A stretch of 64,000 nucleotides of DNA, from contig OY761158.1 of NCBI GenBank assembly GCA_963664405.1, positions 4,672,001 through 4,736,000 on the forward strand, written 5' to 3'. Positions 1-64,000 of this stretch are shown here, piece by piece. The DNA is from Thermoanaerobaculia bacterium. Lineage in GTDB: Bacteria > Acidobacteriota > Thermoanaerobaculia > Multivoradales > Multivoraceae. The translations under genes were made by a program, and so were the position numbers. Each line of letters opens with the position of its first letter. The first letter of the stretch is position 1. The notes beneath the pieces were generated by a model. The model did not search any database and had not been told where the DNA came from. It saw only the letters and a program-made list of their open reading frames with translations.

Positions 1-1
1 G

Positions 2-2026
2 AAAGTGACCCCGTCGCGCGTGAATGATGTTGCGATGGCCCATCGGGTAGTTGATCGAGCGCTCGTAACCGAACATGGCCACGTAGCGCTCGGGGGCGTG
101 GAACATGTCGGCAAGCTTTTCTTCCAACCACCACCAGTACTCGCGCTCGGCACCGTTCTGATGATCGGTGATGAGGCCAAAGTCCATCGCGGCAGCGTCG
201 AGCATGTAGCGGTAGAAGTCGAGGACCGAGCCGTCGGGCACACCCCGTAGATCCATCGAAAGCTCGGTGTGCCTGTGGGTATCGCCGCGCAGGATGCCAA
301 GGCTCTTGCCCCCAACCCGAACTCTCCACGAGCGGATCCGCGCGACGTCTTCCTCCTCATCCGCGTGGCCGGCACTTCGCGCTGGAAACGGCGCTGCGAT
401 GCCCTCGCCGAGCCGCTGCCCTGGCGCTCCACCCGGCTCCCACCTTGCGGCGTAAATGTTCTCCACCACGGTCTCCTCGGGCAGAGTGATCATTGCGCCA
501 AAAGTGGGAAAGTTGTCGCGCGGCCATGCCAGCCACAGGCCACCCTCCGCCGACGGCGTGGCCGCTGTAGCCATGCTCAGCCTTCCCACGCTGTAGGGCA
601 CCGTCGCCGGCCTGCTCCAGCCGCTCTCAGTCATTGTCGTGGCGTAGAGCTGCCAATACTGAGCGTAGGCACCTGCGCTCTCCATCGCCCGCAGCAGCAA
701 CGTTACTCGACCCCTGGCGTCCACCGCCAACTGAGGACTCGAGAGAGAGGGGTTCTTGGTCTTTGTGTAGTGAAGACGGGCACGGGCGGGGAAGAGAGTG
801 GCGAGCTCGGGTTGCGCCGCGCTCATCTGGCCGGAGCCGAGCACCCGTACCTGGACCAGACGTTCCCGGTTGAGCATCGATCCTGCCTGGCGATCTTCGT
901 CGACGAGGAGGCCCTGATCTTTTCCCCAGCCCTCCTCTCCGACCTCGTACGCGATCCATACCCGTCCGTCGTTGTCGGTGGCCAGACTGGGCCTGGCTTC
1001 GAAGAAAGGGGTTGCGGCGATCTCGCGGATCTCACCCAGGTCTCGGTCGACACGGCGCATCAAGACGTCGTAATTACCTCGATCGTAGCTATCCCATGCG
1101 ACCTGCACCGCGCCGTTGGAGCCGACCGTGACCGCCGGGGTCCAATCGTTGGCCTCGCTGGTGGAGATGCGTCGCTCCTGCGACCAGGCCTTACCGTCGT
1201 AGCTCATATAGAAGATGTCGGATTGGCCTTTGCGGAACCCCTGCCATACCAGGTGGAGAGTGCCGTCTGGGCCGCGCGCGATCTGGTGATTGAAATCCCC
1301 TTCCGGAGCCGACGTGAGGCGCTCGAGACGCCCCCAGTGCTCGCCGTCGAACCAGCGGCCATAGAGGTCGAAGTTGGCGGCAAAGAGGTCTTGCTGTGCC
1401 CAGACCACCCACAGCCGCCCGCCCGCGTCGAAAGCGAGAGTGGGGCGCCACACATCGCCGGTCACGCCGGGGACTGGATTCCAGTGGCCCCAGAGCCCAC
1501 TCTCGGGGTTGCGACGCGCAAGACGGATCTCCTCGCGTCGGCCGGAGTAGCTGGCCCAGGCCATCCACACTTCTTCGCGATTGTCGTGATTCGACACGAT
1601 GGAGGGGTAGTCGTCGCTGCGGAAGTCTTCGCTCATCCGCACCGCGTCGTGGAAGCGCGGGTCGAGGTCCGGGTAGGGGGCCGGCTGGCGCGGGTGGTTG
1701 TAGTCGCTGGCCCATTCGGGCATCGGGGGGTCGTCATGGTTGATCTCGAACCAGGCGGGGGCGTCCTGGCGCACTCTGCCCGGAGCGAATGGATGAGCGC
1801 CCGATCCCGGATTGCGGCCGGTGCCGTCGAAGACAGCCTCAGCATCACTCTTGCCGGGTCGCAACGGCGGGAAGTCACGGCTAGGAGGCGCCGGTGCGTT
1901 GTCGCTGGAAAGGACCGGTGCCTGTGCCTCTTGGGGCCAGGCCGGCTGCACGAAAAGGACCGAAGCGAGGATGCCCAGTGCGATCGGAATGAGCCCGCTC
2001 AGGGGCCTTGGTGATCTGCTCTTCAT
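2..2026 (-). CDS. Secreted protein with beta-propeller-like N-terminus and DUF3604/PHP-like metal-binding C-terminal domain (runs off the left edge)
   Basis: Not in the ORF track because it is open to the edge. Read manually: ATG 2026 after GGAGGT SD, signal peptide MKSRSPRPLSGLIPIALGILASVLFVQPAWPQE, then motifs GDTHRHTELSMD, DFGLITDH, FGYERS, GHRN matching those of the neighbouring gene. Confidence 0.75.
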   Translation of the reverse strand, partial: MKSRSPRPLSGLIPIALGILASVLFVQPAWPQEAQAPVLSSDNAPAPPSRDFPPLRPGKSDAEAVFDGTGRNPGSGAHPFAPGRVRQDAPAWFEINHDDPPMPEWASDYNHPRQPAPYPDLDPRFHDAVRMSEDFRSDDYPSIVSNHDNREEVWMAWASYSGRREEIRLARRNPESGLWGHWNPVPGVTGDVWRPTLAFDAGGRLWVVWAQQDLFAANFDLYGRWFDGEHWGRLERLTSAPEGDFNHQIARGPDGTLHLVWQGFRKGQSDIFYMSYDGKAWSQERRISTSEANDWTPAVTVGSNGAVQVAWDSYDRGNYDVLMRRVDRDLGEIREIAATPFFEARPSLATDNDGRVWIAYEVGEEGWGKDQGLLVDEDRQAGSMLNRERLVQVRVLGSGQMSAAQPELATLFPARARLHYTKTKNPSLSSPQLAVDARGRVTLLLRAMESAGAYAQYWQLYATTMTESGWSRPATVPYSVGRLSMATAATPSAEGGLWLAWPRDNFPTFGAMITLPEETVVENIYAARWEPGGAPGQRLGEGIAAPFPARSAGHADEEEDVARIRSWRVRVGGKSLGILRGDTHRHTELSMDLRGVPDGSVLDFYRYMLDAAAMDFGLITDHQNGAEREYWWWLEEKLADMFHAPERYVAMFGYERSINYPMGHRNIIHARRGHF

Positions 2027-2055
2027 CGCCTACCTCCAAAGATCGGCCGCGCTGC

Positions 2056-4644
2056 TCAGTCGCCCGAGCGTTGGGTACCCACCCAGAAGGGGCTGGAGAA
2101 GGCGAGGCCGCCATCGAGTTGTGCTACTCGCACATAGTAGTAGTCGCCGGGCTGGTTGTCCTCGAGATCGGTGAAGCGCACTTCCTGGTCGAGGGGAGCC
2201 TCCGGCTCGACCACCTGCACGACGATGCGGTCGCTGTGCTCGTCGACCCTGAAGTCGACCTCGGCGCGCCCGTCGACGAGCTGGTTGAGCTCGATCGAGA
2301 TCTCGGCCGCCGGGATCATCGCAGGCGGTCGAACGTTGCCCGCACTCGACCCTCTTTCTTCGTTGGCCACCAGGCGAAAATGGAGTGAGCTGCTGCGGCT
2401 CGCTCCGTCGAGCTCGACCAGCATAGTGTCCATGCGTCCGCGGGTCTGGGCGTAGAAGTGAATCAGGTTCTCGTTCTCCTCGTCGACCCTGGCCGATTCT
2501 GAATAGTGATTGTCGAAACCTGGGGTCTCAACCTGAGTGACACTTGCGTCTTCGACCCGGACGCTTCCTTCCCAAACTCGGTAGGGTCTGGGGTTGTCAC
2601 GCTGAGGAAAAAATACCTCAGAGGAGGATTCGAAGCCGATCTGGAGCCACGATCTCGGCTCGAGTGAGGCCGTCAGATAGTCGCGAGTAAAGACGACTTC
2701 GCCGTTCTTGATCACGTCGATGTGGTCGATCGGGCTTGTGCCCATGACGCGGCACTCGATCTCGCGGCGCGCCGCCTGTTCTTGGCGGGTGCCCATCGGG
2801 TGACCGTTGACCTCAACATCCAGGATGATGCGCTCGCTGGTAGTGGCATAGGCGGAGAGGGAGCGCAGAGCGTCGAAGATGGCGTCGGTGCTCTTCTCTT
2901 CGGCCCAGACCGCGGCGATGCCGGCGCGCTGAGTCAGAAAGGGGTAGCGAAGTGGAGTCCCGTAGCCCGGGTTGGTGCGGTGGTCGTCGGACGCCCCGAT
3001 GAAGCCGATCTCGAAACCGGCCTGGAGATAGAGGTTGCCGAACCATTCGAAAGTGCCGTGGACCGAGGCGACTTCCACCAGTCTTTCGAGTTGGCTGTCG
3101 TTGCGGGTCCAGTCGGCGGCGTTGTGCGCGTGCGGGATGATGAGCACGTCCTCCGGGTCGTTGTCCTGGTGCAGACCCTGGTAGAGAAGTGCGAGATCGT
3201 TGTGGGTCTGTACCGGAACTCGGGTGCGTCCAGGGTTGCGGAAGAGAACGTTGTGATGGCCGCCCTGGCGACGCTGCGCCGACCACTCGTAGCCGAGAAA
3301 GGTGATGAACTCACCCTCTTCGCTGTACTGACGGGAGAGCTCGCTGAGGCGCTTCCACTCCCAGTCGTCCATCAGGGCGTCGTGCTCGGAGAGAGTCAGA
3401 AAGTCCAAGCGGGCGTCATCCCGGCCGGAGCGGTAGTAGCTGTCGGCCGAGCCTTGGCCCTCGGCGAAGCCGCAGTGGCCGTGGGTCTCCCCCCAGAAGA
3501 CCCGCCTCGGCGCGCCCTCCCTCACCCATAGAGGGTTGGCGGCGCCTGTGACCAGACCATCCGCGGTGCGGAAGGTGAAGCGGTGCACTCCCGGATTGTC
3601 GAGGGTGATCTCCTCCACGACCGTGATCGCGCTAGACGAGGCATCGACCTTGCCCCAGGGCTCCCCGTCGAGAAGGATCTCGTAAGCGGGGATCGCGCCG
3701 CTGGGCCGGTTGAAATAGGGGTCTTCACTGCGCACGCTGAGCTCGAAGCTCTCCCCGGGGGCTACCACCGACGGCACGAATCCACGGACCGATCGGGTGA
3801 GCGGTTGGCCGATGACGCGAAGAGCGGGCCAGCGCGGCGACAAGAAGTTCCCATCGCCCGCGAGGTCCACATATACGGGCAATAGCAGTCCATCGATGCT
3901 GAAGGTCTGTACCTGCCAGCCTCTGGACCCTCCGCTGCGGTCTCCGTAGGTGAAAGTCACGGTCTCGCCCGATTCGACCCTCCCTTCCCTGAGGCGAAAG
4001 GAGACGGTCGGGCTCGGTGCGCCACGGAAGGCGCCGTGCATACCGGCAAGCGGCACACGAGTGGTCTCGAAGCGGGCTGCCGGATTCGAGGACGCTACGG
4101 AGATGTAGTTATCGGCGGCGGCAGCTTCGTGCTGAAAATCGCCTTGATCGGACATCATCTGGCGCGCAAGCATCAGCGTCGCTCCGGGGACGAGTGCCTC
4201 GCTTCCCACCGTGTAGACCTGCTCGACCGTTGTCCAGCTGGCCGAGATCAGAGGCTCCTGCGAGGTGAAGTGGAGCTTGCCCAGGCCGTCGGGTCGCTCC
4301 TCCTTGAAGCTCAGCTCGCTGACATAGCGATCGATATCTTCGAGCACTCTCTGCGGCGGAGGCTCACCGTCGAATCGCGCCCTGGCAACCTCGTTGATGC
4401 GGACGGGGAGATAGACCGGCAGCATGCCGCCGTCGAGTGCGAAAGCGTTGGCCCACTCCCACAGTGTCGCGGCCCGTTCGTCAACCGTATCGACGCTCGT
4501 CGCACGACTTTGGGTCTCGGCCTTCAGCGACTCCACCCGCGCCCGAAGATCGGCGCTCAGATAGTCGCTCTGCTCGCCCGTCTGGCACCCCGAGTGAAGG
4601 AGTGCGCTGAGGGCGAAAAGCAGGCAGAGAGCTCGATCTTGCAT
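2056..4644 (-). CDS. DUF3604-family (PHP-like) metalloprotein, probable lipoprotein
   Basis: 862-aa ORF; lipobox-like LHSGC; motifs WGETHGH, LSEHD, GYEWS, GHHN, IPHAH, GASDDH, YYYVRVAQ..G..A.SSP.W. Confidence 0.75.
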   Translation of the reverse strand: MQDRALCLLFALSALLHSGCQTGEQSDYLSADLRARVESLKAETQSRATSVDTVDERAATLWEWANAFALDGGMLPVYLPVRINEVARARFDGEPPPQRVLEDIDRYVSELSFKEERPDGLGKLHFTSQEPLISASWTTVEQVYTVGSEALVPGATLMLARQMMSDQGDFQHEAAAADNYISVASSNPAARFETTRVPLAGMHGAFRGAPSPTVSFRLREGRVESGETVTFTYGDRSGGSRGWQVQTFSIDGLLLPVYVDLAGDGNFLSPRWPALRVIGQPLTRSVRGFVPSVVAPGESFELSVRSEDPYFNRPSGAIPAYEILLDGEPWGKVDASSSAITVVEEITLDNPGVHRFTFRTADGLVTGAANPLWVREGAPRRVFWGETHGHCGFAEGQGSADSYYRSGRDDARLDFLTLSEHDALMDDWEWKRLSELSRQYSEEGEFITFLGYEWSAQRRQGGHHNVLFRNPGRTRVPVQTHNDLALLYQGLHQDNDPEDVLIIPHAHNAADWTRNDSQLERLVEVASVHGTFEWFGNLYLQAGFEIGFIGASDDHRTNPGYGTPLRYPFLTQRAGIAAVWAEEKSTDAIFDALRSLSAYATTSERIILDVEVNGHPMGTRQEQAARREIECRVMGTSPIDHIDVIKNGEVVFTRDYLTASLEPRSWLQIGFESSSEVFFPQRDNPRPYRVWEGSVRVEDASVTQVETPGFDNHYSESARVDEENENLIHFYAQTRGRMDTMLVELDGASRSSSLHFRLVANEERGSSAGNVRPPAMIPAAEISIELNQLVDGRAEVDFRVDEHSDRIVVQVVEPEAPLDQEVRFTDLEDNQPGDYYYVRVAQLDGGLAFSSPFWVGTQRSGD

Positions 4645-4709
4645 TCACACTTGAATCCGGCGGGTCTGGCCAGTGGTCCCGAGGTGAGCATGAGTGTATT
4701 GTCGGAACT

Positions 4710-4725
4710 TAGACCGGTCAATCTA
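4710..4725. promoter_or_regulatory. Candidate TetR (NemR-like) operator in divergent intergenic region
   Basis: TAGACCGGTCAATCTA, 13/16 to TAGACCGATCGGTCTA. Confidence 0.35.
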
Positions 4726-4770
4726 CTTTCTGGCCGATTCTTCCAACTGTGATTCGGGAGGATTCAAACC

Positions 4771-6288
4771 GTGAACTCGGCGACTTTGGCGCTCGACAAT
4801 CTCGAACGTTTCGGGGAGTACCCCGCACTCCAATTTGCCGGAAGTGCCTATACCAACGTAGAGCTCGACGACTACGCTGGGCGCCTCGCCACAGTGCTCC
4901 AGGCTCGTGGGGTCGAGGCGGGCGACCGGGTCTTGGTACAGATGGCGAACTGCCCCGAGGTCATGGCTTCGTTTCAGGCGGTGTGGAAGATCGGTGGTGT
5001 TCTTCTACCCGCGCCTCCCCAGCTCGGTGCGGCTGAGGTCGGCTACCTGTTGGAGAACTCCGAGACCAAGGTGGCTCTCACCAGCGCAGATCTGGCTCCG
5101 CGACTAGAACAGGCGGCCGCTGCGGGACCGAGCTGCGAACAGATCCTGGTCTTCGGCGAGAGCGAGGTGGCTGGAGCCCTGGACATCACTGAAGCCGTGG
5201 CATCGGCGCCGCCGATCCGGGCCCTCACGGCGAGGGCAAGCGACGATCTGGCCCTGCTGCTCTATACCTCCGGCACCACGGGTAAGCCCAAGGGTGTGAT
5301 GCTCAGCCACGAGAATGTGGTGTCTCTTCCGCATCCGGCGGTAGCCGATCTCCCGCCTTTGATGCCGACTCTCCACGTTCTTCCCCTTTCTCACTCGTTC
5401 GGCGTTCTGATGATGAACCTGGGTCTCGTCAAAGGGATGAGGGCGCTCCTGCACACCCATTGGCGAGTGGAGAGTGTCTTCGAGGCCATCCGCGACTTCG
5501 AGGTGCAGCGTTTTGCCGTGGTGCCGACCATGATGACTTATATGCTCGACTTTCCCGAACGTGAGAGCTACGACACCTCGAGCCTCGAGGGCGTATGGAG
5601 CGGTGGGGCTCCACTTCCTGACGAGCTCCGCCGGGAATTCGAGCGGGTGTTCGCCTGTGAGGTACGCGACGGATACGGCATGACCGAGTCGATGGGTGCT
5701 GCCACCACCTATTGGCAGGGCGACGCCTTCCGCCCTGGGTCGGTGGGGAGGGCGATGCCGACCATGTCGATCGACATCGTCGACGAGCAGGGCCGTCGCT
5801 TGGAGGCGGGGGCTCACGGTGAAGTATTGATTGCCGGCCCGACGGTGATGTCGGGCTATTGGCGCAATGAAGAAGCTACCGCGGCGACTGTCAAAGATGG
5901 CTGGCTACACTCTGGAGATGTCGGATATCTCGACGAGGACGGCTTCCTCTACATCACCGATCGAAAAAAGGACCTCATCATCAAGGGCGGGGAGAACATC
6001 TCGCCGCGTGAGATAGAGGAGGCTCTCTACTCCCACCACTGTGTCTCCGAGGCGGTGGTGGTGGGAATTCCTCACCCCCGCTACGGCGAGGACATCTGGG
6101 CAGCGGTAGCCCTTCGCCCTGGTGCGGAGGCGAGCGAGGAAGAGCTGCGCGCTCATGTCGCCGCGCACGTGATCAAGTTCAAGGTCCCGACCCGCGTGGC
6201 CTTCTTCGACGAGTTGCCGAAAAACAATACCGGAAAGCTACAGAAGCGCGAGGTTAGAGAGCGACTCCTCGCGTCCGAAGGCGAGTAG
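4771..6288 (+). CDS. Long-chain fatty acid/acyl-CoA ligase (ANL superfamily)
   Basis: YTSGTTGKPKG, GYGMTE, GWLHSGD, DRKKD, PKNNTGK motifs. Confidence 0.9.
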   Translation: MNSATLALDNLERFGEYPALQFAGSAYTNVELDDYAGRLATVLQARGVEAGDRVLVQMANCPEVMASFQAVWKIGGVLLPAPPQLGAAEVGYLLENSETKVALTSADLAPRLEQAAAAGPSCEQILVFGESEVAGALDITEAVASAPPIRALTARASDDLALLLYTSGTTGKPKGVMLSHENVVSLPHPAVADLPPLMPTLHVLPLSHSFGVLMMNLGLVKGMRALLHTHWRVESVFEAIRDFEVQRFAVVPTMMTYMLDFPERESYDTSSLEGVWSGGAPLPDELRREFERVFACEVRDGYGMTESMGAATTYWQGDAFRPGSVGRAMPTMSIDIVDEQGRRLEAGAHGEVLIAGPTVMSGYWRNEEATAATVKDGWLHSGDVGYLDEDGFLYITDRKKDLIIKGGENISPREIEEALYSHHCVSEAVVVGIPHPRYGEDIWAAVALRPGAEASEEELRAHVAAHVIKFKVPTRVAFFDELPKNNTGKLQKREVRERLLASEGE

Positions 6289-6316
6289 TTCCTAGTGCCA
6301 TGTCGGAGACACGGCA

Positions 6317-7978
6317 CTAGGAGCTGGGGACCAGCCGGTAGATCGCGGTGTCGACGTCGGAGCTCAGATAGATGACGCCCGCGGAGGAGACGGCGACTCC
6401 GGTCGGGATGAAGGAGATGGGCATACCCTCGGGCACCGGCAGGCCGATCGGCAGATCCTCGGCGAGGATCTGCCGCTCGCCGCTGGCCGGATCAATCCGC
6501 GACAGAGCTCGAGCTCCTACTTCCGCCACCAGGATATGACCCTCGGTGGTTACCGCGATCCCCTCCGGTTGGGACAGGTGCTCGGCGATGACCCGCCTGG
6601 CGCCACTTTCGATGTCGATCTCGGAGATCACTCCGGCCGAGCATTCGCTCACGTACACTTTCCCAGCACCCGCCAGAGCGAGAGCTGCCGGCTCGCCGAG
6701 GCCGCTGGTGATGGTGCGTTGGATCTCCAACTCGGAGTCGACGAGCAGCAGGTCTCCGCCGCCGATCGTCGCCACCAGCCAGCTGTCGCCGCCGAGTGCG
6801 ACGACCGGTCCCGCCATCGGTAGGTCGATGGCCTTCAGAAGCTCCGAAGTCTTGCGGTCGAATATTTGAAGGGCGCTCTCGAAAAAGAACGAGATCAACA
6901 TCTTGTCTTGCCCAAGGGCGATGCCGACCGGGTTGACGGCGCCGTTTTGGTAGACGCGGACGATGTCACGTACTTCCTTGGTCGCAATGTCCACGGTCCT
7001 GTAGGAGAAGACATCGGCGACGTGCAAGATCTCCCGGCCCTCTTCTTCGATCAGGGTAAGAGCTCCTGGCAAAGCGAGCTTCCCTTCCACTACCGTGCGC
7101 GATTCCCCAGTCTCGGTGTCGATCTCGTAGATGCCGTTGTTCGCCATGTTGGTGATGAACAGGCGATCTTGCGAGTCGATGGCGAGATTGTCGAGGCTCG
7201 GGTCGACTTCGGCGACCAGAGTCTTTTCGCCGGTCACCGGATCCACTCGCCAAACCTGGCCGGGCTCGGTATCGAGCACCCACAGCTGACCCTTGGAGTC
7301 GAAGTTTGCAGCCGCGGGAACTGCGAAGCCGGAGGCGACGGTTTCGATCGTGCCCGCGTCGACGTCGATTCGAGCGATTACGCCTTTGAACCAGAGCGGG
7401 CCGTAGATCTTGCCGTCGGGTCCGAAGTCGAAGCCGTTCAGCCCACCCATGTCCTCTAGGATCTTCCTCGGTTCTGCCTCGCCCTTGGGGTCGATCTCCC
7501 ACAGCGCGTCACCATGGAAGACCTCACTGACGAAGAGCCGACCTTCTTCGTTGAAAGCGATCGAGTTGACTGCCGGAAGGCCCTCGGCGAGCACTTCGAT
7601 GGGGCCACCGGGAGACTGTGCCAGCACCTGACCGCGGAAGAGGGCGGTCCAGACCAGACGGCCCTGTGCGTCGAACTCTAGATCGTCGGCTACACCGAGA
7701 GGTGGAGCGACTCTCAATTCGACCTCGCCGCTAGCGGGATCGACGCGATAGATCGACTGTCCGACGACGCTTCCGACCCAGATCTTGTCTTCGCTGTCGA
7801 AGGTCAATCCGTGGATGCCGTGAAAGGGATTGCCCTCGATCAAGGTCTCGAGATCGTAGGTCAGATTTTGCTCGCGCGAGGGCGATGAGCTGCACCCCCA
7901 GGCGCTGAACACCAGGGCGGTGAGAAGGCCGGCGCTGGAGGCGCCTCTCAGGTTCTTTCCGACCAGCTCGAGCTTCAT
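6317..7978 (-). CDS. Beta-propeller lipoprotein (SMP-30/NHL/Vgb-like repeats)
   Basis: 553-aa ORF; AWGC lipobox; repeated GLxFDxxGxLwV-type blades. Confidence 0.7.
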   Translation of the reverse strand: MKLELVGKNLRGASSAGLLTALVFSAWGCSSSPSREQNLTYDLETLIEGNPFHGIHGLTFDSEDKIWVGSVVGQSIYRVDPASGEVELRVAPPLGVADDLEFDAQGRLVWTALFRGQVLAQSPGGPIEVLAEGLPAVNSIAFNEEGRLFVSEVFHGDALWEIDPKGEAEPRKILEDMGGLNGFDFGPDGKIYGPLWFKGVIARIDVDAGTIETVASGFAVPAAANFDSKGQLWVLDTEPGQVWRVDPVTGEKTLVAEVDPSLDNLAIDSQDRLFITNMANNGIYEIDTETGESRTVVEGKLALPGALTLIEEEGREILHVADVFSYRTVDIATKEVRDIVRVYQNGAVNPVGIALGQDKMLISFFFESALQIFDRKTSELLKAIDLPMAGPVVALGGDSWLVATIGGGDLLLVDSELEIQRTITSGLGEPAALALAGAGKVYVSECSAGVISEIDIESGARRVIAEHLSQPEGIAVTTEGHILVAEVGARALSRIDPASGERQILAEDLPIGLPVPEGMPISFIPTGVAVSSAGVIYLSSDVDTAIYRLVPSS

Positions 7979-8013
7979 TGGCGTCGTTTCGAGACGGAGT
8001 GTGAATGTTAGAG

Positions 8014-8029
8014 TATACCTATCGGTCTA
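8014..8029. promoter_or_regulatory. Candidate TetR (NemR-like) operator in divergent intergenic region
   Basis: TATACCTATCGGTCTA, 14/16 to TAGACCGATCGGTCTA; extended near-palindrome 8012-8031. Confidence 0.45.
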
Positions 8030-8100
8030 CTTTTTCGGGGTCGGTGCAGGACTGCTTGCTCGAGGCCCTCGCGCAGCACCTGAAGGGGCTCGGAGCGACG

Positions 8101-8916
8101 ATGCAGAATTTGCGATTAGGGGAGAGATACGGTGCGCTTGCGGTTGTGACGGGCGCGTCGAGTGGGATCGGTGAGGCCTTTGCGCGCCGCCTAGCTGCAG
8201 AAGGGATGGACCTCGTGTTGGTGGCGCGACGGTCTGAACGGCTCGAGACACTCGCCACGGAGCTGATGAAGGCCCATGGCATCTCGGCTCACGTTCTTCC
8301 AGTGGATCTCGGCGAGCGGGAGGGGCCGTTGAAGGTCGCCGCTTTTCTCGAAAAGAGTGATCTCGAGCTGGGTATGCTGGTTTCCAATGCGGGCTTCGGC
8401 ACCTACGGTGAGTTTCTCGACCAGGATCCCGACGAGCAGCTTCGCATCATCGAAGTCAACAACCGCGCCCCGGTGGCCCTGGCGTGCTCTCTTGCCCAGG
8501 GGATGGTGGCCCGCAAGCGCGGAGCGATGGTATTTCTGTCGAGCACGGCCGCCTACCAGCCTGTTCCTTTCGAGGCCGTTTACGGAGCCTCGAAGGCTTT
8601 TAATTTGATGTTCGGCGAGGCCCTGTGGGCGGAGCTCGGTCCGCGGGGTATTGACGTCATCGTGCTCTCTCCCGGTTTTACTCCCACCGAGTATCAGGTC
8701 AAGGCGGGTATGGGGAACCCCAAGCCGGTGACCGGTTGGACGACGCCCGCGGAGGTTGTCGAGGCCGCTCTTCAGCAGCTGGGGCGGCGCCCCTCGGTGG
8801 TTCCCGGCTGGCGCAACCGACTCATCATCCTCCTGATGAGGGTACTGACTAGGAGTGGTGCTGCACGGTTGACCTACAAGGTCAACAACCCCAAGGGCCG
8901 GGAGGAAGCTCGATGA
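8101..8916 (+). CDS. Short-chain dehydrogenase/reductase (17beta-HSD/DltE-like)
   Basis: TGASSGIG, NAG and YGASK motifs; start taken at ATG 8101. Confidence 0.88.
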   Translation: MQNLRLGERYGALAVVTGASSGIGEAFARRLAAEGMDLVLVARRSERLETLATELMKAHGISAHVLPVDLGEREGPLKVAAFLEKSDLELGMLVSNAGFGTYGEFLDQDPDEQLRIIEVNNRAPVALACSLAQGMVARKRGAMVFLSSTAAYQPVPFEAVYGASKAFNLMFGEALWAELGPRGIDVIVLSPGFTPTEYQVKAGMGNPKPVTGWTTPAEVVEAALQQLGRRPSVVPGWRNRLIILLMRVLTRSGAARLTYKVNNPKGREEAR

Positions 8917-8970
8917 CCGTCAGTGTCGAATCGTGGCCGGCTCGATCGTCTGAGTTGTAGGAGGAAAGAC

Positions 8971-9489
8971 GTGAAGAGAATCAAGATTCTTATCGCCGGA
9001 GTCGCCATCGCCACCCTTGCGTCGACTGCGTTCGCACAGTCGCCGCTGACAGAGAACACGCTCAAGTTCGCAGAGGGGGGCGCTCGGGTTGAAGCGGGCC
9101 TCGACAGTCTGTCCTGGATGGCTGGTTCGTGGGTCGGCGAGGGGCTGGGCGGAACGGTCGAAGAGATGTGGTCGCCACCCTCGGCTGGAACGATGGTCGG
9201 GACTTTCAAACTGATCCAGGAAGGCCAGCCTGTCTTCTACGAGTTCTTCGTCATCACCGACGAAGACGGGTCGCCGGTGCTCAAGCTGAAGCACTTCAAC
9301 CCGGACATGGAGGGCTGGGAAGAGAAGGATGGCTTCGTTACCTTTCGGTTGATCAAGGCGGATGACAGTGCGGCCTATTTCGGGGGGCTCACTTACCGTC
9401 GAGTCGGCGACGATGGGATGAAGGTCTTTCTCGCCATGCGTCGCAAAGGAGAGCTCGAAGAGGTCAGCTTCGAGTTCGAGCGCCGCTAG
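8971..9489 (+). CDS. Secreted DUF6265-like protein
   Basis: GTG start after AGGAGG; signal peptide; LSWMAGSWVGEGLGG.VEEMWSPP and LKLKHFNPD..GWEEK pattern. Confidence 0.65.
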   Translation: MKRIKILIAGVAIATLASTAFAQSPLTENTLKFAEGGARVEAGLDSLSWMAGSWVGEGLGGTVEEMWSPPSAGTMVGTFKLIQEGQPVFYEFFVITDEDGSPVLKLKHFNPDMEGWEEKDGFVTFRLIKADDSAAYFGGLTYRRVGDDGMKVFLAMRRKGELEEVSFEFERR

Positions 9490-9815
9490 TTACCACAGCC
9501 GGTTGCGATCGCGAGGGCCTTGCAGACAGCTTTCATCTCTTCGGAAGGCAGCGTTCCGATAAAACGTCGAAGGCGGCTCTTTTCGATCGTCTGGACGTGG
9601 TCGAGGTTGACGACCGACTCCTTTTTCAGTCCATTCGACACCCCGACCGGAACCTCACTCGGCGCCCCTCGGATGGTCGAAGTGATGGGTGCGACCATCA
9701 CCGTGTGGAGGTAGTCAATCACCTCCTCCCTAGTGAGGATCACGACAGGGCGCCGCTTGTCCGGGGAGGAAAAGGTATACATCCAGATCTCACCGCGGCT
9801 TATTCGTCGGGCCAC
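9486..9815 (-). CDS. mazF: PemK/MazF family toxin (endoribonuclease)
   Basis: RGEIW...KRRPVVILT...VAPITS...S.VNLD.VQTI; GTG start 9815 overlaps the antitoxin end. Confidence 0.88.
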   Translation of the reverse strand: MARRISRGEIWMYTFSSPDKRRPVVILTREEVIDYLHTVMVAPITSTIRGAPSEVPVGVSNGLKKESVVNLDHVQTIEKSRLRRFIGTLPSEEMKAVCKALAIATGCGN

Positions 9816-10033
9816 ACGCCCTCCTCTTCCCACCCTTCGAGGTCCGCTCCCAGCCCAGACTCCGCTCCGTAGGCTCGAGCATATTGCTCGGCAATCTCGG
9901 ACTCCCTGCGCCTCTTCAGATAGGCCGCCGCAGCTTCGCGGAGAACTGCTGAGCGACCTCGTTCCCGGACCTCCGGTCGGGAGTCGAGCTCCTCGAGGAG
10001 ATCTTCGTCGAATACAACTTGGATGGCCTTCAT
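9800..10033 (-). CDS. Ribbon-helix-helix antitoxin (CopG/MazE-like)
   Basis: MKAIQVVFDEDLLEELD...RSAVLREA RHH pattern, acidic C-terminus, directly upstream of the toxin. Confidence 0.82.
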   Translation of the reverse strand: MKAIQVVFDEDLLEELDSRPEVRERGRSAVLREAAAAYLKRRRESEIAEQYARAYGAESGLGADLEGWEEEGVWPDE

Positions 10034-10040
10034 TAAACAT

Positions 10041-10070
10041 AATATATATACATGAAATATGTATAGTCAA
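10041..10070 (-). promoter_or_regulatory. Sigma70 promoter with overlapping inverted-repeat operator for the TA operon
   Basis: AT-rich patch; minus-strand TTGACT-N18-TATATT; inverted repeat TATACAT-N5-ATGTATA (10047-10065) between the hexamers. Confidence 0.65.
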
Positions 10071-10125
10071 TATAAACACCTCCGGGTCCGTCTGGTGCAC
10101 ATACAATCTTGGGGGGCTCGACGAG

Positions 10126-10953
10126 ATGACGACCGACTACATCCACGGATTCTCCGCACCGGAACAGGACCGCCTGACCGCGGTGCAGGAGATCCTGAAT
10201 AAGGCAGAGCTGCGAGAGCTCGATCTGGTCGGCGTACGCTCGATCCTCGACGTCGGCGCCGGGCTCGGCCAATTCACCCGCATGCTCGCTCGTGCGGCCG
10301 GGCCGAGTGCGCGCGTCGTAGGAATTGAGCGGGATTCACGGCAGCGTGTAGAGGCGCAGAGGCAGGCAGAAGCGGCTGGTGAAGCGGATCTGATCGAGCT
10401 GCGCGCGGGCGACGCCGAGCGCTTGCCGCTCGATCCGACCGAGCGAGCTACTTTCGACCTCGTGCACGCAAGGTTTCTGCTCGAGCACGTACCCGACCCT
10501 CTTGCAGTGGTACGCGAAATGGTCGCCGCGGTGCGGCCGGGTGGCCGCGTTGTGTTGGTCGACGATGACCATGATCTGCTTCGCTTGTGGCCGGCGTGCC
10601 CGCCGCTGGAGCGTGCCTGGCGGATTTACTGGGAGAGCTATCGAGATCGCGGGCACGATCCCTTGGTCGGACGCCGTTTGCCTGGGCTGCTGCACGAGGC
10701 GGGCGCTCGGGTCACGCGTGTCACCAGCATCTTCTACGGGGCTCCGCGGCACGGAGCGCTGTTCGATCTGGTCGTGGACAATCTGGCAGGCGTAATCGGA
10801 GGCGCCGCGGAGGAGCTCGATCGATCGGGGCGTCTTTCGCGCGAGGAGCTAGAGGCCGCGCTCGAAGCGTTTCAGCGTTGGCGTCAGTCGGAAGCGGCCA
10901 CGGTGTGGTACTCGCTACCAATGGCAGAGGGGCAGCGGAGCCTCCGGAAGTGA
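10126..10953 (+). CDS. Class I SAM-dependent methyltransferase
   Basis: YIHG N-terminus, ILDVGAGLG, FDLVHARFLLEHV, RPGG motifs. Confidence 0.88.
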   Translation: MTTDYIHGFSAPEQDRLTAVQEILNKAELRELDLVGVRSILDVGAGLGQFTRMLARAAGPSARVVGIERDSRQRVEAQRQAEAAGEADLIELRAGDAERLPLDPTERATFDLVHARFLLEHVPDPLAVVREMVAAVRPGGRVVLVDDDHDLLRLWPACPPLERAWRIYWESYRDRGHDPLVGRRLPGLLHEAGARVTRVTSIFYGAPRHGALFDLVVDNLAGVIGGAAEELDRSGRLSREELEAALEAFQRWRQSEAATVWYSLPMAEGQRSLRK

Positions 10954-11013
10954 TCGGTATCACTTCCTCCGGATGCGGAACATGGCGCCGAGGACGGCGC
11001 ATCCGGAGGCTAG
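10940..11013 (-). repeat. Short copy of family-A structured repeat between convergent genes
   Basis: Reverse-complement TGCGCCGTCCTCGGCGCCATGT core plus hairpin GGAAGTGAT-N4-ATCACTTCC; ends at CTAG 11010-11013, which is the stop of the next gene. Confidence 0.75.
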
Positions 11014-12746
11014 CAGAGCTGTTCAGCCTCTTTTAGAAACGTGTCGCGCAGGGTTTTCTTGTGGATCTTTCCCGTTGCTCCTCGAGGCAATTGCTCGTCC
11101 TGGAGCCAGACGTAGCGGGGTACCTTGTAACGAGCCAGATGCTCTGCCACATGAGCGCGGATGTCGTCAGCTTCCAGGGTCTCGCCCTTCTTGGGCATGA
11201 CCACTACGGCCAGCTCTTCGCCCAGTCGCGGGTCGGGCACACCGAAGGCAGCCGCCTCGAAAACGGCCGGATGCTGGTAGATCACGCGCTCGATCTCGGC
11301 GGAGTAAATGTTCTCGCCACCGCGCAGGATCATGTCTTTCTTGCGGTCCACGATGAAGAAATAGCCCTCATCGTCCATCACCGCGACGTCCCCGGTGTGA
11401 AGCCAACCGTCTCGGATCGTCTCGGCCGTTTCCTCGGGCCGATTCCAGTAGCAGCGGATGTTCATCGGCGACTTCATCACCAGCTCGCCCTCTTCACCGG
11501 TCGCGAGGTCGTTGCCCTCGTCATCGACCACCTTGAGCTCGACAATCGGGCATGGCCGCCCGATGCTCGTCGGGCGCGATACGAGTCCCTCGTCGAAGTT
11601 GCTGGTGCCTCCGCCGTTGGTCTCGGTCATGCCCCAACCGAAGGACCAGTGCTGCTCGGGCATTCGTTCGGCGAGGCGGTCGATCATGCCGCCCGGAATG
11701 GGTGCACCACCTCCGCTGACGGCTACCAGGCTACGCAAGTCCCGTTCTTCGAGGTCGGGAGATTGGAGCATCTCCCAAGTCATGGTGGGGACTCCATTGA
11801 ACGAGGTCACACGCTCGCGCTCGATCAGCTCGAGCCCCTCTTCCGGGCTCCATTTGTACATCATGACGATCTTACGGCCGGCGGCGAAGGATGCCAGTAG
11901 CCCCGCGTGGCATCCGCTGACGTGAAAGAGCGGGAGCGGCATCAGGATCGCCGGCTGGAACTCCGGATCTTCCTGAGGCTCCGGCAAGAGACCCATGGCG
12001 ATGCGCTGAGCGCCGTAAAACCCCCAGCTGCCGAGACCGCTGAGAACACCCCGGTGAGTCGAGAGCGCTCCTTTAGGGAAACCGGTGGTTCCCGAGGTGA
12101 AGAGAATGGTCACGTCATCGTCGGCGCCGAGCTCGACGTCCGGCATCGGCTGCCCGGCGCCTTCGCGGCACAGATCTTCGATGTCGGTCACGCCGGACGG
12201 GAGGTCGCCACTCCAACGAGCACCGATTGCCTGCACCTCCATGTCATCGAGGCGTCCGGCCACACGCTCGTAGCGCTCCTCGTCGAAGAAGGCAACTCTC
12301 GAACCGCTGTCCTGGAGCCCGTACTCGAGCTCCTCTCCGGTCCACCATGCGTTGAGTGAGACCGAGATCGCTCCGGTGGAGGTGATCGCCATGAAGGCGA
12401 CAACCCATTCGGGGAAGTTGCGCATGCCGATCGCGACCCGGTCGCCCTTCTCAACGCCGTAGCGATGGATCAGTTGGTGGGCGACGGCGGCGGCGCGATC
12501 ATAGGTCTCGGCATAGGTCAGCCGAGTGTCTTCGAAGACCAGGAAGTCCTTGTCGCCGTGATCGTTCTTGCCGAGGTCGTAGAGCTCACGGAGGGAGCCT
12601 GGGAGATCGCGGAAGATGCGGTAGTCGATGCCTCGAATGGTCTCGGAGACAACGGGAAAGTCTCCGTCCTCCGCGGTGAGCTTGGCGATGGATTCCTCGT
12701 AGTTCAGTGGTGGGGTGGCAGAGTCTGTTGTTCCGTGCTCGGTCAT
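11010..12746 (-). CDS. Long-chain acyl-CoA synthetase
   Basis: FTSGTTGFPKG, GWGMTE, GWLHTGD, PRGATGK; start ATG 12746. Confidence 0.9.
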   Translation of the reverse strand: MTEHGTTDSATPPLNYEESIAKLTAEDGDFPVVSETIRGIDYRIFRDLPGSLRELYDLGKNDHGDKDFLVFEDTRLTYAETYDRAAAVAHQLIHRYGVEKGDRVAIGMRNFPEWVVAFMAITSTGAISVSLNAWWTGEELEYGLQDSGSRVAFFDEERYERVAGRLDDMEVQAIGARWSGDLPSGVTDIEDLCREGAGQPMPDVELGADDDVTILFTSGTTGFPKGALSTHRGVLSGLGSWGFYGAQRIAMGLLPEPQEDPEFQPAILMPLPLFHVSGCHAGLLASFAAGRKIVMMYKWSPEEGLELIERERVTSFNGVPTMTWEMLQSPDLEERDLRSLVAVSGGGAPIPGGMIDRLAERMPEQHWSFGWGMTETNGGGTSNFDEGLVSRPTSIGRPCPIVELKVVDDEGNDLATGEEGELVMKSPMNIRCYWNRPEETAETIRDGWLHTGDVAVMDDEGYFFIVDRKKDMILRGGENIYSAEIERVIYQHPAVFEAAAFGVPDPRLGEELAVVVMPKKGETLEADDIRAHVAEHLARYKVPRYVWLQDEQLPRGATGKIHKKTLRDTFLKEAEQLC

Positions 12747-12896
12747 ATCCCTGTTTCTCCCGGCTGAGCCCTCTAGAAGTCCCGCATCATAGCGAGGTGC
12801 CGCGATCGAGTGAAGTGGGGAGATGCAGGACCGCAGCGACTTCGAACCGGTATAGGCTCCGCCAACATCAGATTTCTCAGAGCCGGAGAGCACTTC

Positions 12897-13904
12897 ATGG
12901 AATATCGACAACTCGGACGAACTGGGGTTCAGGTCTCGCCCCTCTGCCTCGGGACGATGAACTTCGGCGGAGTCACTCCAGAGGACGAGTCGATACGGAT
13001 CATCGAGCGCGCCTTGGACGCCGGCATCAACTTCATCGACACCGCCAACGTCTACAACGCCGGTGAGAGTGAGCGCGTCATCGGCAAGGCGCTGGCGAAG
13101 GTCGGCGGGCGAGATCGACTGGTAGTGGCCACCAAGGTATTCAACCCGATGGGCAAAGATCCCAACGCTCGAGGTGGCTCCCGCTACCATGTCATTCAGT
13201 CGTGCGAGGACTCACTGCGGCGACTCGGCTTGGATCACATCGATCTCTACCAACTGCATCGCCCTGCTCTCAACATTCCTCAAGACGAGACTCTTCGCGC
13301 TTTCGACGATCTGGTGCGCGCGGGCAAGGTCCGCTACATCGGAGCTTCGACATTCCCCTCCTGGGCGGTGATGGAGGCGCTGGCGATCAGCGAGAAGTAC
13401 AGCCTCAATCGCTATGTGAGCGAGCAGCCGCCCTACAACCTACTCGATCGCCGAATCGAGAACGAGCTCCTGCCTCTGTGTGAGAGGTACCAGCTTGCCG
13501 TCATGCCCTGGTCGCCGGTCGCCGGTGGTGTGTTGACCGGGCGCTATTCGCCCGACGATCGCAAGCCAGAGGGGTCTCGGGCGGAGCGCTGGGGAGCTCG
13601 CTTCGAGACCCGAGTGACGCCGCGCGGCTTGGAGGTCGTGGCCGAGGTCGCCAGGATGGCGGCGGAGCGCGACATGTCGACCGCGCAGCTCGCTCTCTTG
13701 TGGGTGAAAGACCAGCCCCTGGTCACGGCACCCATCTACGGGCCGCGAACGGAGGCCCATCTCGAGGATGCGTTACCGGTGCTCGAGATGGCACTTGCCG
13801 ACGAGGACCGACCCCTCTTCGATGCCCTGGTCGCGCCGGGAAATGTCGTTGCTGACTTTCATGACAGCAACAACTGGATGAAGGCGCGGATCGCTCCGCG
13901 CTAG
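12897..13904 (+). CDS. Aldo/keto reductase
   Basis: MEYRQLGRTG..VS.LCLGTMNFG, FIDTANVY, IDLYQLH, GKVRYIG. Confidence 0.92.
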   Translation: MEYRQLGRTGVQVSPLCLGTMNFGGVTPEDESIRIIERALDAGINFIDTANVYNAGESERVIGKALAKVGGRDRLVVATKVFNPMGKDPNARGGSRYHVIQSCEDSLRRLGLDHIDLYQLHRPALNIPQDETLRAFDDLVRAGKVRYIGASTFPSWAVMEALAISEKYSLNRYVSEQPPYNLLDRRIENELLPLCERYQLAVMPWSPVAGGVLTGRYSPDDRKPEGSRAERWGARFETRVTPRGLEVVAEVARMAAERDMSTAQLALLWVKDQPLVTAPIYGPRTEAHLEDALPVLEMALADEDRPLFDALVAPGNVVADFHDSNNWMKARIAPR

Positions 13905-13924
13905 TACTCGCCGCCGAGCCGAAA

Positions 13925-17065
<3,141 letters not shown>

Positions 17066-17151
17066 TGAAACCGTGTCCTGTCGGTGCCGCCGATCCTATC
17101 TTGGTCCGGTGGAAATCGTTCGAAGGGCGGCCCCCAGCCGAGGAGAAAACC

Positions 17152-17988
17152 ATGCGTACCTTTGTTCTTGCCGCCTTGATCATCGCCCTGGTCTCATCGA
17201 TCCCGATCGAGGCTCAGCTCCACGCCGCCAAGGAGGGGCCGATCTCGATCGGCCACCACCACTTCAACGTCAGCGATGTCGAGGCTCACAAGAAGTTCTG
17301 GGTCGATCAGCTCGGCGCCGAGGTCGCAAAGCTCGGTCCGGACGAAGTGATCAAGCTGCCCAACCTGATCGTCATGCTGCGGCAGCGCGACCCCTCCGGA
17401 AGCAATCGTCCCTCGAGCGTCAACCACATCGGCCTCCAGGTGAGAGACGTGCCGGCGCTGGTCAAGAAACTGAAGGCCGCCGGCTACCCCATCGTTACCC
17501 AGGAGCAGATTCCCACCGCGCCGGGGGATGTCAACCCCGTTCCGGACCAGAATACCAACGTCGCCTTCGTGCTGGCGCCCGACGAGATGAACATCGAGCT
17601 CTTCGAGAACAAGAAGCTCGACGTCCCGATTGCCAACCACCACATCCACTTCTACACCAGCGACATCGATGCGACCAAGGCCTGGTACGTGAAACACCTC
17701 GGTGCGGCTCCGGGGATGCGGGGGAGCTTCCAGGCCGCCGACCTGCCTGGTGTGAACCTCACCTTTTCGGCCTCAAAGGGAGAGGCGTTGCCGACTCAGG
17801 GTCGGGTGCTCGACCACATCGGCTTCGAGGTCGACGGTCTCGAAGCCCTCTGCAAGAAGCTCGAGGCCGCCGGCCTCGAATTGGCGGTGCCCTACCGCAA
17901 GATCGATGCCCTCGGCCTCGGCATCGCCTTCCTCACCGACCCCTGGGGCACCTACATCGAGCTCACCGAAGGCCTCGACGCCCTCTAG
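17152..17988 (+). CDS. Secreted tandem VOC (glyoxalase-like) protein
   Basis: Signal peptide; two VOC modules (GHHHFNV..NHIGLQV..IELFE; HHIHF..DHIGFEV..DPWGTYIELTE). Confidence 0.8.
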   Translation: MRTFVLAALIIALVSSIPIEAQLHAAKEGPISIGHHHFNVSDVEAHKKFWVDQLGAEVAKLGPDEVIKLPNLIVMLRQRDPSGSNRPSSVNHIGLQVRDVPALVKKLKAAGYPIVTQEQIPTAPGDVNPVPDQNTNVAFVLAPDEMNIELFENKKLDVPIANHHIHFYTSDIDATKAWYVKHLGAAPGMRGSFQAADLPGVNLTFSASKGEALPTQGRVLDHIGFEVDGLEALCKKLEAAGLELAVPYRKIDALGLGIAFLTDPWGTYIELTEGLDAL

Positions 17989-18147
17989 TGTCCCGTGCGG
18001 GAAGTTCGTTGCCATTCGAGCGCCGATGCATCCCGCTGGGCGGCGTTGCTCCTCGTCGACAGAGTCCCAGCTATGCCTGCCTCGGAGCGCCTTGCCCAGC
18101 GGGCGCCTCGACGCTCTCGGTGGTCAACGAACTTCCCACACGGGACA
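17989..18147. mobile_element. 159-bp MITE-like element (family B) flanked by CTAG duplications
   Basis: Terminal inverted repeat TGTCCCGTG(C/T)GGGAAGTTCGTTG 22/23; CTAG at 17985-88 (gene stop) and 18148-51. Confidence 0.8.
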
Positions 18148-18239
18148 CTAGGCGCGTTCCTCCGGCAAGTCCTGCGTGGCTGCTTTAACGAATGCTTGAG
18201 TCAGACCGGTCTCTTCCGGCTAGCCAAGCCGGAGGTTCC

Positions 18240-18432
18240 GAATGCGCCGTCCTCGGCGCCATGTTCCGCATCCGTAGGAAATGATAGCGATCATTTCCGT
18301 AGAATGCGCCGTCCTCGGCGCCATGTCGATGTAGCCGTAGGAAGTGATACCCATCACTCCCGTAGAATGCGCCGTCCTCGGCGCCATGTCGATGTGACTC
18401 AAGGCAGTGATATTCATCACTGCATTGAGTCA
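18240..18432 (+). repeat. Three tandem ~63-bp short family-A repeat units
   Basis: GAATGCGCCGTCCTCGGCGCCATGT x3, each followed by a covarying xxxTGAT-N4-ATCAxxx hairpin. Confidence 0.85.
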
Positions 18433-18693
18433 CCCGATGATCTCGGTTACACCCTCGTCATCGACGACCGGCGTCACCTCGAAGGTGAGAATGTCGGTCC
18501 AATCTTGCATCCACTTGCCGATTGCGACTGCGTTGGCGGACTCGGCGATGAGGTATCCCTTGAGGCCCGCAGCCATGTGCCAGCGTCCGATCATCGTCAC
18601 TCCTTCGCCGGGCATTCCTCCGGTCTCTTTGAAGCGCTGCTGGGCAGTGTTCCGGGCCGCGGGGCCGAACTGATAGGTGATATGAAAAAGCAT
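18430..18693 (-). CDS. DUF3303-family small protein
   Basis: MLFHITY...RFKETGG.P.EGV.MIGRWH...W.D.LTFEVTPV pattern; SD GAGGAGG. Confidence 0.8.
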   Translation of the reverse strand: MLFHITYQFGPAARNTAQQRFKETGGMPGEGVTMIGRWHMAAGLKGYLIAESANAVAIGKWMQDWTDILTFEVTPVVDDEGVTEIIG

Positions 18694-18767
18694 CTTTGTC
18701 CCTCCTCGTTTGTGGTGAAGGTCGAGTGTAGACTGTTGTCCTGTCTGAAAGAAAGAGAGGTGGAGAG

Positions 18768-19739
18768 ATGATCTGCCGCAGCTGCTGGCTAATGATTGCG
18801 CTGGTCATGACGTTCTTCCTGCTGTGCGCTTCGCCGGGGCTAGCTCAGGGCGAGCGTCCAGCGGCGAGCGACTACCGCACCGCCTGGGGCGCTCCCGATC
18901 TTCAAGGGGTGTGGGACTTTCGCACCATCACTCCCCTCGAGCGCCCGCCCGAGCTTGCCGGCAAGGAGTTCTTGACTGCCAAGGAAGCGGCCGAGTTTGA
19001 AAAGGAGACGGTCGCCGTTCGTCACAAGGATGAGCGCGGCGGAGGCGCCGAAGCGGATGTCAGGCGCGCCTACAACCACTTCTGGTGGGACTACGGCACC
19101 AACGCGGTCGAGACCCGCCGCACTTCATTGATCGTCGATCCCCCCGACGGGCAGATCCCCGCTCTGACCGAAGCGGGAGAAGAGCGTTCCGCCGAGATGC
19201 GAGAGAGGCGTGTACGAGCTGACAATCCGGAAGAAATAGGGACTGCGGCGCGCTGCGTCGTCGGCTTCAATGCCGGGCCGCCGATGAACCCGGCCGCCTA
19301 CAACAACAATGTGCGCATTCTCCAAACCGAAGACCACGTCGTGATCCACAACGAAATGGTGCACGATGCCCGCGTCGTGCCCCTCGATGGCCGCCCCGTT
19401 CTACCGGAGGACTACCGGCAGTTGAGCGGCGAATCGCGGGGTCACTGGGAAGGAAATACTCTCGTCGTAGAGACAGGAGGCTTCACCGACAGGACTTCTT
19501 TTCGCGGCTCAGGTCCATCCATGCATCTGACCGAGCGCTTCACCCGCACCGCCGAAGATGGTCTGCTCTATGAATACACCATCGACGACTCGGAGTCGTT
19601 CACCCGCCCCTGGAGCGTCGAAGTGCCGATGCGCCGACAGACAGAGCCGATGTACGAGTATGCCTGCCACGAGAGCAACTACGGCATGCGCGGCATCCTC
19701 GCCGGAGCTCGCTTCCTCGAAAAGCAATCAGCCCCGTAG
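18768..19739 (+). CDS. Conserved hypothetical secreted protein (PDLQGVW family)
   Basis: Signal peptide; WG.PDLQGVW, RTSLIVDPPDG.IP, GESRGHWEG.TLVVET, YEYACHE.N. Confidence 0.7.
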   Translation: MICRSCWLMIALVMTFFLLCASPGLAQGERPAASDYRTAWGAPDLQGVWDFRTITPLERPPELAGKEFLTAKEAAEFEKETVAVRHKDERGGGAEADVRRAYNHFWWDYGTNAVETRRTSLIVDPPDGQIPALTEAGEERSAEMRERRVRADNPEEIGTAARCVVGFNAGPPMNPAAYNNNVRILQTEDHVVIHNEMVHDARVVPLDGRPVLPEDYRQLSGESRGHWEGNTLVVETGGFTDRTSFRGSGPSMHLTERFTRTAEDGLLYEYTIDDSESFTRPWSVEVPMRRQTEPMYEYACHESNYGMRGILAGARFLEKQSAP

Positions 19740-19790
19740 ACCAGCCTTGCGAATCGTTCCCCGGTCGCCACGACCCTCCTGGGGCCGGCC

Positions 19791-20759
19791 CTACGACAAC
19801 GACTGCGAGCGCACCTGTACGAGGCCGCCCTCGATCGTGGGCGCGAAGTCCCTGGGCAGGTCCGCCTGCCTCACCGAAGACTCCTCGATCGCTGGGTAGT
19901 CTTCTCCGACCGGGCAGACCAGCTCGCAGCGAGCGCACCCGGTGTAGGCCCCTTGCCGCATCACGGTGAGGTGGTAGAAGAGCTGCTGCGTCTCTGTGCG
20001 CCGAAGCTTTCGCGCGGCCTCTTCGCCGGAGGCAGAGTCGAAAATGTGATCGAGGTGCTTCACCATCCGTTGGGGACCGTAGGGCTGACAGGTGCCGGTG
20101 CAGGCCTCGGTGTCGAGAGCGCGGATGTCTCGAAGGCTGGCCCCCTCTGGCGCTCGAGTGGGTATGGCCTGCGCAGGACATACTGCCGCACAGCGACCAC
20201 ATCCTTCGAGGCCCGGGCAGAGCTCGTCTTGCATCGCCTCGTCGGCTTCGAGCTCGAGGTCGGTGATGATGCCGGCGAGAAAGAGCCGCGGTCCATACTG
20301 AGGAGTGAGGAGCATCTGATTGAGGCCGAGGGTGCCGAGCCCGCTCTGAACGGCACCCTGTCTCAGCAGGAGCGAGCCTTGGCCCGCCGGAGTGGCGTAG
20401 CCCAGCGGCTGGCGTCGTAGATCGGGAAGCACGGCGGAGAGGAGGGCCGCCATGCAGTCGCGCTCTTCGAGCCAGTAGGCGAGGCTGGCTGTTGCCTCTT
20501 CCAGGTGACGTGCGGTGCGGCCCATGGCGTATTGCCGAAGAGCTTCATCCGGGGAACAGGCTACGCCGGTTGGGTAGCGCCGAACGAGAACCAGAAGCGT
20601 GCGGTGAAATCTCGAGAGCTGCGAAGGTTTGTCGTACTCCGGCGCCACCGTTTCCAGGGCGTGCCAGTCGCAGACGCCGACCAGATCGATACCCAGCGCC
20701 GCCGCCTGTTCGCGAACGGCTGCCTCGGTCGGCAACGGAAGCTCTTCTGCGGTGCTCAC
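19791..20759 (-). CDS. QueG/reductive dehalogenase-like cobalamin-Fe-S protein (paralog E)
   Basis: AVQSGLGTLGLNQMLLTPQYGPRLFLAGIITDL; CPGLEGCGRCAAVCP and CARCELVCP. Confidence 0.8.
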   Translation of the reverse strand: MSTAEELPLPTEAAVREQAAALGIDLVGVCDWHALETVAPEYDKPSQLSRFHRTLLVLVRRYPTGVACSPDEALRQYAMGRTARHLEEATASLAYWLEERDCMAALLSAVLPDLRRQPLGYATPAGQGSLLLRQGAVQSGLGTLGLNQMLLTPQYGPRLFLAGIITDLELEADEAMQDELCPGLEGCGRCAAVCPAQAIPTRAPEGASLRDIRALDTEACTGTCQPYGPQRMVKHLDHIFDSASGEEAARKLRRTETQQLFYHLTVMRQGAYTGCARCELVCPVGEDYPAIEESSVRQADLPRDFAPTIEGGLVQVRSQSLS

Positions 20760-21748
20760 GAGGCTCCAAGCTGGACCAGATGGTCGAAGTCACGGTCGCG
20801 AATGTACTCCGGATCGCGGTCGGGCGGGGGCCCGAGGAAGGCTACTTCGTGCTTCTCGGGTGTGCGGGTGTGCTTGACGCGCCCCGGTGGCAGGTCCATG
20901 CGCCGATAGGGCACGCGCATGATCTTGCGTATGTCTTTCTTTCCCACCGGGCAGACATACATGCACTCGAAGCACGCCGCGAAAGCGCCGCGTTTCGAAT
21001 TGGTAGCGATGTAGAAATCGCTCCAGAATCGATTCTCGAGCACTTCGGAGGTGTCGAGGGGTCGCTCGGACTCCAGCAGCTTGCGCAGCACGGTGTAGAG
21101 AGAGCGAATGCTGATCCGCATTGCCGCCTGGGAGCAGGCTCGCTGATCGAGGTCGCGATAGTCGTTGACGTGCTCCCCGCGCGCCGCTTCTCGGGGAATC
21201 GCGTCCGGCGGGCAGAGGACCGCGCAGCGGCCACACTCGAGCCCCGGACACAGAGGATCCTCCAGCGGCGAGTCCGGCTCGATCTCGAGGTCGGTCAACA
21301 GAGCTCCCAGGTAGACCCGGGATCCATGGTCGGGGGTGAGGAAGTTGAGGTTGAGGCCGACGTGGCCGAGACCGGCGAACTCGGCGGTCCACTTGAGATC
21401 GAGGAGTCCGGCTCCGGTCCACTTCAAATCCATATCCGCGTACTCTGGCGACACCGGCAACGCTGCATGACCGCGCTCTTCGAGCCACTCGGCGATGTCG
21501 AAGGCGACGTCGTCCGCCATGTCGAGGGCGAGATGAGAGTTGGTGGATTGCGTCGATACGTCTTCCACCCCCAAAGCACCGGTGAGCAGATGCTTGGTGA
21601 CCACGATGATGCTCTTCATTCCCGCCACCAGGAAGTCAGGCTTCTGTTCGTTCGGGACCCGCTCGGAATAGGCCTCGACGCTCGCGACACCCACCGAATC
21701 CGCTCCCTGCGCCAAGCCGAAACGGACCATCTCTTGCTTGAGGCTCAT
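20756..21748 (-). CDS. QueG/reductive dehalogenase-like cobalamin-Fe-S protein (paralog D)
   Basis: AEFAGLGHVGLNLNFLTPDHGSRVYLGALLTDL; CPGLECGRCAVLCP and CFECMYVCP. Confidence 0.82.
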   Translation of the reverse strand: MSLKQEMVRFGLAQGADSVGVASVEAYSERVPNEQKPDFLVAGMKSIIVVTKHLLTGALGVEDVSTQSTNSHLALDMADDVAFDIAEWLEERGHAALPVSPEYADMDLKWTGAGLLDLKWTAEFAGLGHVGLNLNFLTPDHGSRVYLGALLTDLEIEPDSPLEDPLCPGLECGRCAVLCPPDAIPREAARGEHVNDYRDLDQRACSQAAMRISIRSLYTVLRKLLESERPLDTSEVLENRFWSDFYIATNSKRGAFAACFECMYVCPVGKKDIRKIMRVPYRRMDLPPGRVKHTRTPEKHEVAFLGPPPDRDPEYIRDRDFDHLVQLGAS

Positions 21749-22737
21749 TTTCGCGCCTCACGATCCCAGGTCGTGTTGCGGCGTACCTGGGGGCCCAAGC
21801 TCTCGACTTCGACCCAGCCGTCGGCGATCTTGCGCGGCAACGTCTCCGGCAGGTCGGAGCGGCGGTGGTGGGTGTCGCGGAGTGCTTCCCAATCTTCTCC
21901 GACCGGACAAACCTGGACGCACTCGCTGCACCCGGTGAAGGCCGCCTCCTTCATCATCGCCATCTCCGTCCATATTTCGCCGCTCTTGCGACTGCGCATG
22001 CGGCCCCACATCTCCTTTCCTTCGGTCGACTCGAAGATGTGTACCAGGTGATCCTCGAAGTTTTGGAAGCCGAAGGGCTGGCAGGATCGCGCGCAGGCGG
22101 CGCTGTCGAGACCGCGAACGGACTCAGTCGGCGCCCCAGCCATGGCGCGGCGGGGAATGGCGTCTTCAGGACAGATCGCTGCGCAGCGGCCGCACTCCTC
22201 GAGCCCGAGGCAGATCTCCTGATCCAGAACGGGGTCGGGCTCGACCTCGAGCGTCGTCAATACTCCGGAGAGGTGAACCCGAGGCCCGAAGCTCGGGGTC
22301 AGCACCATGAGATTGAGTCCCCAGGTGCCGAGCCCGGCGGCAACGGCGGCGTGGCGTAGCAGGGTCGAGCCCTGGCCGGCGGGGGTCAGATCGAGTGGCC
22401 CTCGGCGGGCAAAGTCGAGAGCGGTGCTCGGGGTCGGGAGAGCGAGATATTGCCTCTCCTCGAGCCATCGCGCCACCGACTCCGCGGCGTGATCCAGAAT
22501 TCGTAGATTGCGCCCACCGGCCAGCTGCTTCGAAGGCAGGTGGCGGGCCATCGTCACCCCGCGGAGGGTCTTCTTGGCGAAGACGATGAAGGTTTTCGCG
22601 TCGGCAGCAAGGGTGGAGGGGCGGTGATCCTCGGCGACGGTCTCCTCGAGGCCCGCGACCGCGGCGAAGCGCGCGAGGTCGACTCCCTGTGCGAGCACCA
22701 GCTCTCTGAGCTCTTCTTTAGCGATCGGTGGTGGCAC
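21745..22737 (-). CDS. QueG/reductive dehalogenase-like cobalamin-Fe-S protein (paralog C)
   Basis: AAVAAGLGTWGLNLMVLTPSFGPRVHLSGVLTTL; CLGLEECGRCAAICP and CSECVQVCP; GTG start 22737. Confidence 0.8.
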   Translation of the reverse strand: MPPPIAKEELRELVLAQGVDLARFAAVAGLEETVAEDHRPSTLAADAKTFIVFAKKTLRGVTMARHLPSKQLAGGRNLRILDHAAESVARWLEERQYLALPTPSTALDFARRGPLDLTPAGQGSTLLRHAAVAAGLGTWGLNLMVLTPSFGPRVHLSGVLTTLEVEPDPVLDQEICLGLEECGRCAAICPEDAIPRRAMAGAPTESVRGLDSAACARSCQPFGFQNFEDHLVHIFESTEGKEMWGRMRSRKSGEIWTEMAMMKEAAFTGCSECVQVCPVGEDWEALRDTHHRRSDLPETLPRKIADGWVEVESLGPQVRRNTTWDREARK

Positions 22738-22739
22738 GG

Positions 22740-23057
22740 CTACTTGAGCTCGTCGCGGTATTTGAAGACGTAGGAGATACCGTGGCGGGCGAAGGCGCGG
22801 CAGGCCTTGTCCTTGAACTCGATAGCCTTCTCCCACTCTTCCAAGTCGTAAGTGTCGCGCTCTGCGACCACTCGGATCTCCCGCACCGTTCGCTCGTCGA
22901 GTCCGAGCTTCTCGGCGATCTCGCGGTCCGAATGGCCTCGTCTGCGTTTTTCCGGGGGCAGGTGCTCCTGGAAATTCACCTGGACCGAGTCCGACAGCGC
23001 GATGACCTCGTCCTTGTACTTCTTGTAAATCTCTGGTTCGACGAAAAAAAAGCTCAC
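22740..23057 (-). CDS. Small hypothetical protein with HTH-like motif inside the QueG-like operon
   Basis: 105 aa; SDREIAEKLGLDERTVREIR; fills the gap between paralogs B and C. Confidence 0.75.
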   Translation of the reverse strand: MSFFFVEPEIYKKYKDEVIALSDSVQVNFQEHLPPEKRRRGHSDREIAEKLGLDERTVREIRVVAERDTYDLEEWEKAIEFKDKACRAFARHGISYVFKYRDELK

Positions 23058-23067
23058 GATTTTCGTC

Positions 23068-23934
23068 CTATCTCAAAGTTCGTTCTTCAGCGCCGACGGG
23101 GCACACCCGCATGCACTCGTAGCACTGAGCCTGACTCTGTGACGCATAGGTCATGGACCAAAGGGTGCGGGTGAAGAAGCTCGAATAGAGGATCATCTTC
23201 CGCTTCTCGGGGTCCTCCTCGTCGAGGGCGGCTTCGAGACCCTTCTGGAAGCCGGGCACCCAGTGAGTGTGGACACGGGTAGCGCAGCGGGCGGTATTGT
23301 AGCGGCGGTTGGCGAAACGGCCCTCGACGATGTCGCCGCCGAGGCAGCCGCCGTCGTCGATGGGACAGACCTTCATGCACGGCGTCGTGCCTTCGGCCTC
23401 CCACATGTCGAGGCATGCCGGGGCCGGGCAAGCCGGCTCGGCGCGGCCGTCGATCGGCAGAGGGCAGGTAGTGACGATGGCGGAGTAGTAGAGCATGCCG
23501 TGCTTTGGGTGGAGGAGGGGGCCGGCGAGACTCGGAGAGGCGCAGCCCGCCAGCTCGGCGGCTAGAGCGACACTGAGAAATGGCTGGTTCCCCTTGTTGA
23601 CGCCGGGAGGGACGAAGAGGGCGTAGTAGCCGAAGCTCGCCTCGATGAATTTCGCGGCCTTCAACCCCAGTGAGTTGATCCGGTCGCTGGTCCCCATCGT
23701 TTCCTGATGTTCGTGCTTCGGGCTCACCCAGTCTCCGGCTCGCGGTGGGCTACCACCGACCACGAAGACGCGCTTGGCTCCCGGCAGCAGGTCCTGTGGG
23801 CGAAAGCCCTCGGGGGCGGCGGCGAAGTCGTCGACGTCGGCAACGCCGCTGACCAGGGCGCCTCCGCGCGCGGAGAACTCGGTGAGCTGTTGCTTGGCCA
23901 GCTCGAAGTCCAGCTCTGCCTCGGGCTCGCTCAT
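23068..23934 (-). CDS. QueG-like cobalamin-Fe-S protein (paralog B, divergent cluster motif)
   Basis: AAELAGCASPSLAGPLLHPKHGMLYYSAIVTT; CPAPAC-x11-CMKVCP..GGC and CYECMRVCP; ATG 23934 overlaps stop of paralog A (ATGA). Confidence 0.75.
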   Translation of the reverse strand: MSEPEAELDFELAKQQLTEFSARGGALVSGVADVDDFAAAPEGFRPQDLLPGAKRVFVVGGSPPRAGDWVSPKHEHQETMGTSDRINSLGLKAAKFIEASFGYYALFVPPGVNKGNQPFLSVALAAELAGCASPSLAGPLLHPKHGMLYYSAIVTTCPLPIDGRAEPACPAPACLDMWEAEGTTPCMKVCPIDDGGCLGGDIVEGRFANRRYNTARCATRVHTHWVPGFQKGLEAALDEEDPEKRKMILYSSFFTRTLWSMTYASQSQAQCYECMRVCPVGAEERTLR

Positions 23935-24824
23935 TTCAGTCTCTTGTGGTTCTGGCCTACCGGACATACCCGCATGCACTCGAAGCACTGTGCGACGCTC
24001 TCCTTGTAGAAGCTGAGCGACGAGAGCGACTGAGAGAAGAAGTCGGAATAGATCATCGATTTGCGGCGGTCCTGGTCTTCTTCGGCGACGATGTCGACGA
24101 GACTCTTCTGCACGCTTCCGACTCCGAAATTCATCGATCTCGAGTGACAGCGCTCGCGGTTGTAGGACGAGTAAGAGATGCGCCCGTCCTCGTCGATCTC
24201 GCCTTCGAGGCACCCGCCCTCATCTTTGGGGCAGGAGGCCAGACAGGGCGTTGTGCCGAGCTTTTCGTACATTTGTACGCAACTGGGAGACGGGCATGCG
24301 TCCTTCTGTAGCACGTGGTTGGGCTCGAGCGGCAAGGTCGTGACCAGGGCGGCGTAGTAGAGGAGACCGTATTCCGGGTGGAGAATGATATTCGCCGCCA
24401 GCGAGCGGGTTCCAAGTCCCGCCAGCACCGCCGCCAGCATCATGCTCATCGGCGGATGATGTCCTGCGGTTGGCAGAGAGGGCGCCTGCAGCGCGTTGTA
24501 GCCGTACTCCCTCTCGATGAAGTCGCACATCACATGCACTGCGACGTTCTCTCGGAAGTCGTAGCCGGTGATCTCCATCACCCGATGGTCCGGAGAGCGC
24601 CAGGCCGCGGCGGTCGGGCCCTGGTTGCCGGCGACCACCACGCTCTGGGCTCCCGGCAGGATGTCTTCGGGTCGATGGCCTTCGGGGACATACTCGTTGA
24701 AGGCGTTGGCGGCAGCGACTCCGACGATTAGCGCCCCAGCCTTCTTGCCCGCTTCACAAACGGGTGCGGACGGTAGCAGGCCTTCTCGGCCGGTGTCTTC
24801 GCTGGCTGAGGCTTCTATTTCCAT
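23931..24824 (-). CDS. QueG-like cobalamin-Fe-S protein (paralog A, divergent cluster motif)
   Basis: AAVLAGLGTRSLAANIILHPEYGLLYYAALVTTL; CPSPSC-x11-CLASCP..GGC and CFECMRVCP; start ATG 24824. Confidence 0.75.
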   Translation of the reverse strand: MEIEASASEDTGREGLLPSAPVCEAGKKAGALIVGVAAANAFNEYVPEGHRPEDILPGAQSVVVAGNQGPTAAAWRSPDHRVMEITGYDFRENVAVHVMCDFIEREYGYNALQAPSLPTAGHHPPMSMMLAAVLAGLGTRSLAANIILHPEYGLLYYAALVTTLPLEPNHVLQKDACPSPSCVQMYEKLGTTPCLASCPKDEGGCLEGEIDEDGRISYSSYNRERCHSRSMNFGVGSVQKSLVDIVAEEDQDRRKSMIYSDFFSQSLSSLSFYKESVAQCFECMRVCPVGQNHKRLK

Positions 24825-24861
24825 CGGCGCACGGGAAGGATAACGCAAGATCGGAGCAAGG

Positions 24862-24929
24862 AATAGACCGACCTGTCTATTGGCCAGGTTCCCGGCCCCT
24901 TGAGCCAAGACCGATCGGTCTTATACAAT
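24862..24929. promoter_or_regulatory. Two TetR operator palindromes and tetR promoter
   Basis: AATAGACCGACCTGTCTATT (24862-81) and perfect palindrome AAGACCGATCGGTCTT (24907-22); the latter lies between TTGAGC (24900) and TACAAT (24924). Confidence 0.75.
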
Positions 24930-25059
24930 GACGCGGAGTTGGCTCGAACCGGGTGGGGCAGCTTTCCGGACGCGCCAGATCGTACAAGGGTCCTTCCAGT
25001 GGGTTTGCTCCTTCGAAGGATTCCTATCAAATCAATCAGTGATCGAGGAAGAGTAGAAC

Positions 25060-25635
25060 GTGCAGGAAAGAAGCGCAGCACTCCGTGAGCACATCCTCGA
25101 TGTCGCGTCGGACCTCTTCTATCAGCATGGGGTTCGCAACGTCGGCATCGATCGAATCATCACCGAATCGGGCATCGCCAGGATGACCCTCTATAACCAC
25201 TTCAAGTCGAAGGACCTGCTGATTCAGGAGTATCTCCTGCGCTCCTCGCGCCAATGGGTCGCTTGGTATTCCGCCAAGATCCAGGAAGCTTCCCAAGACC
25301 CTGGCGAGAGGATTCTCGCGGCTTTCGATGTTCTCGACGGGTGGTTTCGGTCCAGCAAATTTCGGGGTTGCTCGGTCGCGAACGCCTCGGTCGAGCTGGC
25401 CGATGAGTGCCATCCGGTTGCCGAGGTCAAGAAGGAGTATCACGCCAACCTTCGGGGGCTGTTTCGCGGCCTCGTCGAAGAGGCTGGCGCTGGGGATCCG
25501 GAAGAGATAGCCGAGGAGCTCTTTGTGCTACTGCGCGGAGCCATGCTTTCGGCGCATCTCGACGGTCCTGAGGGCGTGGCGGCACGAAGTCGCCGTTCGG
25601 CGGAGCGTCTGCTTTCGGCCCACATTCCCAACTGA
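25060..25635 (+). CDS. TetR/AcrR family regulator (NemR-like C-terminal domain)
   Basis: ILDVASDLFYQHG...GIDRII.ESGIARMTLYNHF.SKD; FRGC..NA..E. Confidence 0.92.
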   Translation: MQERSAALREHILDVASDLFYQHGVRNVGIDRIITESGIARMTLYNHFKSKDLLIQEYLLRSSRQWVAWYSAKIQEASQDPGERILAAFDVLDGWFRSSKFRGCSVANASVELADECHPVAEVKKEYHANLRGLFRGLVEEAGAGDPEEIAEELFVLLRGAMLSAHLDGPEGVAARSRRSAERLLSAHIPN

Positions 25636-25668
25636 TCCGCCGCGGGCGCTGATGCCCCGAGACACTCG

Positions 25669-27264
25669 ATGAGACGGAGAGACTTCCTCACCGGGTCTGC
25701 CGGGGTTGCGGCCAGCTTGATGATGGAGGGTTTGTCGCAGCCGGCTGAAGGCCAGGTTGGGGACTGGGATGCTGGTGAAGTGGCCCACATCCTTCCAAGT
25801 GTCAGCCACGATCGCTTCTTGATCAAAGTCTCCTTTCGTACACCGGCTTCCGGCATTCCTTTGCTTCGCCTCGGCAGGCGTCTTGTGCCTGGCAAGCTGA
25901 GCGACCGAGTGGGTCGATTTTGGGCCTTCTATGTAGCGGGCTTGGAGCCGATGACGAGTTACAGGCTCGAGCTCCTCAGCGACGAGGAGCGGCCGCTGTG
26001 CCAGCCCTGGTTCCTCGGCACCTTTCCTCCTCCCGATTCTCTGCCGGATCGCTTCAGGCTGTTGATTTTTACCTGTGCCGGTGGGCACGAGGATGCGCGG
26101 CTCGCGGACGGCACACAGGTCTTTCTATCTTTGGACGATCGGCGACGTTTGCTGCGACGTGCCCTCTCCTTTCAGCCGCAGGCTGCCATGGCTGTCGGCG
26201 ATCACGTCTACTGGGACATGCGCGCGGGCCGCTCTGCGAGCATGGTTCGCGAGAGCGAGCTGGCGAAAGAGCTCGATGCTTCGGCATTCCGCCGCGAGCT
26301 CCCGGTGCTCGGAAGCGAGAACGAGGGCCGTCTGGTTGGTGTGGTCGATCCCCAGATCGCGGATCTTTACGGCAGCATGCTACGCAGCGTGCCTTCGTAT
26401 TTCGTTCTCGACGATCACGACTATTTCGAAAACGACCACGCCGACGACGAGATCGTCACCTTCCCGCCGGATCCCTTTATGCTGCAGTTGGCACAGGCGA
26501 CCCAGCGTCTCTACTACCCCGAGCTGCTGCCCGATTCGCGGCGGCCACTCAATCTTGGGGGAGGGCGTGCATTCGACAGCATGCCGGGTCTGTCAGAGTC
26601 TTTTGGCACGCTGCGCTTCGGGCGCCTGGTCGAAGGCTTGATCTACGACTGCCGCCGCTTCCTCTCTCTCAAGGGGCCAAGCGCTGGATTCGTTCCGGAG
26701 GCCACCGAATCTTGGCTACTTTCTCGTATGGCGGCGGCGGAATCACGCCACGTGGTGAACATCCCTTCTACTCCGGTGGGGTGGAGCGCCGGAAAGTGGG
26801 CCGAGTGGTATCCCGACCTGCTCCAGCCCGATGGCCGTCTCGGGACCTCGGTCCGGAAGCCTTATTGGCAAGAGGGGTGGCTGGCGCAGCACGATCGGCT
26901 CCTGCGTGGGGCGGCGGCGATGGCCGACACACCACTCTTTGTCAGCGGTGACCTTCACGCTCTCGGCGTAGGACGGATTCTGGGCTCCGCCACCCTCGAT
27001 CTCTCCCACAATCCGGTCGTCTCCGTACTCTCGGGCCCCCTGGGTACCGGACCTCCCGGCTGGCCCTCGGCCTCCCGTGGCACCGGCCCTCAGGTGCCGA
27101 CCGGGCTCGACCTGGAGGAGGATCTTGCTCCGGTTGAAAAAAACGGATTCACCCTGCTCGACTTCGGGCTCGAAAGTGTGACGATTCGCATGTTCCAGTG
27201 GAAGCTGGGTGAAGACCCGTCGCTGATCGACGATCTGGAGCCGTTTCTGACCTTGGAGGTTTGA
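25669..27264 (+). CDS. Tat-exported PhoD-like metallophosphoesterase
   Basis: MRRRDFL Tat motif; GDHVYWD, DDHDYFEND and SGDLH metal motifs. Confidence 0.7.
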   Translation: MRRRDFLTGSAGVAASLMMEGLSQPAEGQVGDWDAGEVAHILPSVSHDRFLIKVSFRTPASGIPLLRLGRRLVPGKLSDRVGRFWAFYVAGLEPMTSYRLELLSDEERPLCQPWFLGTFPPPDSLPDRFRLLIFTCAGGHEDARLADGTQVFLSLDDRRRLLRRALSFQPQAAMAVGDHVYWDMRAGRSASMVRESELAKELDASAFRRELPVLGSENEGRLVGVVDPQIADLYGSMLRSVPSYFVLDDHDYFENDHADDEIVTFPPDPFMLQLAQATQRLYYPELLPDSRRPLNLGGGRAFDSMPGLSESFGTLRFGRLVEGLIYDCRRFLSLKGPSAGFVPEATESWLLSRMAAAESRHVVNIPSTPVGWSAGKWAEWYPDLLQPDGRLGTSVRKPYWQEGWLAQHDRLLRGAAAMADTPLFVSGDLHALGVGRILGSATLDLSHNPVVSVLSGPLGTGPPGWPSASRGTGPQVPTGLDLEEDLAPVEKNGFTLLDFGLESVTIRMFQWKLGEDPSLIDDLEPFLTLEV

Positions 27265-27266
27265 TC

Positions 27267-28364
27267 ATGAGTGTCATTCGTTCTTGCGATCGACTGCCTT
27301 CTGCTTCGGCCCTGCTGATTCTGTTGATGGTCTCAGCCGCCTCGTTGGAAGCTGCCGACCTCTCTCCTTTGGCCGCGGCGATGGATAGGAACGGCGACAG
27401 CCAAGTCACCAAGGAGGAACTGTCGCCGTCAGCCGGGCGGACCTTGCTCGCGGCTCTCGACGCGAACGGGGACGGCGTTCTCGATACCGACGAGCTCCTC
27501 ACCATCGGCCGCGGCGGTGCCGGGCTCGGACGGCGCTCCCGCAGAGGTCCCGCCAACTGGGACTATGCGGAGACCAGCGAAGACGGCATCCGTATCTTCA
27601 AGAACATCGAATACGCAACGGGTCCGGAGTATGCCGGGGGTCGAGGCAAGCTCGACGTGTATGTGCCCAAGGGCGAGGGCCCCTTCCCGGTCATCGTGTT
27701 CTTTCATGGCGGGGGGCTTACGAACGGTGACAAGGCGAGTCTGGTCGGGCTCGGCCCTCGCTTCGCCAGGCTCGGCTTCTTGACGGTGACGCCGAACTAT
27801 CGACTGTCACCCGACTTCTACTATCCGGCCTACGTCGAGGATGGAGCGCGAGCTTTCAAGTGGAGCTGGGAGCATGCCGACGATTACAGCGGCGATCGAG
27901 AGTCTCTGGTGGTTTCCGGAGGCTCCGCCGGTGGACACGTAGCGGCTCTGCTGAGTGTCGACGAGAGATTTCTTGCCGCCCAGGGCCTGAGCCTCGCCAA
28001 TATCAAAGTGTCGTTCCCGATCACCGCCATGATGGACGCGACCCGGGCGGGTAGGGAACGCGTGTTGGCTACCTGGGCCGGCGATCTCGAGCTGGCGAAG
28101 CGAGCCTCCCCGATCCGCTACGTTAGCGAGCAGCTGCCGCCGATGCTGATCACGGTTGCCGATGGCGATACCGAAGATCGGAGAAATCAGAACCAGGAGA
28201 TGTTCGAGGCCATGAAGAGTGCTGGGCACCGGGCCGTCGAGTTCGCCTGGCTCGTCGACCGAACGCACAACTCGATCCTCCCCAATATGCTCGAGGAAGG
28301 CGATCCGACGGTCGAACTGCTGCTCGCTTTTATGAGCAAACACGGAGTCCGAGGGCGCGAGTGA
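27267..28364 (+). CDS. Secreted alpha/beta hydrolase (HSL-like esterase) with N-terminal EF-hand pair
   Basis: DRNGDSQVTKEE and DANGDGVLDTDE EF-hands; HGGG, GGSAGG, catalytic D/H region. Confidence 0.82.
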   Translation: MSVIRSCDRLPSASALLILLMVSAASLEAADLSPLAAAMDRNGDSQVTKEELSPSAGRTLLAALDANGDGVLDTDELLTIGRGGAGLGRRSRRGPANWDYAETSEDGIRIFKNIEYATGPEYAGGRGKLDVYVPKGEGPFPVIVFFHGGGLTNGDKASLVGLGPRFARLGFLTVTPNYRLSPDFYYPAYVEDGARAFKWSWEHADDYSGDRESLVVSGGSAGGHVAALLSVDERFLAAQGLSLANIKVSFPITAMMDATRAGRERVLATWAGDLELAKRASPIRYVSEQLPPMLITVADGDTEDRRNQNQEMFEAMKSAGHRAVEFAWLVDRTHNSILPNMLEEGDPTVELLLAFMSKHGVRGRE

Positions 28365-28470
28365 TTCGTACCCGGTCTCGATACACGAGCGCTGGCGGTG
28401 GCAGAAGAGACATGCAGTGATGTAAAATAGAGCATGTCCGGGGTAGCAGCTGGTCAGGAGGGACGCTGCT

Positions 28471-29319
28471 ATGAATTATCGAAGGCGCTGGATCATTGCT
28501 TCGCACATGTCGCTGGGCATTGCCTCGGCGTGCCTAATCCTCGCTTGTTCGGGCGAGCCTCGGCTCAACGGAGAGTCTCGCTACTGGCTCCATATGAGCT
28601 CGGCGGATTTGAAGAAAGAGCTGAGCCTGTCTCCAGCTCAGGCGAATGCGATGGAAGCGGCTATCGATGTGCTGGTGGGCGAAGATACGCGCCGGCTTCT
28701 CGACGACGGCGAGGCGGCCGAGGGTGCGGAAGGGAACGCTCGTGAGCAAGAAGCGTTGGCGCCCATCGATGGTCTGAGCTTCGGTGAGCTTCTCGACGAG
28801 GCTGCCGGCATAAAACAGGCTGAGCTTTATCATCTCCGCCAGGAGCTGTCGAAAGAAGAGATCAAGATAGCTGAGCATCGCCAGGCTCTGGAAGGAATCG
28901 AAGTGGTACGAGCCCGATACCAGATGGGTGCCGGCCGACGGAGCTGGATTGATGTCACGGTCCGCAATCGAACGGAAGAGCATCTAGACGAGATCCTGCT
29001 CGATTGTAGGCTCGTCGAAGCCGGCCGCCCCGAGCCGTGGCAGAAGGGCACTTGCCCGATCGTGATCCCTGGCGGCTTGGCGCCGGGGCTAACCACCACA
29101 GCCCGAAGCATAGTGGGTTGGGATACCGGGCCTCGGCGCCAGCGGCTTGTCGAGATATGGCCGATTCGCGCCCACGGCAAGGGGCGAGCGCTGTTGTGGG
29201 ACGTTCCTTCTGAGCTCAACCCCCTCGAGGCGGGTCGAATTGCGAAGCTCGAGACCGAGGCCGAGGTTGTTGCCAGAGTCTTGAGCGCGCTCCAGTCGGC
29301 CATGCCCGCAGAGGCGTAA
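28471..29319 (+). CDS. Hypothetical lipoprotein (DUF6694-like)
   Basis: LILAC lipobox, helical N-terminus, Ig-like VTVRNRT C-terminus. Confidence 0.5.
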   Translation: MNYRRRWIIASHMSLGIASACLILACSGEPRLNGESRYWLHMSSADLKKELSLSPAQANAMEAAIDVLVGEDTRRLLDDGEAAEGAEGNAREQEALAPIDGLSFGELLDEAAGIKQAELYHLRQELSKEEIKIAEHRQALEGIEVVRARYQMGAGRRSWIDVTVRNRTEEHLDEILLDCRLVEAGRPEPWQKGTCPIVIPGGLAPGLTTTARSIVGWDTGPRRQRLVEIWPIRAHGKGRALLWDVPSELNPLEAGRIAKLETEAEVVARVLSALQSAMPAEA

Positions 29320-29335
29320 GCCGATCTGCGGCGGT

Positions 29336-30352
29336 CTAGTCGGCCTTGTCCCATTTGGCGATGAGCTCGTCCTCTCGCGCCAGGTCTACATCGTGACCCA
29401 GCCGACCTGGCTCGAAGCGCGTCCCCTCAACGCCCCGATGCTCCTTCCACCAGCTGTAGGTCTGGGCCATGCCCGATCTGATGTCGTAGCGTGGCTCGAA
29501 CCCGACCAGGCTGCGAAGCTTCTGAATGCTGTTGACCACACTGCGCTCGGAGTCGAAAGGAACGATGCCGTCCATGGTTTCGCGACCTTCCCCATAGGGA
29601 ACGTAGACCTTGACGGCGGGCACCCCGACCGCGTCCGCCGCGGCGTCGAGCAGCCTGTTGACACTGACCGCCTCGGCACCGGTGGCGTTGAGCACTTCAC
29701 CGACGGCGGCTTCGCACTCGGCGGCCGCCAGACAGGCGGCGGCGAAGTCATCGACATGGCCGAGGTGGACGAGGGACTGTCCCTTTCCGCCGACCAGGAT
29801 CTTTCGTCCCAGCACCAGGCGGGCGAAATAGCTACCCTCCCTGTCGTCCATCCAGTTCTCGGGGCCGTACATAGCGGCCGCTCGCAGGATGGTCACTGGC
29901 AGGCCCTGGGTCCGGAAAGCGCCGAGCAAGTAGTTTTCACACCGCACTTTGTCGGGGCCATAGGCTGCCAATCCGCCGGTCTCCTCACCGACTTCGACCA
30001 GCGGAGAGCTCTCGCGGACGGGGAAGCTTTCAGGCATCGTGTAGACCGCGAAAGAGCTGACGAAAACATAGCGCCGAATGTGTTCGCCGAGCATCTCGAC
30101 GACAGGCTCGAGGTTGGTCGCCTGGTAGCCGGTGACGTCGTAAACGACGTCGAAGTCGTGCTCGCGGCCGGCCAGCGCTCGGCGAACCGCGTCGCCGTCG
30201 CGGCGATCGGCGTAGAGCCTTTCAATGCCTTCTGGAAGTTCGGCCTCCCGCTTGCCCCGGTTGAGAATCGTGATCTGGTGCCCTTCTTCGTGCAGGGCGC
30301 GCAGCAGGCGCAGCCCCACGAATCGAGTGCCGCCGAGGAGGAGGACCCTCAT
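29336..30352 (-). CDS. NAD-dependent epimerase/dehydratase (atypical SDR)
   Basis: MRVLLLGGTRFVG, LNRG, YGPDK; ATGA overlap with upstream gene. Confidence 0.88.
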   Translation of the reverse strand: MRVLLLGGTRFVGLRLLRALHEEGHQITILNRGKREAELPEGIERLYADRRDGDAVRRALAGREHDFDVVYDVTGYQATNLEPVVEMLGEHIRRYVFVSSFAVYTMPESFPVRESSPLVEVGEETGGLAAYGPDKVRCENYLLGAFRTQGLPVTILRAAAMYGPENWMDDREGSYFARLVLGRKILVGGKGQSLVHLGHVDDFAAACLAAAECEAAVGEVLNATGAEAVSVNRLLDAAADAVGVPAVKVYVPYGEGRETMDGIVPFDSERSVVNSIQKLRSLVGFEPRYDIRSGMAQTYSWWKEHRGVEGTRFEPGRLGHDVDLAREDELIAKWDKAD

Positions 30353-30882
30353 GCCGAGCCTCCTTCCTGGGGGTAGCGCCAGGGGGGCGCCTGGGCTGGG
30401 GCATCGACGTCTACGGTCCACTGCGGGATCGCAAGGCCGTTGGCGACCGGCACCAAGACCATCTTGACGCGGGTGCCGATGCCGACGCTCTTCACCACCT
30501 CCGGGGGGGCGAGCTCGCCTGAGGGAGTTACCAGGTTGCCGCACAGGCGCAGGGCCTCGTGCTCGGTGGGCAGGCCCCTCTGGGTGTCGAGCTCGACGAG
30601 GAGGATCAGGTAGGGCAGGTGGTCGCGAAAGGCGGGCTGAATGGCGTGGTGGACCTCGCTGTAGGAGTAGACGACCCCGCGGCCCTCGACCGGGATCCAG
30701 CTCGATTCCGCTGCGGAGCACCAGGGACACGCGGTGGTAGGTGGGTAGCGGACGAGGTCGCACGAAGAGCAATGCTGCAAGTGGTACTCCCCTTCGCTGC
30801 AGTGCTTGAAGTAAGCCTGGTTCTGACCATCGAGATCATCGATCACCAGATGCATGCCGAGATAGTCACCCTCTACCGTCAT
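30349..30882 (-). CDS. DUF35/ChsH2-like Zn-ribbon OB-fold protein
   Basis: LQHCSSC..RYPP...CPWC, GRGVVYSY, PYLILLVEL; adjacent to thiolase. Confidence 0.88.
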   Translation of the reverse strand: MTVEGDYLGMHLVIDDLDGQNQAYFKHCSEGEYHLQHCSSCDLVRYPPTTACPWCSAAESSWIPVEGRGVVYSYSEVHHAIQPAFRDHLPYLILLVELDTQRGLPTEHEALRLCGNLVTPSGELAPPEVVKSVGIGTRVKMVLVPVANGLAIPQWTVDVDAPAQAPPWRYPQEGGSA

Positions 30883-30883
30883 T

Positions 30884-32152
30884 TCATGGGTCTCCCGCTC
30901 GTAGAACGAGGGCGGAGCCGTAGGCCGGCGTTCCCCACCCCAGGTTCGCAGTTATAGATACCTCTTTGACCTGGCGGCAACCGCCTTCGCTGTAATCGTA
31001 GCTGTGCCGTCGCTTTCCGTCGACTCCCAGCGGGCACGAGTCGTCCACGTCACCTCGCAACTGGCGTACGTTCTCTACAACCATGTTGACTCCGTGAGTG
31101 TAGACCTCGCAGAGGTGGCCGCCGCTGGTATTGTTCGGCCGCTTGCCGCCCAGGCGCATTGTGCCGTCGCTGACATAGACGCCCCCTTCGCCTTTCTTGC
31201 AGAAGCCGAAATCTTCGAGCTGCAGCATCGAAGTGAAGGTGAAGGCGTCGTAGGAGCCGGTGGCATCGATGTCCTCGGGCCCGACCCCGGCATTCGACCA
31301 CAGCCGCTTTCTCGCGTATTTGGCGGCCACGGTGGTGATCGGGCCGAACTGGTAGTGATTGTCCCCTCGCGGCTTGCAGCATCGGCCGACGACAGCCTGG
31401 ATGAGCGCCGGCCGGTGTCGGCAGTTGCGGGCGCGGTCGGCGGAAGTGACGATGATGGCGGTCGCGTTGTCGGTCTCGACGCAGCAGTCGAGGAGGTGGA
31501 GGGGCTTGGCGATGATGCGGCTCGAAAGCACATCGTCGACGGTAACGCGCTTGCGGTACACCGCCTTGGGATTCGAGGAGGCATGCTCGCTGTGGATCAC
31601 CTTGACCATGGCGATCTGCTCCGGTGTGGTGCCGAACTCATACATATGACGCATGAAAGTGTGGCTGAAACGCTGTGCCGGGCTCTGTAGTCCGTAGACT
31701 CGGTCATGAAGCTGGTCACCGATGATGTCGGCAGCAGCCTGAGATCCGGTGCCGCCTACTCGCCTCTGCGAGTAACCGTTCATGGCGCGAAAGATCACTA
31801 TCGTCTCGCACATCCCGGCCTCGATCACCCCCATCGCCATGCCGACGAGGGCCTCGGTGCTCGAGCCGCCGCCGCTGACATCCATAAAGAAGTTGGGGCG
31901 GATCCCGAGGTCGCCCGCGACGACCGGCGACCCGGTCGAATCGTTCGAGGAGTACGACATCATGCCGTCGATGTGTGCCGCCTCGAGCCCCGCGTCCTTC
32001 ATCGCGTTGGAGACTGCAAGGGTTGCCAGCGCGCGAGTGGTCACTCCGGAGCCTCGCCGATAAGGGGTCTCGCCAACGCCAACGATCGCGTACTTGTCGC
32101 GAAGAAATCGCGGAGTGGTGGTCTCGATCTCGTGCGGCTGCTTCGTGGCTTT
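30884..32152 (-). CDS. SCP-x/Ltp2-type thiolase-like protein (start codon unclear)
   Basis: AIVGVGET, LLDCCVETD, YDAFT, NTSGGHLCE; frame open to 32152 but first canonical start is GTG 32044. Confidence 0.8.
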   Translation of the reverse strand, partial: KATKQPHEIETTTPRFLRDKYAIVGVGETPYRRGSGVTTRALATLAVSNAMKDAGLEAAHIDGMMSYSSNDSTGSPVVAGDLGIRPNFFMDVSGGGSSTEALVGMAMGVIEAGMCETIVIFRAMNGYSQRRVGGTGSQAAADIIGDQLHDRVYGLQSPAQRFSHTFMRHMYEFGTTPEQIAMVKVIHSEHASSNPKAVYRKRVTVDDVLSSRIIAKPLHLLDCCVETDNATAIIVTSADRARNCRHRPALIQAVVGRCCKPRGDNHYQFGPITTVAAKYARKRLWSNAGVGPEDIDATGSYDAFTFTSMLQLEDFGFCKKGEGGVYVSDGTMRLGGKRPNNTSGGHLCEVYTHGVNMVVENVRQLRGDVDDSCPLGVDGKRRHSYDYSEGGCRQVKEVSITANLGWGTPAYGSALVLRAGDP

Positions 32153-32423
32153 CTACTTCCTGAGCGCGAGGTTACTACTACAAGGCTCCGGGGCTCAAAG
32201 ACCGCTATCTGCGCGCATTCGATGTCGAGACCGGCGAGGAGCTCTGGAAAGGTCGCTTACCCGCGGGCCCACAGGCCACGCCGATGACCTATCGGCTACG
32301 GCCGGACAGCCGACAGTTCGTGGTCATCGCCGCTGGCGGTCACGATCGGTCGGGGACAGCGTGCGGCGATGCGCTGGTGGCGTTCGCGCTGCCGAGCTCA
32401 GGCGGCGGATGATCTCAGGCCCG

Positions 32424-32695
32424 CTAGGGAGTCTGCGCGGCAGGAAACGAGAGCGTTTTCCGAAGCGAATAGGAAGCAAGTCCCGAGTGCGCCGTCCGCG
32501 GCGCCAAAAACAACTAGGTGGGGCGCGCCTAGCGGAGGAAATGATAGCAATCATTTCTGGAGCCTAGGAGCGTGTCCGAGTATTCGGCCAGAGCCGTTTC
32601 CCGGAGCGAATAGGAAGCAACGCCTGAGTGCGCCGTCCTCGGCGCCAAAAGACAACTAGGCGGAGGAAATGATAGCCATCATTTCTGGAGCCTAG
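32424..32695 (+). repeat. Two tandem full-length (~125-bp) family-A repeat units delimited by CTAG
   Basis: CTAG at 32424, 32564 and 32692; shared GCGAATAGGAAGCAA...GAGTGCGCCGTCC.CGGCGCCAAA...GGAAATGAT-N4-ATCATTTC. Confidence 0.85.
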
Positions 32696-32698
32696 GCC

Positions 32699-34261
32699 TC
32701 AAATGACGTTGCGCTGGTGGTCCTTCCAGTAGGGCTCGCGAAGCTCGCGTTTGAGAATCTTGCCCGATCCCGTCTTCGGCAGCTCGTCGAGGAAGGCAAT
32801 CGAGCGGGGGATCTTGTAGCTGGCGAGATGCTCGCGGGCGAAAGCGGCAATCTCGTCGCTACCCAGGTCATGCCCTTGGTTGACGACTACGATGGCATGA
32901 ACGCTCTCGCCCCACTCGTCGCTGGGGATACCGAATACGGCGGCCTCGTAGATGCCGGGGTGATGCTCGAGAGCGGCCTCGATCTCGGCAGGGTAGATGT
33001 TCATGCCGCCGGAGATGATCATGTCCGTCTTGCGATCGCAGATGAAGTAGAACCCCTCTTCGTCGACGTAGGCGATGTCGCCGACGGTGTGGAAATCACC
33101 GAGCGTCTCAGCCTCGAACTTGTCGTGGGCCTTGTGGTAGGTGTCGAAGATGCTGGGACTGCGCACGTAGACCTCGCCTGGGGTCTTCGCTGCGGTTACC
33201 TCAGACTTGTCCTCGGTGATCAGTCTGACGTCGACAAGAGGCGCCGGCTTGCCGCAGGAGCCAGGCTTTCTCAGTTGGTCCTTGGGCTCGAGCACCATAT
33301 TGATGCCGAGCTCGGTGGAGCCGTAAACCTCCCACAATGACTCGGGCGGAAAGTCCTCGACAAAGGCCTGCTTCAGCGGGAAGGGCCAGGGGGCGGCGTT
33401 GGCGACCATGATGCGCAGGCCCGAGCGATCGTAGCGAGCCTTGACCTCCTCTGGCAGGTTACAGATCCGGCGAATGGGAGTCGGCGCCGAGAAGGTGGTG
33501 GTGACGTGGTACTTCTCGAGCAGTCGCAGCCAGTCTTCGGCCTCGAAGTGGCGCTGCACCAGGCAGGTGTTGCCGAGCAGCGAGGCGATTCCCATGAACC
33601 CTCCGGGCCCGGAATGGTAGAGGGGCCCTAGGGTCAGGTAGATGTCGTCGGGAGACATGCCGAGTAGCGCGACCATGGCGGTGAGCTGCTCGGGGTTGCC
33701 CTGACCGGTACGCACGGCCCCCTTCGGGTTGCCGGTGGTGCCGGAGGTGTAGATCATCGTGCGCGACTCCTCCTCCTGCGGCGGAGGCTCGTCTTGCGAG
33801 GATCCCACCACGAAGTCGCTCGCGGCCACCATATCGGGGCCGGGCTCGCCGCCGAAGACGACCACCTGCTTCACCTTCGGGGTCTGCTCCCGTATCTCCT
33901 CGAAGAGGTGTGCGAACTCGGCGTCGGTCCACACCAGCACGGCGTCGGAGTTGTCGACTATGTAGGCCGCCTCGTCGGCAGAGAGGCGGTAGTTCATGGG
34001 AACAGAGGTGGCGCCACACTTTCTGGCGGCATGCCCCATGAGGGCGACCTCGAGCGAGTTCATGCCGCACCAGAGCACGCTCTGGCGGGGACGAACGCCA
34101 GCCGTCATCAGAGCGCGTGCCAGTTGATTGGCTCGCTGGTTGAGCTCGCGGTACGACCATTCTCGCACCCTCCCGTCCGGGTGGTCCTCGATGATCGCCG
34201 GCTTGTCGGGGTGATTCTCGGCGTGCTGGGTGAGGAAATCGACAGCGGGTGCGTCTGGCAT
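32699..34261 (-). CDS. Acyl-CoA synthetase (AMP-forming)
   Basis: YTSGTTGNPKG, YGSTE, TVGD, PKTGSGK; start ATG 34261. Confidence 0.9.
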   Translation of the reverse strand: MPDAPAVDFLTQHAENHPDKPAIIEDHPDGRVREWSYRELNQRANQLARALMTAGVRPRQSVLWCGMNSLEVALMGHAARKCGATSVPMNYRLSADEAAYIVDNSDAVLVWTDAEFAHLFEEIREQTPKVKQVVVFGGEPGPDMVAASDFVVGSSQDEPPPQEEESRTMIYTSGTTGNPKGAVRTGQGNPEQLTAMVALLGMSPDDIYLTLGPLYHSGPGGFMGIASLLGNTCLVQRHFEAEDWLRLLEKYHVTTTFSAPTPIRRICNLPEEVKARYDRSGLRIMVANAAPWPFPLKQAFVEDFPPESLWEVYGSTELGINMVLEPKDQLRKPGSCGKPAPLVDVRLITEDKSEVTAAKTPGEVYVRSPSIFDTYHKAHDKFEAETLGDFHTVGDIAYVDEEGFYFICDRKTDMIISGGMNIYPAEIEAALEHHPGIYEAAVFGIPSDEWGESVHAIVVVNQGHDLGSDEIAAFAREHLASYKIPRSIAFLDELPKTGSGKILKRELREPYWKDHQRNVI

Positions 34262-34376
34262 GGAAATGAAGGCCTCCTTTACCGTTCCTTTTCGCGACGT
34301 CGAACCAGGCCCGACATTATGACCCGGAACACTATCGGTAGAATGCCTTATGTGATTGAAAGTGTTCAAGGTGGTG

Positions 34377-35291
34377 ATGGCGATGGCGCAGTCTGAAATT
34401 TTGGTCGGCACCGAGCGGGGCCTATTCCGAGTCGGCTCGACGATTGCAACGCTGCTGGAAGGGCATCGTGTCTCGGCACTGGCGCGGTCGGAGAGAATGT
34501 GGGCGGTCGTGGACGAAAGCGAGATCTGGTGTGCCGACGACGCCTCGGGAAGCGAGGGCTGGCGCCGGGTCGATGCGCTCGATGGGCTCACGGGGCACTG
34601 CCTGCTGGCGGATGGTGCCGGCGTCTACGTGGGTACGTCGGAGGCGCATCTCTATCGCGCGACAGAAGCGGGCCTCGAGCGAATCGAGGGTTTCGACGCT
34701 GTCCCTGAGCGGCACTTCTGGCACACTCCATGGGGCGGACCGCCGGGAACCTGGAGCATGACCGCCGCCGCGGGCGAAGTCGTCGTCAACGTCCACGTCG
34801 GTGGCCTCGTCCGGTCCACCGACGGCGGCGAGTCGTGGCAGCAGACGCGGCTCGACATTGCCGACGATGTCCACCAGGTTCACTTCGACCCACTACGCGG
34901 GCGTTTTCTGGTGGCCGCGTTTCGAGGCTACGGAACGAGCGACGACGGGGATGAGTGGTCCTATTCCAACGAGGGCCTACATGCCCACTACCTCCGCTCC
35001 GTCGCCACTGGCAACGAGACGGTGTTCGTAGGTGCGTCCCGCGGTCCCGGTGGTCAGGAGGCCGCGATCTACCGGAGACCTGCCGACGGCGCGGGTCCGT
35101 TTGTGCGATGCGAGATCGGGAGCGATCCGTGGCTGCCAGGCAACGTCGATGCGCCGGCTCTTGCGGTCGAGGGCAAGAGCGCCGTTGTAGGTACAGAGGC
35201 AGGCGAAGTACACGCGAGCCGCGACCAAGGAGAGTCCTGGTCGTGCGTCGCGCAGGAGCTGCCGCCGGTGATTACCGTGGCTCTGGTGTAG
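34377..35291 (+). CDS. BNR/Asp-box beta-propeller protein
   Basis: RSTDGGESW, SDDGDEW, SRDQGESW Asp-boxes; WHTPWGGPP, VNVHVGG. Confidence 0.75.
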   Translation: MAMAQSEILVGTERGLFRVGSTIATLLEGHRVSALARSERMWAVVDESEIWCADDASGSEGWRRVDALDGLTGHCLLADGAGVYVGTSEAHLYRATEAGLERIEGFDAVPERHFWHTPWGGPPGTWSMTAAAGEVVVNVHVGGLVRSTDGGESWQQTRLDIADDVHQVHFDPLRGRFLVAAFRGYGTSDDGDEWSYSNEGLHAHYLRSVATGNETVFVGASRGPGGQEAAIYRRPADGAGPFVRCEIGSDPWLPGNVDAPALAVEGKSAVVGTEAGEVHASRDQGESWSCVAQELPPVITVALV

Positions 35292-35314
35292 CCAGTCGCG
35301 GGAACTGCCGCTAC

Positions 35315-37603
35315 CTAACCACTGCCCGGCTGCGTCGCGTCGCAGGTCTTGAACGCCTGTGTATCCGGCGGGAAGAAGAAGTCGCCCCCCCGGGGGTTGT
35401 CGATTCGGTACACCTGCCCCGTCCAAGTGTCGCGGATCAGGATCACCGTCTCTGCGTTAGTGGCCCCGGCAGCGAAGACCCAGAACGAACTGAAGCCGCT
35501 CGAACAGGCGTCGACCATCTTGACGAAGATCTCGCCGTTGCCTTCCTCGAAGGAGTAGAAACTGACCGCTTGGTCGGTTTCTGAGCTCTCTCCATCGTAG
35601 TGCTGGATCATGCCGGAGAAGAGATCCCCAGGACCATCGGGCGGGTTCGCGAAGTCGCGCATGGTGACGGTCACCTCGAAGCGACCACCCCCATGGCCGA
35701 TGCTGCCCCGTCCAAGCACTTCGTCGCCAACTGATCCGTCGAGGAGGCAGGCGGTCTGGTTGTTGCGGAAACACGGATCCGTCGACCCCGGTGGAGGCTC
35801 GCCCTCATCTGTGGTTGCCTTGGCCTGATTCGAGTAAGGCGAGTCGGCGGAAGCATTGCGGGCGCGGACCCGGAATCGATAGGTGGTGCCCGACAGAAGC
35901 TCGGTGACGGTCGTACCGATCGAGTTCGCAGCAACCGAAGCGAGGTCCCGAAAGGCGTTGCCTGGTGGCTTCATCTCCACCCTGAACTCGTTCTCGTTGG
36001 CAGAGTTGTCTTTCCAGTTGAGCTCGATCTCCGATGTCGAGATCGCAGTGGCCTTCAGTTTGGACGGAGCTGTTGGAGCTGCTCCCCCGTCGTCCGGGTC
36101 GTCGAACGAGTAGTCAAAGACATAAACCGCTCCAGCATCCGGCATCGAGTTGTCATGCGGGTCGCCGTTGCTGCCGGTGGCGTTGCTGTCTTCCAGGAAA
36201 GCACCGACCACGATCGTGTCCTCGGAAATGTCTACGGACCTGCCAAACCGGTCATCAACGCCAGTAACGGTGGCCTTGAGATAGGCCTGCTGGCTCCACA
36301 CCGTGCCCTCACGGGTAAACACATACGCCGCCCCGGCCTCGGGCACTGAATTGTCGCTCTGATCGCCGTTGACGCCGGTGGCGTTGCTGGACTCATGATT
36401 CGCACCGACCACCAGCGTGTCGTCGAACATGCGTACCCAACGGCCGAAGAAGTCAGCGAGGCCGGGATTGGAGGCCTTGAGATAGGCCTGTTGGCTCCAT
36501 TGTGTGCCGCTACGGGTAAAGACATACGCCGCCCCGGCTTCGGGCACGGAATTGCTACTCTGATCGCCGTTGCTGCCGGTGGCGTTGCTGGCCTCCTCCC
36601 AAGCACCGACCACCAGCGTGTCATCGGAAAGGGCTACAGAAACGCCAAAGGTGTCACCGACCCCAGTATTAGAGGCCTTCAGATAGGTCTCTTGGCTCCA
36701 CACCGTACCGTTACGCGTAAAGATATACACCGCCCCGGAATCGCGCACTGAATTGTTACTCTGATCACCGTTGCTGCCGGTGGCGTTGCTGTCCTCTCGA
36801 TAAGCACCGATCACCAGTGTGTCGCCGTAAATGGCGACGGACTGGCCAAAGATGTCTAGACTCTCGGTATTGGAGCCCTTGAGATAGGCCTGCTGACTCC
36901 AGGTCGTGCCGCTGCGGGCAAATACATACGCTGACCCCGTACCTTGTTCTGAATTGTTGGCACCGACCACCAGCGTATCGTCGTCAATGGCTACGGAATA
37001 GCCAAAGGCAGCATTGGTCGCAGTGGTATTAGAGGCCTTGAGATAGGCCTGCTGGCTCCATTGGGTGCCAGTGCGGGTAAATACATAGGCCGCCCCGATA
37101 TATTGAAAGGTGTTATCGCTCTGATCGCCATTGACGCCGGTGGCGATGCTGGCCTCTCCCTGAGCACCCACCACTATCGTGTCGCCGGAAATTGCCACAG
37201 ACCAGCCGAACAGGTCCCCGCCATCGGTATTGGAAGCCTTCAGATAGGCCTGCTGGCTCCAACTGGTGCCATTACGCACGAACACATACGCCGCCCCGGA
37301 ATACGCCGCTGAATTGTCGCCCTGGTTGCCGTTGACACCGGTGGCGTCGCTGAACTCCTCACGGGCACTGACCACCATCGTGTCACCGGAAATGGCCAGG
37401 ATTCCAAATTTGTCCCCAGGATTGGTATTGGAGGCCTTCAGATAGAGCTGCTGCTCGAATCTGGACCCGATGCGGAGTTGGGGGCCTTGTGCCTGCGTGG
37501 AGGAAAGGGTGCCCGCCGGCGTTAGTAGCGCCACACTCGAGAGGCATAGCACGGTGTGTCCGGCGCGGCCTCTCCATCGCACCGCGTGTCCCCTCATCGC
37601 CAC
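35315..37603 (-). CDS. Secreted FG-GAP (integrin-alpha-like) repeat protein with FN3 and uncharacterised C-terminal domain
   Basis: About 7 repeats AYLKASNT..FG.SVAI.GDT.VVGA..GAAYVF; FN3 (APTAPS.L...WKDNS.NE..F...Y.FRVRA.N); Cys-containing RFEV..VKMVDAC..FWVFAAGATN tail. Confidence 0.82.
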   Translation of the reverse strand: MAMRGHAVRWRGRAGHTVLCLSSVALLTPAGTLSSTQAQGPQLRIGSRFEQQLYLKASNTNPGDKFGILAISGDTMVVSAREEFSDATGVNGNQGDNSAAYSGAAYVFVRNGTSWSQQAYLKASNTDGGDLFGWSVAISGDTIVVGAQGEASIATGVNGDQSDNTFQYIGAAYVFTRTGTQWSQQAYLKASNTTATNAAFGYSVAIDDDTLVVGANNSEQGTGSAYVFARSGTTWSQQAYLKGSNTESLDIFGQSVAIYGDTLVIGAYREDSNATGSNGDQSNNSVRDSGAVYIFTRNGTVWSQETYLKASNTGVGDTFGVSVALSDDTLVVGAWEEASNATGSNGDQSSNSVPEAGAAYVFTRSGTQWSQQAYLKASNPGLADFFGRWVRMFDDTLVVGANHESSNATGVNGDQSDNSVPEAGAAYVFTREGTVWSQQAYLKATVTGVDDRFGRSVDISEDTIVVGAFLEDSNATGSNGDPHDNSMPDAGAVYVFDYSFDDPDDGGAAPTAPSKLKATAISTSEIELNWKDNSANENEFRVEMKPPGNAFRDLASVAANSIGTTVTELLSGTTYRFRVRARNASADSPYSNQAKATTDEGEPPPGSTDPCFRNNQTACLLDGSVGDEVLGRGSIGHGGGRFEVTVTMRDFANPPDGPGDLFSGMIQHYDGESSETDQAVSFYSFEEGNGEIFVKMVDACSSGFSSFWVFAAGATNAETVILIRDTWTGQVYRIDNPRGGDFFFPPDTQAFKTCDATQPGSG

Positions 37604-37615
37604 CGACTTCCGAAC

Positions 37616-38359
37616 CTATCGGGTTCGTGTCACCGTGATCGTCACTGGGTTGGATGTCGGGAAAGTGCCCTCGCCGCTGCAGGAGAAATTCCTCGTCTTC
37701 TTTTCAACTCCGAAAATGCTCCACCCGGTCATGGTGAGGTCATGGCTGTCACCCACCGCCCCCGACGGCGGCCAGGGCTTGCCCAGCTCTAAGTACCCCT
37801 CCATTTCGAGCCCATAGTCGAGCGCCGAACAGGGGTCATCGTTGGCGCAAGCTGTGAACCTATTGAGATCGGCTTGGGCCAAGCCTTTTCTTGAATAAAG
37901 GGACGCGCTGTCCTCGAGGATGACCACTATCCCTGCTTCCGGGAAACAGTTCGCTCCCCCTGGAAATTCGGTCCTAAAGTGGTGGATATCCAGTTCGCCG
38001 ACTCCTGGGACACCCTTGCTGACTGTTCCGCCGTTGGGGGTGGATTCATACCAGTCCTCTCCACTAAGGCTCTCCCCTCCCGAAAGATTTCCACCTGTCA
38101 GCGCCCCAAGGAATCTCACAGCGTACCTGCGGATCACTTCTCCTCCCGTGTCAGCGCATTCGTTCGTGGGGTCGTTGTCGTCGCAGTCGGGTTCCCCCCC
38201 ACATCTCTGGCATCTTCTTTGTTGCTTGAAGAGCCCGTCACCGTCCCGATCACAGAACGCCCCCGGAAGACACCGTTCCTGTGCTACTACCGGGGCGACA
38301 CCGATCGTCATCGCTCCCACCACCGTCGCGAGAATCAGAATCCAAAGTCTCTTGCTCAT
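37616..38359 (-). CDS. Secreted hypothetical protein with MopE-like Cys/Asp metal-binding motif
   Basis: Signal peptide; CDRDGDG...C..C...DCDDNDP. Confidence 0.6.
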   Translation of the reverse strand: MSKRLWILILATVVGAMTIGVAPVVAQERCLPGAFCDRDGDGLFKQQRRCQRCGGEPDCDDNDPTNECADTGGEVIRRYAVRFLGALTGGNLSGGESLSGEDWYESTPNGGTVSKGVPGVGELDIHHFRTEFPGGANCFPEAGIVVILEDSASLYSRKGLAQADLNRFTACANDDPCSALDYGLEMEGYLELGKPWPPSGAVGDSHDLTMTGWSIFGVEKKTRNFSCSGEGTFPTSNPVTITVTRTR

Positions 38360-38465
38360 GTCCATATCCTTTCTGTGGCGTGCTGGCCGCACAGACCCCC
38401 CGTCGTCTGGGATTCCCTAACGGCAGTACGCCTCTCAGGATGTCGATCCCCAGCCCGACAGACAA

Positions 38466-38503
38466 GCGAAAAGAGACGACGAAAGGCGAAAAGACGCGAC
38501 GAA
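38466..38503. promoter_or_regulatory. Tandem direct repeat, candidate regulator binding site
   Basis: GCGAAAAGAGACGACGAA / GCGAAAAGACGCGACGAA (16/18), 20-bp period, in divergent intergenic region. Confidence 0.5.
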
Positions 38504-38564
38504 CCGGGGTCTAGCCACGCGGGGCGGCCGCCTTCGGCCGTCTTGGTAGACTCTGATGTACAAC

Positions 38565-40808
38565 ATGAGTTCATCGAGCGGGAGTGAGAATCGCGCCGGC
38601 GGCGAGGAGCGGCTGGAGTCCTGGAAGGAGGTCGCGAGCTACCTCGGCAAGACGGTTCGGACCGTCCAGAGGTGGGAGAAGCACGAAGGCCTGCCAGTCC
38701 ATCGGCATCAGCACGACAAGCGGGGCACGATCATCGCCTATCCGGCGGAGCTCGACCGGTGGTTGAACAACCGTAGCGAGGCGCCGGCAAGTCTCCTGAG
38801 CCGCTTCGAGGGGAGAACGCTCGGTGCTGCTGCCGTGGGCGGGTTGGTGGCGCTGACGGTGGTGGGCTGGCTCATTCTCGGGGGCGCAAGTGACGCGCCC
38901 AGCGCTCGCTCGTTGCCCTTCGAGGAGCGGGACTGGGTGCTCATCGCCACGTTCGAGAACCGCACCGGGGAGGAGATCTTCGACGGCACGGCGGAGGCGG
39001 CACTGGCTCGGGAGCTCGCCAACTCGAGCTTCGTCAATGTGGTACCTCGTCCGAGAATCGAGGATGCGCTCCAATTGATGAGAAAGCCCCCCGAGACGCG
39101 GGTCGATGCGGCTATCGGAAGAGAGGTCTGTCTTCGCGACGGGGGGATTCGAGCCCTGGTGACCGGCCGTGTTGAGAAGCTAGGTTCGGTGTACGTTTTG
39201 AGCGCCGAACTGGTGTATCCCGGCGACGGTGTCGTGGTCGCGAGCATGAGCGAGGAGGCGGCGGGTCACGAAGCCGTGCTCAAAGCAGTGCGCCGGCTCT
39301 CGAGCCAGGTGCGCGAGACCCTAGGTGAAGAGCTCACCGGGATCCAGCGCAGCGCGGAGGACTTGTTGCAGGTCACGACTCCCTCGCTGCGGGCTCTGCA
39401 GCTCTACACCCAGGCTGACGCGGTCATCGCGGGCCTGAACGACCCCGCCGCGGAAGAGCTTCTGCGGCAGGCAGTGGTCGAGGATCCCGAGTTCGCCTCG
39501 GCTTGGATCCACCTGGCGTGGGCGATCGCCAATCAGCGCCGACCGCGGGAAGACTACATGCCCCCCGCCGAGCGAGCGATGGAGCTCGCAGGCGGGGTCA
39601 CCGAGCGCGAGCGTTACTTCATCCGCGGTAGCTACTTCCACTTGGCGGAAGAGTTGCCGAATGCGAAGGCGAGCTATGAGGCACTGCTACGCCTCGACCC
39701 CGACCACTACTGGGCCGTCCACAACATTGTAGCCGTTGTGAGGAAGATCGAAGGTCCCTCGACGGGTTTCTCGGCGGCTCTGCCCTTCTACATACGGCGT
39801 ACAGAGCTGCGACCTCAATCGTTCTCGCTCAACGCCAGTACCGCCCAGACGTTGGTCCGACTCGACCGCCTTTCCGAGGCGCAGCCCTTCCTCGAGCGCG
39901 CCCTGGCGCTCGTCTCGGAGAAGGCGCACCCTCGCCTGGCTGCGTTTGTACGCCTCTGGCCGTCGCACGAGGCTTGGCTGCGGGGTGATTTGGAAGCGAG
40001 CGAGAGAGAGCTGGATCGCCAGGCGCGGACGCTCGTCTCGCGCGATAACGATCTTTTCGCTCACTACGTGGCCCTCGGATACGAGGCCCTCGGCCAGGAG
40101 AAGAAGGGCCTCGAGATCCGACGGCGCCACTACCGGCAGGTGCATCCCTTCTACCAGGGCATGTATGCATTCCAACGAGCCGACCTGGCCGGGGTGCTCG
40201 AGCACCTGACGCACTCCTACGCAGGAGTGGGGGGAGTCACACCTGCCATCGAGAGGACGGGCATTTCCATGCTCGCCCAGGCGGGCCTAGTGTCCGAGGC
40301 AAGAGAGGGCCTGGCGACGTACGAGGCGAAGTTCCCGAAATCCGGGGCATGGCCCGACATCCGGGCCGCGATAGCGCTCGCCGAGGGCCGCACCGACGAA
40401 GGGGTCGCGCTTCTACAGAGCTCTCCCCGGCAGAAGCTGAGCCCGCCCTCAACCTACGCGGGCACCTGGCTCGCCGACGCGTGGGCGCCTCAGGACAGGC
40501 TCGAGGAGGCCCTCGACGTACTCGAGGACGCCTCCCGGACAAGGCTCTTCGCGTATCCCACTCGATTGCAGGGGTGGTTCGGGGTCCAGGTTCGCCTCCA
40601 AGGACTCTACCGCCTTCTCGGTCGCGAGGCTGAGGCACGGGAAGTCGAGGACGAGCTTCGACGGCTCCTGGCTCGCGCCGATCCGGACCACTGGGTGCTC
40701 TGCGAGCTCGACGAGCTGCGCGATCGGTGCACTGCCAGCACCACTCCGCCGTGGTGGCGGAATAGCGGACCAGCCGAACTGGCCAAGCTAGACGAGGTTG
40801 GCGACTAA
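38565..40808 (+). CDS. Membrane-anchored regulator: N-terminal HTH, TM helix, TolB-N/FlgO-like domain, TPRs
   Basis: RLESWKEVASYLGKTVRTVQRWEKHEGLPVHR; hydrophobic AAAVGGLVALTVVGWLIL; FENRTGE..FDG; TTPSLRAL..Y TPR region. Confidence 0.78.
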   Translation: MSSSSGSENRAGGEERLESWKEVASYLGKTVRTVQRWEKHEGLPVHRHQHDKRGTIIAYPAELDRWLNNRSEAPASLLSRFEGRTLGAAAVGGLVALTVVGWLILGGASDAPSARSLPFEERDWVLIATFENRTGEEIFDGTAEAALARELANSSFVNVVPRPRIEDALQLMRKPPETRVDAAIGREVCLRDGGIRALVTGRVEKLGSVYVLSAELVYPGDGVVVASMSEEAAGHEAVLKAVRRLSSQVRETLGEELTGIQRSAEDLLQVTTPSLRALQLYTQADAVIAGLNDPAAEELLRQAVVEDPEFASAWIHLAWAIANQRRPREDYMPPAERAMELAGGVTERERYFIRGSYFHLAEELPNAKASYEALLRLDPDHYWAVHNIVAVVRKIEGPSTGFSAALPFYIRRTELRPQSFSLNASTAQTLVRLDRLSEAQPFLERALALVSEKAHPRLAAFVRLWPSHEAWLRGDLEASERELDRQARTLVSRDNDLFAHYVALGYEALGQEKKGLEIRRRHYRQVHPFYQGMYAFQRADLAGVLEHLTHSYAGVGGVTPAIERTGISMLAQAGLVSEAREGLATYEAKFPKSGAWPDIRAAIALAEGRTDEGVALLQSSPRQKLSPPSTYAGTWLADAWAPQDRLEEALDVLEDASRTRLFAYPTRLQGWFGVQVRLQGLYRLLGREAEAREVEDELRRLLARADPDHWVLCELDELRDRCTASTTPPWWRNSGPAELAKLDEVGD

Positions 40809-41185
40809 AAGAGTCGCGCCAGAACCTGGAAACCGATTTTGCGCTCATCAGTGAGCGAACCTTTGATCGTGGTGAGGGCCGGGTTCTCATTCGGACGCCA
40901 TTGCTGCACCGCGATCTCATCGAGCAGATTCTTCGCGAACAGAGTCAAGGACCATTGCCCGTTGGGGAGATCCCAGATCGCGCGAGCGTCCCAGCCCGTG
41001 TACTCGGGGATCTGGTAGCGGGGAAGGTTCGAGATATCCGCGTGCTTCTCGTCTGTATAGCCGACGGTGGTGAGCAGGGTCAGGCCACCACGATTCGTCC
41101 CTAGCGCCAGATCGTAGAGCAGGGTCAACGAGTATTTGTGCTCGGGCTGCAGGGGCAATATGTTGCCCCCGAAATTGGTCAGTCC
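40805..41185 (-). pseudogene. 3' fragment of a TonB-dependent receptor
   Basis: GNILPLQPEHKYSL...WSLTLFAKNLLDE...R.IGFQVLARLF with terminal Phe; only ~125 aa of a normally >600-aa protein. Confidence 0.72.
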
Positions 41186-41208
41186 AGCGAGGTGCTCGAT
41201 GAATTCCG

Positions 41209-41481
41209 GTGCTTGTGATCGGCTTGGAAGAGCTGATCATCGATCGGCTCGCCGCTTGGCAGTTTTGGGACTCCTCGGTCGATGCGGTCAATGCCTTTCT
41301 TCTGGTGAGGCACTCGGCAAGCCGGGCTGCGCCGCCTCGGTTGCGTGAGCTCGCCGAACGAAGCGGGGTCTCCGAGGCACTCGATGCGCTCGACGAGCTG
41401 TGCGAACGCTTTGGTGGACGCGAGCCGTCGGCGGAGGATCTCGAAGAGTGGACGAAGCATGACTTCAAGGGGGAACGGTGA
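41209..41481 (+). pseudogene. Probable 3' fragment of nucleotidyltransferase-like protein
   Basis: VIGLEELIIDRL..W.FW motif; in-frame TGA a few codons upstream; GTGA-coupled to HTH gene. Confidence 0.5.
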
Positions 41482-41834
41482 AGGTTCATCGCGCCTCCGA
41501 TCGGCGAATCTCCTTGACTCTCCCGAGGGGGCTCAAACGCAGAAAGCCCAGGAGCTTCCTCGAGTGGAAGACTCTCAAGGGATGGGGAGTGCTCCCGGAT
41601 TGGGAGGAGACACGACCGGGGTATCTGCTTCGACTCTGGCGCGAGGAGGCGGGTCTGACCCAAGAAGAGATGGGCAGCCGACTGGGCTGCTCTCAGCAGG
41701 CTGTCGCGCAGGCCGAGAGCTGGGGTAGCAATCCCACAGTGCGGTTCCTGCAGCAATGGGCTACGGCGCTGGGCTGTGAGCTCAAGATCGAGTTGCTCAG
41801 TTGCTCCAGCGCCAGCTCGGAGAGCGAGGACTAA
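41478..41834 (+). CDS. XRE-family HTH protein
   Basis: LRLWREEAGLTQEEMGSRLGCSQQAVAQAE...NPTV..L..WATALG. Confidence 0.82.
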   Translation: MKVHRASDRRISLTLPRGLKRRKPRSFLEWKTLKGWGVLPDWEETRPGYLLRLWREEAGLTQEEMGSRLGCSQQAVAQAESWGSNPTVRFLQQWATALGCELKIELLSCSSASSESED

Positions 41835-42022
41835 CCGCCGACGCTAACAGTTTGCGGCTCTTCAACGCGCTTGGACGCTTCGAGGACCTCGACGGACACC
41901 AGGTTGCCCTCGCCGTCGTAGTCGAGAATCACACCTGGCTTGTCTTCATCGCTCTCGGCGACCGGAACCTCGCGGAGGGTGATGGTTAGCGTGTCTGTCT
42001 TGTCGTCGTAGTGAACTCTCAT
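41831..42022 (-). CDS. DUF2283-family protein (putative antitoxin)
   Basis: MRVHYD..TDTL.I...ESDE.KPGVILDYD.EGNLV..EVL.AS. Confidence 0.85.
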   Translation of the reverse strand: MRVHYDDKTDTLTITLREVPVAESDEDKPGVILDYDGEGNLVSVEVLEASKRVEEPQTVSVGG

Positions 42023-42280
42023 TGGTGCGCCCAATACTTGAGTATTCTACTCGTTCGGTAGACCGTTACGATGAGCTCTTCCAGGATGCCGATCCACCAC
42101 TACTCGGACGAGCAAATGTTCGTCCCGGTCGTCGAAGGCGATGCGAGACTGGCGGATCTCTCTGTTGGCACTCACTCTCAAGACTTGCTCGGGATTTGCT
42201 GCAACATCGAGCACGATCTCTTCCGAGATTCCCCGCCTCGCCGCTTGTTCAATCGCGTGAGAGCTGAGCCTGAGCGGCAT
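42019..42280 (-). pseudogene. Frameshifted DUF4258-family (RelE-like) protein
   Basis: LSSHA...RRGIS..V...NPEQ N-terminus; expected C-terminus LIVTVYRTSRILKYW is in another frame and ends ATGA-coupled to DUF2283. Confidence 0.72.
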
Positions 42281-42365
42281 GACCGAGATGCTACCAGTGG
42301 CCTATGGATCAGCGGACCCGCGTCTGGTACCTGCCAGTCGGGGGAGACAAGGCTAGACTGCACGC

Positions 42366-42818
42366 GTGCGCCGCATCTCGATCGTCGGATGCCCGGGCTC
42401 CGGCAAGACAACCGTAGCCCGGCGTCTCGCCGAAATCCTGAATCTCGAGCACGTCGAGCTCGACAGCGTCTTTCACCAGCCGAACTGGGAGCCGCTCCCC
42501 AGCGATGAGTTCCAGTGCCGCGTCGAGCTCCGCTTACGAAGCGATGGCTGGGTTTGCGACGGAAACTACCAGAGCGCCCTAACCCGCGAAGTGCTGTGGA
42601 ACGGTAATCGCGAGCCCTTGACCAACTTCACCAGTTGGGACCCGGAGAAGAACGTCATCCGCTGGCCCTGGGTCAAGCACCCGGTGATCAGGGCCCGCTA
42701 CGAGAGAGTTTCGAAGGACGGCACTTTGAACCACCTGGACTTGGTCCGCCTGTAGACCCAGGAGGCCGTCGACGAATGGCTCTGCGTGAACCCTAGGAGT
42801 GCTGACGAGGAGCCTTGA
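42366..42818 (+). pseudogene. Degraded adenylate kinase-like P-loop protein (FlaR/topology-modulation family)
   Basis: GCPGSGKTT, ELDSVFHQPNW, WVCDGNY joined directly to TREVLWNGNRE (middle segment missing); premature TAG 42753-55. Confidence 0.65.
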
Positions 42819-42864
42819 GCGGTTGAGTGGACGCGGCACGAGAGGATGAAGGAGAATTGGCGGC

Positions 42865-44388
42865 GTGCGACCAAGACCATCCTCTCTAGGCGAGCTTCTC
42901 GAACGAGGCGCGGCGGACGATCCCGCTCTGTGCTCGCCCGACCAGAGCCCGCTCAGCTATTCCGGACTGCGCCGTCAAGTTTCTCTCACGGGCGAGACGC
43001 TGGGAAGGCTTGGCATCGGCCCTGGGCAGACTGTGGCCCTGGTCCTCGACAACGGTCCGGCGATGGCGTCCGCGTTTGTGAGCGTGGCGGCGTGCGCCGC
43101 AAGCGCGCCGCTCAACCCCGTCTACCGCGAAGAGGAGCTCGACTTCTATCTCGGGGATTTGGACGCGAGCCTTCTTGTCGTTCAGCCCGGCGCCGGCGAG
43201 GCGGCGCGGGCTGCAGCCTCCAAGCGGGGAATTCCAGTCGCCGAATTGATTGTGCCGGCAGGTGCAGCGGCGGGAGAGTTCGAGCTCGAAGGAGGTGGCG
43301 GAAGAGGTACGGCCGCGACTTCAGAGCAGGGTGGCACGAATTCAGCTCTGCTTCTTCATACTTCGGGCACCACCTCGAGACCGAAGATGGTGCCCCTCTC
43401 CCAACAGAACCTCTGTGCTTCGGCTTCCAACGTCGCCGAGTCGCTGGCACTCACCCCTGGGGACCGATGCCTCAATGTGATGCCTCTCTTTCACATCCAC
43501 GGCCTGGTGGCCGCCCTTCTCGCCTCTCTCGCCGCGGGTGCCTCTACCTTCTGCAGCCCCGGCTTTGATGCGCTGCGCTTCTTTTCCTGGCTCAGCGAGG
43601 CCGGTGCCACCTGGTACACCGCCGTGCCGACGATGCACCAGACCATCCTCGCCCGAGCGGCCCGCAACCGCGAAACTATCGCCGCGGCTCCCCTCCGCTT
43701 TCTCCGCTCTTCCTCGGCTTCTCTGCCGCCCCAGCTCATGGCTGCCCTCGAAGAGTGCTTCGATGCCCCGATGATCGAGGCCTACGGCATGACCGAGGCG
43801 GCTCATCAGATGACGAGCAACCCGCTGCCTCCACTGCCTCGGCAGATGGGCTCGGTCGGCCCCGCCGCGGGCCCCGAAGTGGAGATCATGGACCAGGCCG
43901 GCGAGCTCCTCGCGCGGAGTGAAGTGGGTGAGGTGGTCATCCGCGGCCCCAACGTCACCGCCGGCTATCTGAACAACCCCGAAGCGAACGCCACCGCCTT
44001 CGTCGACGGCTGGTTCCGCACCGGCGATCAGGGTGTGATCGACGAAGACGGCTATCTGCGCCTCACCGGCCGCCTCAAAGAGATCATCAATCGCGGTGGG
44101 GAGAAGATCTCGCCGCGAGAGGTGGACGAGGTGTTGCTCGACCATGAAGCGGTGGCTCAGGTCGTCACCTTCGCACGACCCCATCCCAAGCTGGGGGAGG
44201 ATGTGGCGGCGGCGATCGTGTTGCGCGAGGGGGCCGAGGTGACCCAGGCCGAGATCCGAGCCTTCGCGGGCGAGCGTCTTGCCCCTTTCAAGGTGCCGCG
44301 AAGCGTCCTCTTTGTCGACACCATCCCCAAAGGGCCGACCGGCAAGCTCCAGCGCATCGGACTCGCCGAGAAGCTCGGGCTGACCTAG
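42865..44388 (+). CDS. Oxalate--CoA ligase-like acyl-CoA synthetase (Pcs60/AAE3/Oxs type)
   Basis: HTSGTTSRPK.VPL, TWYTAVPTMHQ, EAYGMTEAAHQM.SNPLPP, TGKLQR. Confidence 0.82.
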   Translation: MRPRPSSLGELLERGAADDPALCSPDQSPLSYSGLRRQVSLTGETLGRLGIGPGQTVALVLDNGPAMASAFVSVAACAASAPLNPVYREEELDFYLGDLDASLLVVQPGAGEAARAAASKRGIPVAELIVPAGAAAGEFELEGGGGRGTAATSEQGGTNSALLLHTSGTTSRPKMVPLSQQNLCASASNVAESLALTPGDRCLNVMPLFHIHGLVAALLASLAAGASTFCSPGFDALRFFSWLSEAGATWYTAVPTMHQTILARAARNRETIAAAPLRFLRSSSASLPPQLMAALEECFDAPMIEAYGMTEAAHQMTSNPLPPLPRQMGSVGPAAGPEVEIMDQAGELLARSEVGEVVIRGPNVTAGYLNNPEANATAFVDGWFRTGDQGVIDEDGYLRLTGRLKEIINRGGEKISPREVDEVLLDHEAVAQVVTFARPHPKLGEDVAAAIVLREGAEVTQAEIRAFAGERLAPFKVPRSVLFVDTIPKGPTGKLQRIGLAEKLGLT

Positions 44389-44397
44389 AGAGTGCCG

Positions 44398-45357
44398 ATG
44401 CGAGTCTGCATCTTCGGCGCCGGCGCCATCGGCTGCTATCTGGGAGTGGAGCTCGATCGGGTCGGAGTCGAGGTCAGCATGGTCGCTCGCGGCGCCCATC
44501 TGGATGCGATGCGCCGGAATGGCGTCGTTCTGCTCAGCGGTGACGATAAACGGGTGGCACCTATTGCGGTCAGCGATTCGGCGGCCGATCTGGGCCCCTG
44601 CGATGCTGTGATCGTCGCCCTCAAAGCGCACTCGGTGCCGGCTGCCGTGGGGTCGATGACGCCTCTGCTCGGTGATGATACGGCGGTTGTAACCGCCCAG
44701 AACGGCATTCCCTGGTGGTACTTCCATACCCTGCCCGGCCCGTGGGAGGGGCGGCACCTGGAGAGCGTGGACCCCGGCGGGAAGATCTGGGACACACTCG
44801 GCCCGGAGCGGGCGATCGGCTGCGTTGTTTACCCCTCGTGCGAGATCGTCGAACCTGGTGTCGTGCGCCATCTCGAGGGTCGGCGCATGATGCTCGGAGA
44901 GCCGGACGACAGTCGCTCAGAGCGTGTTGTGGCTCTCGCCGCCGCCTTCGGGGAAGCGGGGTTCAAGGCTCCAGTGAGACGGAGCATTCGCGACGACATC
45001 TGGCTGAAGCTGTGGGGCAACGTTGCGTTCAATCCTGTGAGCGTGCTCACCGGCGCAACTCTGGGCGAGATGGGTGCTCATGCGCCGACGCGCAAGGTAC
45101 TCCGCAGCATGATGGAAGAGGCGGCGGCGGTGGCGACCCGGCTCGGCGCTCGCTTCGCCGTAGACGTGGAGAAGAGGATCGATTGGGGAGCCGATGTCGG
45201 GGCGCACAAGACTTCGATGCTGCAGGATTTCGAGCGCGGGCGACCGCTCGAGTTAGGGGCGGTAGTTGGAGTCGTATCCGAATTGGGGCGGATGGTAGAA
45301 GCGCCGACACCGATGATTGATGCCGTTCACGCGCTCGTTCAATTACGAATGGGTTGA
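44398..45357 (+). CDS. panE: Ketopantoate reductase family protein (possible oxalyl-CoA reductase, PanE2 type)
   Basis: GAGAIG, QNGIPWWYF, W.KLWGN..FNP.S, HKTSMLQD. Confidence 0.82.
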   Translation: MRVCIFGAGAIGCYLGVELDRVGVEVSMVARGAHLDAMRRNGVVLLSGDDKRVAPIAVSDSAADLGPCDAVIVALKAHSVPAAVGSMTPLLGDDTAVVTAQNGIPWWYFHTLPGPWEGRHLESVDPGGKIWDTLGPERAIGCVVYPSCEIVEPGVVRHLEGRRMMLGEPDDSRSERVVALAAAFGEAGFKAPVRRSIRDDIWLKLWGNVAFNPVSVLTGATLGEMGAHAPTRKVLRSMMEEAAAVATRLGARFAVDVEKRIDWGADVGAHKTSMLQDFERGRPLELGAVVGVVSELGRMVEAPTPMIDAVHALVQLRMG

Positions 45358-45383
45358 CAAGACGGCAGCGCTTGCCTCATCAT
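45354..45383 (+). promoter_or_regulatory. Sigma70-like promoter
   Basis: TTGACA (45354-59), 18-nt spacer, CATCAT (45378-83). Confidence 0.55.
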
Positions 45384-45519
45384 TTCTCCCATAGAAGCTC
45401 CGTCCACATCCGAATGTCGAGTGTGAGACGGCAGTCCCAGGGGGTTTGAGCGGCCTTAGGGGCTGGGCGGTATGGGTGCCGCCGATTTTTGTTTTCGCTC
45501 AGAAAGGAGGTGGTCCAAA

Positions 45520-45561
45520 GTGGATAGTCATAAACGTTTGTTGGAGGTGACCACCTTCTAG
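45520..45561 (+). CDS. 13-aa peptide MDSHKRLLEVTTF
   Basis: GTG start 9 nt after GGAGG of an extended SD; TAG stop; below the ORF-track size cut-off. Confidence 0.5.
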   Translation: MDSHKRLLEVTTF

Positions 45562-45635
45562 GGAACCCGCCGCAAGCGAAGCCTTGAGGTGGGGGTTCCC
45601 CGACGAGGGAACCCATGGTCACCAAGGCAAACACC

Positions 45636-45668
45636 AGCCCCGGTCCTCTCAGGAGGCCGGGGCTTTTT
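45636..45668 (+). terminator. Rho-independent terminator
   Basis: AGCCCCGG...CCGGGGCT stem followed by TTTT. Confidence 0.85.
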
Positions 45669-45760
45669 ACTTTCTGAGGCGGGCCCCCAGAGGTGCCCCC
45701 TCCCCCGCGGCCTGCGATCCATCCCTATGCGCCACGCCTCGATGCTCGCAAAGAGAAGCC

Positions 45761-45822
45761 CCTCCCTTCCCTTACTCCCTTACTCTCTTACTCCTTTACT
45801 TCTTACTCCTCACTCCTCACTC
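45761..45822. repeat. Degenerate 7-8-mer pyrimidine-rich tandem repeat (TTACTCC/TCACTCC)
   Basis: cccttactcccttactctcttactcctttacttcttactcctcactcctcactc. Confidence 0.7.
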
Positions 45823-45827
45823 GCCAA

Positions 45828-46571
45828 TCACGCCATCGTCAGACCGCCGCTCACGGACAGGGTCTGACCCGTGATGTAACCGGCCTCCTCCGAGGCGAGG
45901 AAGACGACGGCGTGGGCGACGTCCCGGGGCTGGCCCAAGCGGCGCATCGGTACAGCGCGGACCATCGAGTTGATCACCTTGTCACCCCCGGAGGAGGCGT
46001 CGACGATGCCCTTGAGTAGCGGCGTGTCGGTGGGTCCTGGGCAGACGGCGTTGGCAGTTATGGCGTAGCGGGCCATTTCTCGTGCGATGGTCTTGGTGAA
46101 GGAGATGAGACCGCCCTTCGCTCCGGAGTAGACGGACTCCAGCGAGGACCCGACTCTGCCGGCATCCGACGCGATGTTGATGATGCGGCCCCAGCCATTG
46201 TCGACCATTGCCGGCAACAGAGCCTTGGTGACCCGCATCGGTCCGGCGAGATTGATATCGAGAACTTTCTGCAGGAAGCTCTCGTCGACATCGAGGAAGG
46301 GCTTGAGCTCGTCCCATCCGGCACAATTGACGCAGATACCCGGCGCGCCGATCGCGGAAGTGACTTCAGCGGCCGCCTCTTCGACGCCGACCGCGTCGGT
46401 CACGTTCAAGGAAACCGCAATACCCCCGATCTCCTCGGCGATCTGGTCGGTCGCCGATCCGGGAAGGTCGGCGACGGCGACACGATGTCCGGCAGCCGCC
46501 AAGCGACGGCAAATCTCGGCGCCGATCCCTCCGGCACCACCGGTGACGAAGGCTACTCGTTGTTCTGTCAT
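45828..46571 (-). CDS. badH: SDR, 2-hydroxycyclohexanecarboxyl-CoA dehydrogenase-like
   Basis: TGGAGGIG, NCAGWD, ASDAGRVGSS.E.VYSGAK, CPGPTDTPL, VSGGLTM; adjacent to badI-like gene. Confidence 0.72.
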   Translation of the reverse strand: MTEQRVAFVTGGAGGIGAEICRRLAAAGHRVAVADLPGSATDQIAEEIGGIAVSLNVTDAVGVEEAAAEVTSAIGAPGICVNCAGWDELKPFLDVDESFLQKVLDINLAGPMRVTKALLPAMVDNGWGRIINIASDAGRVGSSLESVYSGAKGGLISFTKTIAREMARYAITANAVCPGPTDTPLLKGIVDASSGGDKVINSMVRAVPMRRLGQPRDVAHAVVFLASEEAGYITGQTLSVSGGLTMA

Positions 46572-46594
46572 GGATCTCCCTACGCTTCTGGTAC

Positions 46595-47389
46595 TCACCG
46601 GTACTTGGAAAAGTCGGCTTCCCTTTTCTCGTTGAAGGCCTCCACTCCTTCTTTCGCCTCGTCGGTGTCGAGAAAGAGGTCCAGACTGTCGAAAGCCATC
46701 GAGCCGATCCCGGCGATCGATTCGCTGTCGGCGTTGAAAGAATGTTTGAGAACCTTCAATGCGGTGGGACTCTTGTCCAACATCTCGTCTGCCCAACGGC
46801 GAACCTCGGCGCCGAGCTCCGCGTAGGGAACGACCGAGTTGACGAGGCCCCAGCGCTCCATTGTGGCGGCGTCGTAGAGGCGGCACAGATACCAGACCTC
46901 CCGTGCACGTTTTTCACCGAGGATGCGAGCGAGATAGGCGCTGCCGAAGCCGGCGTCGAAGGAGCCGACCCGTGGACCCGCCTGCCCGAAGCGAGCGTGG
47001 TCGGCCGCGATCGTCAGATCGCACAGAACGTGGAGCACATGCCCGCCGCCGACAGCGACGCCGTTGACCGCCGCGATCACCGGCTTGGGGATGTCACGGA
47101 TGAGCCGATGCAGGGTCTCTACCTCGAAGAGGCCACTCTCGGTGGGACCGTAGTCGCCGGTCTCGAGGCGCTGCTTCTGATCGCCTCCGGCGCAGAAAGC
47201 TTTGTCGCCGGCGGCGGTCAGAACCACGACTCCGACCGTCGAGTCCGCCCAGGCGGTCTTGAAGCCGCGGATCAGCTCGTCGATGGTTCTACCGCGAAAC
47301 GAGTTGAATCTCTCGGGGCGATTGATGGTGATGGTGGCGAGGCCGTTCTCGACCTCGTAGAGAGTGTCTTGGAGATCAGGTTTGGTCAC
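46595..47389 (-). CDS. badI: Crotonase, 2-ketocyclohexanecarboxyl-CoA hydrolase-like (MenB-related)
   Basis: AFCAGGDQK, GGGHVLHVLCD, GQAGPRVGSFDAGFG, LK.SFNADSE. Confidence 0.72.
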   Translation of the reverse strand: MTKPDLQDTLYEVENGLATITINRPERFNSFRGRTIDELIRGFKTAWADSTVGVVVLTAAGDKAFCAGGDQKQRLETGDYGPTESGLFEVETLHRLIRDIPKPVIAAVNGVAVGGGHVLHVLCDLTIAADHARFGQAGPRVGSFDAGFGSAYLARILGEKRAREVWYLCRLYDAATMERWGLVNSVVPYAELGAEVRRWADEMLDKSPTALKVLKHSFNADSESIAGIGSMAFDSLDLFLDTDEAKEGVEAFNEKREADFSKYR

Positions 47390-47490
47390 GATGATGGCTC
47401 CTCCGTACTGAACGCACGGAGCATACCGTGCGCTCCTCTGAGGTCCGCTCGTCTAGTGGGGTAGGTTTCTCCACCCCATCGAGGCACTGG

Positions 47491-48819
47491 CTACTTCGCG
47501 AGGAGTGACGCGCGTACGATCTCGTTGTCGTTGCGGATCACGATATGACCGTTGGCATAGGCTGGGTGCACCCAGTTGACAGCGCCCCGCTCGCGACGGG
47601 CGCGAAGACCGTTGGAATTGGTCGGCTCGATGAGCTCGGTGCGGTCGATCTCGTCGTAGCCGGTGGGGGAGAGCCGAGCGAGGATGAGCTCACCGCGGTC
47701 GTTGGAGATGAAGTAGCGATCGCCGTTCTTGACCAGAAAGGCGTTGGCGATGCGCGCATCCTCGGAGGGCTCGGCGGTCTTCCAGAGCTCCTTGCCGGTG
47801 GCGGCATCGAGGCAGCGCAGGTGACCGATGCCGCCGACGCCGTAGACGTAGTCGCCGTCGAAGAAAGGGGTGGAGAGGAAGGCATGAATGCCCTCGACGT
47901 CCGCCTTGCTCGTGCTCTTCCCCTGCCATACGATGCGCGCCTTCGGCGCTTTCTCCTCGAGCAGTATCAGGGTGCTGCCGTGGGAGGCGGAAGAAACCAG
48001 CAGCCGGTTGCCGTCGACGATCGGGGTGGAGATGGTCTGACCCATGTCGACCTTGTAGGGGAATTCCCAGTTCACTCGGCCGGATGCGGGCTCGAGCGAG
48101 CGGATGGCTTCGGGAGACCAGATGATGAGCTGCTGCGTACCGCCGGCGGTGACCATGAAAGGAGGCGCGTAGCCCGGCTGCGTAACGGTGGGCAGGGCGC
48201 GCCATACTTCCTTGCCGGTGTTCTTGTCGAGCGCCATCGCCAGCGCATCGGGCTCTCCGCCGACCAGTAGCAGCAGGCGCTCACCGTCGACCAGCGGTGC
48301 CCCGACCATGCCCCACGGAGGCACCTCGGCGGCGAAGTCGGCGACATAGTCGCGACTCCAGACGACACCCCCGTCGGCACTGCGTAGGCAGAAGAGCTTG
48401 CCGGTCGAGCCGAGGACGTAGACTCGATCTCCGTCTACCGTCGGAGTCGCTCGGGGGCCGTTCGCGTACACCGGCTGAAGCCCTCGGGTCGAGATCGACC
48501 ATTCGTGCTCCCACAGTGTCTTTCCGCTCTCCTCGTCGAGCGCGAGCACGCGCTCGATTCCGTCGCTCCCCTCGGTGCGTCTCCAGTCGGTGACGAACAC
48601 TCGTCCGGCCGCTACGGCCGGCCCTCCATAGCCTGCCCCCACCGGCACCCGCCACTTGACTTTCAATCCATCGGACGGGAAGCGCTCGAGGAGACCGGTC
48701 TCGTTCCACACTCCGAGTCGGCCTTCCCCTCTCCACTCGGGCCAGTCGTTTCCGCGAGCGCCCCAGGTGGTGAGGATCGCAGTCATGGCAAGGCAGAATC
48801 CGATCGGTGTCTTCGGCAT
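47491..48819 (-). CDS. Secreted PQQ-like (BamB-type) beta-propeller protein
   Basis: Signal peptide; DWPEWRG.GR, GPRATP.VDG, W.HPAYANG. Confidence 0.8.
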   Translation of the reverse strand: MPKTPIGFCLAMTAILTTWGARGNDWPEWRGEGRLGVWNETGLLERFPSDGLKVKWRVPVGAGYGGPAVAAGRVFVTDWRRTEGSDGIERVLALDEESGKTLWEHEWSISTRGLQPVYANGPRATPTVDGDRVYVLGSTGKLFCLRSADGGVVWSRDYVADFAAEVPPWGMVGAPLVDGERLLLLVGGEPDALAMALDKNTGKEVWRALPTVTQPGYAPPFMVTAGGTQQLIIWSPEAIRSLEPASGRVNWEFPYKVDMGQTISTPIVDGNRLLVSSASHGSTLILLEEKAPKARIVWQGKSTSKADVEGIHAFLSTPFFDGDYVYGVGGIGHLRCLDAATGKELWKTAEPSEDARIANAFLVKNGDRYFISNDRGELILARLSPTGYDEIDRTELIEPTNSNGLRARRERGAVNWVHPAYANGHIVIRNDNEIVRASLLAK

Positions 48820-48841
48820 GGTGTTCCCCTTTCGGCTGGTT

Positions 48842-49192
48842 CTAATGATCGTGCCCGTGAGGGCGCTCCGCGAAGTCTCGAGCGTGCGCCTCCAGTTCTG
48901 ATGCGAGGCAGATTCCCTTCTGCTCTAGGAGGATCTCCAAAGCAGTCTGCCATCGCTCGTAGTATCTGAATTCGCTCTCCTCATTCTGATGGGCCAGTTC
49001 CCAGGCGCCGATCTCCTCGATCAGCTCGTGTTGGAACTCCCGCCACAAGAACAGGTTCCGTTCCAGCAGCGCCAGGGTGACGCCGAAGAGGCGACTCTCC
49101 CACGGTGCCGCGAACACAAGCTCTCCGTTGGAGCGCGGAGGGGCCGCGGGTCCGGCGATCGGAAGGCCGGTCTCTGCAACCGCTTCAGCCAT
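48842..49192 (-). CDS. Nitrile hydratase accessory protein
   Basis: [25 protein letters not shown], His-rich tail HGHDH. Confidence 0.88.
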
Positions 49193-49790
49193 CGCTTCCC
49201 GGTGTACTGACGGTGCCGACCCCGATCATCGCGTCGCGACCGATGATCGTGGCGAGCTCCTCCTCGGTCATTGCCTCGGTGCCCTGCGGACGCTGAGGGA
49301 GGACCATGTAGCGGACTTCGGCGCTCGAGTCCCACACTCGTACCTCCGTTGTCTCGGGCAGGTCGAGCCCCATCTCGTGGAGCACGCGGCGAGGCTCGCG
49401 AACGACCCGTGAGCGGTAGGCGGGCTCCTTGTACCAGCTCGGTGGCAGGCCGAGGACCGCCCACGGGTAACAGGAGCAGAGAGTGCAAACCACGACGTTG
49501 TGGACTTGGTCGGTATTCTCTTTGACCTCGAGGCGGTCCATCTGCGGCCCCTCGAAGCCGAGCTCGGCGATCGCGGCGTTGCCGTCCGCGAGTAGCCGCT
49601 CGCGGAACTGCGGATCGGTCCAGGCCTTGGCTACCACCTGCGCCCCTCGCATGGGGCCGATGTCCTCTTCGTAGCGGCGGATGATCTTGTCGATTTCGGC
49701 GGAGTCGATCAGCCCCTTTTCGCGCAGCAGTGACTCGAGAGCTTCGGTACGAAGCTCGGCAGACGAAGGATCGTGGGTGTGCTCACTCAT
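49185..49790 (-). CDS. nthA: Nitrile hydratase alpha subunit (cobalt type)
   Basis: [11 protein letters not shown] metal motif, WYK...[19 protein letters not shown]. Confidence 0.95.
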
Positions 49791-50454
49791 GGCTTGGCTC
49801 CAAGTAGCTTTCGAAGAGGTCTAAGTAGATCTGACTCTGCGCCTCGGCGTCGTTGCCCCATAGCTCCTCGCCGCTGAAGCGAACGCTGTAGAGGTGCTGA
49901 GGATTCTCACCCAGATCGTGGGCGTTGGTGTCCGGAAACACGCATGCTGGGTAGATCGCGGCTACAGCCCCCTGCTTCCCTTTCGCATACCCCGGTAGGC
50001 GGGTGTGGCCGGAGGGGTGCATATTGCGGGCTCTCACGGCTGTTCCCGGCTCGAAGCGCGGCTGCTGGGCGACCTCGCGGAAGGCGGTGCCCCCTCCTCC
50101 ACGCTTCGCCTCGATCTTGCCCCCGGTGGCGGAGGAGGGAGTGAGTGGCTCGCCCGCGGCGAGCGCCCGCGAGCGCTCCACGAGCTCGCTCGCTTCGAGG
50201 ATTCCCTCTTCGACGAGAAGCTGCTCCAGGCTTGCGAGCCAGCGCCCGTAATAGCCGGCACCCAGGTAGGTCAGAGCGTCGAGACGCTCGATCGAGTGTC
50301 GGAACTTGTCGATCTTGAGGCCAAGCCTCCCGCGCGCCAGGCCGGTGATGACATGGGTACGGGCCTGCCACGCTTCTTTGAACAGAGGCGCATCGACTTC
50401 GACCTCGATAGGCCCGAATCCGTGCATGCCGCCGAGGTCGTGAATTCCGTCCAT
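49783..50454 (-). CDS. nthB: Nitrile hydratase beta subunit
   Basis: [39 protein letters not shown]. Confidence 0.95.
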
Positions 50455-50522
50455 GACGTAGCTTCCAACTATATCGCCCTGGCGAGGCCGTCGGGCAGAG
50501 CCGCTGCTATGCTGCAGCACCG

Positions 50523-51818
50523 ATGCGCTGGCCCGGCCTCTGTAAGAGCCTTCTCCCGGGATTGCTCGCCCTCTTCTTTCTCGCCGCCCCGGCATCCTCG
50601 AACTGGCCGCATTGGCGCGGGCCCGATGCTCTCGGTGTGTCCGCGGAAGAGGATCTGCCGCGCCGCTGGGACCCGGAGGCGGAGGGCTCGTGGAAGATCC
50701 CGCTGCCGGGGATGGCGACCTCGACTCCGATCGTCTGGGGAGATACTGTTTTTCTGACCTCTCAGGTCGGCAGGGCTCCTCTTCAGACCCGTGATCCTCT
50801 CAACTCGGTCGAGGCGGGGGACGAGCGGCTGGTCTTCGTGGTCCAGGCCATACACCGGCAGGACGGCCGTGAGTTGTGGCGGGTCGAGCTCCCCTCCGCG
50901 GGAGAGCACCAGCCGGTCCATCTCAAGCACAATCTGGCGACTCCGAGCCCGGTCACCGACGGTGAGCGCTTGATCGTCTGGTTCGGCACCGGTTTGGTGC
51001 TGTGTCTGGATCTCGAGGGTCGAGAGCTGTGGCGCCGGGATCTCGCGACCGACTACGGCCCTTTCGAGATCCTTTGGGCGCACGGCAGCTCGCCGGTGCT
51101 TCACCGCGGCACCGTCATCTTGCTCTGCGATCACACCCCTGCCGGCTATCTGCTCGCGCTCGACAAGAAGACGGGTGAGACCCTGTGGCGAACCGAGCGC
51201 GGCCCCGAGAAGAGGTCCTACTCGACTCCCTTTATCATGCCTCATGGGTCCGGCGAAGCGGTGGTGGTGAGCTCCGATCAGCGCATCGATATTTACTCCG
51301 CCGAGAACGGCGAGCTTCTCTCCTTCGCGGGGCAGCCCGCCCGTGTTCCGGTGTCGTCGCCAGTGTGGGCCGATGGCGTTCTCTACACCAGCCGTGGCTA
51401 TCGCAGTGGCCCCTACCTGGCGCTCCGGCTGCCCGAGGGTCGGGGTCCCCAGGAAGCTGAGGTGTTGTGGAGAGTAGCGACCGGAGCTCCCTACGTTTCC
51501 TCGCTTCTCTTCTACCGCGGTCTGATTTATATGGCCACCGAATCCGGCGTAGTGAGCGCTGTTGACCCTGCCGACGGCACCACGGTCTGGAAGGAGAGAC
51601 TTGGCGGCAACTTCTCCGCCTCGCCGGTTGGCGCGGATGGCAACGTCTATCTTCTCAACGAAGAGGGCGAGCTCTTCGTCATCGCCGCCGGCCGGAGCTT
51701 CCAGCTGGTGGAGAAGAGCGAGCTGGGGGAGAGAACATTGGCATCCCCGGCTATCTCAGGCGGAAAGATCTTCGTTCGTTCGGACGCCCACCTCTTCGCC
51801 CTTGGCGGTACTAGCTGA
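50523..51818 (+). CDS. Secreted PQQ-like beta-propeller protein
   Basis: NWPHWRGP, STPIVWGD.VFLT, A.PSPVTDG, ASPAIS.G. Confidence 0.8.
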   Translation: MRWPGLCKSLLPGLLALFFLAAPASSNWPHWRGPDALGVSAEEDLPRRWDPEAEGSWKIPLPGMATSTPIVWGDTVFLTSQVGRAPLQTRDPLNSVEAGDERLVFVVQAIHRQDGRELWRVELPSAGEHQPVHLKHNLATPSPVTDGERLIVWFGTGLVLCLDLEGRELWRRDLATDYGPFEILWAHGSSPVLHRGTVILLCDHTPAGYLLALDKKTGETLWRTERGPEKRSYSTPFIMPHGSGEAVVVSSDQRIDIYSAENGELLSFAGQPARVPVSSPVWADGVLYTSRGYRSGPYLALRLPEGRGPQEAEVLWRVATGAPYVSSLLFYRGLIYMATESGVVSAVDPADGTTVWKERLGGNFSASPVGADGNVYLLNEEGELFVIAAGRSFQLVEKSELGERTLASPAISGGKIFVRSDAHLFALGGTS

Positions 51819-53281
51819 TGCCAGGTCGACTGCAGCCGGCCCTCGTCTTGGCCGCTCTCTTGGCGCTCTGGCTATCGCCGCTTGGGGTGCTTGCAGGCGA
51901 TGAGGGCGGCAAGGCGTCTCTGGTTGCTTCGATCGATGAGAAGGCGGAAAGCTACTGGGAGGCGGCGTTGGATATCTGGCATTGGGCCGAGCCGGGGTAT
52001 CAGGAGGAGCGCTCCTCTCAGCGCCTCATCGGGCTCCTCGAGGCTGCCGAGTTCAAAGTCGAGCGCAACGTGGCAGGGATTCCGACGGCCTTCGTCGCCG
52101 AGTACGGCAGCGGCCGACCCGTCATCGGAGTGCTCGCTGAGTTCGATGCCCTGCCTGGGCTTAGCCAAAAGGCGCTTCCGACCCAAGAAGCGCGGGAAGA
52201 CACGAGTTGGGGACATGGTTGTGGCCATCATCTCTTTGGAGTCGCATCGACGGCTGCCGCAGTCGCCATCGCCGACAGGATTCGGCTGGGTGAGCTGTCG
52301 GGGACGGTGAGGCTCTATGGCACTCCCGCCGAGGAAGGTGGCGGTGCGAAAGTCTTCATGGTGAGAGCCGGTCTCTTCGACGATGTCGACGCTGTTTTGC
52401 ACTGGCACCCGGGTGACAGCAACGCGGCGGGGGACCCGAGCAATATGGCGCGCGTCGCCGCCAAGTTCCGTTTCCGTGGAAAGAGCTCGCATGCGGCAGC
52501 CGCCCCTGAAGAAGGGCGCTCCGCGCTCGATGCCGTCAATGTCATGGCCCATGCCGCCGAGCTGATGCGCGAGCACACTCCTGACATGAGCCGCATCCAC
52601 TACGTGATCACGGCCGGCGGGGACGCTCCCAACGTGGTGCCGAACTTTGCCGAGGTCTATTACTACGTGCGCCACCCCGACGCGGGGGTGGCTCAAGACC
52701 TCTACCGCCGACTCCTGCTCTGCGCTCGAGCCGGAGCCTTGGCGACCGAGACCGAGCTCGAGATCGAGTTTCTCGGAGGTGTGTACAACGTCCTGCCGAA
52801 CACCGAGCTGACTCGAGTCACCCTACGAAATCTGCGCGACCAGAAGCCGATCTCTTACACCGCCGACGAGACCGCCTTTGCCCACGAGCTCCAGCAGACT
52901 TTGGTCTCACCAAGGCCGCTCGCTACCGTTGGAGTGGTCTCCGACCGCAGCGGCATGGTCTCCAAGGGCTCGACCGATGTCGGCGATGTTTCATGGGTCG
53001 TGCCGACGACGGGTCTGCGTACCGCGACCTGGGTCCCGGGAACTCCTTCGCATTCGTGGCAGGCTACTGCGGCAGGCGGAACGACCCTGGGTCGCAAGGG
53101 TATGCTCCTTGCTGCCAGGTCCATCGCCGCTACCGCGTGGGATCTCTATCTCGACCCGGAGACGCTGAAAGCGGCTCGCCGTGAGCTCGACGAACGGCTC
53201 GGCAGGCAAGCCTACAAGGCGATGCTCGAAGACGGCCAGCCGCCGCCGCTGGAATATCGCAACCCTCCGAAAGCGAACTAA
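51818..53281 (+). CDS. M20 family amidohydrolase (AbgB-like) with signal peptide
   Basis: EFDALPG, GHGCGH, PAEEGG, HWHP, GSTDVGDVSW. Confidence 0.85.
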   Translation: MPGRLQPALVLAALLALWLSPLGVLAGDEGGKASLVASIDEKAESYWEAALDIWHWAEPGYQEERSSQRLIGLLEAAEFKVERNVAGIPTAFVAEYGSGRPVIGVLAEFDALPGLSQKALPTQEAREDTSWGHGCGHHLFGVASTAAAVAIADRIRLGELSGTVRLYGTPAEEGGGAKVFMVRAGLFDDVDAVLHWHPGDSNAAGDPSNMARVAAKFRFRGKSSHAAAAPEEGRSALDAVNVMAHAAELMREHTPDMSRIHYVITAGGDAPNVVPNFAEVYYYVRHPDAGVAQDLYRRLLLCARAGALATETELEIEFLGGVYNVLPNTELTRVTLRNLRDQKPISYTADETAFAHELQQTLVSPRPLATVGVVSDRSGMVSKGSTDVGDVSWVVPTTGLRTATWVPGTPSHSWQATAAGGTTLGRKGMLLAARSIAATAWDLYLDPETLKAARRELDERLGRQAYKAMLEDGQPPPLEYRNPPKAN

Positions 53282-55104
53282 GAGCCGCCCGGAGGAGAGA
53301 ACTCGAACGAGAGCTGCGCCCAGCTGCGTCCGGGTACGCCGTCTCGAGTCGCTGGCTGGAAGTCGGAGTTGTATGTCGCTTCCAACGCTGCCTTCTCGAA
53401 CAGGGGATCGGAGGCTTTCTCGACCTCAGCCTCGGCCACTTTGCCGGTCTCGTCGATGAGCACAGAAACCGTAACTGTGCCGGAGAGAAGACGATCGCCC
53501 GCCTCGGCCGGATAGTCGGGCTGGGGGACCCTGATCGCTCTGGCGCAGACCAGTCCACCTTGTCCACAGCCGAGGATGAATGGGACTGTCGGCTCATCGG
53601 CTGCGGTGTCCGCGGTGTCCGCGATCTGACCGGCACCGGGCTCGCTGCCTGCCGAATCCTCGTTGTCGGTCTCCGCGCTCGCCACGCCGGTCTCCGCGGT
53701 CACCGCCGGCGAAGCCTGGGCCTCATCGATTTCGATCGGCGCTGCGACCGCAGGACTCACCTCCGCTATGGGCGGCGGTGAATCGGTTTCTGGCTCCGCT
53801 GGGGCCACCGGCTCGGTCTCTGGGTTGATGTTGTCGGCAACTGTCGCAGCGCTTGCCTCCGGAGCGGCTCGGAGAGTTGCGTTCGGCGCAGCCTCTTCAA
53901 CCTCCGGGAGGGGGAGCAGAGGAGCGCTCTCTTCGACGATATCTCTTGCCTCAGCGGCTTGGTCTGGGACCGGTGCCTCGGTCAGTGGCGTGGCGTCTTC
54001 AGCGGGAGTGTCGGGGGCGGTGGCCTCGACGGCCGGTTCTGTCGCGGCTACCGTGGCGGCTCTGCTTGATGCTGCCCGCGGTTGTGGAGCCTGTGTGGTC
54101 TCGGTCGGGGTCAGCCCCTGGGCGCCGCCTTGGCGAACGAGCCAGAAGAACCCGCCACCGACGAGGAGCAGGGCTACGACCGCGACGATCGCGAGTATTG
54201 CCGCGACCGATTTGCGCTTGGCGCTCGGCTCGAGATCCGACGAGACGGCCTCGATGCGTGCTTTCAGCTCCTCGTAGGGCGCGCGGCTGCCGTAGTCTTC
54301 TCGCAGGCGCTCGGTTGCCTCTAGTGCTTCGTCGACAAAGCCGTTCTCTATCTGCGCTTCGATCGCGGCTGTGGCGATCAGCACGCTGTCCTGCCGCTGG
54401 TGATCCTCCTCGATCGATCGAGCTTCCTCGACGCTGCGATGGAGGTCGACCAGTGCCGGGTCTCCGGCGAAGGCGCTCTCGAGGGCGGCCAGACTCTCCG
54501 CGGCTTCGTCGACTTGGTCGCCTTGCAGCAGCTCGTTGATCTGCTCTACTCCAGCGCTGAGCCTTTCGTCCACGGGCGGCGTTTGCAGCTCGACGATGCG
54601 CCCACGCAGCTCCTCCGAGGGAGCTGCAGCACCGAAGCGCTCTTCCATCGCCTCGACACCCGACAATGCTTCGTTGAGCTGATCCGCCTCGATCAGCTCT
54701 TCAATCGCCGCCGCCGCTTCGGCGATGGCCCGTCTTGTCTCGGTGCGGCTGGCGTCGTCGCTCGAGAGGCGTCGATACGAGCGAAGCAGATTCTGAGCTG
54801 TCGCGTTCTCGGGATCGAGGCGGAGGGCGTCTTCGACTGTCTCCGCGGCGCCTTCATAACGCCCGTGGGCGGCGAGGGCGACCGCTTGATCGAGGATCAT
54901 CTCGAGCACCTGCGCGTCGCCGCCGGGGCGGTTCTCCGAAGTTCCACCCGGCTGCGCAAGCGTCTCCTCGAGCGACAGAGACGAGCCTATCGAGCCATCT
55001 CCTTCTCTATTCACGACTTCACTTCCCAAACCAGAGCTCTCATTTGCTGCACGACCCTCCTTCGAGTGCCGACCTCGATCATCTGGGAGCTCCCAAACAG
55101 CCAA
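53278..55104 (-). CDS. TonB-family protein with long helical/TPR-like N-terminus
   Basis: Helical repeats, one TM helix, Pro/Ala/Glu-rich linker, TonB_C (P.YP..A....SG.V.V.V.IDETG.V...F.PA..DG.P). Confidence 0.72.
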   Translation of the reverse strand: MAVWELPDDRGRHSKEGRAANESSGLGSEVVNREGDGSIGSSLSLEETLAQPGGTSENRPGGDAQVLEMILDQAVALAAHGRYEGAAETVEDALRLDPENATAQNLLRSYRRLSSDDASRTETRRAIAEAAAAIEELIEADQLNEALSGVEAMEERFGAAAPSEELRGRIVELQTPPVDERLSAGVEQINELLQGDQVDEAAESLAALESAFAGDPALVDLHRSVEEARSIEEDHQRQDSVLIATAAIEAQIENGFVDEALEATERLREDYGSRAPYEELKARIEAVSSDLEPSAKRKSVAAILAIVAVVALLLVGGGFFWLVRQGGAQGLTPTETTQAPQPRAASSRAATVAATEPAVEATAPDTPAEDATPLTEAPVPDQAAEARDIVEESAPLLPLPEVEEAAPNATLRAAPEASAATVADNINPETEPVAPAEPETDSPPPIAEVSPAVAAPIEIDEAQASPAVTAETGVASAETDNEDSAGSEPGAGQIADTADTAADEPTVPFILGCGQGGLVCARAIRVPQPDYPAEAGDRLLSGTVTVSVLIDETGKVAEAEVEKASDPLFEKAALEATYNSDFQPATRDGVPGRSWAQLSFEFSPPGGS

Positions 55105-55361
55105 AACCCGAGGATACAGGAGAATTGGCTCTGAAGCTAGCCTTTATTGCATTTGTAAGTTTGTCTATATGTCCGGGGCGGGGGGCAGCGCAGGCGCGAC
55201 TAGGCCAGCGTTTCCAGAGTTCGTGCTGCATAGCTCGAGGTCATTCTGTTCGCTGGCTAGGCGCGCTGACGCAGGCATATTGGGCAATATGTCGAGGAGG
55301 AGAAACGACGCCAGCGGGCAGAAGGGCCCGAGATATGTGCGCGAACTTTGGAAACGCTGGT

Positions 55362-55667
55362 CTAGAAGATCCAAGCGAGGGTGTGGAAACCGAGCCACAT
55401 CACTGCAGCGAGGACACAGAGGACTGAGCAGATGACGGCGACGACCACGAGGGCTGGGATGGCGAGGACGGCGACCGGCACCGCAAAGAGCGTAAGTGGA
55501 ATCAAGACAAGTAGGGCGAGAGCCCCGACCAGGAGGCCTCCGGCCAGCTTGAGTGGGATCACAACGATCTTGAACAGCAGCTTGAGGAGCAGCGCGACTA
55601 CGCTCAGCGCCAGTACCAGCACCACTATGCCGAAGAAGAAGGCGAAGAAAGTGAGGATCTCGAACAC
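55362..55667 (-). CDS. Small hydrophobic membrane protein
   Basis: 101 aa, almost entirely hydrophobic. Confidence 0.55.
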   Translation of the reverse strand: MFEILTFFAFFFGIVVLVLALSVVALLLKLLFKIVVIPLKLAGGLLVGALALLVLIPLTLFAVPVAVLAIPALVVVAVICSVLCVLAAVMWLGFHTLAWIF

Positions 55668-55709
55668 GTTGCTCTCTACCCACGACTACGAGAGGAGGAC
55701 TCTCGAGTT

Positions 55710-56297
55710 TCAGAGAGGGGAGCCTGCGCGGAAACAACGGGTAGTGTGATCGTTGACCATGCCGACCGCCTGCATGAAGGCGTAGCAGATGGTCGTGCCG
55801 ACGAAGGTGAAGTCTCGCTTCTTCAAGTCCTTGGAGAGAGCGTCAGACAACGGTGTATGGGCCGGGATGTCTCCCAACCGCTTCCAGCGGTTGAGGATGG
55901 GCTCGCCGTCGACAAACTGCCATAGATAGGTATCGAAGCTACCCTTCTCTTCTTGGACCGCTAGGAACGCTTTGGCGTTTCTGACGGATGCCGCGACTTT
56001 CAATCGGTTTCGTACGATCCCTGGATCCTCGAGCAGGCGCGAAGTCTTCTCTTGCCCATAGCGCGCGACCTTCTCGGGGTCGAAACCGTCGTAGACCCGC
56101 CGATAGTGGGCACGCTTGTTGAGGATGGTCGACCACGACAGTCCAGCCTGTGCCCCCTCGAGGATCAGAAATTCGAATAGCGTGTGCTCGTCGTGAACCG
56201 GATTGCCCCACTCTTCGTCGTGGTAGGCGATCATGCGGGGGTCTTCACCGGCCCACTCGCAGCGGTTCTCTTGTGAATCCTTGCTCTTTTCGGACAT
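55710..56297 (-). CDS. tag: DNA-3-methyladenine glycosylase I
   Basis: RCEW...YHDEEWG, LEGAQAGLSW..IL.KR, IVRNRLK, YAFMQA.G.VNDH...C. Confidence 0.95.
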   Translation of the reverse strand: MSEKSKDSQENRCEWAGEDPRMIAYHDEEWGNPVHDEHTLFEFLILEGAQAGLSWSTILNKRAHYRRVYDGFDPEKVARYGQEKTSRLLEDPGIVRNRLKVAASVRNAKAFLAVQEEKGSFDTYLWQFVDGEPILNRWKRLGDIPAHTPLSDALSKDLKKRDFTFVGTTICYAFMQAVGMVNDHTTRCFRAGSPL

Positions 56298-56317
56298 GGT
56301 CGCGGCAGCTTGTCGGA

Positions 56318-57184
56318 TCACCCTTGCGAGCGACCGGTCTCGAACAACTCAACGGCGGTGTCGGCCGCTTGCTCGAAGAAGGCCGCTATCGCGCTTTGCT
56401 GGTCGGTCGCTCTCAGCAGCTCTGATACCGGTGCAATCGCCCCGAACCAGGGAGTTTCCTGCCACCTACCGATTTGGAGGTCACTCGGGAGCCCCTCATG
56501 CTCGGGTGTCGGCCAAGGAGACACATACCAGTACGCCTCGGGCACCGCCGCATCGCCGGGAGACAGTCCCAAGTTCATGGACTGGCCGCTGCCGTCGTTG
56601 GAGACCGTGACCAGGGTGGCGATGTCGAAGTGATGCGGCCAGACCCGTAATTCGGAGGACGGCAGGTCCGAAGACACTCTCCAAGCCTCCAGCACCGAGG
56701 CCGTGTCGACGTATGCGTTCGCCAGCGTCTGCAGCAGGCTCGCCTGGGGTCGGCGAAACGGCTGTCCATTGGCGATCTCGTGTGCTGGGAAGTCCGGGTA
56801 GCCCCGACGAGGAATGCTAATTGCGGAGCCGCGATCGACCCTGAATACCTCGCTGAGCCATTGCAGCCCATCGGAGCAGGAAACTCCGTCCAAGGAAAGG
56901 CTGGTGATCGGCTGTTGCGAATCGTCGATCAGAAGGAGCTCGAAGGTGGGTATCCGGATCCCGATGCGCACACCTGTCTCACGACCCTCGATGGGGCCGG
57001 TGAGCAAGGTCTCCGAGGCCGCATCAAAGCTCAGCGCCGTATGACTGTCGTCGTCGGTGGCCGGCAGCAGCGTGCTCGCAGCCGACGCGGGAAGCTGAGC
57101 GGCGTAGTGCAACTGAAGACGTGCTTCGACATAGCTATCCAGCTCAACCGGATTCAGCCTTCGCCAGAGCTCGCTTTTCGACAT
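56318..57184 (-). CDS. Hypothetical protein (DUF5996-like)
   Basis: ARLQLHYAAQ, DDSHT, VWPHHFD, G.SPGD....Y.YVSPWP. Confidence 0.6.
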   Translation of the reverse strand: MSKSELWRRLNPVELDSYVEARLQLHYAAQLPASAASTLLPATDDDSHTALSFDAASETLLTGPIEGRETGVRIGIRIPTFELLLIDDSQQPITSLSLDGVSCSDGLQWLSEVFRVDRGSAISIPRRGYPDFPAHEIANGQPFRRPQASLLQTLANAYVDTASVLEAWRVSSDLPSSELRVWPHHFDIATLVTVSNDGSGQSMNLGLSPGDAAVPEAYWYVSPWPTPEHEGLPSDLQIGRWQETPWFGAIAPVSELLRATDQQSAIAAFFEQAADTAVELFETGRSQG

Positions 57185-58026
57185 CACTGATTCAGAGCGG
57201 GTTCCCACAGCCGGACCCAGCCCGTTTCCACTTCGAGGTCCGCCGTCTCGTACCCGGGCTCGCCCGGTAACAGCACTCTGTACTCTCCCTCGGGATCGTC
57301 GACCCTGACCCGCTTGTATTCGAGCCGCTGTCTGGCCACCGCCATGACCTGCTCCGCCGATTCGAAGCGAGACAGGCACGAGATCATCCGCACCGTCGGC
57401 GATAGCATCGCCATCTCGTTCGCGGCCCATCGGTCGAGGGCATTCTGTGGCCGCACCCACTCCCAGTTGACGATCTCGTTTTGATCGTGACTCGGCTCCT
57501 GGCCCAGCGGAGCCAGCGCGACGAGGAATCGGGCGTCGAAGCGGCGAGGTGGTCCCAGAGGGGTAATGAACCTCGCGACTTCCTCGATCGCCGTCACGTC
57601 GAGCGAGAGGCCTCGCTCCAACAGCAGGTCGGCGAAAATCGATTCGTCCTGCTGAACCCGCTCTCGCAGCTGATCGACAACGGCGCTCTCGATCGCCCCT
57701 CCTGCGGCCAAGAGCAGCCCCGCCTCTTCCAAGGTCTCTCTGCAGGCCGCGATCCACCAGGCGAGTCCACCTCGCTCGACGTCCAAGATCCGAGAGGCCT
57801 CTGCGTCGGTCAGCCCCTGACAGATGGTCTCGAAGTCGTCGAGATGGTCCGTTGGATCGACTCTTCCCCCTGGGAACACCCAGCTGTCGGGTGCGAACAC
57901 CATCCGTGCCGTGCGATGAACCATGAGTACATGGAGGTCGGGCCGGTCTTCCACCAGGATAACCGTCGCGGCGGGGCGGATGGGAACGGTTGTCGGATCG
58001 AAGTCCGTCTTGTCTGTAGCGTTCAC
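57184..58026 (-). CDS. NUDIX hydrolase (NUDT19-like)
   Basis: RPAATV, VFPGGRVD, RETLEEAG, ITP.G.PRRFDARF. Confidence 0.85.
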   Translation of the reverse strand: MNATDKTDFDPTTVPIRPAATVILVEDRPDLHVLMVHRTARMVFAPDSWVFPGGRVDPTDHLDDFETICQGLTDAEASRILDVERGGLAWWIAACRETLEEAGLLLAAGGAIESAVVDQLRERVQQDESIFADLLLERGLSLDVTAIEEVARFITPLGPPRRFDARFLVALAPLGQEPSHDQNEIVNWEWVRPQNALDRWAANEMAMLSPTVRMISCLSRFESAEQVMAVARQRLEYKRVRVDDPEGEYRVLLPGEPGYETADLEVETGWVRLWEPALNQ

Positions 58027-58033
58027 GAGCTGT

Positions 58034-60100
58034 TCAGGGCAGGCGGTATGCAACCACTTCCGCGGGAGCGTCACCGCCGCCGACTCCGAGTACGAGGTAT
58101 TGCTTGCCGCGGTGCATGTAGGTGATCGGGCTGCTGTTCGGATCCGATTGGAGCTCGTGACGCCAGACCACGGCCCCCGTGTCTTTGTCGATCGCACGAA
58201 TGGCCGCTGGGTCGCCGACAATCGTTTCGATCGTAGGCTCTTCGAGCATCTCTTGTATGGAACCTTCTTCGGCCCGGGGGTCCTCGGAGAAGAGGAGGTC
58301 GAACGAGCGCCCGCCGCGCCCTTGAGAGCGCCCGCGGCCCGAGGTGACGAACAACAGCGTCTTGGTTACGAGGACGTGGTTGCGTCCACCGGAGCCGAGT
58401 GGGCCGAGACCGAGATGACGGATCTCGGGGTGGCTCCGTGGTCCGTTGCCGATCGGAATCACCCAGTCGATCTCGCCACGATTCAGGTCATAGGCGGTGA
58501 CTCTCGAATACGGCGGTTTGACGAGCGGCAGGCCACGAGGGCCGGGAACGCTGGTCTGGATCGATCCGATGAAGTCGAAGGACGACCTTCCGGGGTCGGG
58601 CTTCTTGAGTGTCATCAAGATCGGCGAAGTGAACGAGGGCAGATAGAGCCGTCCGGTTTCGGGATCGAAGGCGGCGCCGGGCCAGCTCGCGCCACCTCCC
58701 CAGTTCGGTAGCTGAAGCGTGCCTCGCTCGCTCGGGGGCGTATACAGCGGCCCGTAGTGGTACTGCTGCATGATCGCCATCGCTTCGGCGTGCAGCTCGG
58801 GCGTGAAGTCGATGAGCTGCTCGGCGCTCATGCCTTGGCGCTCGAAGGGCGGTGGCTTGGTGGGAAAGGGTTGGGTGGGGGAAGTGCGCTCCCCAGGTAC
58901 GCCGGATTGCGGCACCGGGCGCTCTTCGATGGGCCATACCGGCTCGCCGGTGGCGCGGTCGAGGACGTAGAGAAATCCCTGCTTCGACGGTTGAGCCGCG
59001 GCCTTGATCGGCTTTCCGTCGACATTGATGTCGACAAGGATTGGGGGCGTCGGAAGATCGTAGTCCCAGAGCCCATGGTGGATCGCCTGAAAGTGCCACC
59101 TTCGCTCGCCGGTCTCACAGTCGAGGGCCACCAGAGACTCGGCGAAGAGGTTGTCGCCGGGACGGTGGCCGCCGTACCAGTCGTTGGTCGGCGTGCCGAA
59201 GGGGAGGTAGACCAGACCGAGCTCCTCGTCGGCGCTCATCAAGGTCCAGACGTTGGTATTGCCGTGGTCCTTCCAGGAGTCGTGCTCCCAGGTGTCGTTG
59301 CCGAGCTCGCCGGGCTGCGCTATCGAGTGGAAAGTCCACCTGTGCTCGCCGGTGCGCGCGTCGAAGCCACGGATGTCCCCAGGAGGAGCTTTCGGGTGGG
59401 TCGGTCCATCGGAGATCGACGAGCCGACGATCACGACGTCGCGGCAGACCGTGGTCGGCGAGCTCACGGTGTATTTCCGTCGGTTGATCTCGCGTCGCAA
59501 GCCCTTGGTCAGGTCCACCGCGCCGTCGTCGCCCCAATCTCCGACCGGCTCCCCGGTCACGGCGTCGACGGCGCGGAGGAAGGAGTCGGGTGAAGCGTAG
59601 AAGAGCTGTGGCGCTCTTCGCTCGTCTTTCGAGTCGACCCAATAGGCGGCGCCACGATGGACGAAGCCGAGGTTGGTGGGGCGGCCGTACTGGTAGCTCT
59701 CCGGGTCGTAGCTCCAGAGTGATTTGCCGGTCGTCGCGTCAATAGCGGCGATCTGGCCGTAGCCGGTCGAGACGAAGAGCCTGTCGCCGATCTTGAGCGG
59801 AATGCTCTGGTTGCTTCCTGGCGCCATGCGCCGACTCTGGAGGCGCTCGTCCTGGGCTCTGAGCTCATTGTCCGGCGAGTCGAAACGCCAGGCGACCGCG
59901 AGCTCAGCAACGTTGTCAGCGTGAATCTGGTCGAGAGGGGAGTAGCGGTGCGCCGCTTTGTTGCCGGTCACCACCGGCCAGTCGGTGGATTGGCCGGTGA
60001 CAGGCTCGACCTTCCCGAACAGCAGCGCCGCGACTAGCAAGGCGTATCTTCCGGTCCTTAAGGTCGCCTGGACCCTCGCGGCTCTGCTTGAAGACTCCAT
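58034..60100 (-). CDS. PQQ-dependent glucose/quinate dehydrogenase-like quinoprotein
   Basis: RYSPL.QI...NV..L..AW, WTLMSADEELG.VYLP, WHFQ..HH.LWDYD, KPPYSR.TA.DL. Confidence 0.88.
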   Translation of the reverse strand: MESSSRAARVQATLRTGRYALLVAALLFGKVEPVTGQSTDWPVVTGNKAAHRYSPLDQIHADNVAELAVAWRFDSPDNELRAQDERLQSRRMAPGSNQSIPLKIGDRLFVSTGYGQIAAIDATTGKSLWSYDPESYQYGRPTNLGFVHRGAAYWVDSKDERRAPQLFYASPDSFLRAVDAVTGEPVGDWGDDGAVDLTKGLRREINRRKYTVSSPTTVCRDVVIVGSSISDGPTHPKAPPGDIRGFDARTGEHRWTFHSIAQPGELGNDTWEHDSWKDHGNTNVWTLMSADEELGLVYLPFGTPTNDWYGGHRPGDNLFAESLVALDCETGERRWHFQAIHHGLWDYDLPTPPILVDINVDGKPIKAAAQPSKQGFLYVLDRATGEPVWPIEERPVPQSGVPGERTSPTQPFPTKPPPFERQGMSAEQLIDFTPELHAEAMAIMQQYHYGPLYTPPSERGTLQLPNWGGGASWPGAAFDPETGRLYLPSFTSPILMTLKKPDPGRSSFDFIGSIQTSVPGPRGLPLVKPPYSRVTAYDLNRGEIDWVIPIGNGPRSHPEIRHLGLGPLGSGGRNHVLVTKTLLFVTSGRGRSQGRGGRSFDLLFSEDPRAEEGSIQEMLEEPTIETIVGDPAAIRAIDKDTGAVVWRHELQSDPNSSPITYMHRGKQYLVLGVGGGDAPAEVVAYRLP

Positions 60101-60123
60101 TGCGTACCAGTCTCGACGTTGAG

Positions 60124-60735
60124 CTAGGCGACCCAGTGCAGCTCAGAGCGTCCTCCGGAGCGAGTCTCGAACTCCCTTGGCATTTCGGGGTCGCTCCAGC
60201 GCGAGGCGCTCGGGGCCAGGTCTATTCTGCGAGCGCCGAGGGTCAGCCCCATGGCGGCGTTATTCATCGTCACCTGCTCTCCAGCCTCGTTCTTCAAGAG
60301 CCCCGATCTCACGCTGCCATAATCTGCGATGTCGATTACGACGTCGTCTCCGTCCTCCCGGGCCTCCATCGTCGCTGTCACGGTGGGCAGCCACTTGGAG
60401 ATCAAGGAGGCGAGGATGGCCATCGGTCCACCGCTGTGGGCCTGGAGTAGCGACTCGATGGCCGCGACCTGCTCAGAGCTGACACCGTCTTCGATGTAGA
60501 TGCGGGCGGTTCCGTTGCCGTCGAAGAGTGTCGGCCCGGGGAAGTCGAAGCCGAGAATGGCCGTTCGCCCGCCGAGGTCCACCCCTTCGGCGGAGCCCTC
60601 TAGAAATCGGAGTGCCATCACCGTGCCGCACCACCCCTGATCCATCACCATCAGCTCGCGGACGCCGTACCAGCAGGGGCACATCATGTTGCAGCTGCAG
60701 GTCTCGATCATCTCGATTTTCAAATCCATGGCCAT
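60124..60735 (-). CDS. DUF1326-family protein
   Basis: ETCSC...CPCW.G...G.C, G..GGP. Confidence 0.8.
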   Translation of the reverse strand: MAMDLKIEMIETCSCNMMCPCWYGVRELMVMDQGWCGTVMALRFLEGSAEGVDLGGRTAILGFDFPGPTLFDGNGTARIYIEDGVSSEQVAAIESLLQAHSGGPMAILASLISKWLPTVTATMEAREDGDDVVIDIADYGSVRSGLLKNEAGEQVTMNNAAMGLTLGARRIDLAPSASRWSDPEMPREFETRSGGRSELHWVA

Positions 60736-60835
60736 GCCGCGCCTCCCTGAGAGTCTCGCCCGACGCTACCAGACTCGACGGACAGCGAAGGCGGCCTTGG
60801 TAGAGTCTGATCTCTTATCTTTAGGGGACTTCAGA

Positions 60836-61501
60836 GTGAACGTCAGCGAATTCATTGCCATGGCGACGAAGGGAGACGAAGCGGAGGCTCGAGCCGCGCT
60901 CGAGCAGGCTCCTGGGTTGGCGGCCGCTCGAGACCAGAACGGGGTGTCGGTCATCGGCCTGGCCGTCTACTCGGGACGGGCGGGCCTGGCTGCCGAGATC
61001 GCTGCCTCGCGTTCAGATCTCGACATCTTCGAAGCGCCCTGCGTCGGTGATGCCGAAAGGGCGCTTGCCCTGGTCGGGGGCGAGCCCGAGCTGGTCAACG
61101 CGGTGTCGCCGGATGGCTTCAGCCCACTCGGATTCTCGGCCTTCTTCGGTCATGCCGATCTTCTGGTCTCACTCATCGGCCTTGGCGCCGATGTCGATAC
61201 GCCGGCCCGCAACGGGCTGAAAGTCCGCCCTCTCCACAGCGCTGTCGCCAACTCCGATCCGGACAAGGCCAGCGCGATGGCCCGCTCTCTCCTGGCCGCC
61301 GGTGCGGCTCCAAACGCGAAGCAGCAAGGCGGCTTCACACCGCTCCAGGCCGCCGCGCTTCACGGCAATCTCGATCTGGTCCGGCTCCTCCTGGAGAACG
61401 GGGCCGATCCGGGCCTGGTCAATGAAAGCGGAGCTACCGCCGTCGATCTGGCCGAGTCCGGGGGGCACTCCGAGGTGGCCCGGCTCCTCCGGAGTTCCTA
61501 G
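60836..61501 (+). CDS. Ankyrin repeat protein
   Basis: DGFSPLG.SAFFG, PLHSAVA, GFTPLQAAA.HG...LLLENGADP. Confidence 0.88.
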   Translation: MNVSEFIAMATKGDEAEARAALEQAPGLAAARDQNGVSVIGLAVYSGRAGLAAEIAASRSDLDIFEAPCVGDAERALALVGGEPELVNAVSPDGFSPLGFSAFFGHADLLVSLIGLGADVDTPARNGLKVRPLHSAVANSDPDKASAMARSLLAAGAAPNAKQQGGFTPLQAAALHGNLDLVRLLLENGADPGLVNESGATAVDLAESGGHSEVARLLRSS

Positions 61502-61791
61502 GAGCCTGTCCGAGTCTTCGTCCTGACCGTTTCCCGGAGCGAATAGGAAGCAACGCCCGAGTGCGCCGTCCTCGGCGCCAAAGGGCAACTAGTACACGCG
61601 GCCATAAATACGGACACGTTTGGAGCGACGCTGCATCCTCTCCAGCAGCGTTGCGCTCCCTGCGGCGTACTGCCAGGTACGCCTCAGTCACGCGCCTTGC
61701 TGGCGAGGCGCTTCGCCGCTCGAAACGTACCCGTACTTATGGCCGCATGTACTAGCCGCAGGAAATGATAACAATCATTTCTGGAGGCTAG
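61498..61791 (+). repeat. Full-length family-A repeat interrupted by a family-B element; both terminal CTAGs are stop codons of the convergent flanking genes
   Basis: Matches 62345-62477 once 61593-61755 is removed. Confidence 0.85.
61593..61751. mobile_element. 159-bp MITE-like element (family B), nested insertion with CTAG target duplication
   Basis: 35-bp terminal inverted repeat (30/35); CTAG at 61589-92 and 61752-55. Confidence 0.85.
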
Positions 61792-62291
61792 CTCAGCAGC
61801 GCCAGGAAGCGCTCTCTCCGCTCCTCATTGCCGTCCTCGACGACCGCCTGCTCCTCGAGTCGACGGATCCAGGCCGGCGGTAGGCGGCCCTGTCGGGCTC
61901 CCGCCGTGACGATGTCGCGATACCAGTCGAAGGGAACCAGTGCCGGGTCGACGGCGTTCGGCTTGGCGATGTAGGTCTCGGCTTGGAGATTCTGGGTCTC
62001 GGCCCTCAGAGTCACGACCCGACGCCGATAGCCGCTGCCCTCCGAACGATCGAGCTGCTCGAGCTCACCGGAAGAGATCTGCCACACCAGGCCCCAGACG
62101 AGGTCGGCGTCCGCCCCCGTTTGGTGGAGGTCGCACTTGCCCGAGCCGTCCGCCCCTCGTTTGTGGAACCTGAGTGCGTAGCCGCGGGCGATGGCCGCCG
62201 AGACCAACTCGGCCGAGGGCGCACGATCGCCGGCCTGCAAGCGCGAGCGCAGTAGGTTCGAGCCGTAGGCGAAGTAGAGCCGGCCGTCCAT
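61788..62291 (-). CDS. Gamma-glutamylcyclotransferase family protein
   Basis: YFAYGSNL, L.FHK...DGSGKC, LDRSEG..Y. Confidence 0.88.
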   Translation of the reverse strand: MDGRLYFAYGSNLLRSRLQAGDRAPSAELVSAAIARGYALRFHKRGADGSGKCDLHQTGADADLVWGLVWQISSGELEQLDRSEGSGYRRRVVTLRAETQNLQAETYIAKPNAVDPALVPFDWYRDIVTAGARQGRLPPAWIRRLEEQAVVEDGNEERRERFLALLS

Positions 62292-62344
62292 GGCACCCCA
62301 GAAAACTTGACTCAGACGTCACGAGTGCGAGCTATTAGAGATAC

Positions 62345-62477
62345 CTAGGAGCGTGTCCGAGTATTGGTCCTGAGCCGTTTCCCGGAGCGAATAGGAAGCA
62401 ACGCCTGAGTGCGCCGTCCTCGGCGCCAAACAGCAACCTAGCCGCAGGAAGTGATAGCGATCACTTCCGTAGGCTAG
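62345..62477 (+). repeat. Intact full-length family-A repeat
   Basis: CTAG-GAGCGTGTCCGAG...GCGCCGTCCTCGGCGCC...GGAAGTGAT-N4-ATCACTTCC...CTAG. Confidence 0.85.
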
Positions 62478-63712
62478 GGCCAGAGGGCTCCCTGGTTCTT
62501 CTCTTTGATTGGGCCGAGCCCTTGGTAGACGAACTTCTGCAATCGTTTTCCCTCGTAGGTCTCGGTGGTGTAGATGTTGCCTTTCGAGTCGGTGGCGATG
62601 CTGTGGACGGCGAAGAAGAGGCCTGGCTGGCGGCCGCCGTCGCCGAAGCTGGTGAGGACTTCCATGGTCTCGCGCTCGACGATGTAGACCTTCATGTTCT
62701 GGCCGTCGGCGATGTAGAGGTACTTCTGCGCCGGGTCCCTGGAGAAGGCGATATCCCAGGTCGACCCTTGGGCGAGCGTATGGGTCGCGAAGAACGCCTC
62801 TTTGACGAAAGTGCCATCGCTCTTGAAGACCTGAACCCGGTCTGAACTGCGGTCGCAGACGTAGAGCAGGCCGTCGTTGGAGAGGTCGGCGCAGTGCACC
62901 GGAGTGCGGAACTGCTTGGCCGGGGGGTTGTCCGGACTGTAGGGACCGGTATCGACGCTGTCGTCGGGCTTCCCGCCGTAGGCTCCCCAATAGCGCTTGA
63001 GCGCGCCGGTGTCGGCGTCGAGGACGGCGACACGGCGGTTGAGGTAACCGTCGGCTACGTAGATCTCGTTGGCCTCGGGATCGAAGGAGACCTTGGCCAC
63101 ACGGCCGAAGCTCTCGGTGTCGTTGCTGTCGCGCTCGAACAACTGCCGCCCGTCCGCGTTTTTCCCGGCGGCGCGAGCCCCTGCCTTGCCCAACTGCAAT
63201 AGGAATTCTCCGTCGCGCGAGAACTTCAAGATGTGTGCGTCGGAGGGCCCGTTGCCGCCGATCCACACATTGTCCTTGTTGTCGACGACAATGCCGTGGT
63301 TGGACAGCGGCCACTCGTACTCACCACTCTCGGTCGGCCCGCCCCAATGCCCGACCAGATTGCCGTCGGGGTCGAACTCGAGAACCGGCGGAGCCGGAAC
63401 ACAGCACTCGCTGAGCGGCGGATCTTGCGCGGCGCCGATTTCGTTGTTGGCGCCGAAGAGATCAGGATTGTTGCGGTGGACGATCCAGACGTGGTCCCTC
63501 GAGTCGACCGAGACGCCGATGGCGGGGCCGAGGATCCAGTGGTTCGGCAGTGGCTTGGGCCAGAATGGGTCGACTTGGAACATCGGAGCCTGCGGTCCGC
63601 TCGCGGCCGCATCGGCGGCAGGTGCCGCTTCCCCTACGGTGTCCCCGGCGCCTCCGCAGCCGAGAGAAAGAGTGAGAAGTGTGGTGAGGGCAAGAATCTT
63701 GGTCCAGTTCAT
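62474..63712 (-). CDS. NHL-repeat lipoprotein (peptidylglycine amidating lyase-like beta-propeller)
   Basis: LSLGC lipobox; VDPFWPKPLPN.W, YVADGY.N.RV, PVHC, VCDR..DR.QVF. Confidence 0.8.
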   Translation of the reverse strand: MNWTKILALTTLLTLSLGCGGAGDTVGEAAPAADAAASGPQAPMFQVDPFWPKPLPNHWILGPAIGVSVDSRDHVWIVHRNNPDLFGANNEIGAAQDPPLSECCVPAPPVLEFDPDGNLVGHWGGPTESGEYEWPLSNHGIVVDNKDNVWIGGNGPSDAHILKFSRDGEFLLQLGKAGARAAGKNADGRQLFERDSNDTESFGRVAKVSFDPEANEIYVADGYLNRRVAVLDADTGALKRYWGAYGGKPDDSVDTGPYSPDNPPAKQFRTPVHCADLSNDGLLYVCDRSSDRVQVFKSDGTFVKEAFFATHTLAQGSTWDIAFSRDPAQKYLYIADGQNMKVYIVERETMEVLTSFGDGGRQPGLFFAVHSIATDSKGNIYTTETYEGKRLQKFVYQGLGPIKEKNQGALWP

Positions 63713-63881
63713 CTCTCGTTCGCCTTTCTCGATGCGAAGGGTCGCCATCTGCTTGGCGCCGGGACTCCTGTCGCGATCCGCAATCTGACTTGTCTGAGCG
63801 AATGACAGTATACCCGTCTCCTCGATTGGTGACACGCGATATTCTTAGTCTTCGCGAGTCTCAGAGAGCTGGACCGAAACT

Positions 63882-64000
63882 TTGTCGACAACCAGTCGTA
63901 GAAGCGTTTACGTGGGGATCTTGGCGGCGTTGGCCTCCGGGCTCCTGATCGTCGCTCTGCCTCCCTCGGCGATCGCCCACGAGGTACCGGGCGACGTGGT
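63882..64000 (+). CDS. 5' end of a secreted/membrane protein, possibly HupE/UreJ-type (partial)
   Basis: Signal peptide ending AIA-HEVPGDV; runs off the right edge. Confidence 0.4.
   Translation, partial: MSTTSRRSVYVGILAALASGLLIVALPPSAIAHEVPGDV

Follow-up and report, generated by a model that had tools for sequence, protein, structure and literature searches.

Two neighboring modules of QueG/dehalogenase-like iron-sulfur genes in a Thermoanaerobaculia genome

Organization of the locus

Six tightly coupled minus-strand genes lie at positions 19791–24824 of the window, a 64,000-nucleotide stretch of contig OY761158.1 (positions 4,672,001 to 4,736,000) from the Thermoanaerobaculia bacterium assembly GCA_963664405.1, referred to here as genome G000. 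Five code for related proteins of 288–330 residues, A to E, and the sixth codes for a small helical protein, X, located between B and C. A divergently oriented regulator gene lies upstream:

25060–25635, plus strand: TetR-family regulator gene (Pfam TetR_N, E 2.8e-12), 235 bp upstream of A
23931–24824, minus strand: gene A, 297 aa, a divergent QueG/RdhA-fold protein (fold predicted) with nine conserved Cys, and the most conserved member of A-B-X
23068–23934, minus strand: gene B, 288 aa, a paralogue of A with the same Cys pattern, coupled to A by an ATGA overlap
22740–23057, minus strand: gene X, 105 aa, a predicted all-helical protein with a central segment resembling sigma-70 region 4, following a 10-nt gap after B
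21745–22737, minus strand: gene C, 330 aa, GTG start, first gene of the C-D-E trio, following a 2-nt gap after X
20756–21748, minus strand: gene D, 330 aa, middle gene of the trio, with a 4-nt overlap with C
19791–20759, minus strand: gene E, 322 aa, last gene of the trio, with a GTGA overlap with D

The TetR gene may be a local regulator, although its membership in the unit is uncertain; TetR is not among the 25 commonest Pfam families of nearest neighbors at other A-B-X loci, and a promoter and terminator scan found no more sites than chance.

The five large proteins share an A..AGLG..L...L.P..G core and fall into two subtypes. A and B carry CPxPxC-x11-CxxxCP, followed by GGC, one further Cys and CxxCxxxCP, whereas C, D and E carry Cx4-5CxxCxxxCP, one further Cys and CxxCxxxCP; in C, the first motif reads CxGLEECGRCxxxCP. 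Among homologues of A the alignment shows invariant C177, C182, C194, C198, C205, C226, C280, C283 and C287, together with G87-Y88-D89, and an alignment of 25 orthologues of B shows invariant C169, C174, C186, C190, C197, C217, C271, C274 and C278. No RR pair lies within the first 40 residues of A–E, and no 19-residue window has a Kyte-Doolittle hydropathy above 1.63, a maximum that falls in the conserved core and is not a membrane helix. Similarity among the five is far beyond chance: tblastn within the genome gives 44% identity for A-B (E 1e-62 to 3e-68), 43% for C-E (E 5e-74), 35% for C-D (E 1e-46) and 27% for A-D (E 6e-16). A 72%-identical copy of D lies at G000:C1:1124253–1125230.

The first-pass annotation had described a tightly coupled operon of five QueG/reductive-dehalogenase-like paralogs in two subtypes, without a DYH motif, a Tat signal or an RdhB anchor, and this observation is confirmed by the sequence, although it only alluded to the sixth gene, X, which proves the most informative part.

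Relationship to QueG and reductive dehalogenases

All five proteins are distant relatives of epoxyqueuosine reductase (QueG) and reductive dehalogenases (RdhA), but none is QueG or a canonical RdhA. The NCBIfam QueG model (TIGR00276) scores 50.3 bits for D, 48.6 for E, 38.1 for C and 12.8 for A, with no hit for B, against a cut-off of 200. The RdhA model (TIGR02486) scores 43.1 bits for E, 35.2 for C, 35.1 for A and 31.3 for D, again with no hit for B, against a cut-off of 160.35. The matches of C, D and E to both models cover only the ~70-residue core, and a Pfam scan returned only Fer4-type and LdpA Fe-S-binding domains for C, D and E and weak Fer4 hits for A and B. C is closer to QueG/RdhA than A or B. 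In a phmmer search of PDB sequences, E matches RdhA 8q4h at E 1.3e-11 over the core plus the first Fe-S motif, QueG 5d08 at E 1.4e-6 and NpRdhA 4ras at E 0.0023, with the AGLG...P..G core aligned to the equivalent segment of RdhA and QueG. E has 381 homologues at E≤0.001 and A has 659, of which the best 120 are 62–89% identical and carry no Pfam domain.

For A, similarity to QueG of solved structure is marginal by sequence (E 0.2 as a single sequence and 0.05 as a profile), and the relationship is clearer in the predicted fold. Foldseek searches with the AF2 model return PceA at E 1.7e-5, QueG at E 1e-4 and the B12-processing protein MMACHC/CblC (PDB 3sbz, 3sc0) at E 0.04. VIA structure comparison gives QueG (PDB 5d08, 5d0a, 5d6s) Z 13.4 over 200 residues at 3.9 Å, covering QueG residues 2–254 of about 375, then PceA (4uqu) Z 10.8 and NpRdhA (4ras, 6zxx) Z 10.4, while the N-terminal half also aligns with FMN nitroreductases at Z 6–7 and with MMACHC and CblD at Z of about 6. 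The model has a mean pLDDT of 70.3, with low confidence exactly in the core loop (136–145) and the Fe-S segments (173–175 and 271–283). [quoted passage not shown]

Several features separate these proteins from each of the closest known systems. First, QueG is likewise soluble and cytoplasmic, but it carries a strictly conserved D-Y-H motif plus a catalytic Asp (D100-Y101-H102 and D130 in S. thermophilus; PMC4646009) and a C-terminal HEAT-repeat domain. In the profile alignment to 5d08, A has G87-Y88-D89-F90-R91-E92 opposite G-K-D-Y-H-D, placing an invariant Tyr-Asp pair one position out of register, although the register itself is uncertain; class III cobalamin-dependent enzymes bind a base-off corrinoid with a Tyr above the corrin, and Y88 of A lies next to the place of the QueG Tyr in this alignment; B, C, D and E show no DYH at the aligned region, and C, D and E have nothing similar. 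There is no HEAT domain, as A and B end within about 10 residues of the last CxxCxxxCP, and C, D and E within about 45–65. The spacing of the first Fe-S motif is altered, and the genes occur as conserved sets of paralogues instead of a single copy. The genome has a true queG, scoring 330.5 bits, at G000:C1:445594–446586. Second, relative to respiratory RdhA, which also has the Cys for two Fe-S clusters, the proteins are about 150 residues shorter and lack a Tat signal, and no RdhB-like membrane gene is present, as X is the only further ORF within the operon. Third, NpRdhA, a catabolic dehalogenase that is soluble, lacks Tat and comes from aerobic or facultative heterotrophs, is a single ~700-aa chain with extra domains, whereas short paralogues occur here in sets of two or three with no fused reductase. 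Fourth, CblC shares the nitroreductase-like B12-binding fold but has no ferredoxin part, and the match is much weaker.

These comparisons bear on three other readings. It is possible, though unlikely, that the proteins are soluble catabolic dehalogenases of free organohalides that work like NpRdhA, with any ligase neighbors incidental or serving later pathway steps. The closest folds, the cytoplasmic character and the absence of Tat and RdhB agree with this reading, and the loci most similar to A are labeled as sponge- and marine-associated genomes, habitats that are rich in organobromines. However, the RdhA model scores are far below the cut-off, no fused or adjacent reductase module like that of NpRdhA is present, the family also occurs in soil and groundwater Rokubacteria/Methylomirabilota, and the fusions of X to ligases described below point to activated acids. 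An equally doubtful alternative is that these Fe-S proteins lost, or never had, corrinoid, so that the nitroreductase-like half would bind flavin, another cofactor or nothing, and the proteins would act as electron carriers or a different kind of reductase. The nitroreductase alignments, the marginal sequence similarity to QueG and the failure to find a cobalamin synthase in the genome are consistent with this view, but the QueG and RdhA matches stand clearly above those to nitroreductases and cover both halves of the protein, and the conserved AGLG...P..G core aligns with the equivalent segment of RdhA and QueG. Least likely is action on RNA or on cobalamin itself, as alternative tRNA-modification reductases or CblC-like processors of scavenged corrinoids. 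QueG is the best structural match, MMACHC and CblD appear among the weaker ones, and the genome appears to depend on imported B12; against this, there is no HEAT tRNA-binding domain or DYH motif, the neighborhoods are catabolic and CoA-linked rather than RNA- or B12-related, and no riboswitch lies in the window.

Two separately conserved modules

Comparisons across genomes show that the operon is not one five-subunit system but two ancient modules placed side by side. A relative of A is encoded in 189 genome stretches across many phylum labels. Among 80 such loci that were retrieved, A-B-X lies in the same order in 72, and of the other eight, six stop at a contig end; A is 60–89% identical among them, and X is 53–76% identical across 24 loci. 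C-D-E is a separate trio, found elsewhere without A-B-X beside it. It recurs in locus L095 of genome G236 at 66/73/64% identity, in L049 (C 59% identical), and in L096, L098 and L100–L102. The trio is rare: only 2 of 301 genomes sampled from the phylum have E at 1e-20, and only 1 of 5 tested A-B-X genomes has a trio. The two modules are adjacent only here, as A-B-X-C-D-E, and in L049, as C-D-E-A-B-X, while an A-like fourth gene (A') follows the trio in L100–L102.

The paralogues are old. In a tree, the A (support 99), B (96), D (96) and C+E (97) groups are well supported, with C supported at 98 and an E group, which includes the third gene of the metagenome trios, at 97; A–E together (96) stand apart from the genome's own QueG and from 12 TIGR02486 RdhA sequences. 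Recent lineage-specific duplication without conserved synteny, set beforehand as a condition that would refute the initial proposal, is therefore excluded. The interpretation offered with the first-pass annotation is only partly supported: the kinship with QueG/RdhA, the distinction from QueG and the two subtypes hold, but a single A/B plus C/D/E hetero-oligomer is not supported because the modules mostly occur apart, and cobalamin binding, dehalogenation and epoxide reduction remain inferences from the fold.

The X protein and association with AMP-forming ligases

The central segment of X, LSDxEIAxxLGLxExxVREIR, gives only sub-threshold Pfam hits, HTH_23 at 20.1 bits (cut-off 24.6) and Sigma70_r4_2 at 16.2 bits (cut-off 25.7). 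The AF2 model (pLDDT 81.3) has no PDB fold match below E 1; the best Foldseek E is 1.0, with sigma-70 region-4 structures among the top rows. The conserved N- and C-terminal flanks of X have no counterpart in sigma-70 region 4 or LuxR-type HTH domains. X-like domains also occur fused to enzymes. Among 153 X-like cluster representatives, P0322 and P0375 are A/B-type proteins with a C-terminal X domain (hhalign probability 100 and 99.95), and P0358, P0365 and P0386 have an N-terminal X domain joined to an AMP-binding domain. The ligase gene directly after the trio plus A' in L102 and L101 has an X-like N-terminus (probability 92–93%), and that ligase is closest to salicylate- and dihydroxybenzoate-AMP ligases (E 1e-65).

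Because the central motif of X looks like a DNA-binding HTH, X may be a regulator rather than a subunit. An improbable extension of this view is that A/B-type proteins are ligand-, redox- or B12-sensing partners with X as their DNA-binding output, and the P0322/P0375 architecture, a sensor-like domain followed by an HTH-like domain, resembles a one-component regulator. However, two paralogues each keeping the Cys for two clusters at 60–89% identity across phyla would be unusual for a sensor, X is also fused to ligases, and the C-D-E trios have no X.

Ligase genes also occur in the neighborhoods of both modules. Of 34 non-redundant A-B-X loci, 12 hold an AMP-binding gene, mostly adjacent, corresponding to 14 hits in 472 kb against 39 in 6.78 Mb genome-wide in G000, a roughly five-fold difference. 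Locus L083 reads MFS-MFS-FeADH-paralogue-ECH-ligase-A-B-X, and L079 reads CoA-transferase-4HBT thioesterase-ligase-A-B-X. Ligases also flank several trio loci, and L098 contains two PaaK-type ligases, the trio and a three-subunit Mo-hydroxylase. The other 22 loci have no ligase within the retrieved flanks, no ligase is adjacent to the operon in the window, where the nearest lies 6.6 kb away, and the nearest-neighbor tally is diffuse (of 122 ORFs, alpha/beta hydrolase 7, AMP-binding 6 and ECH 4).

A possible role in reduction of activated acids

The region holds two ancient, separately inherited modules that happen to be fused into one operon in this genome. The analysis itself establishes the homology and predicted fold, the conserved synteny, the old age of the paralogues, the X fusions and the ligase association, whereas corrinoid binding, heteromer formation and subunit contacts, the substrate class and the chemistry are inferred only. 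The QueG/RdhA fold is already known, but no published description of such paralogue sets was found. In the tentatively preferred reading (probability about 0.4), each module would form a soluble cytoplasmic heteromer of its paralogues. The nitroreductase-like N-terminal half of each large protein corresponds to the cobalamin-binding core in QueG, RdhA and CblC, and the C-terminal half has Cys enough for two [4Fe-4S] clusters; electrons would pass through these clusters to a corrinoid, which would carry out a reductive elimination (dehalogenation, dehydroxylation or deoxygenation) on an organic acid, probably aromatic, first activated as an acyl-CoA or acyl-adenylate by a neighboring AMP-forming ligase. 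X, as a free protein or a fused domain, would tie the reductase to the ligase, and may also couple the system to transcription. The true QueG and one cobalamin riboswitch in the genome point to B12 use by the organism, but CobS was not found in the genome, so any corrinoid would have to be imported, and no electron-donor gene lies in either module.

A bolder and unlikely possibility, which the data nevertheless leave standing, is that A-B-X and C-D-E(-A') represent a previously unrecognized class of heteromeric, cytoplasmic corrinoid/[4Fe-4S] reductases that work on aryl acids after activation by a dedicated AMP-forming ligase, with the sigma-region-4-like X domain as a docking module that physically couples ligase and reductase. 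The outcome would be ATP-independent reductive dehalogenation, dehydroxylation or deoxygenation of aryl-CoA or aryl-adenylates in widespread and largely aerobic uncultured phyla: Acidobacteriota, Rokubacteria, Tectomicrobia, Planctomycetota, Binatia and Woeseiaceae.

Gene organization

Six tightly packed genes lie on the minus strand of the window, and a TetR-family gene diverges upstream of them:
24824-23931, minus strand: gene A, 297 aa, first gene of the series
23934-23068, minus strand: gene B, 288 aa, ATGA overlap with A
23057-22740, minus strand: gene X, 105 aa, 10-nt gap after B
22737-21745, minus strand: gene C, 330 aa, 2-nt gap after X
21748-20756, minus strand: gene D, 330 aa, 4-nt overlap with C
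20759-19791, minus strand: gene E, 322 aa, GTGA overlap with D
25060-25635, divergent: TetR-family gene
25669-27264, plus strand: 531-aa protein directly after the TetR gene, with a clear twin-arginine-type N-terminus (MRRRDFLTGSAGVAASL) and no Pfam hit
27261-28364: EF-hand plus alpha/beta-hydrolase protein following the 531-aa protein
18768-19739, plus strand: 323-aa protein convergent with gene E, with a signal-peptide-like N-terminus and no Pfam family
18240-18421: 63-bp tandem repeat of 2.5–2.9 copies (82–88% matches) between the glyoxalase-family gene and the DUF3303 gene

The observation in the first-pass annotation, a tightly coupled set of five related genes, is confirmed, and the core-segment and Cys-cluster motifs that it listed are all present; its one omission is X, the small sixth gene. 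A and B are 44% identical, C and E are 43% identical, and D is about 35% identical to C and E, whereas A/B and C/D/E share 23–27% identity, with in-genome tblastn E-values down to 6e-16; the relationship is thus real and more than chance. None of the five A-E proteins has a twin-arginine pair in its first 40 residues or a membrane-helix-like segment. A promoter and terminator scan found no more sites than were found in shuffled sequences, and an Rfam search of the window returned no match, and so no riboswitch. Three metatranscriptome-library contig sets yielded only two short contigs, at 21900-22133 in C and 23743-23903 in B; because DNA can be present in such libraries, these are not counted as evidence of expression.

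Relationship to QueG and reductive dehalogenases

Pfam identifies only generic 4Fe-4S domains in C, D and E, and essentially nothing in A and B. The NCBIfam QueG and RDH models match C, D and E over only the ~70-residue core plus the first cluster motif, with scores of 31–50 bits against cut-offs of 200 and 160; A reaches 35 bits on the RDH model, and B has no match. Against PDB sequences, E matches RdhA 8q4h (E 1.3e-11), QueG 5d08 (1.4e-6) and NpRdhA 4ras (0.0023), whereas A finds only QueG, at E 0.2 as a single sequence and 0.05 as a 25-sequence profile. An AlphaFold2 model of A (mean pLDDT 70.3) matches PceA, QueG and NpRdhA by Foldseek at E 1.7e-5 to 1.4e-4. In a second structural comparison using VIA, QueG scores Z 13.4 (200 residues, 3.9 A, QueG residues 2-254), PceA 10.8 and NpRdhA 10.4, while FMN nitroreductases score about 7 and MMACHC/CblD about 6. 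All five proteins therefore belong to the QueG/RdhA fold, as judged from sequence matches and a predicted structure, but to no curated family within it. A search of the ESM Atlas gave only unnamed or Fer4-labelled clusters, and a search of a plasmid collection found no relative of A.

The five proteins are neither QueG nor canonical RdhA. QueG is defined by a strictly conserved D-Y-H motif, a further catalytic Asp and a C-terminal HEAT-repeat domain, while a single Tyr above the corrin is shared by the whole class (PMC4646009). None of the five proteins has DYH, and none has room for a HEAT domain; A has an invariant G-Y-D-F at the aligned place. The genome, a single 6.78-Mb contig, carries a proper queG scoring 330.5 bits at C1:445594-446586. 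It also contains a second pair of paralogues at C1:1124253-1126083 (locus L007, 7242-9510, minus strand), just downstream of DUF1552 and DUF1592/PSD-family cytochrome genes on the same strand. One of the pair is a copy 72% identical to D; the other is divergent and sits in the tree next to a short TIGR02486-positive protein from a Chloroflexota genome, with only 92% SH-aLRT support. The possibility that the five window proteins are decaying copies of queG is rejected, as all frames are intact and each orthologue group is conserved.

Two modules rather than one system

A scan of one genome per species with a profile of A identified 189 stretches encoding a relative, and the best 80 loci were examined. 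Their records name Acidobacteriota (including Candidatus Multivorans), Entotheonella/Tectomicrobia, Rokubacteria/Methylomirabilota, Planctomycetes, Binatia, Woeseiaceae and other Gammaproteobacteria, Anaerolineales, Myxococcota and Burkholderiales. A-B-X occurs in that order in 72 of the 80 loci, with median gaps of about 15–19 nt. Six of the other eight loci end at a contig edge; of the remaining two, locus L045 has A-B without X, and locus L062 has A alone. C-D-E accompanies A-B-X in only one of the 80 loci, L049, and there in the order C-D-E-A-B-X. Two Woeseiaceae loci carry a distant D-like paralogue two genes upstream. A search for longer forms of A found two database proteins, P0397 and P0398, of 565 and 600 aa, that join A-like and B-like parts; the connecting stretches read like out-of-frame translation, and they are probably assembly frameshifts rather than natural A-B fusions.

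Conversely, G236, a genome in the same family as the window's genome, has a C-D-E trio in the same order at 66/73/64% identity, but 2.2 Mb away from its A-B-X. Only 2 of 301 genomes sampled from the phylum have E at E<=1e-20, and only 1 of 5 tested A-B-X genomes from other lineages has a trio. In a Bryobacterales genome (G302:C1:3105812-3110769; the genome of locus L057), the trio has a gap of about 2.2 kb between the E-like and D-like genes, which suggests an inserted gene. A metagenome scan with an E-family profile returned 39 loci, of which the first 33 were analyzed. These include further trios (loci L096, L098 and L100-L102), and in three of them (L100-L102) an A-like gene at 36–37% identity, here called A', follows the trio. 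About twenty loci carry a more distant pair. The interpretation in the first-pass annotation is partly supported, but its single A/B + C/D/E hetero-oligomer is not, and the reading must be corrected from one five-subunit system to two juxtaposed modules.

Age of the paralogues

A quick maximum-likelihood tree with SH-aLRT support was built from 65 proteins: the five window proteins, orthologues from 19 loci, the genome's own QueG, and 12 TIGR02486 proteins from Chloroflexota genomes. Support values are 99 for A, 96 for B, 98 for A+B+A', 96 for D and 97 for C+E, and the third gene of the metagenome trios falls with E (97). All A-E-type proteins together (96) stand apart from QueG and the RdhAs. 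Although long branches for QueG, A' and the Woeseiaceae paralogue make the deep order unsafe, the duplications clearly predate the spread among phyla. The first-pass annotation had proposed that recent, lineage-specific duplication without conserved synteny would refute its reading; this is not what is observed.

The X protein and its fusions

X is 53–76% identical across 24 loci and is predicted to be all-helical (pLDDT 81.3). Its center reads like a sigma-70 region-4/LuxR-type HTH, but every Pfam hit is below threshold, and a Foldseek search found no PDB fold match below E 1. X was also considered as a phosphopantetheine carrier; this was rejected because the invariant Ser43 is replaced by Thr or Ala in the ligase-fused forms, and because the motif fits an HTH better. 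A complex prediction for A+B+X with X as partner scored 0.50, but 0.60 with chain A replaced, and counts neither for nor against binding.

A profile search of 1.84 billion cluster representatives found 153 X-like proteins at E<=0.001, nearly all of 40–145 aa. Two kinds of fusion stand out. First, P0322 (391 aa) and P0375 (401 aa) are A/B-type proteins with X at the C-terminus; hhalign against the A and B profiles gives probabilities of 100 and 99.95, at 32–33% identity over about 270 columns. Second, P0358, P0365 and P0386 have X at the N-terminus of an AMP-binding domain. In genomic context, the 700-aa ligase gene that directly follows C-D-E-A' in L102 has an X-like N-terminus (probability 92%, E 6e-7) and is 39% identical to P0365, and its catalytic part is closest to salicylate- and 2,3-dihydroxybenzoate-AMP ligases (E about 1e-65). 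The related locus L101 shows the same arrangement. X is therefore physically tied, in different lineages, both to the reductase-like proteins and to aryl-acid-type ligases. No X-like domain was found in the window's own 726-aa ligase (11010-13190), in the gene after B in L045, or in the ligase of locus L099.

Genomic neighborhoods

No gene other than A, B and X is universally linked. Among the two nearest ORFs on each side of 34 non-redundant A-B-X loci (122 ORFs, from crude calls), the most common Pfam families are alpha/beta hydrolase (7), AMP-binding (6), enoyl-CoA hydratase (4), luciferase-like monooxygenase (3), ABC ATPase (3), cupin (3) and 4HBT thioesterase (3). An AMP-ligase HMM identifies a ligase gene, mostly adjacent, in 12 of the 34 loci. 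This corresponds to 14 hits in 472 kb, compared to 39 in 6.78 Mb in the window's genome, or about five-fold, although the loci are not phylogenetically independent and the backgrounds of other genomes may differ.

Several loci have clear operon-like arrangements. Locus L083 reads MFS-MFS-Fe-ADH-paralogue-ECH-ligase-A-B-X, and locus L079 reads CoA-transferase-4HBT thioesterase-ligase-A-B-X. The metagenome contig L098 contains two PaaK-type ligases and the trio, followed directly (9072-13100) by the gamma, alpha and beta subunits of a xanthine-dehydrogenase-family Mo enzyme, that is, a 2Fe-2S subunit, a MoCo subunit and an FAD subunit; this is the subunit order of 4-hydroxybenzoyl-CoA reductase. 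L102 and locus L104 have ligases beside the paralogues, and the distant pairs sit next to Liv-type ABC transporter genes. In the window itself no ligase is adjacent, but four AMP-binding (acyl-CoA ligase type) genes lie within the 64 kb, where about 0.4 would be expected from the genome-wide density:
4771-6288, plus strand: AMP-binding gene
11010-13190, minus strand: AMP-binding gene
32699-34591, minus strand: AMP-binding gene
42865-44388, plus strand: AMP-binding gene
A thiolase-like gene (30884-32044) and SDR and epimerase genes lie nearby, and the region looks rich in acid and CoA metabolism.

Predicted function

The analysis itself establishes the QueG/RdhA fold at the level of sequence and prediction, the presence of Cys residues for two clusters per protein, a cytoplasmic location as judged from sequence, the conserved and translationally coupled sets of old paralogues, the X fusions, and the enrichment of acid-activating ligases. 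What these proteins do with such features is inferred, without biochemical evidence for cofactor, assembly or substrate. Each set would assemble into a heteromer, and at least one subunit would hold a corrinoid; A is the best candidate, being the most conserved and keeping an invariant pair, Tyr88-Asp89, near the QueG catalytic motif. The enzyme would perform a reductive elimination on a ligase-activated, probably aromatic, acid, and X would either dock ligase and reductase or couple the system to transcription. The organism can use B12, since it has QueG and one cobalamin riboswitch (G000:C1:3091089-3091285 of the source genome, plus strand, 93.1 bits), the only one found in the genome. No CobS (PF02654) was detected in the genome, so the organism probably imports corrinoids.

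The probability of the full reading is put at about 0.4. Of its parts, the existence of two ancient modules of this fold is highly likely and heteromer formation is somewhat more likely than not, whereas corrinoid binding is an even proposition and an acyl-CoA or acyl-AMP substrate remains doubtful. Rival possibilities are that the proteins are plain catabolic dehalogenases, corrinoid-free Fe-S proteins, a sensor-regulator device with X as its output, or proteins with RNA- or B12-directed roles.

Significance

Only a few activities of the QueG/RdhA class of B12 enzymes have been characterized, namely respiratory and catabolic dehalogenation and epoxyqueuosine reduction. Literature searches found no description of these families, of paralogue sets in this enzyme class, or of the X domain, although RDH surveys such as PMC12219181 may list such sequences in their supplements. 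Public sources label the proteins QueG, ferredoxin or hypothetical. The genes described here define at least five old, well-conserved subfamilies that curated models do not name, and their occurrence in fixed sets of paralogues suggests heteromeric enzymes not known in this class. Module A-B-X is conserved at 60–89% identity across many phyla of mostly uncultured bacteria, so whatever it does is under strong constraint and is ecologically widespread. The fusions of X to both enzyme types, together with the ligase neighborhoods, provide a concrete and testable lead to its role. If corrinoid-dependent, the modules would add a new B12 requirement, and possibly a new route for halogenated or hydroxylated aromatic acids, to sponge, sediment, soil and groundwater communities.
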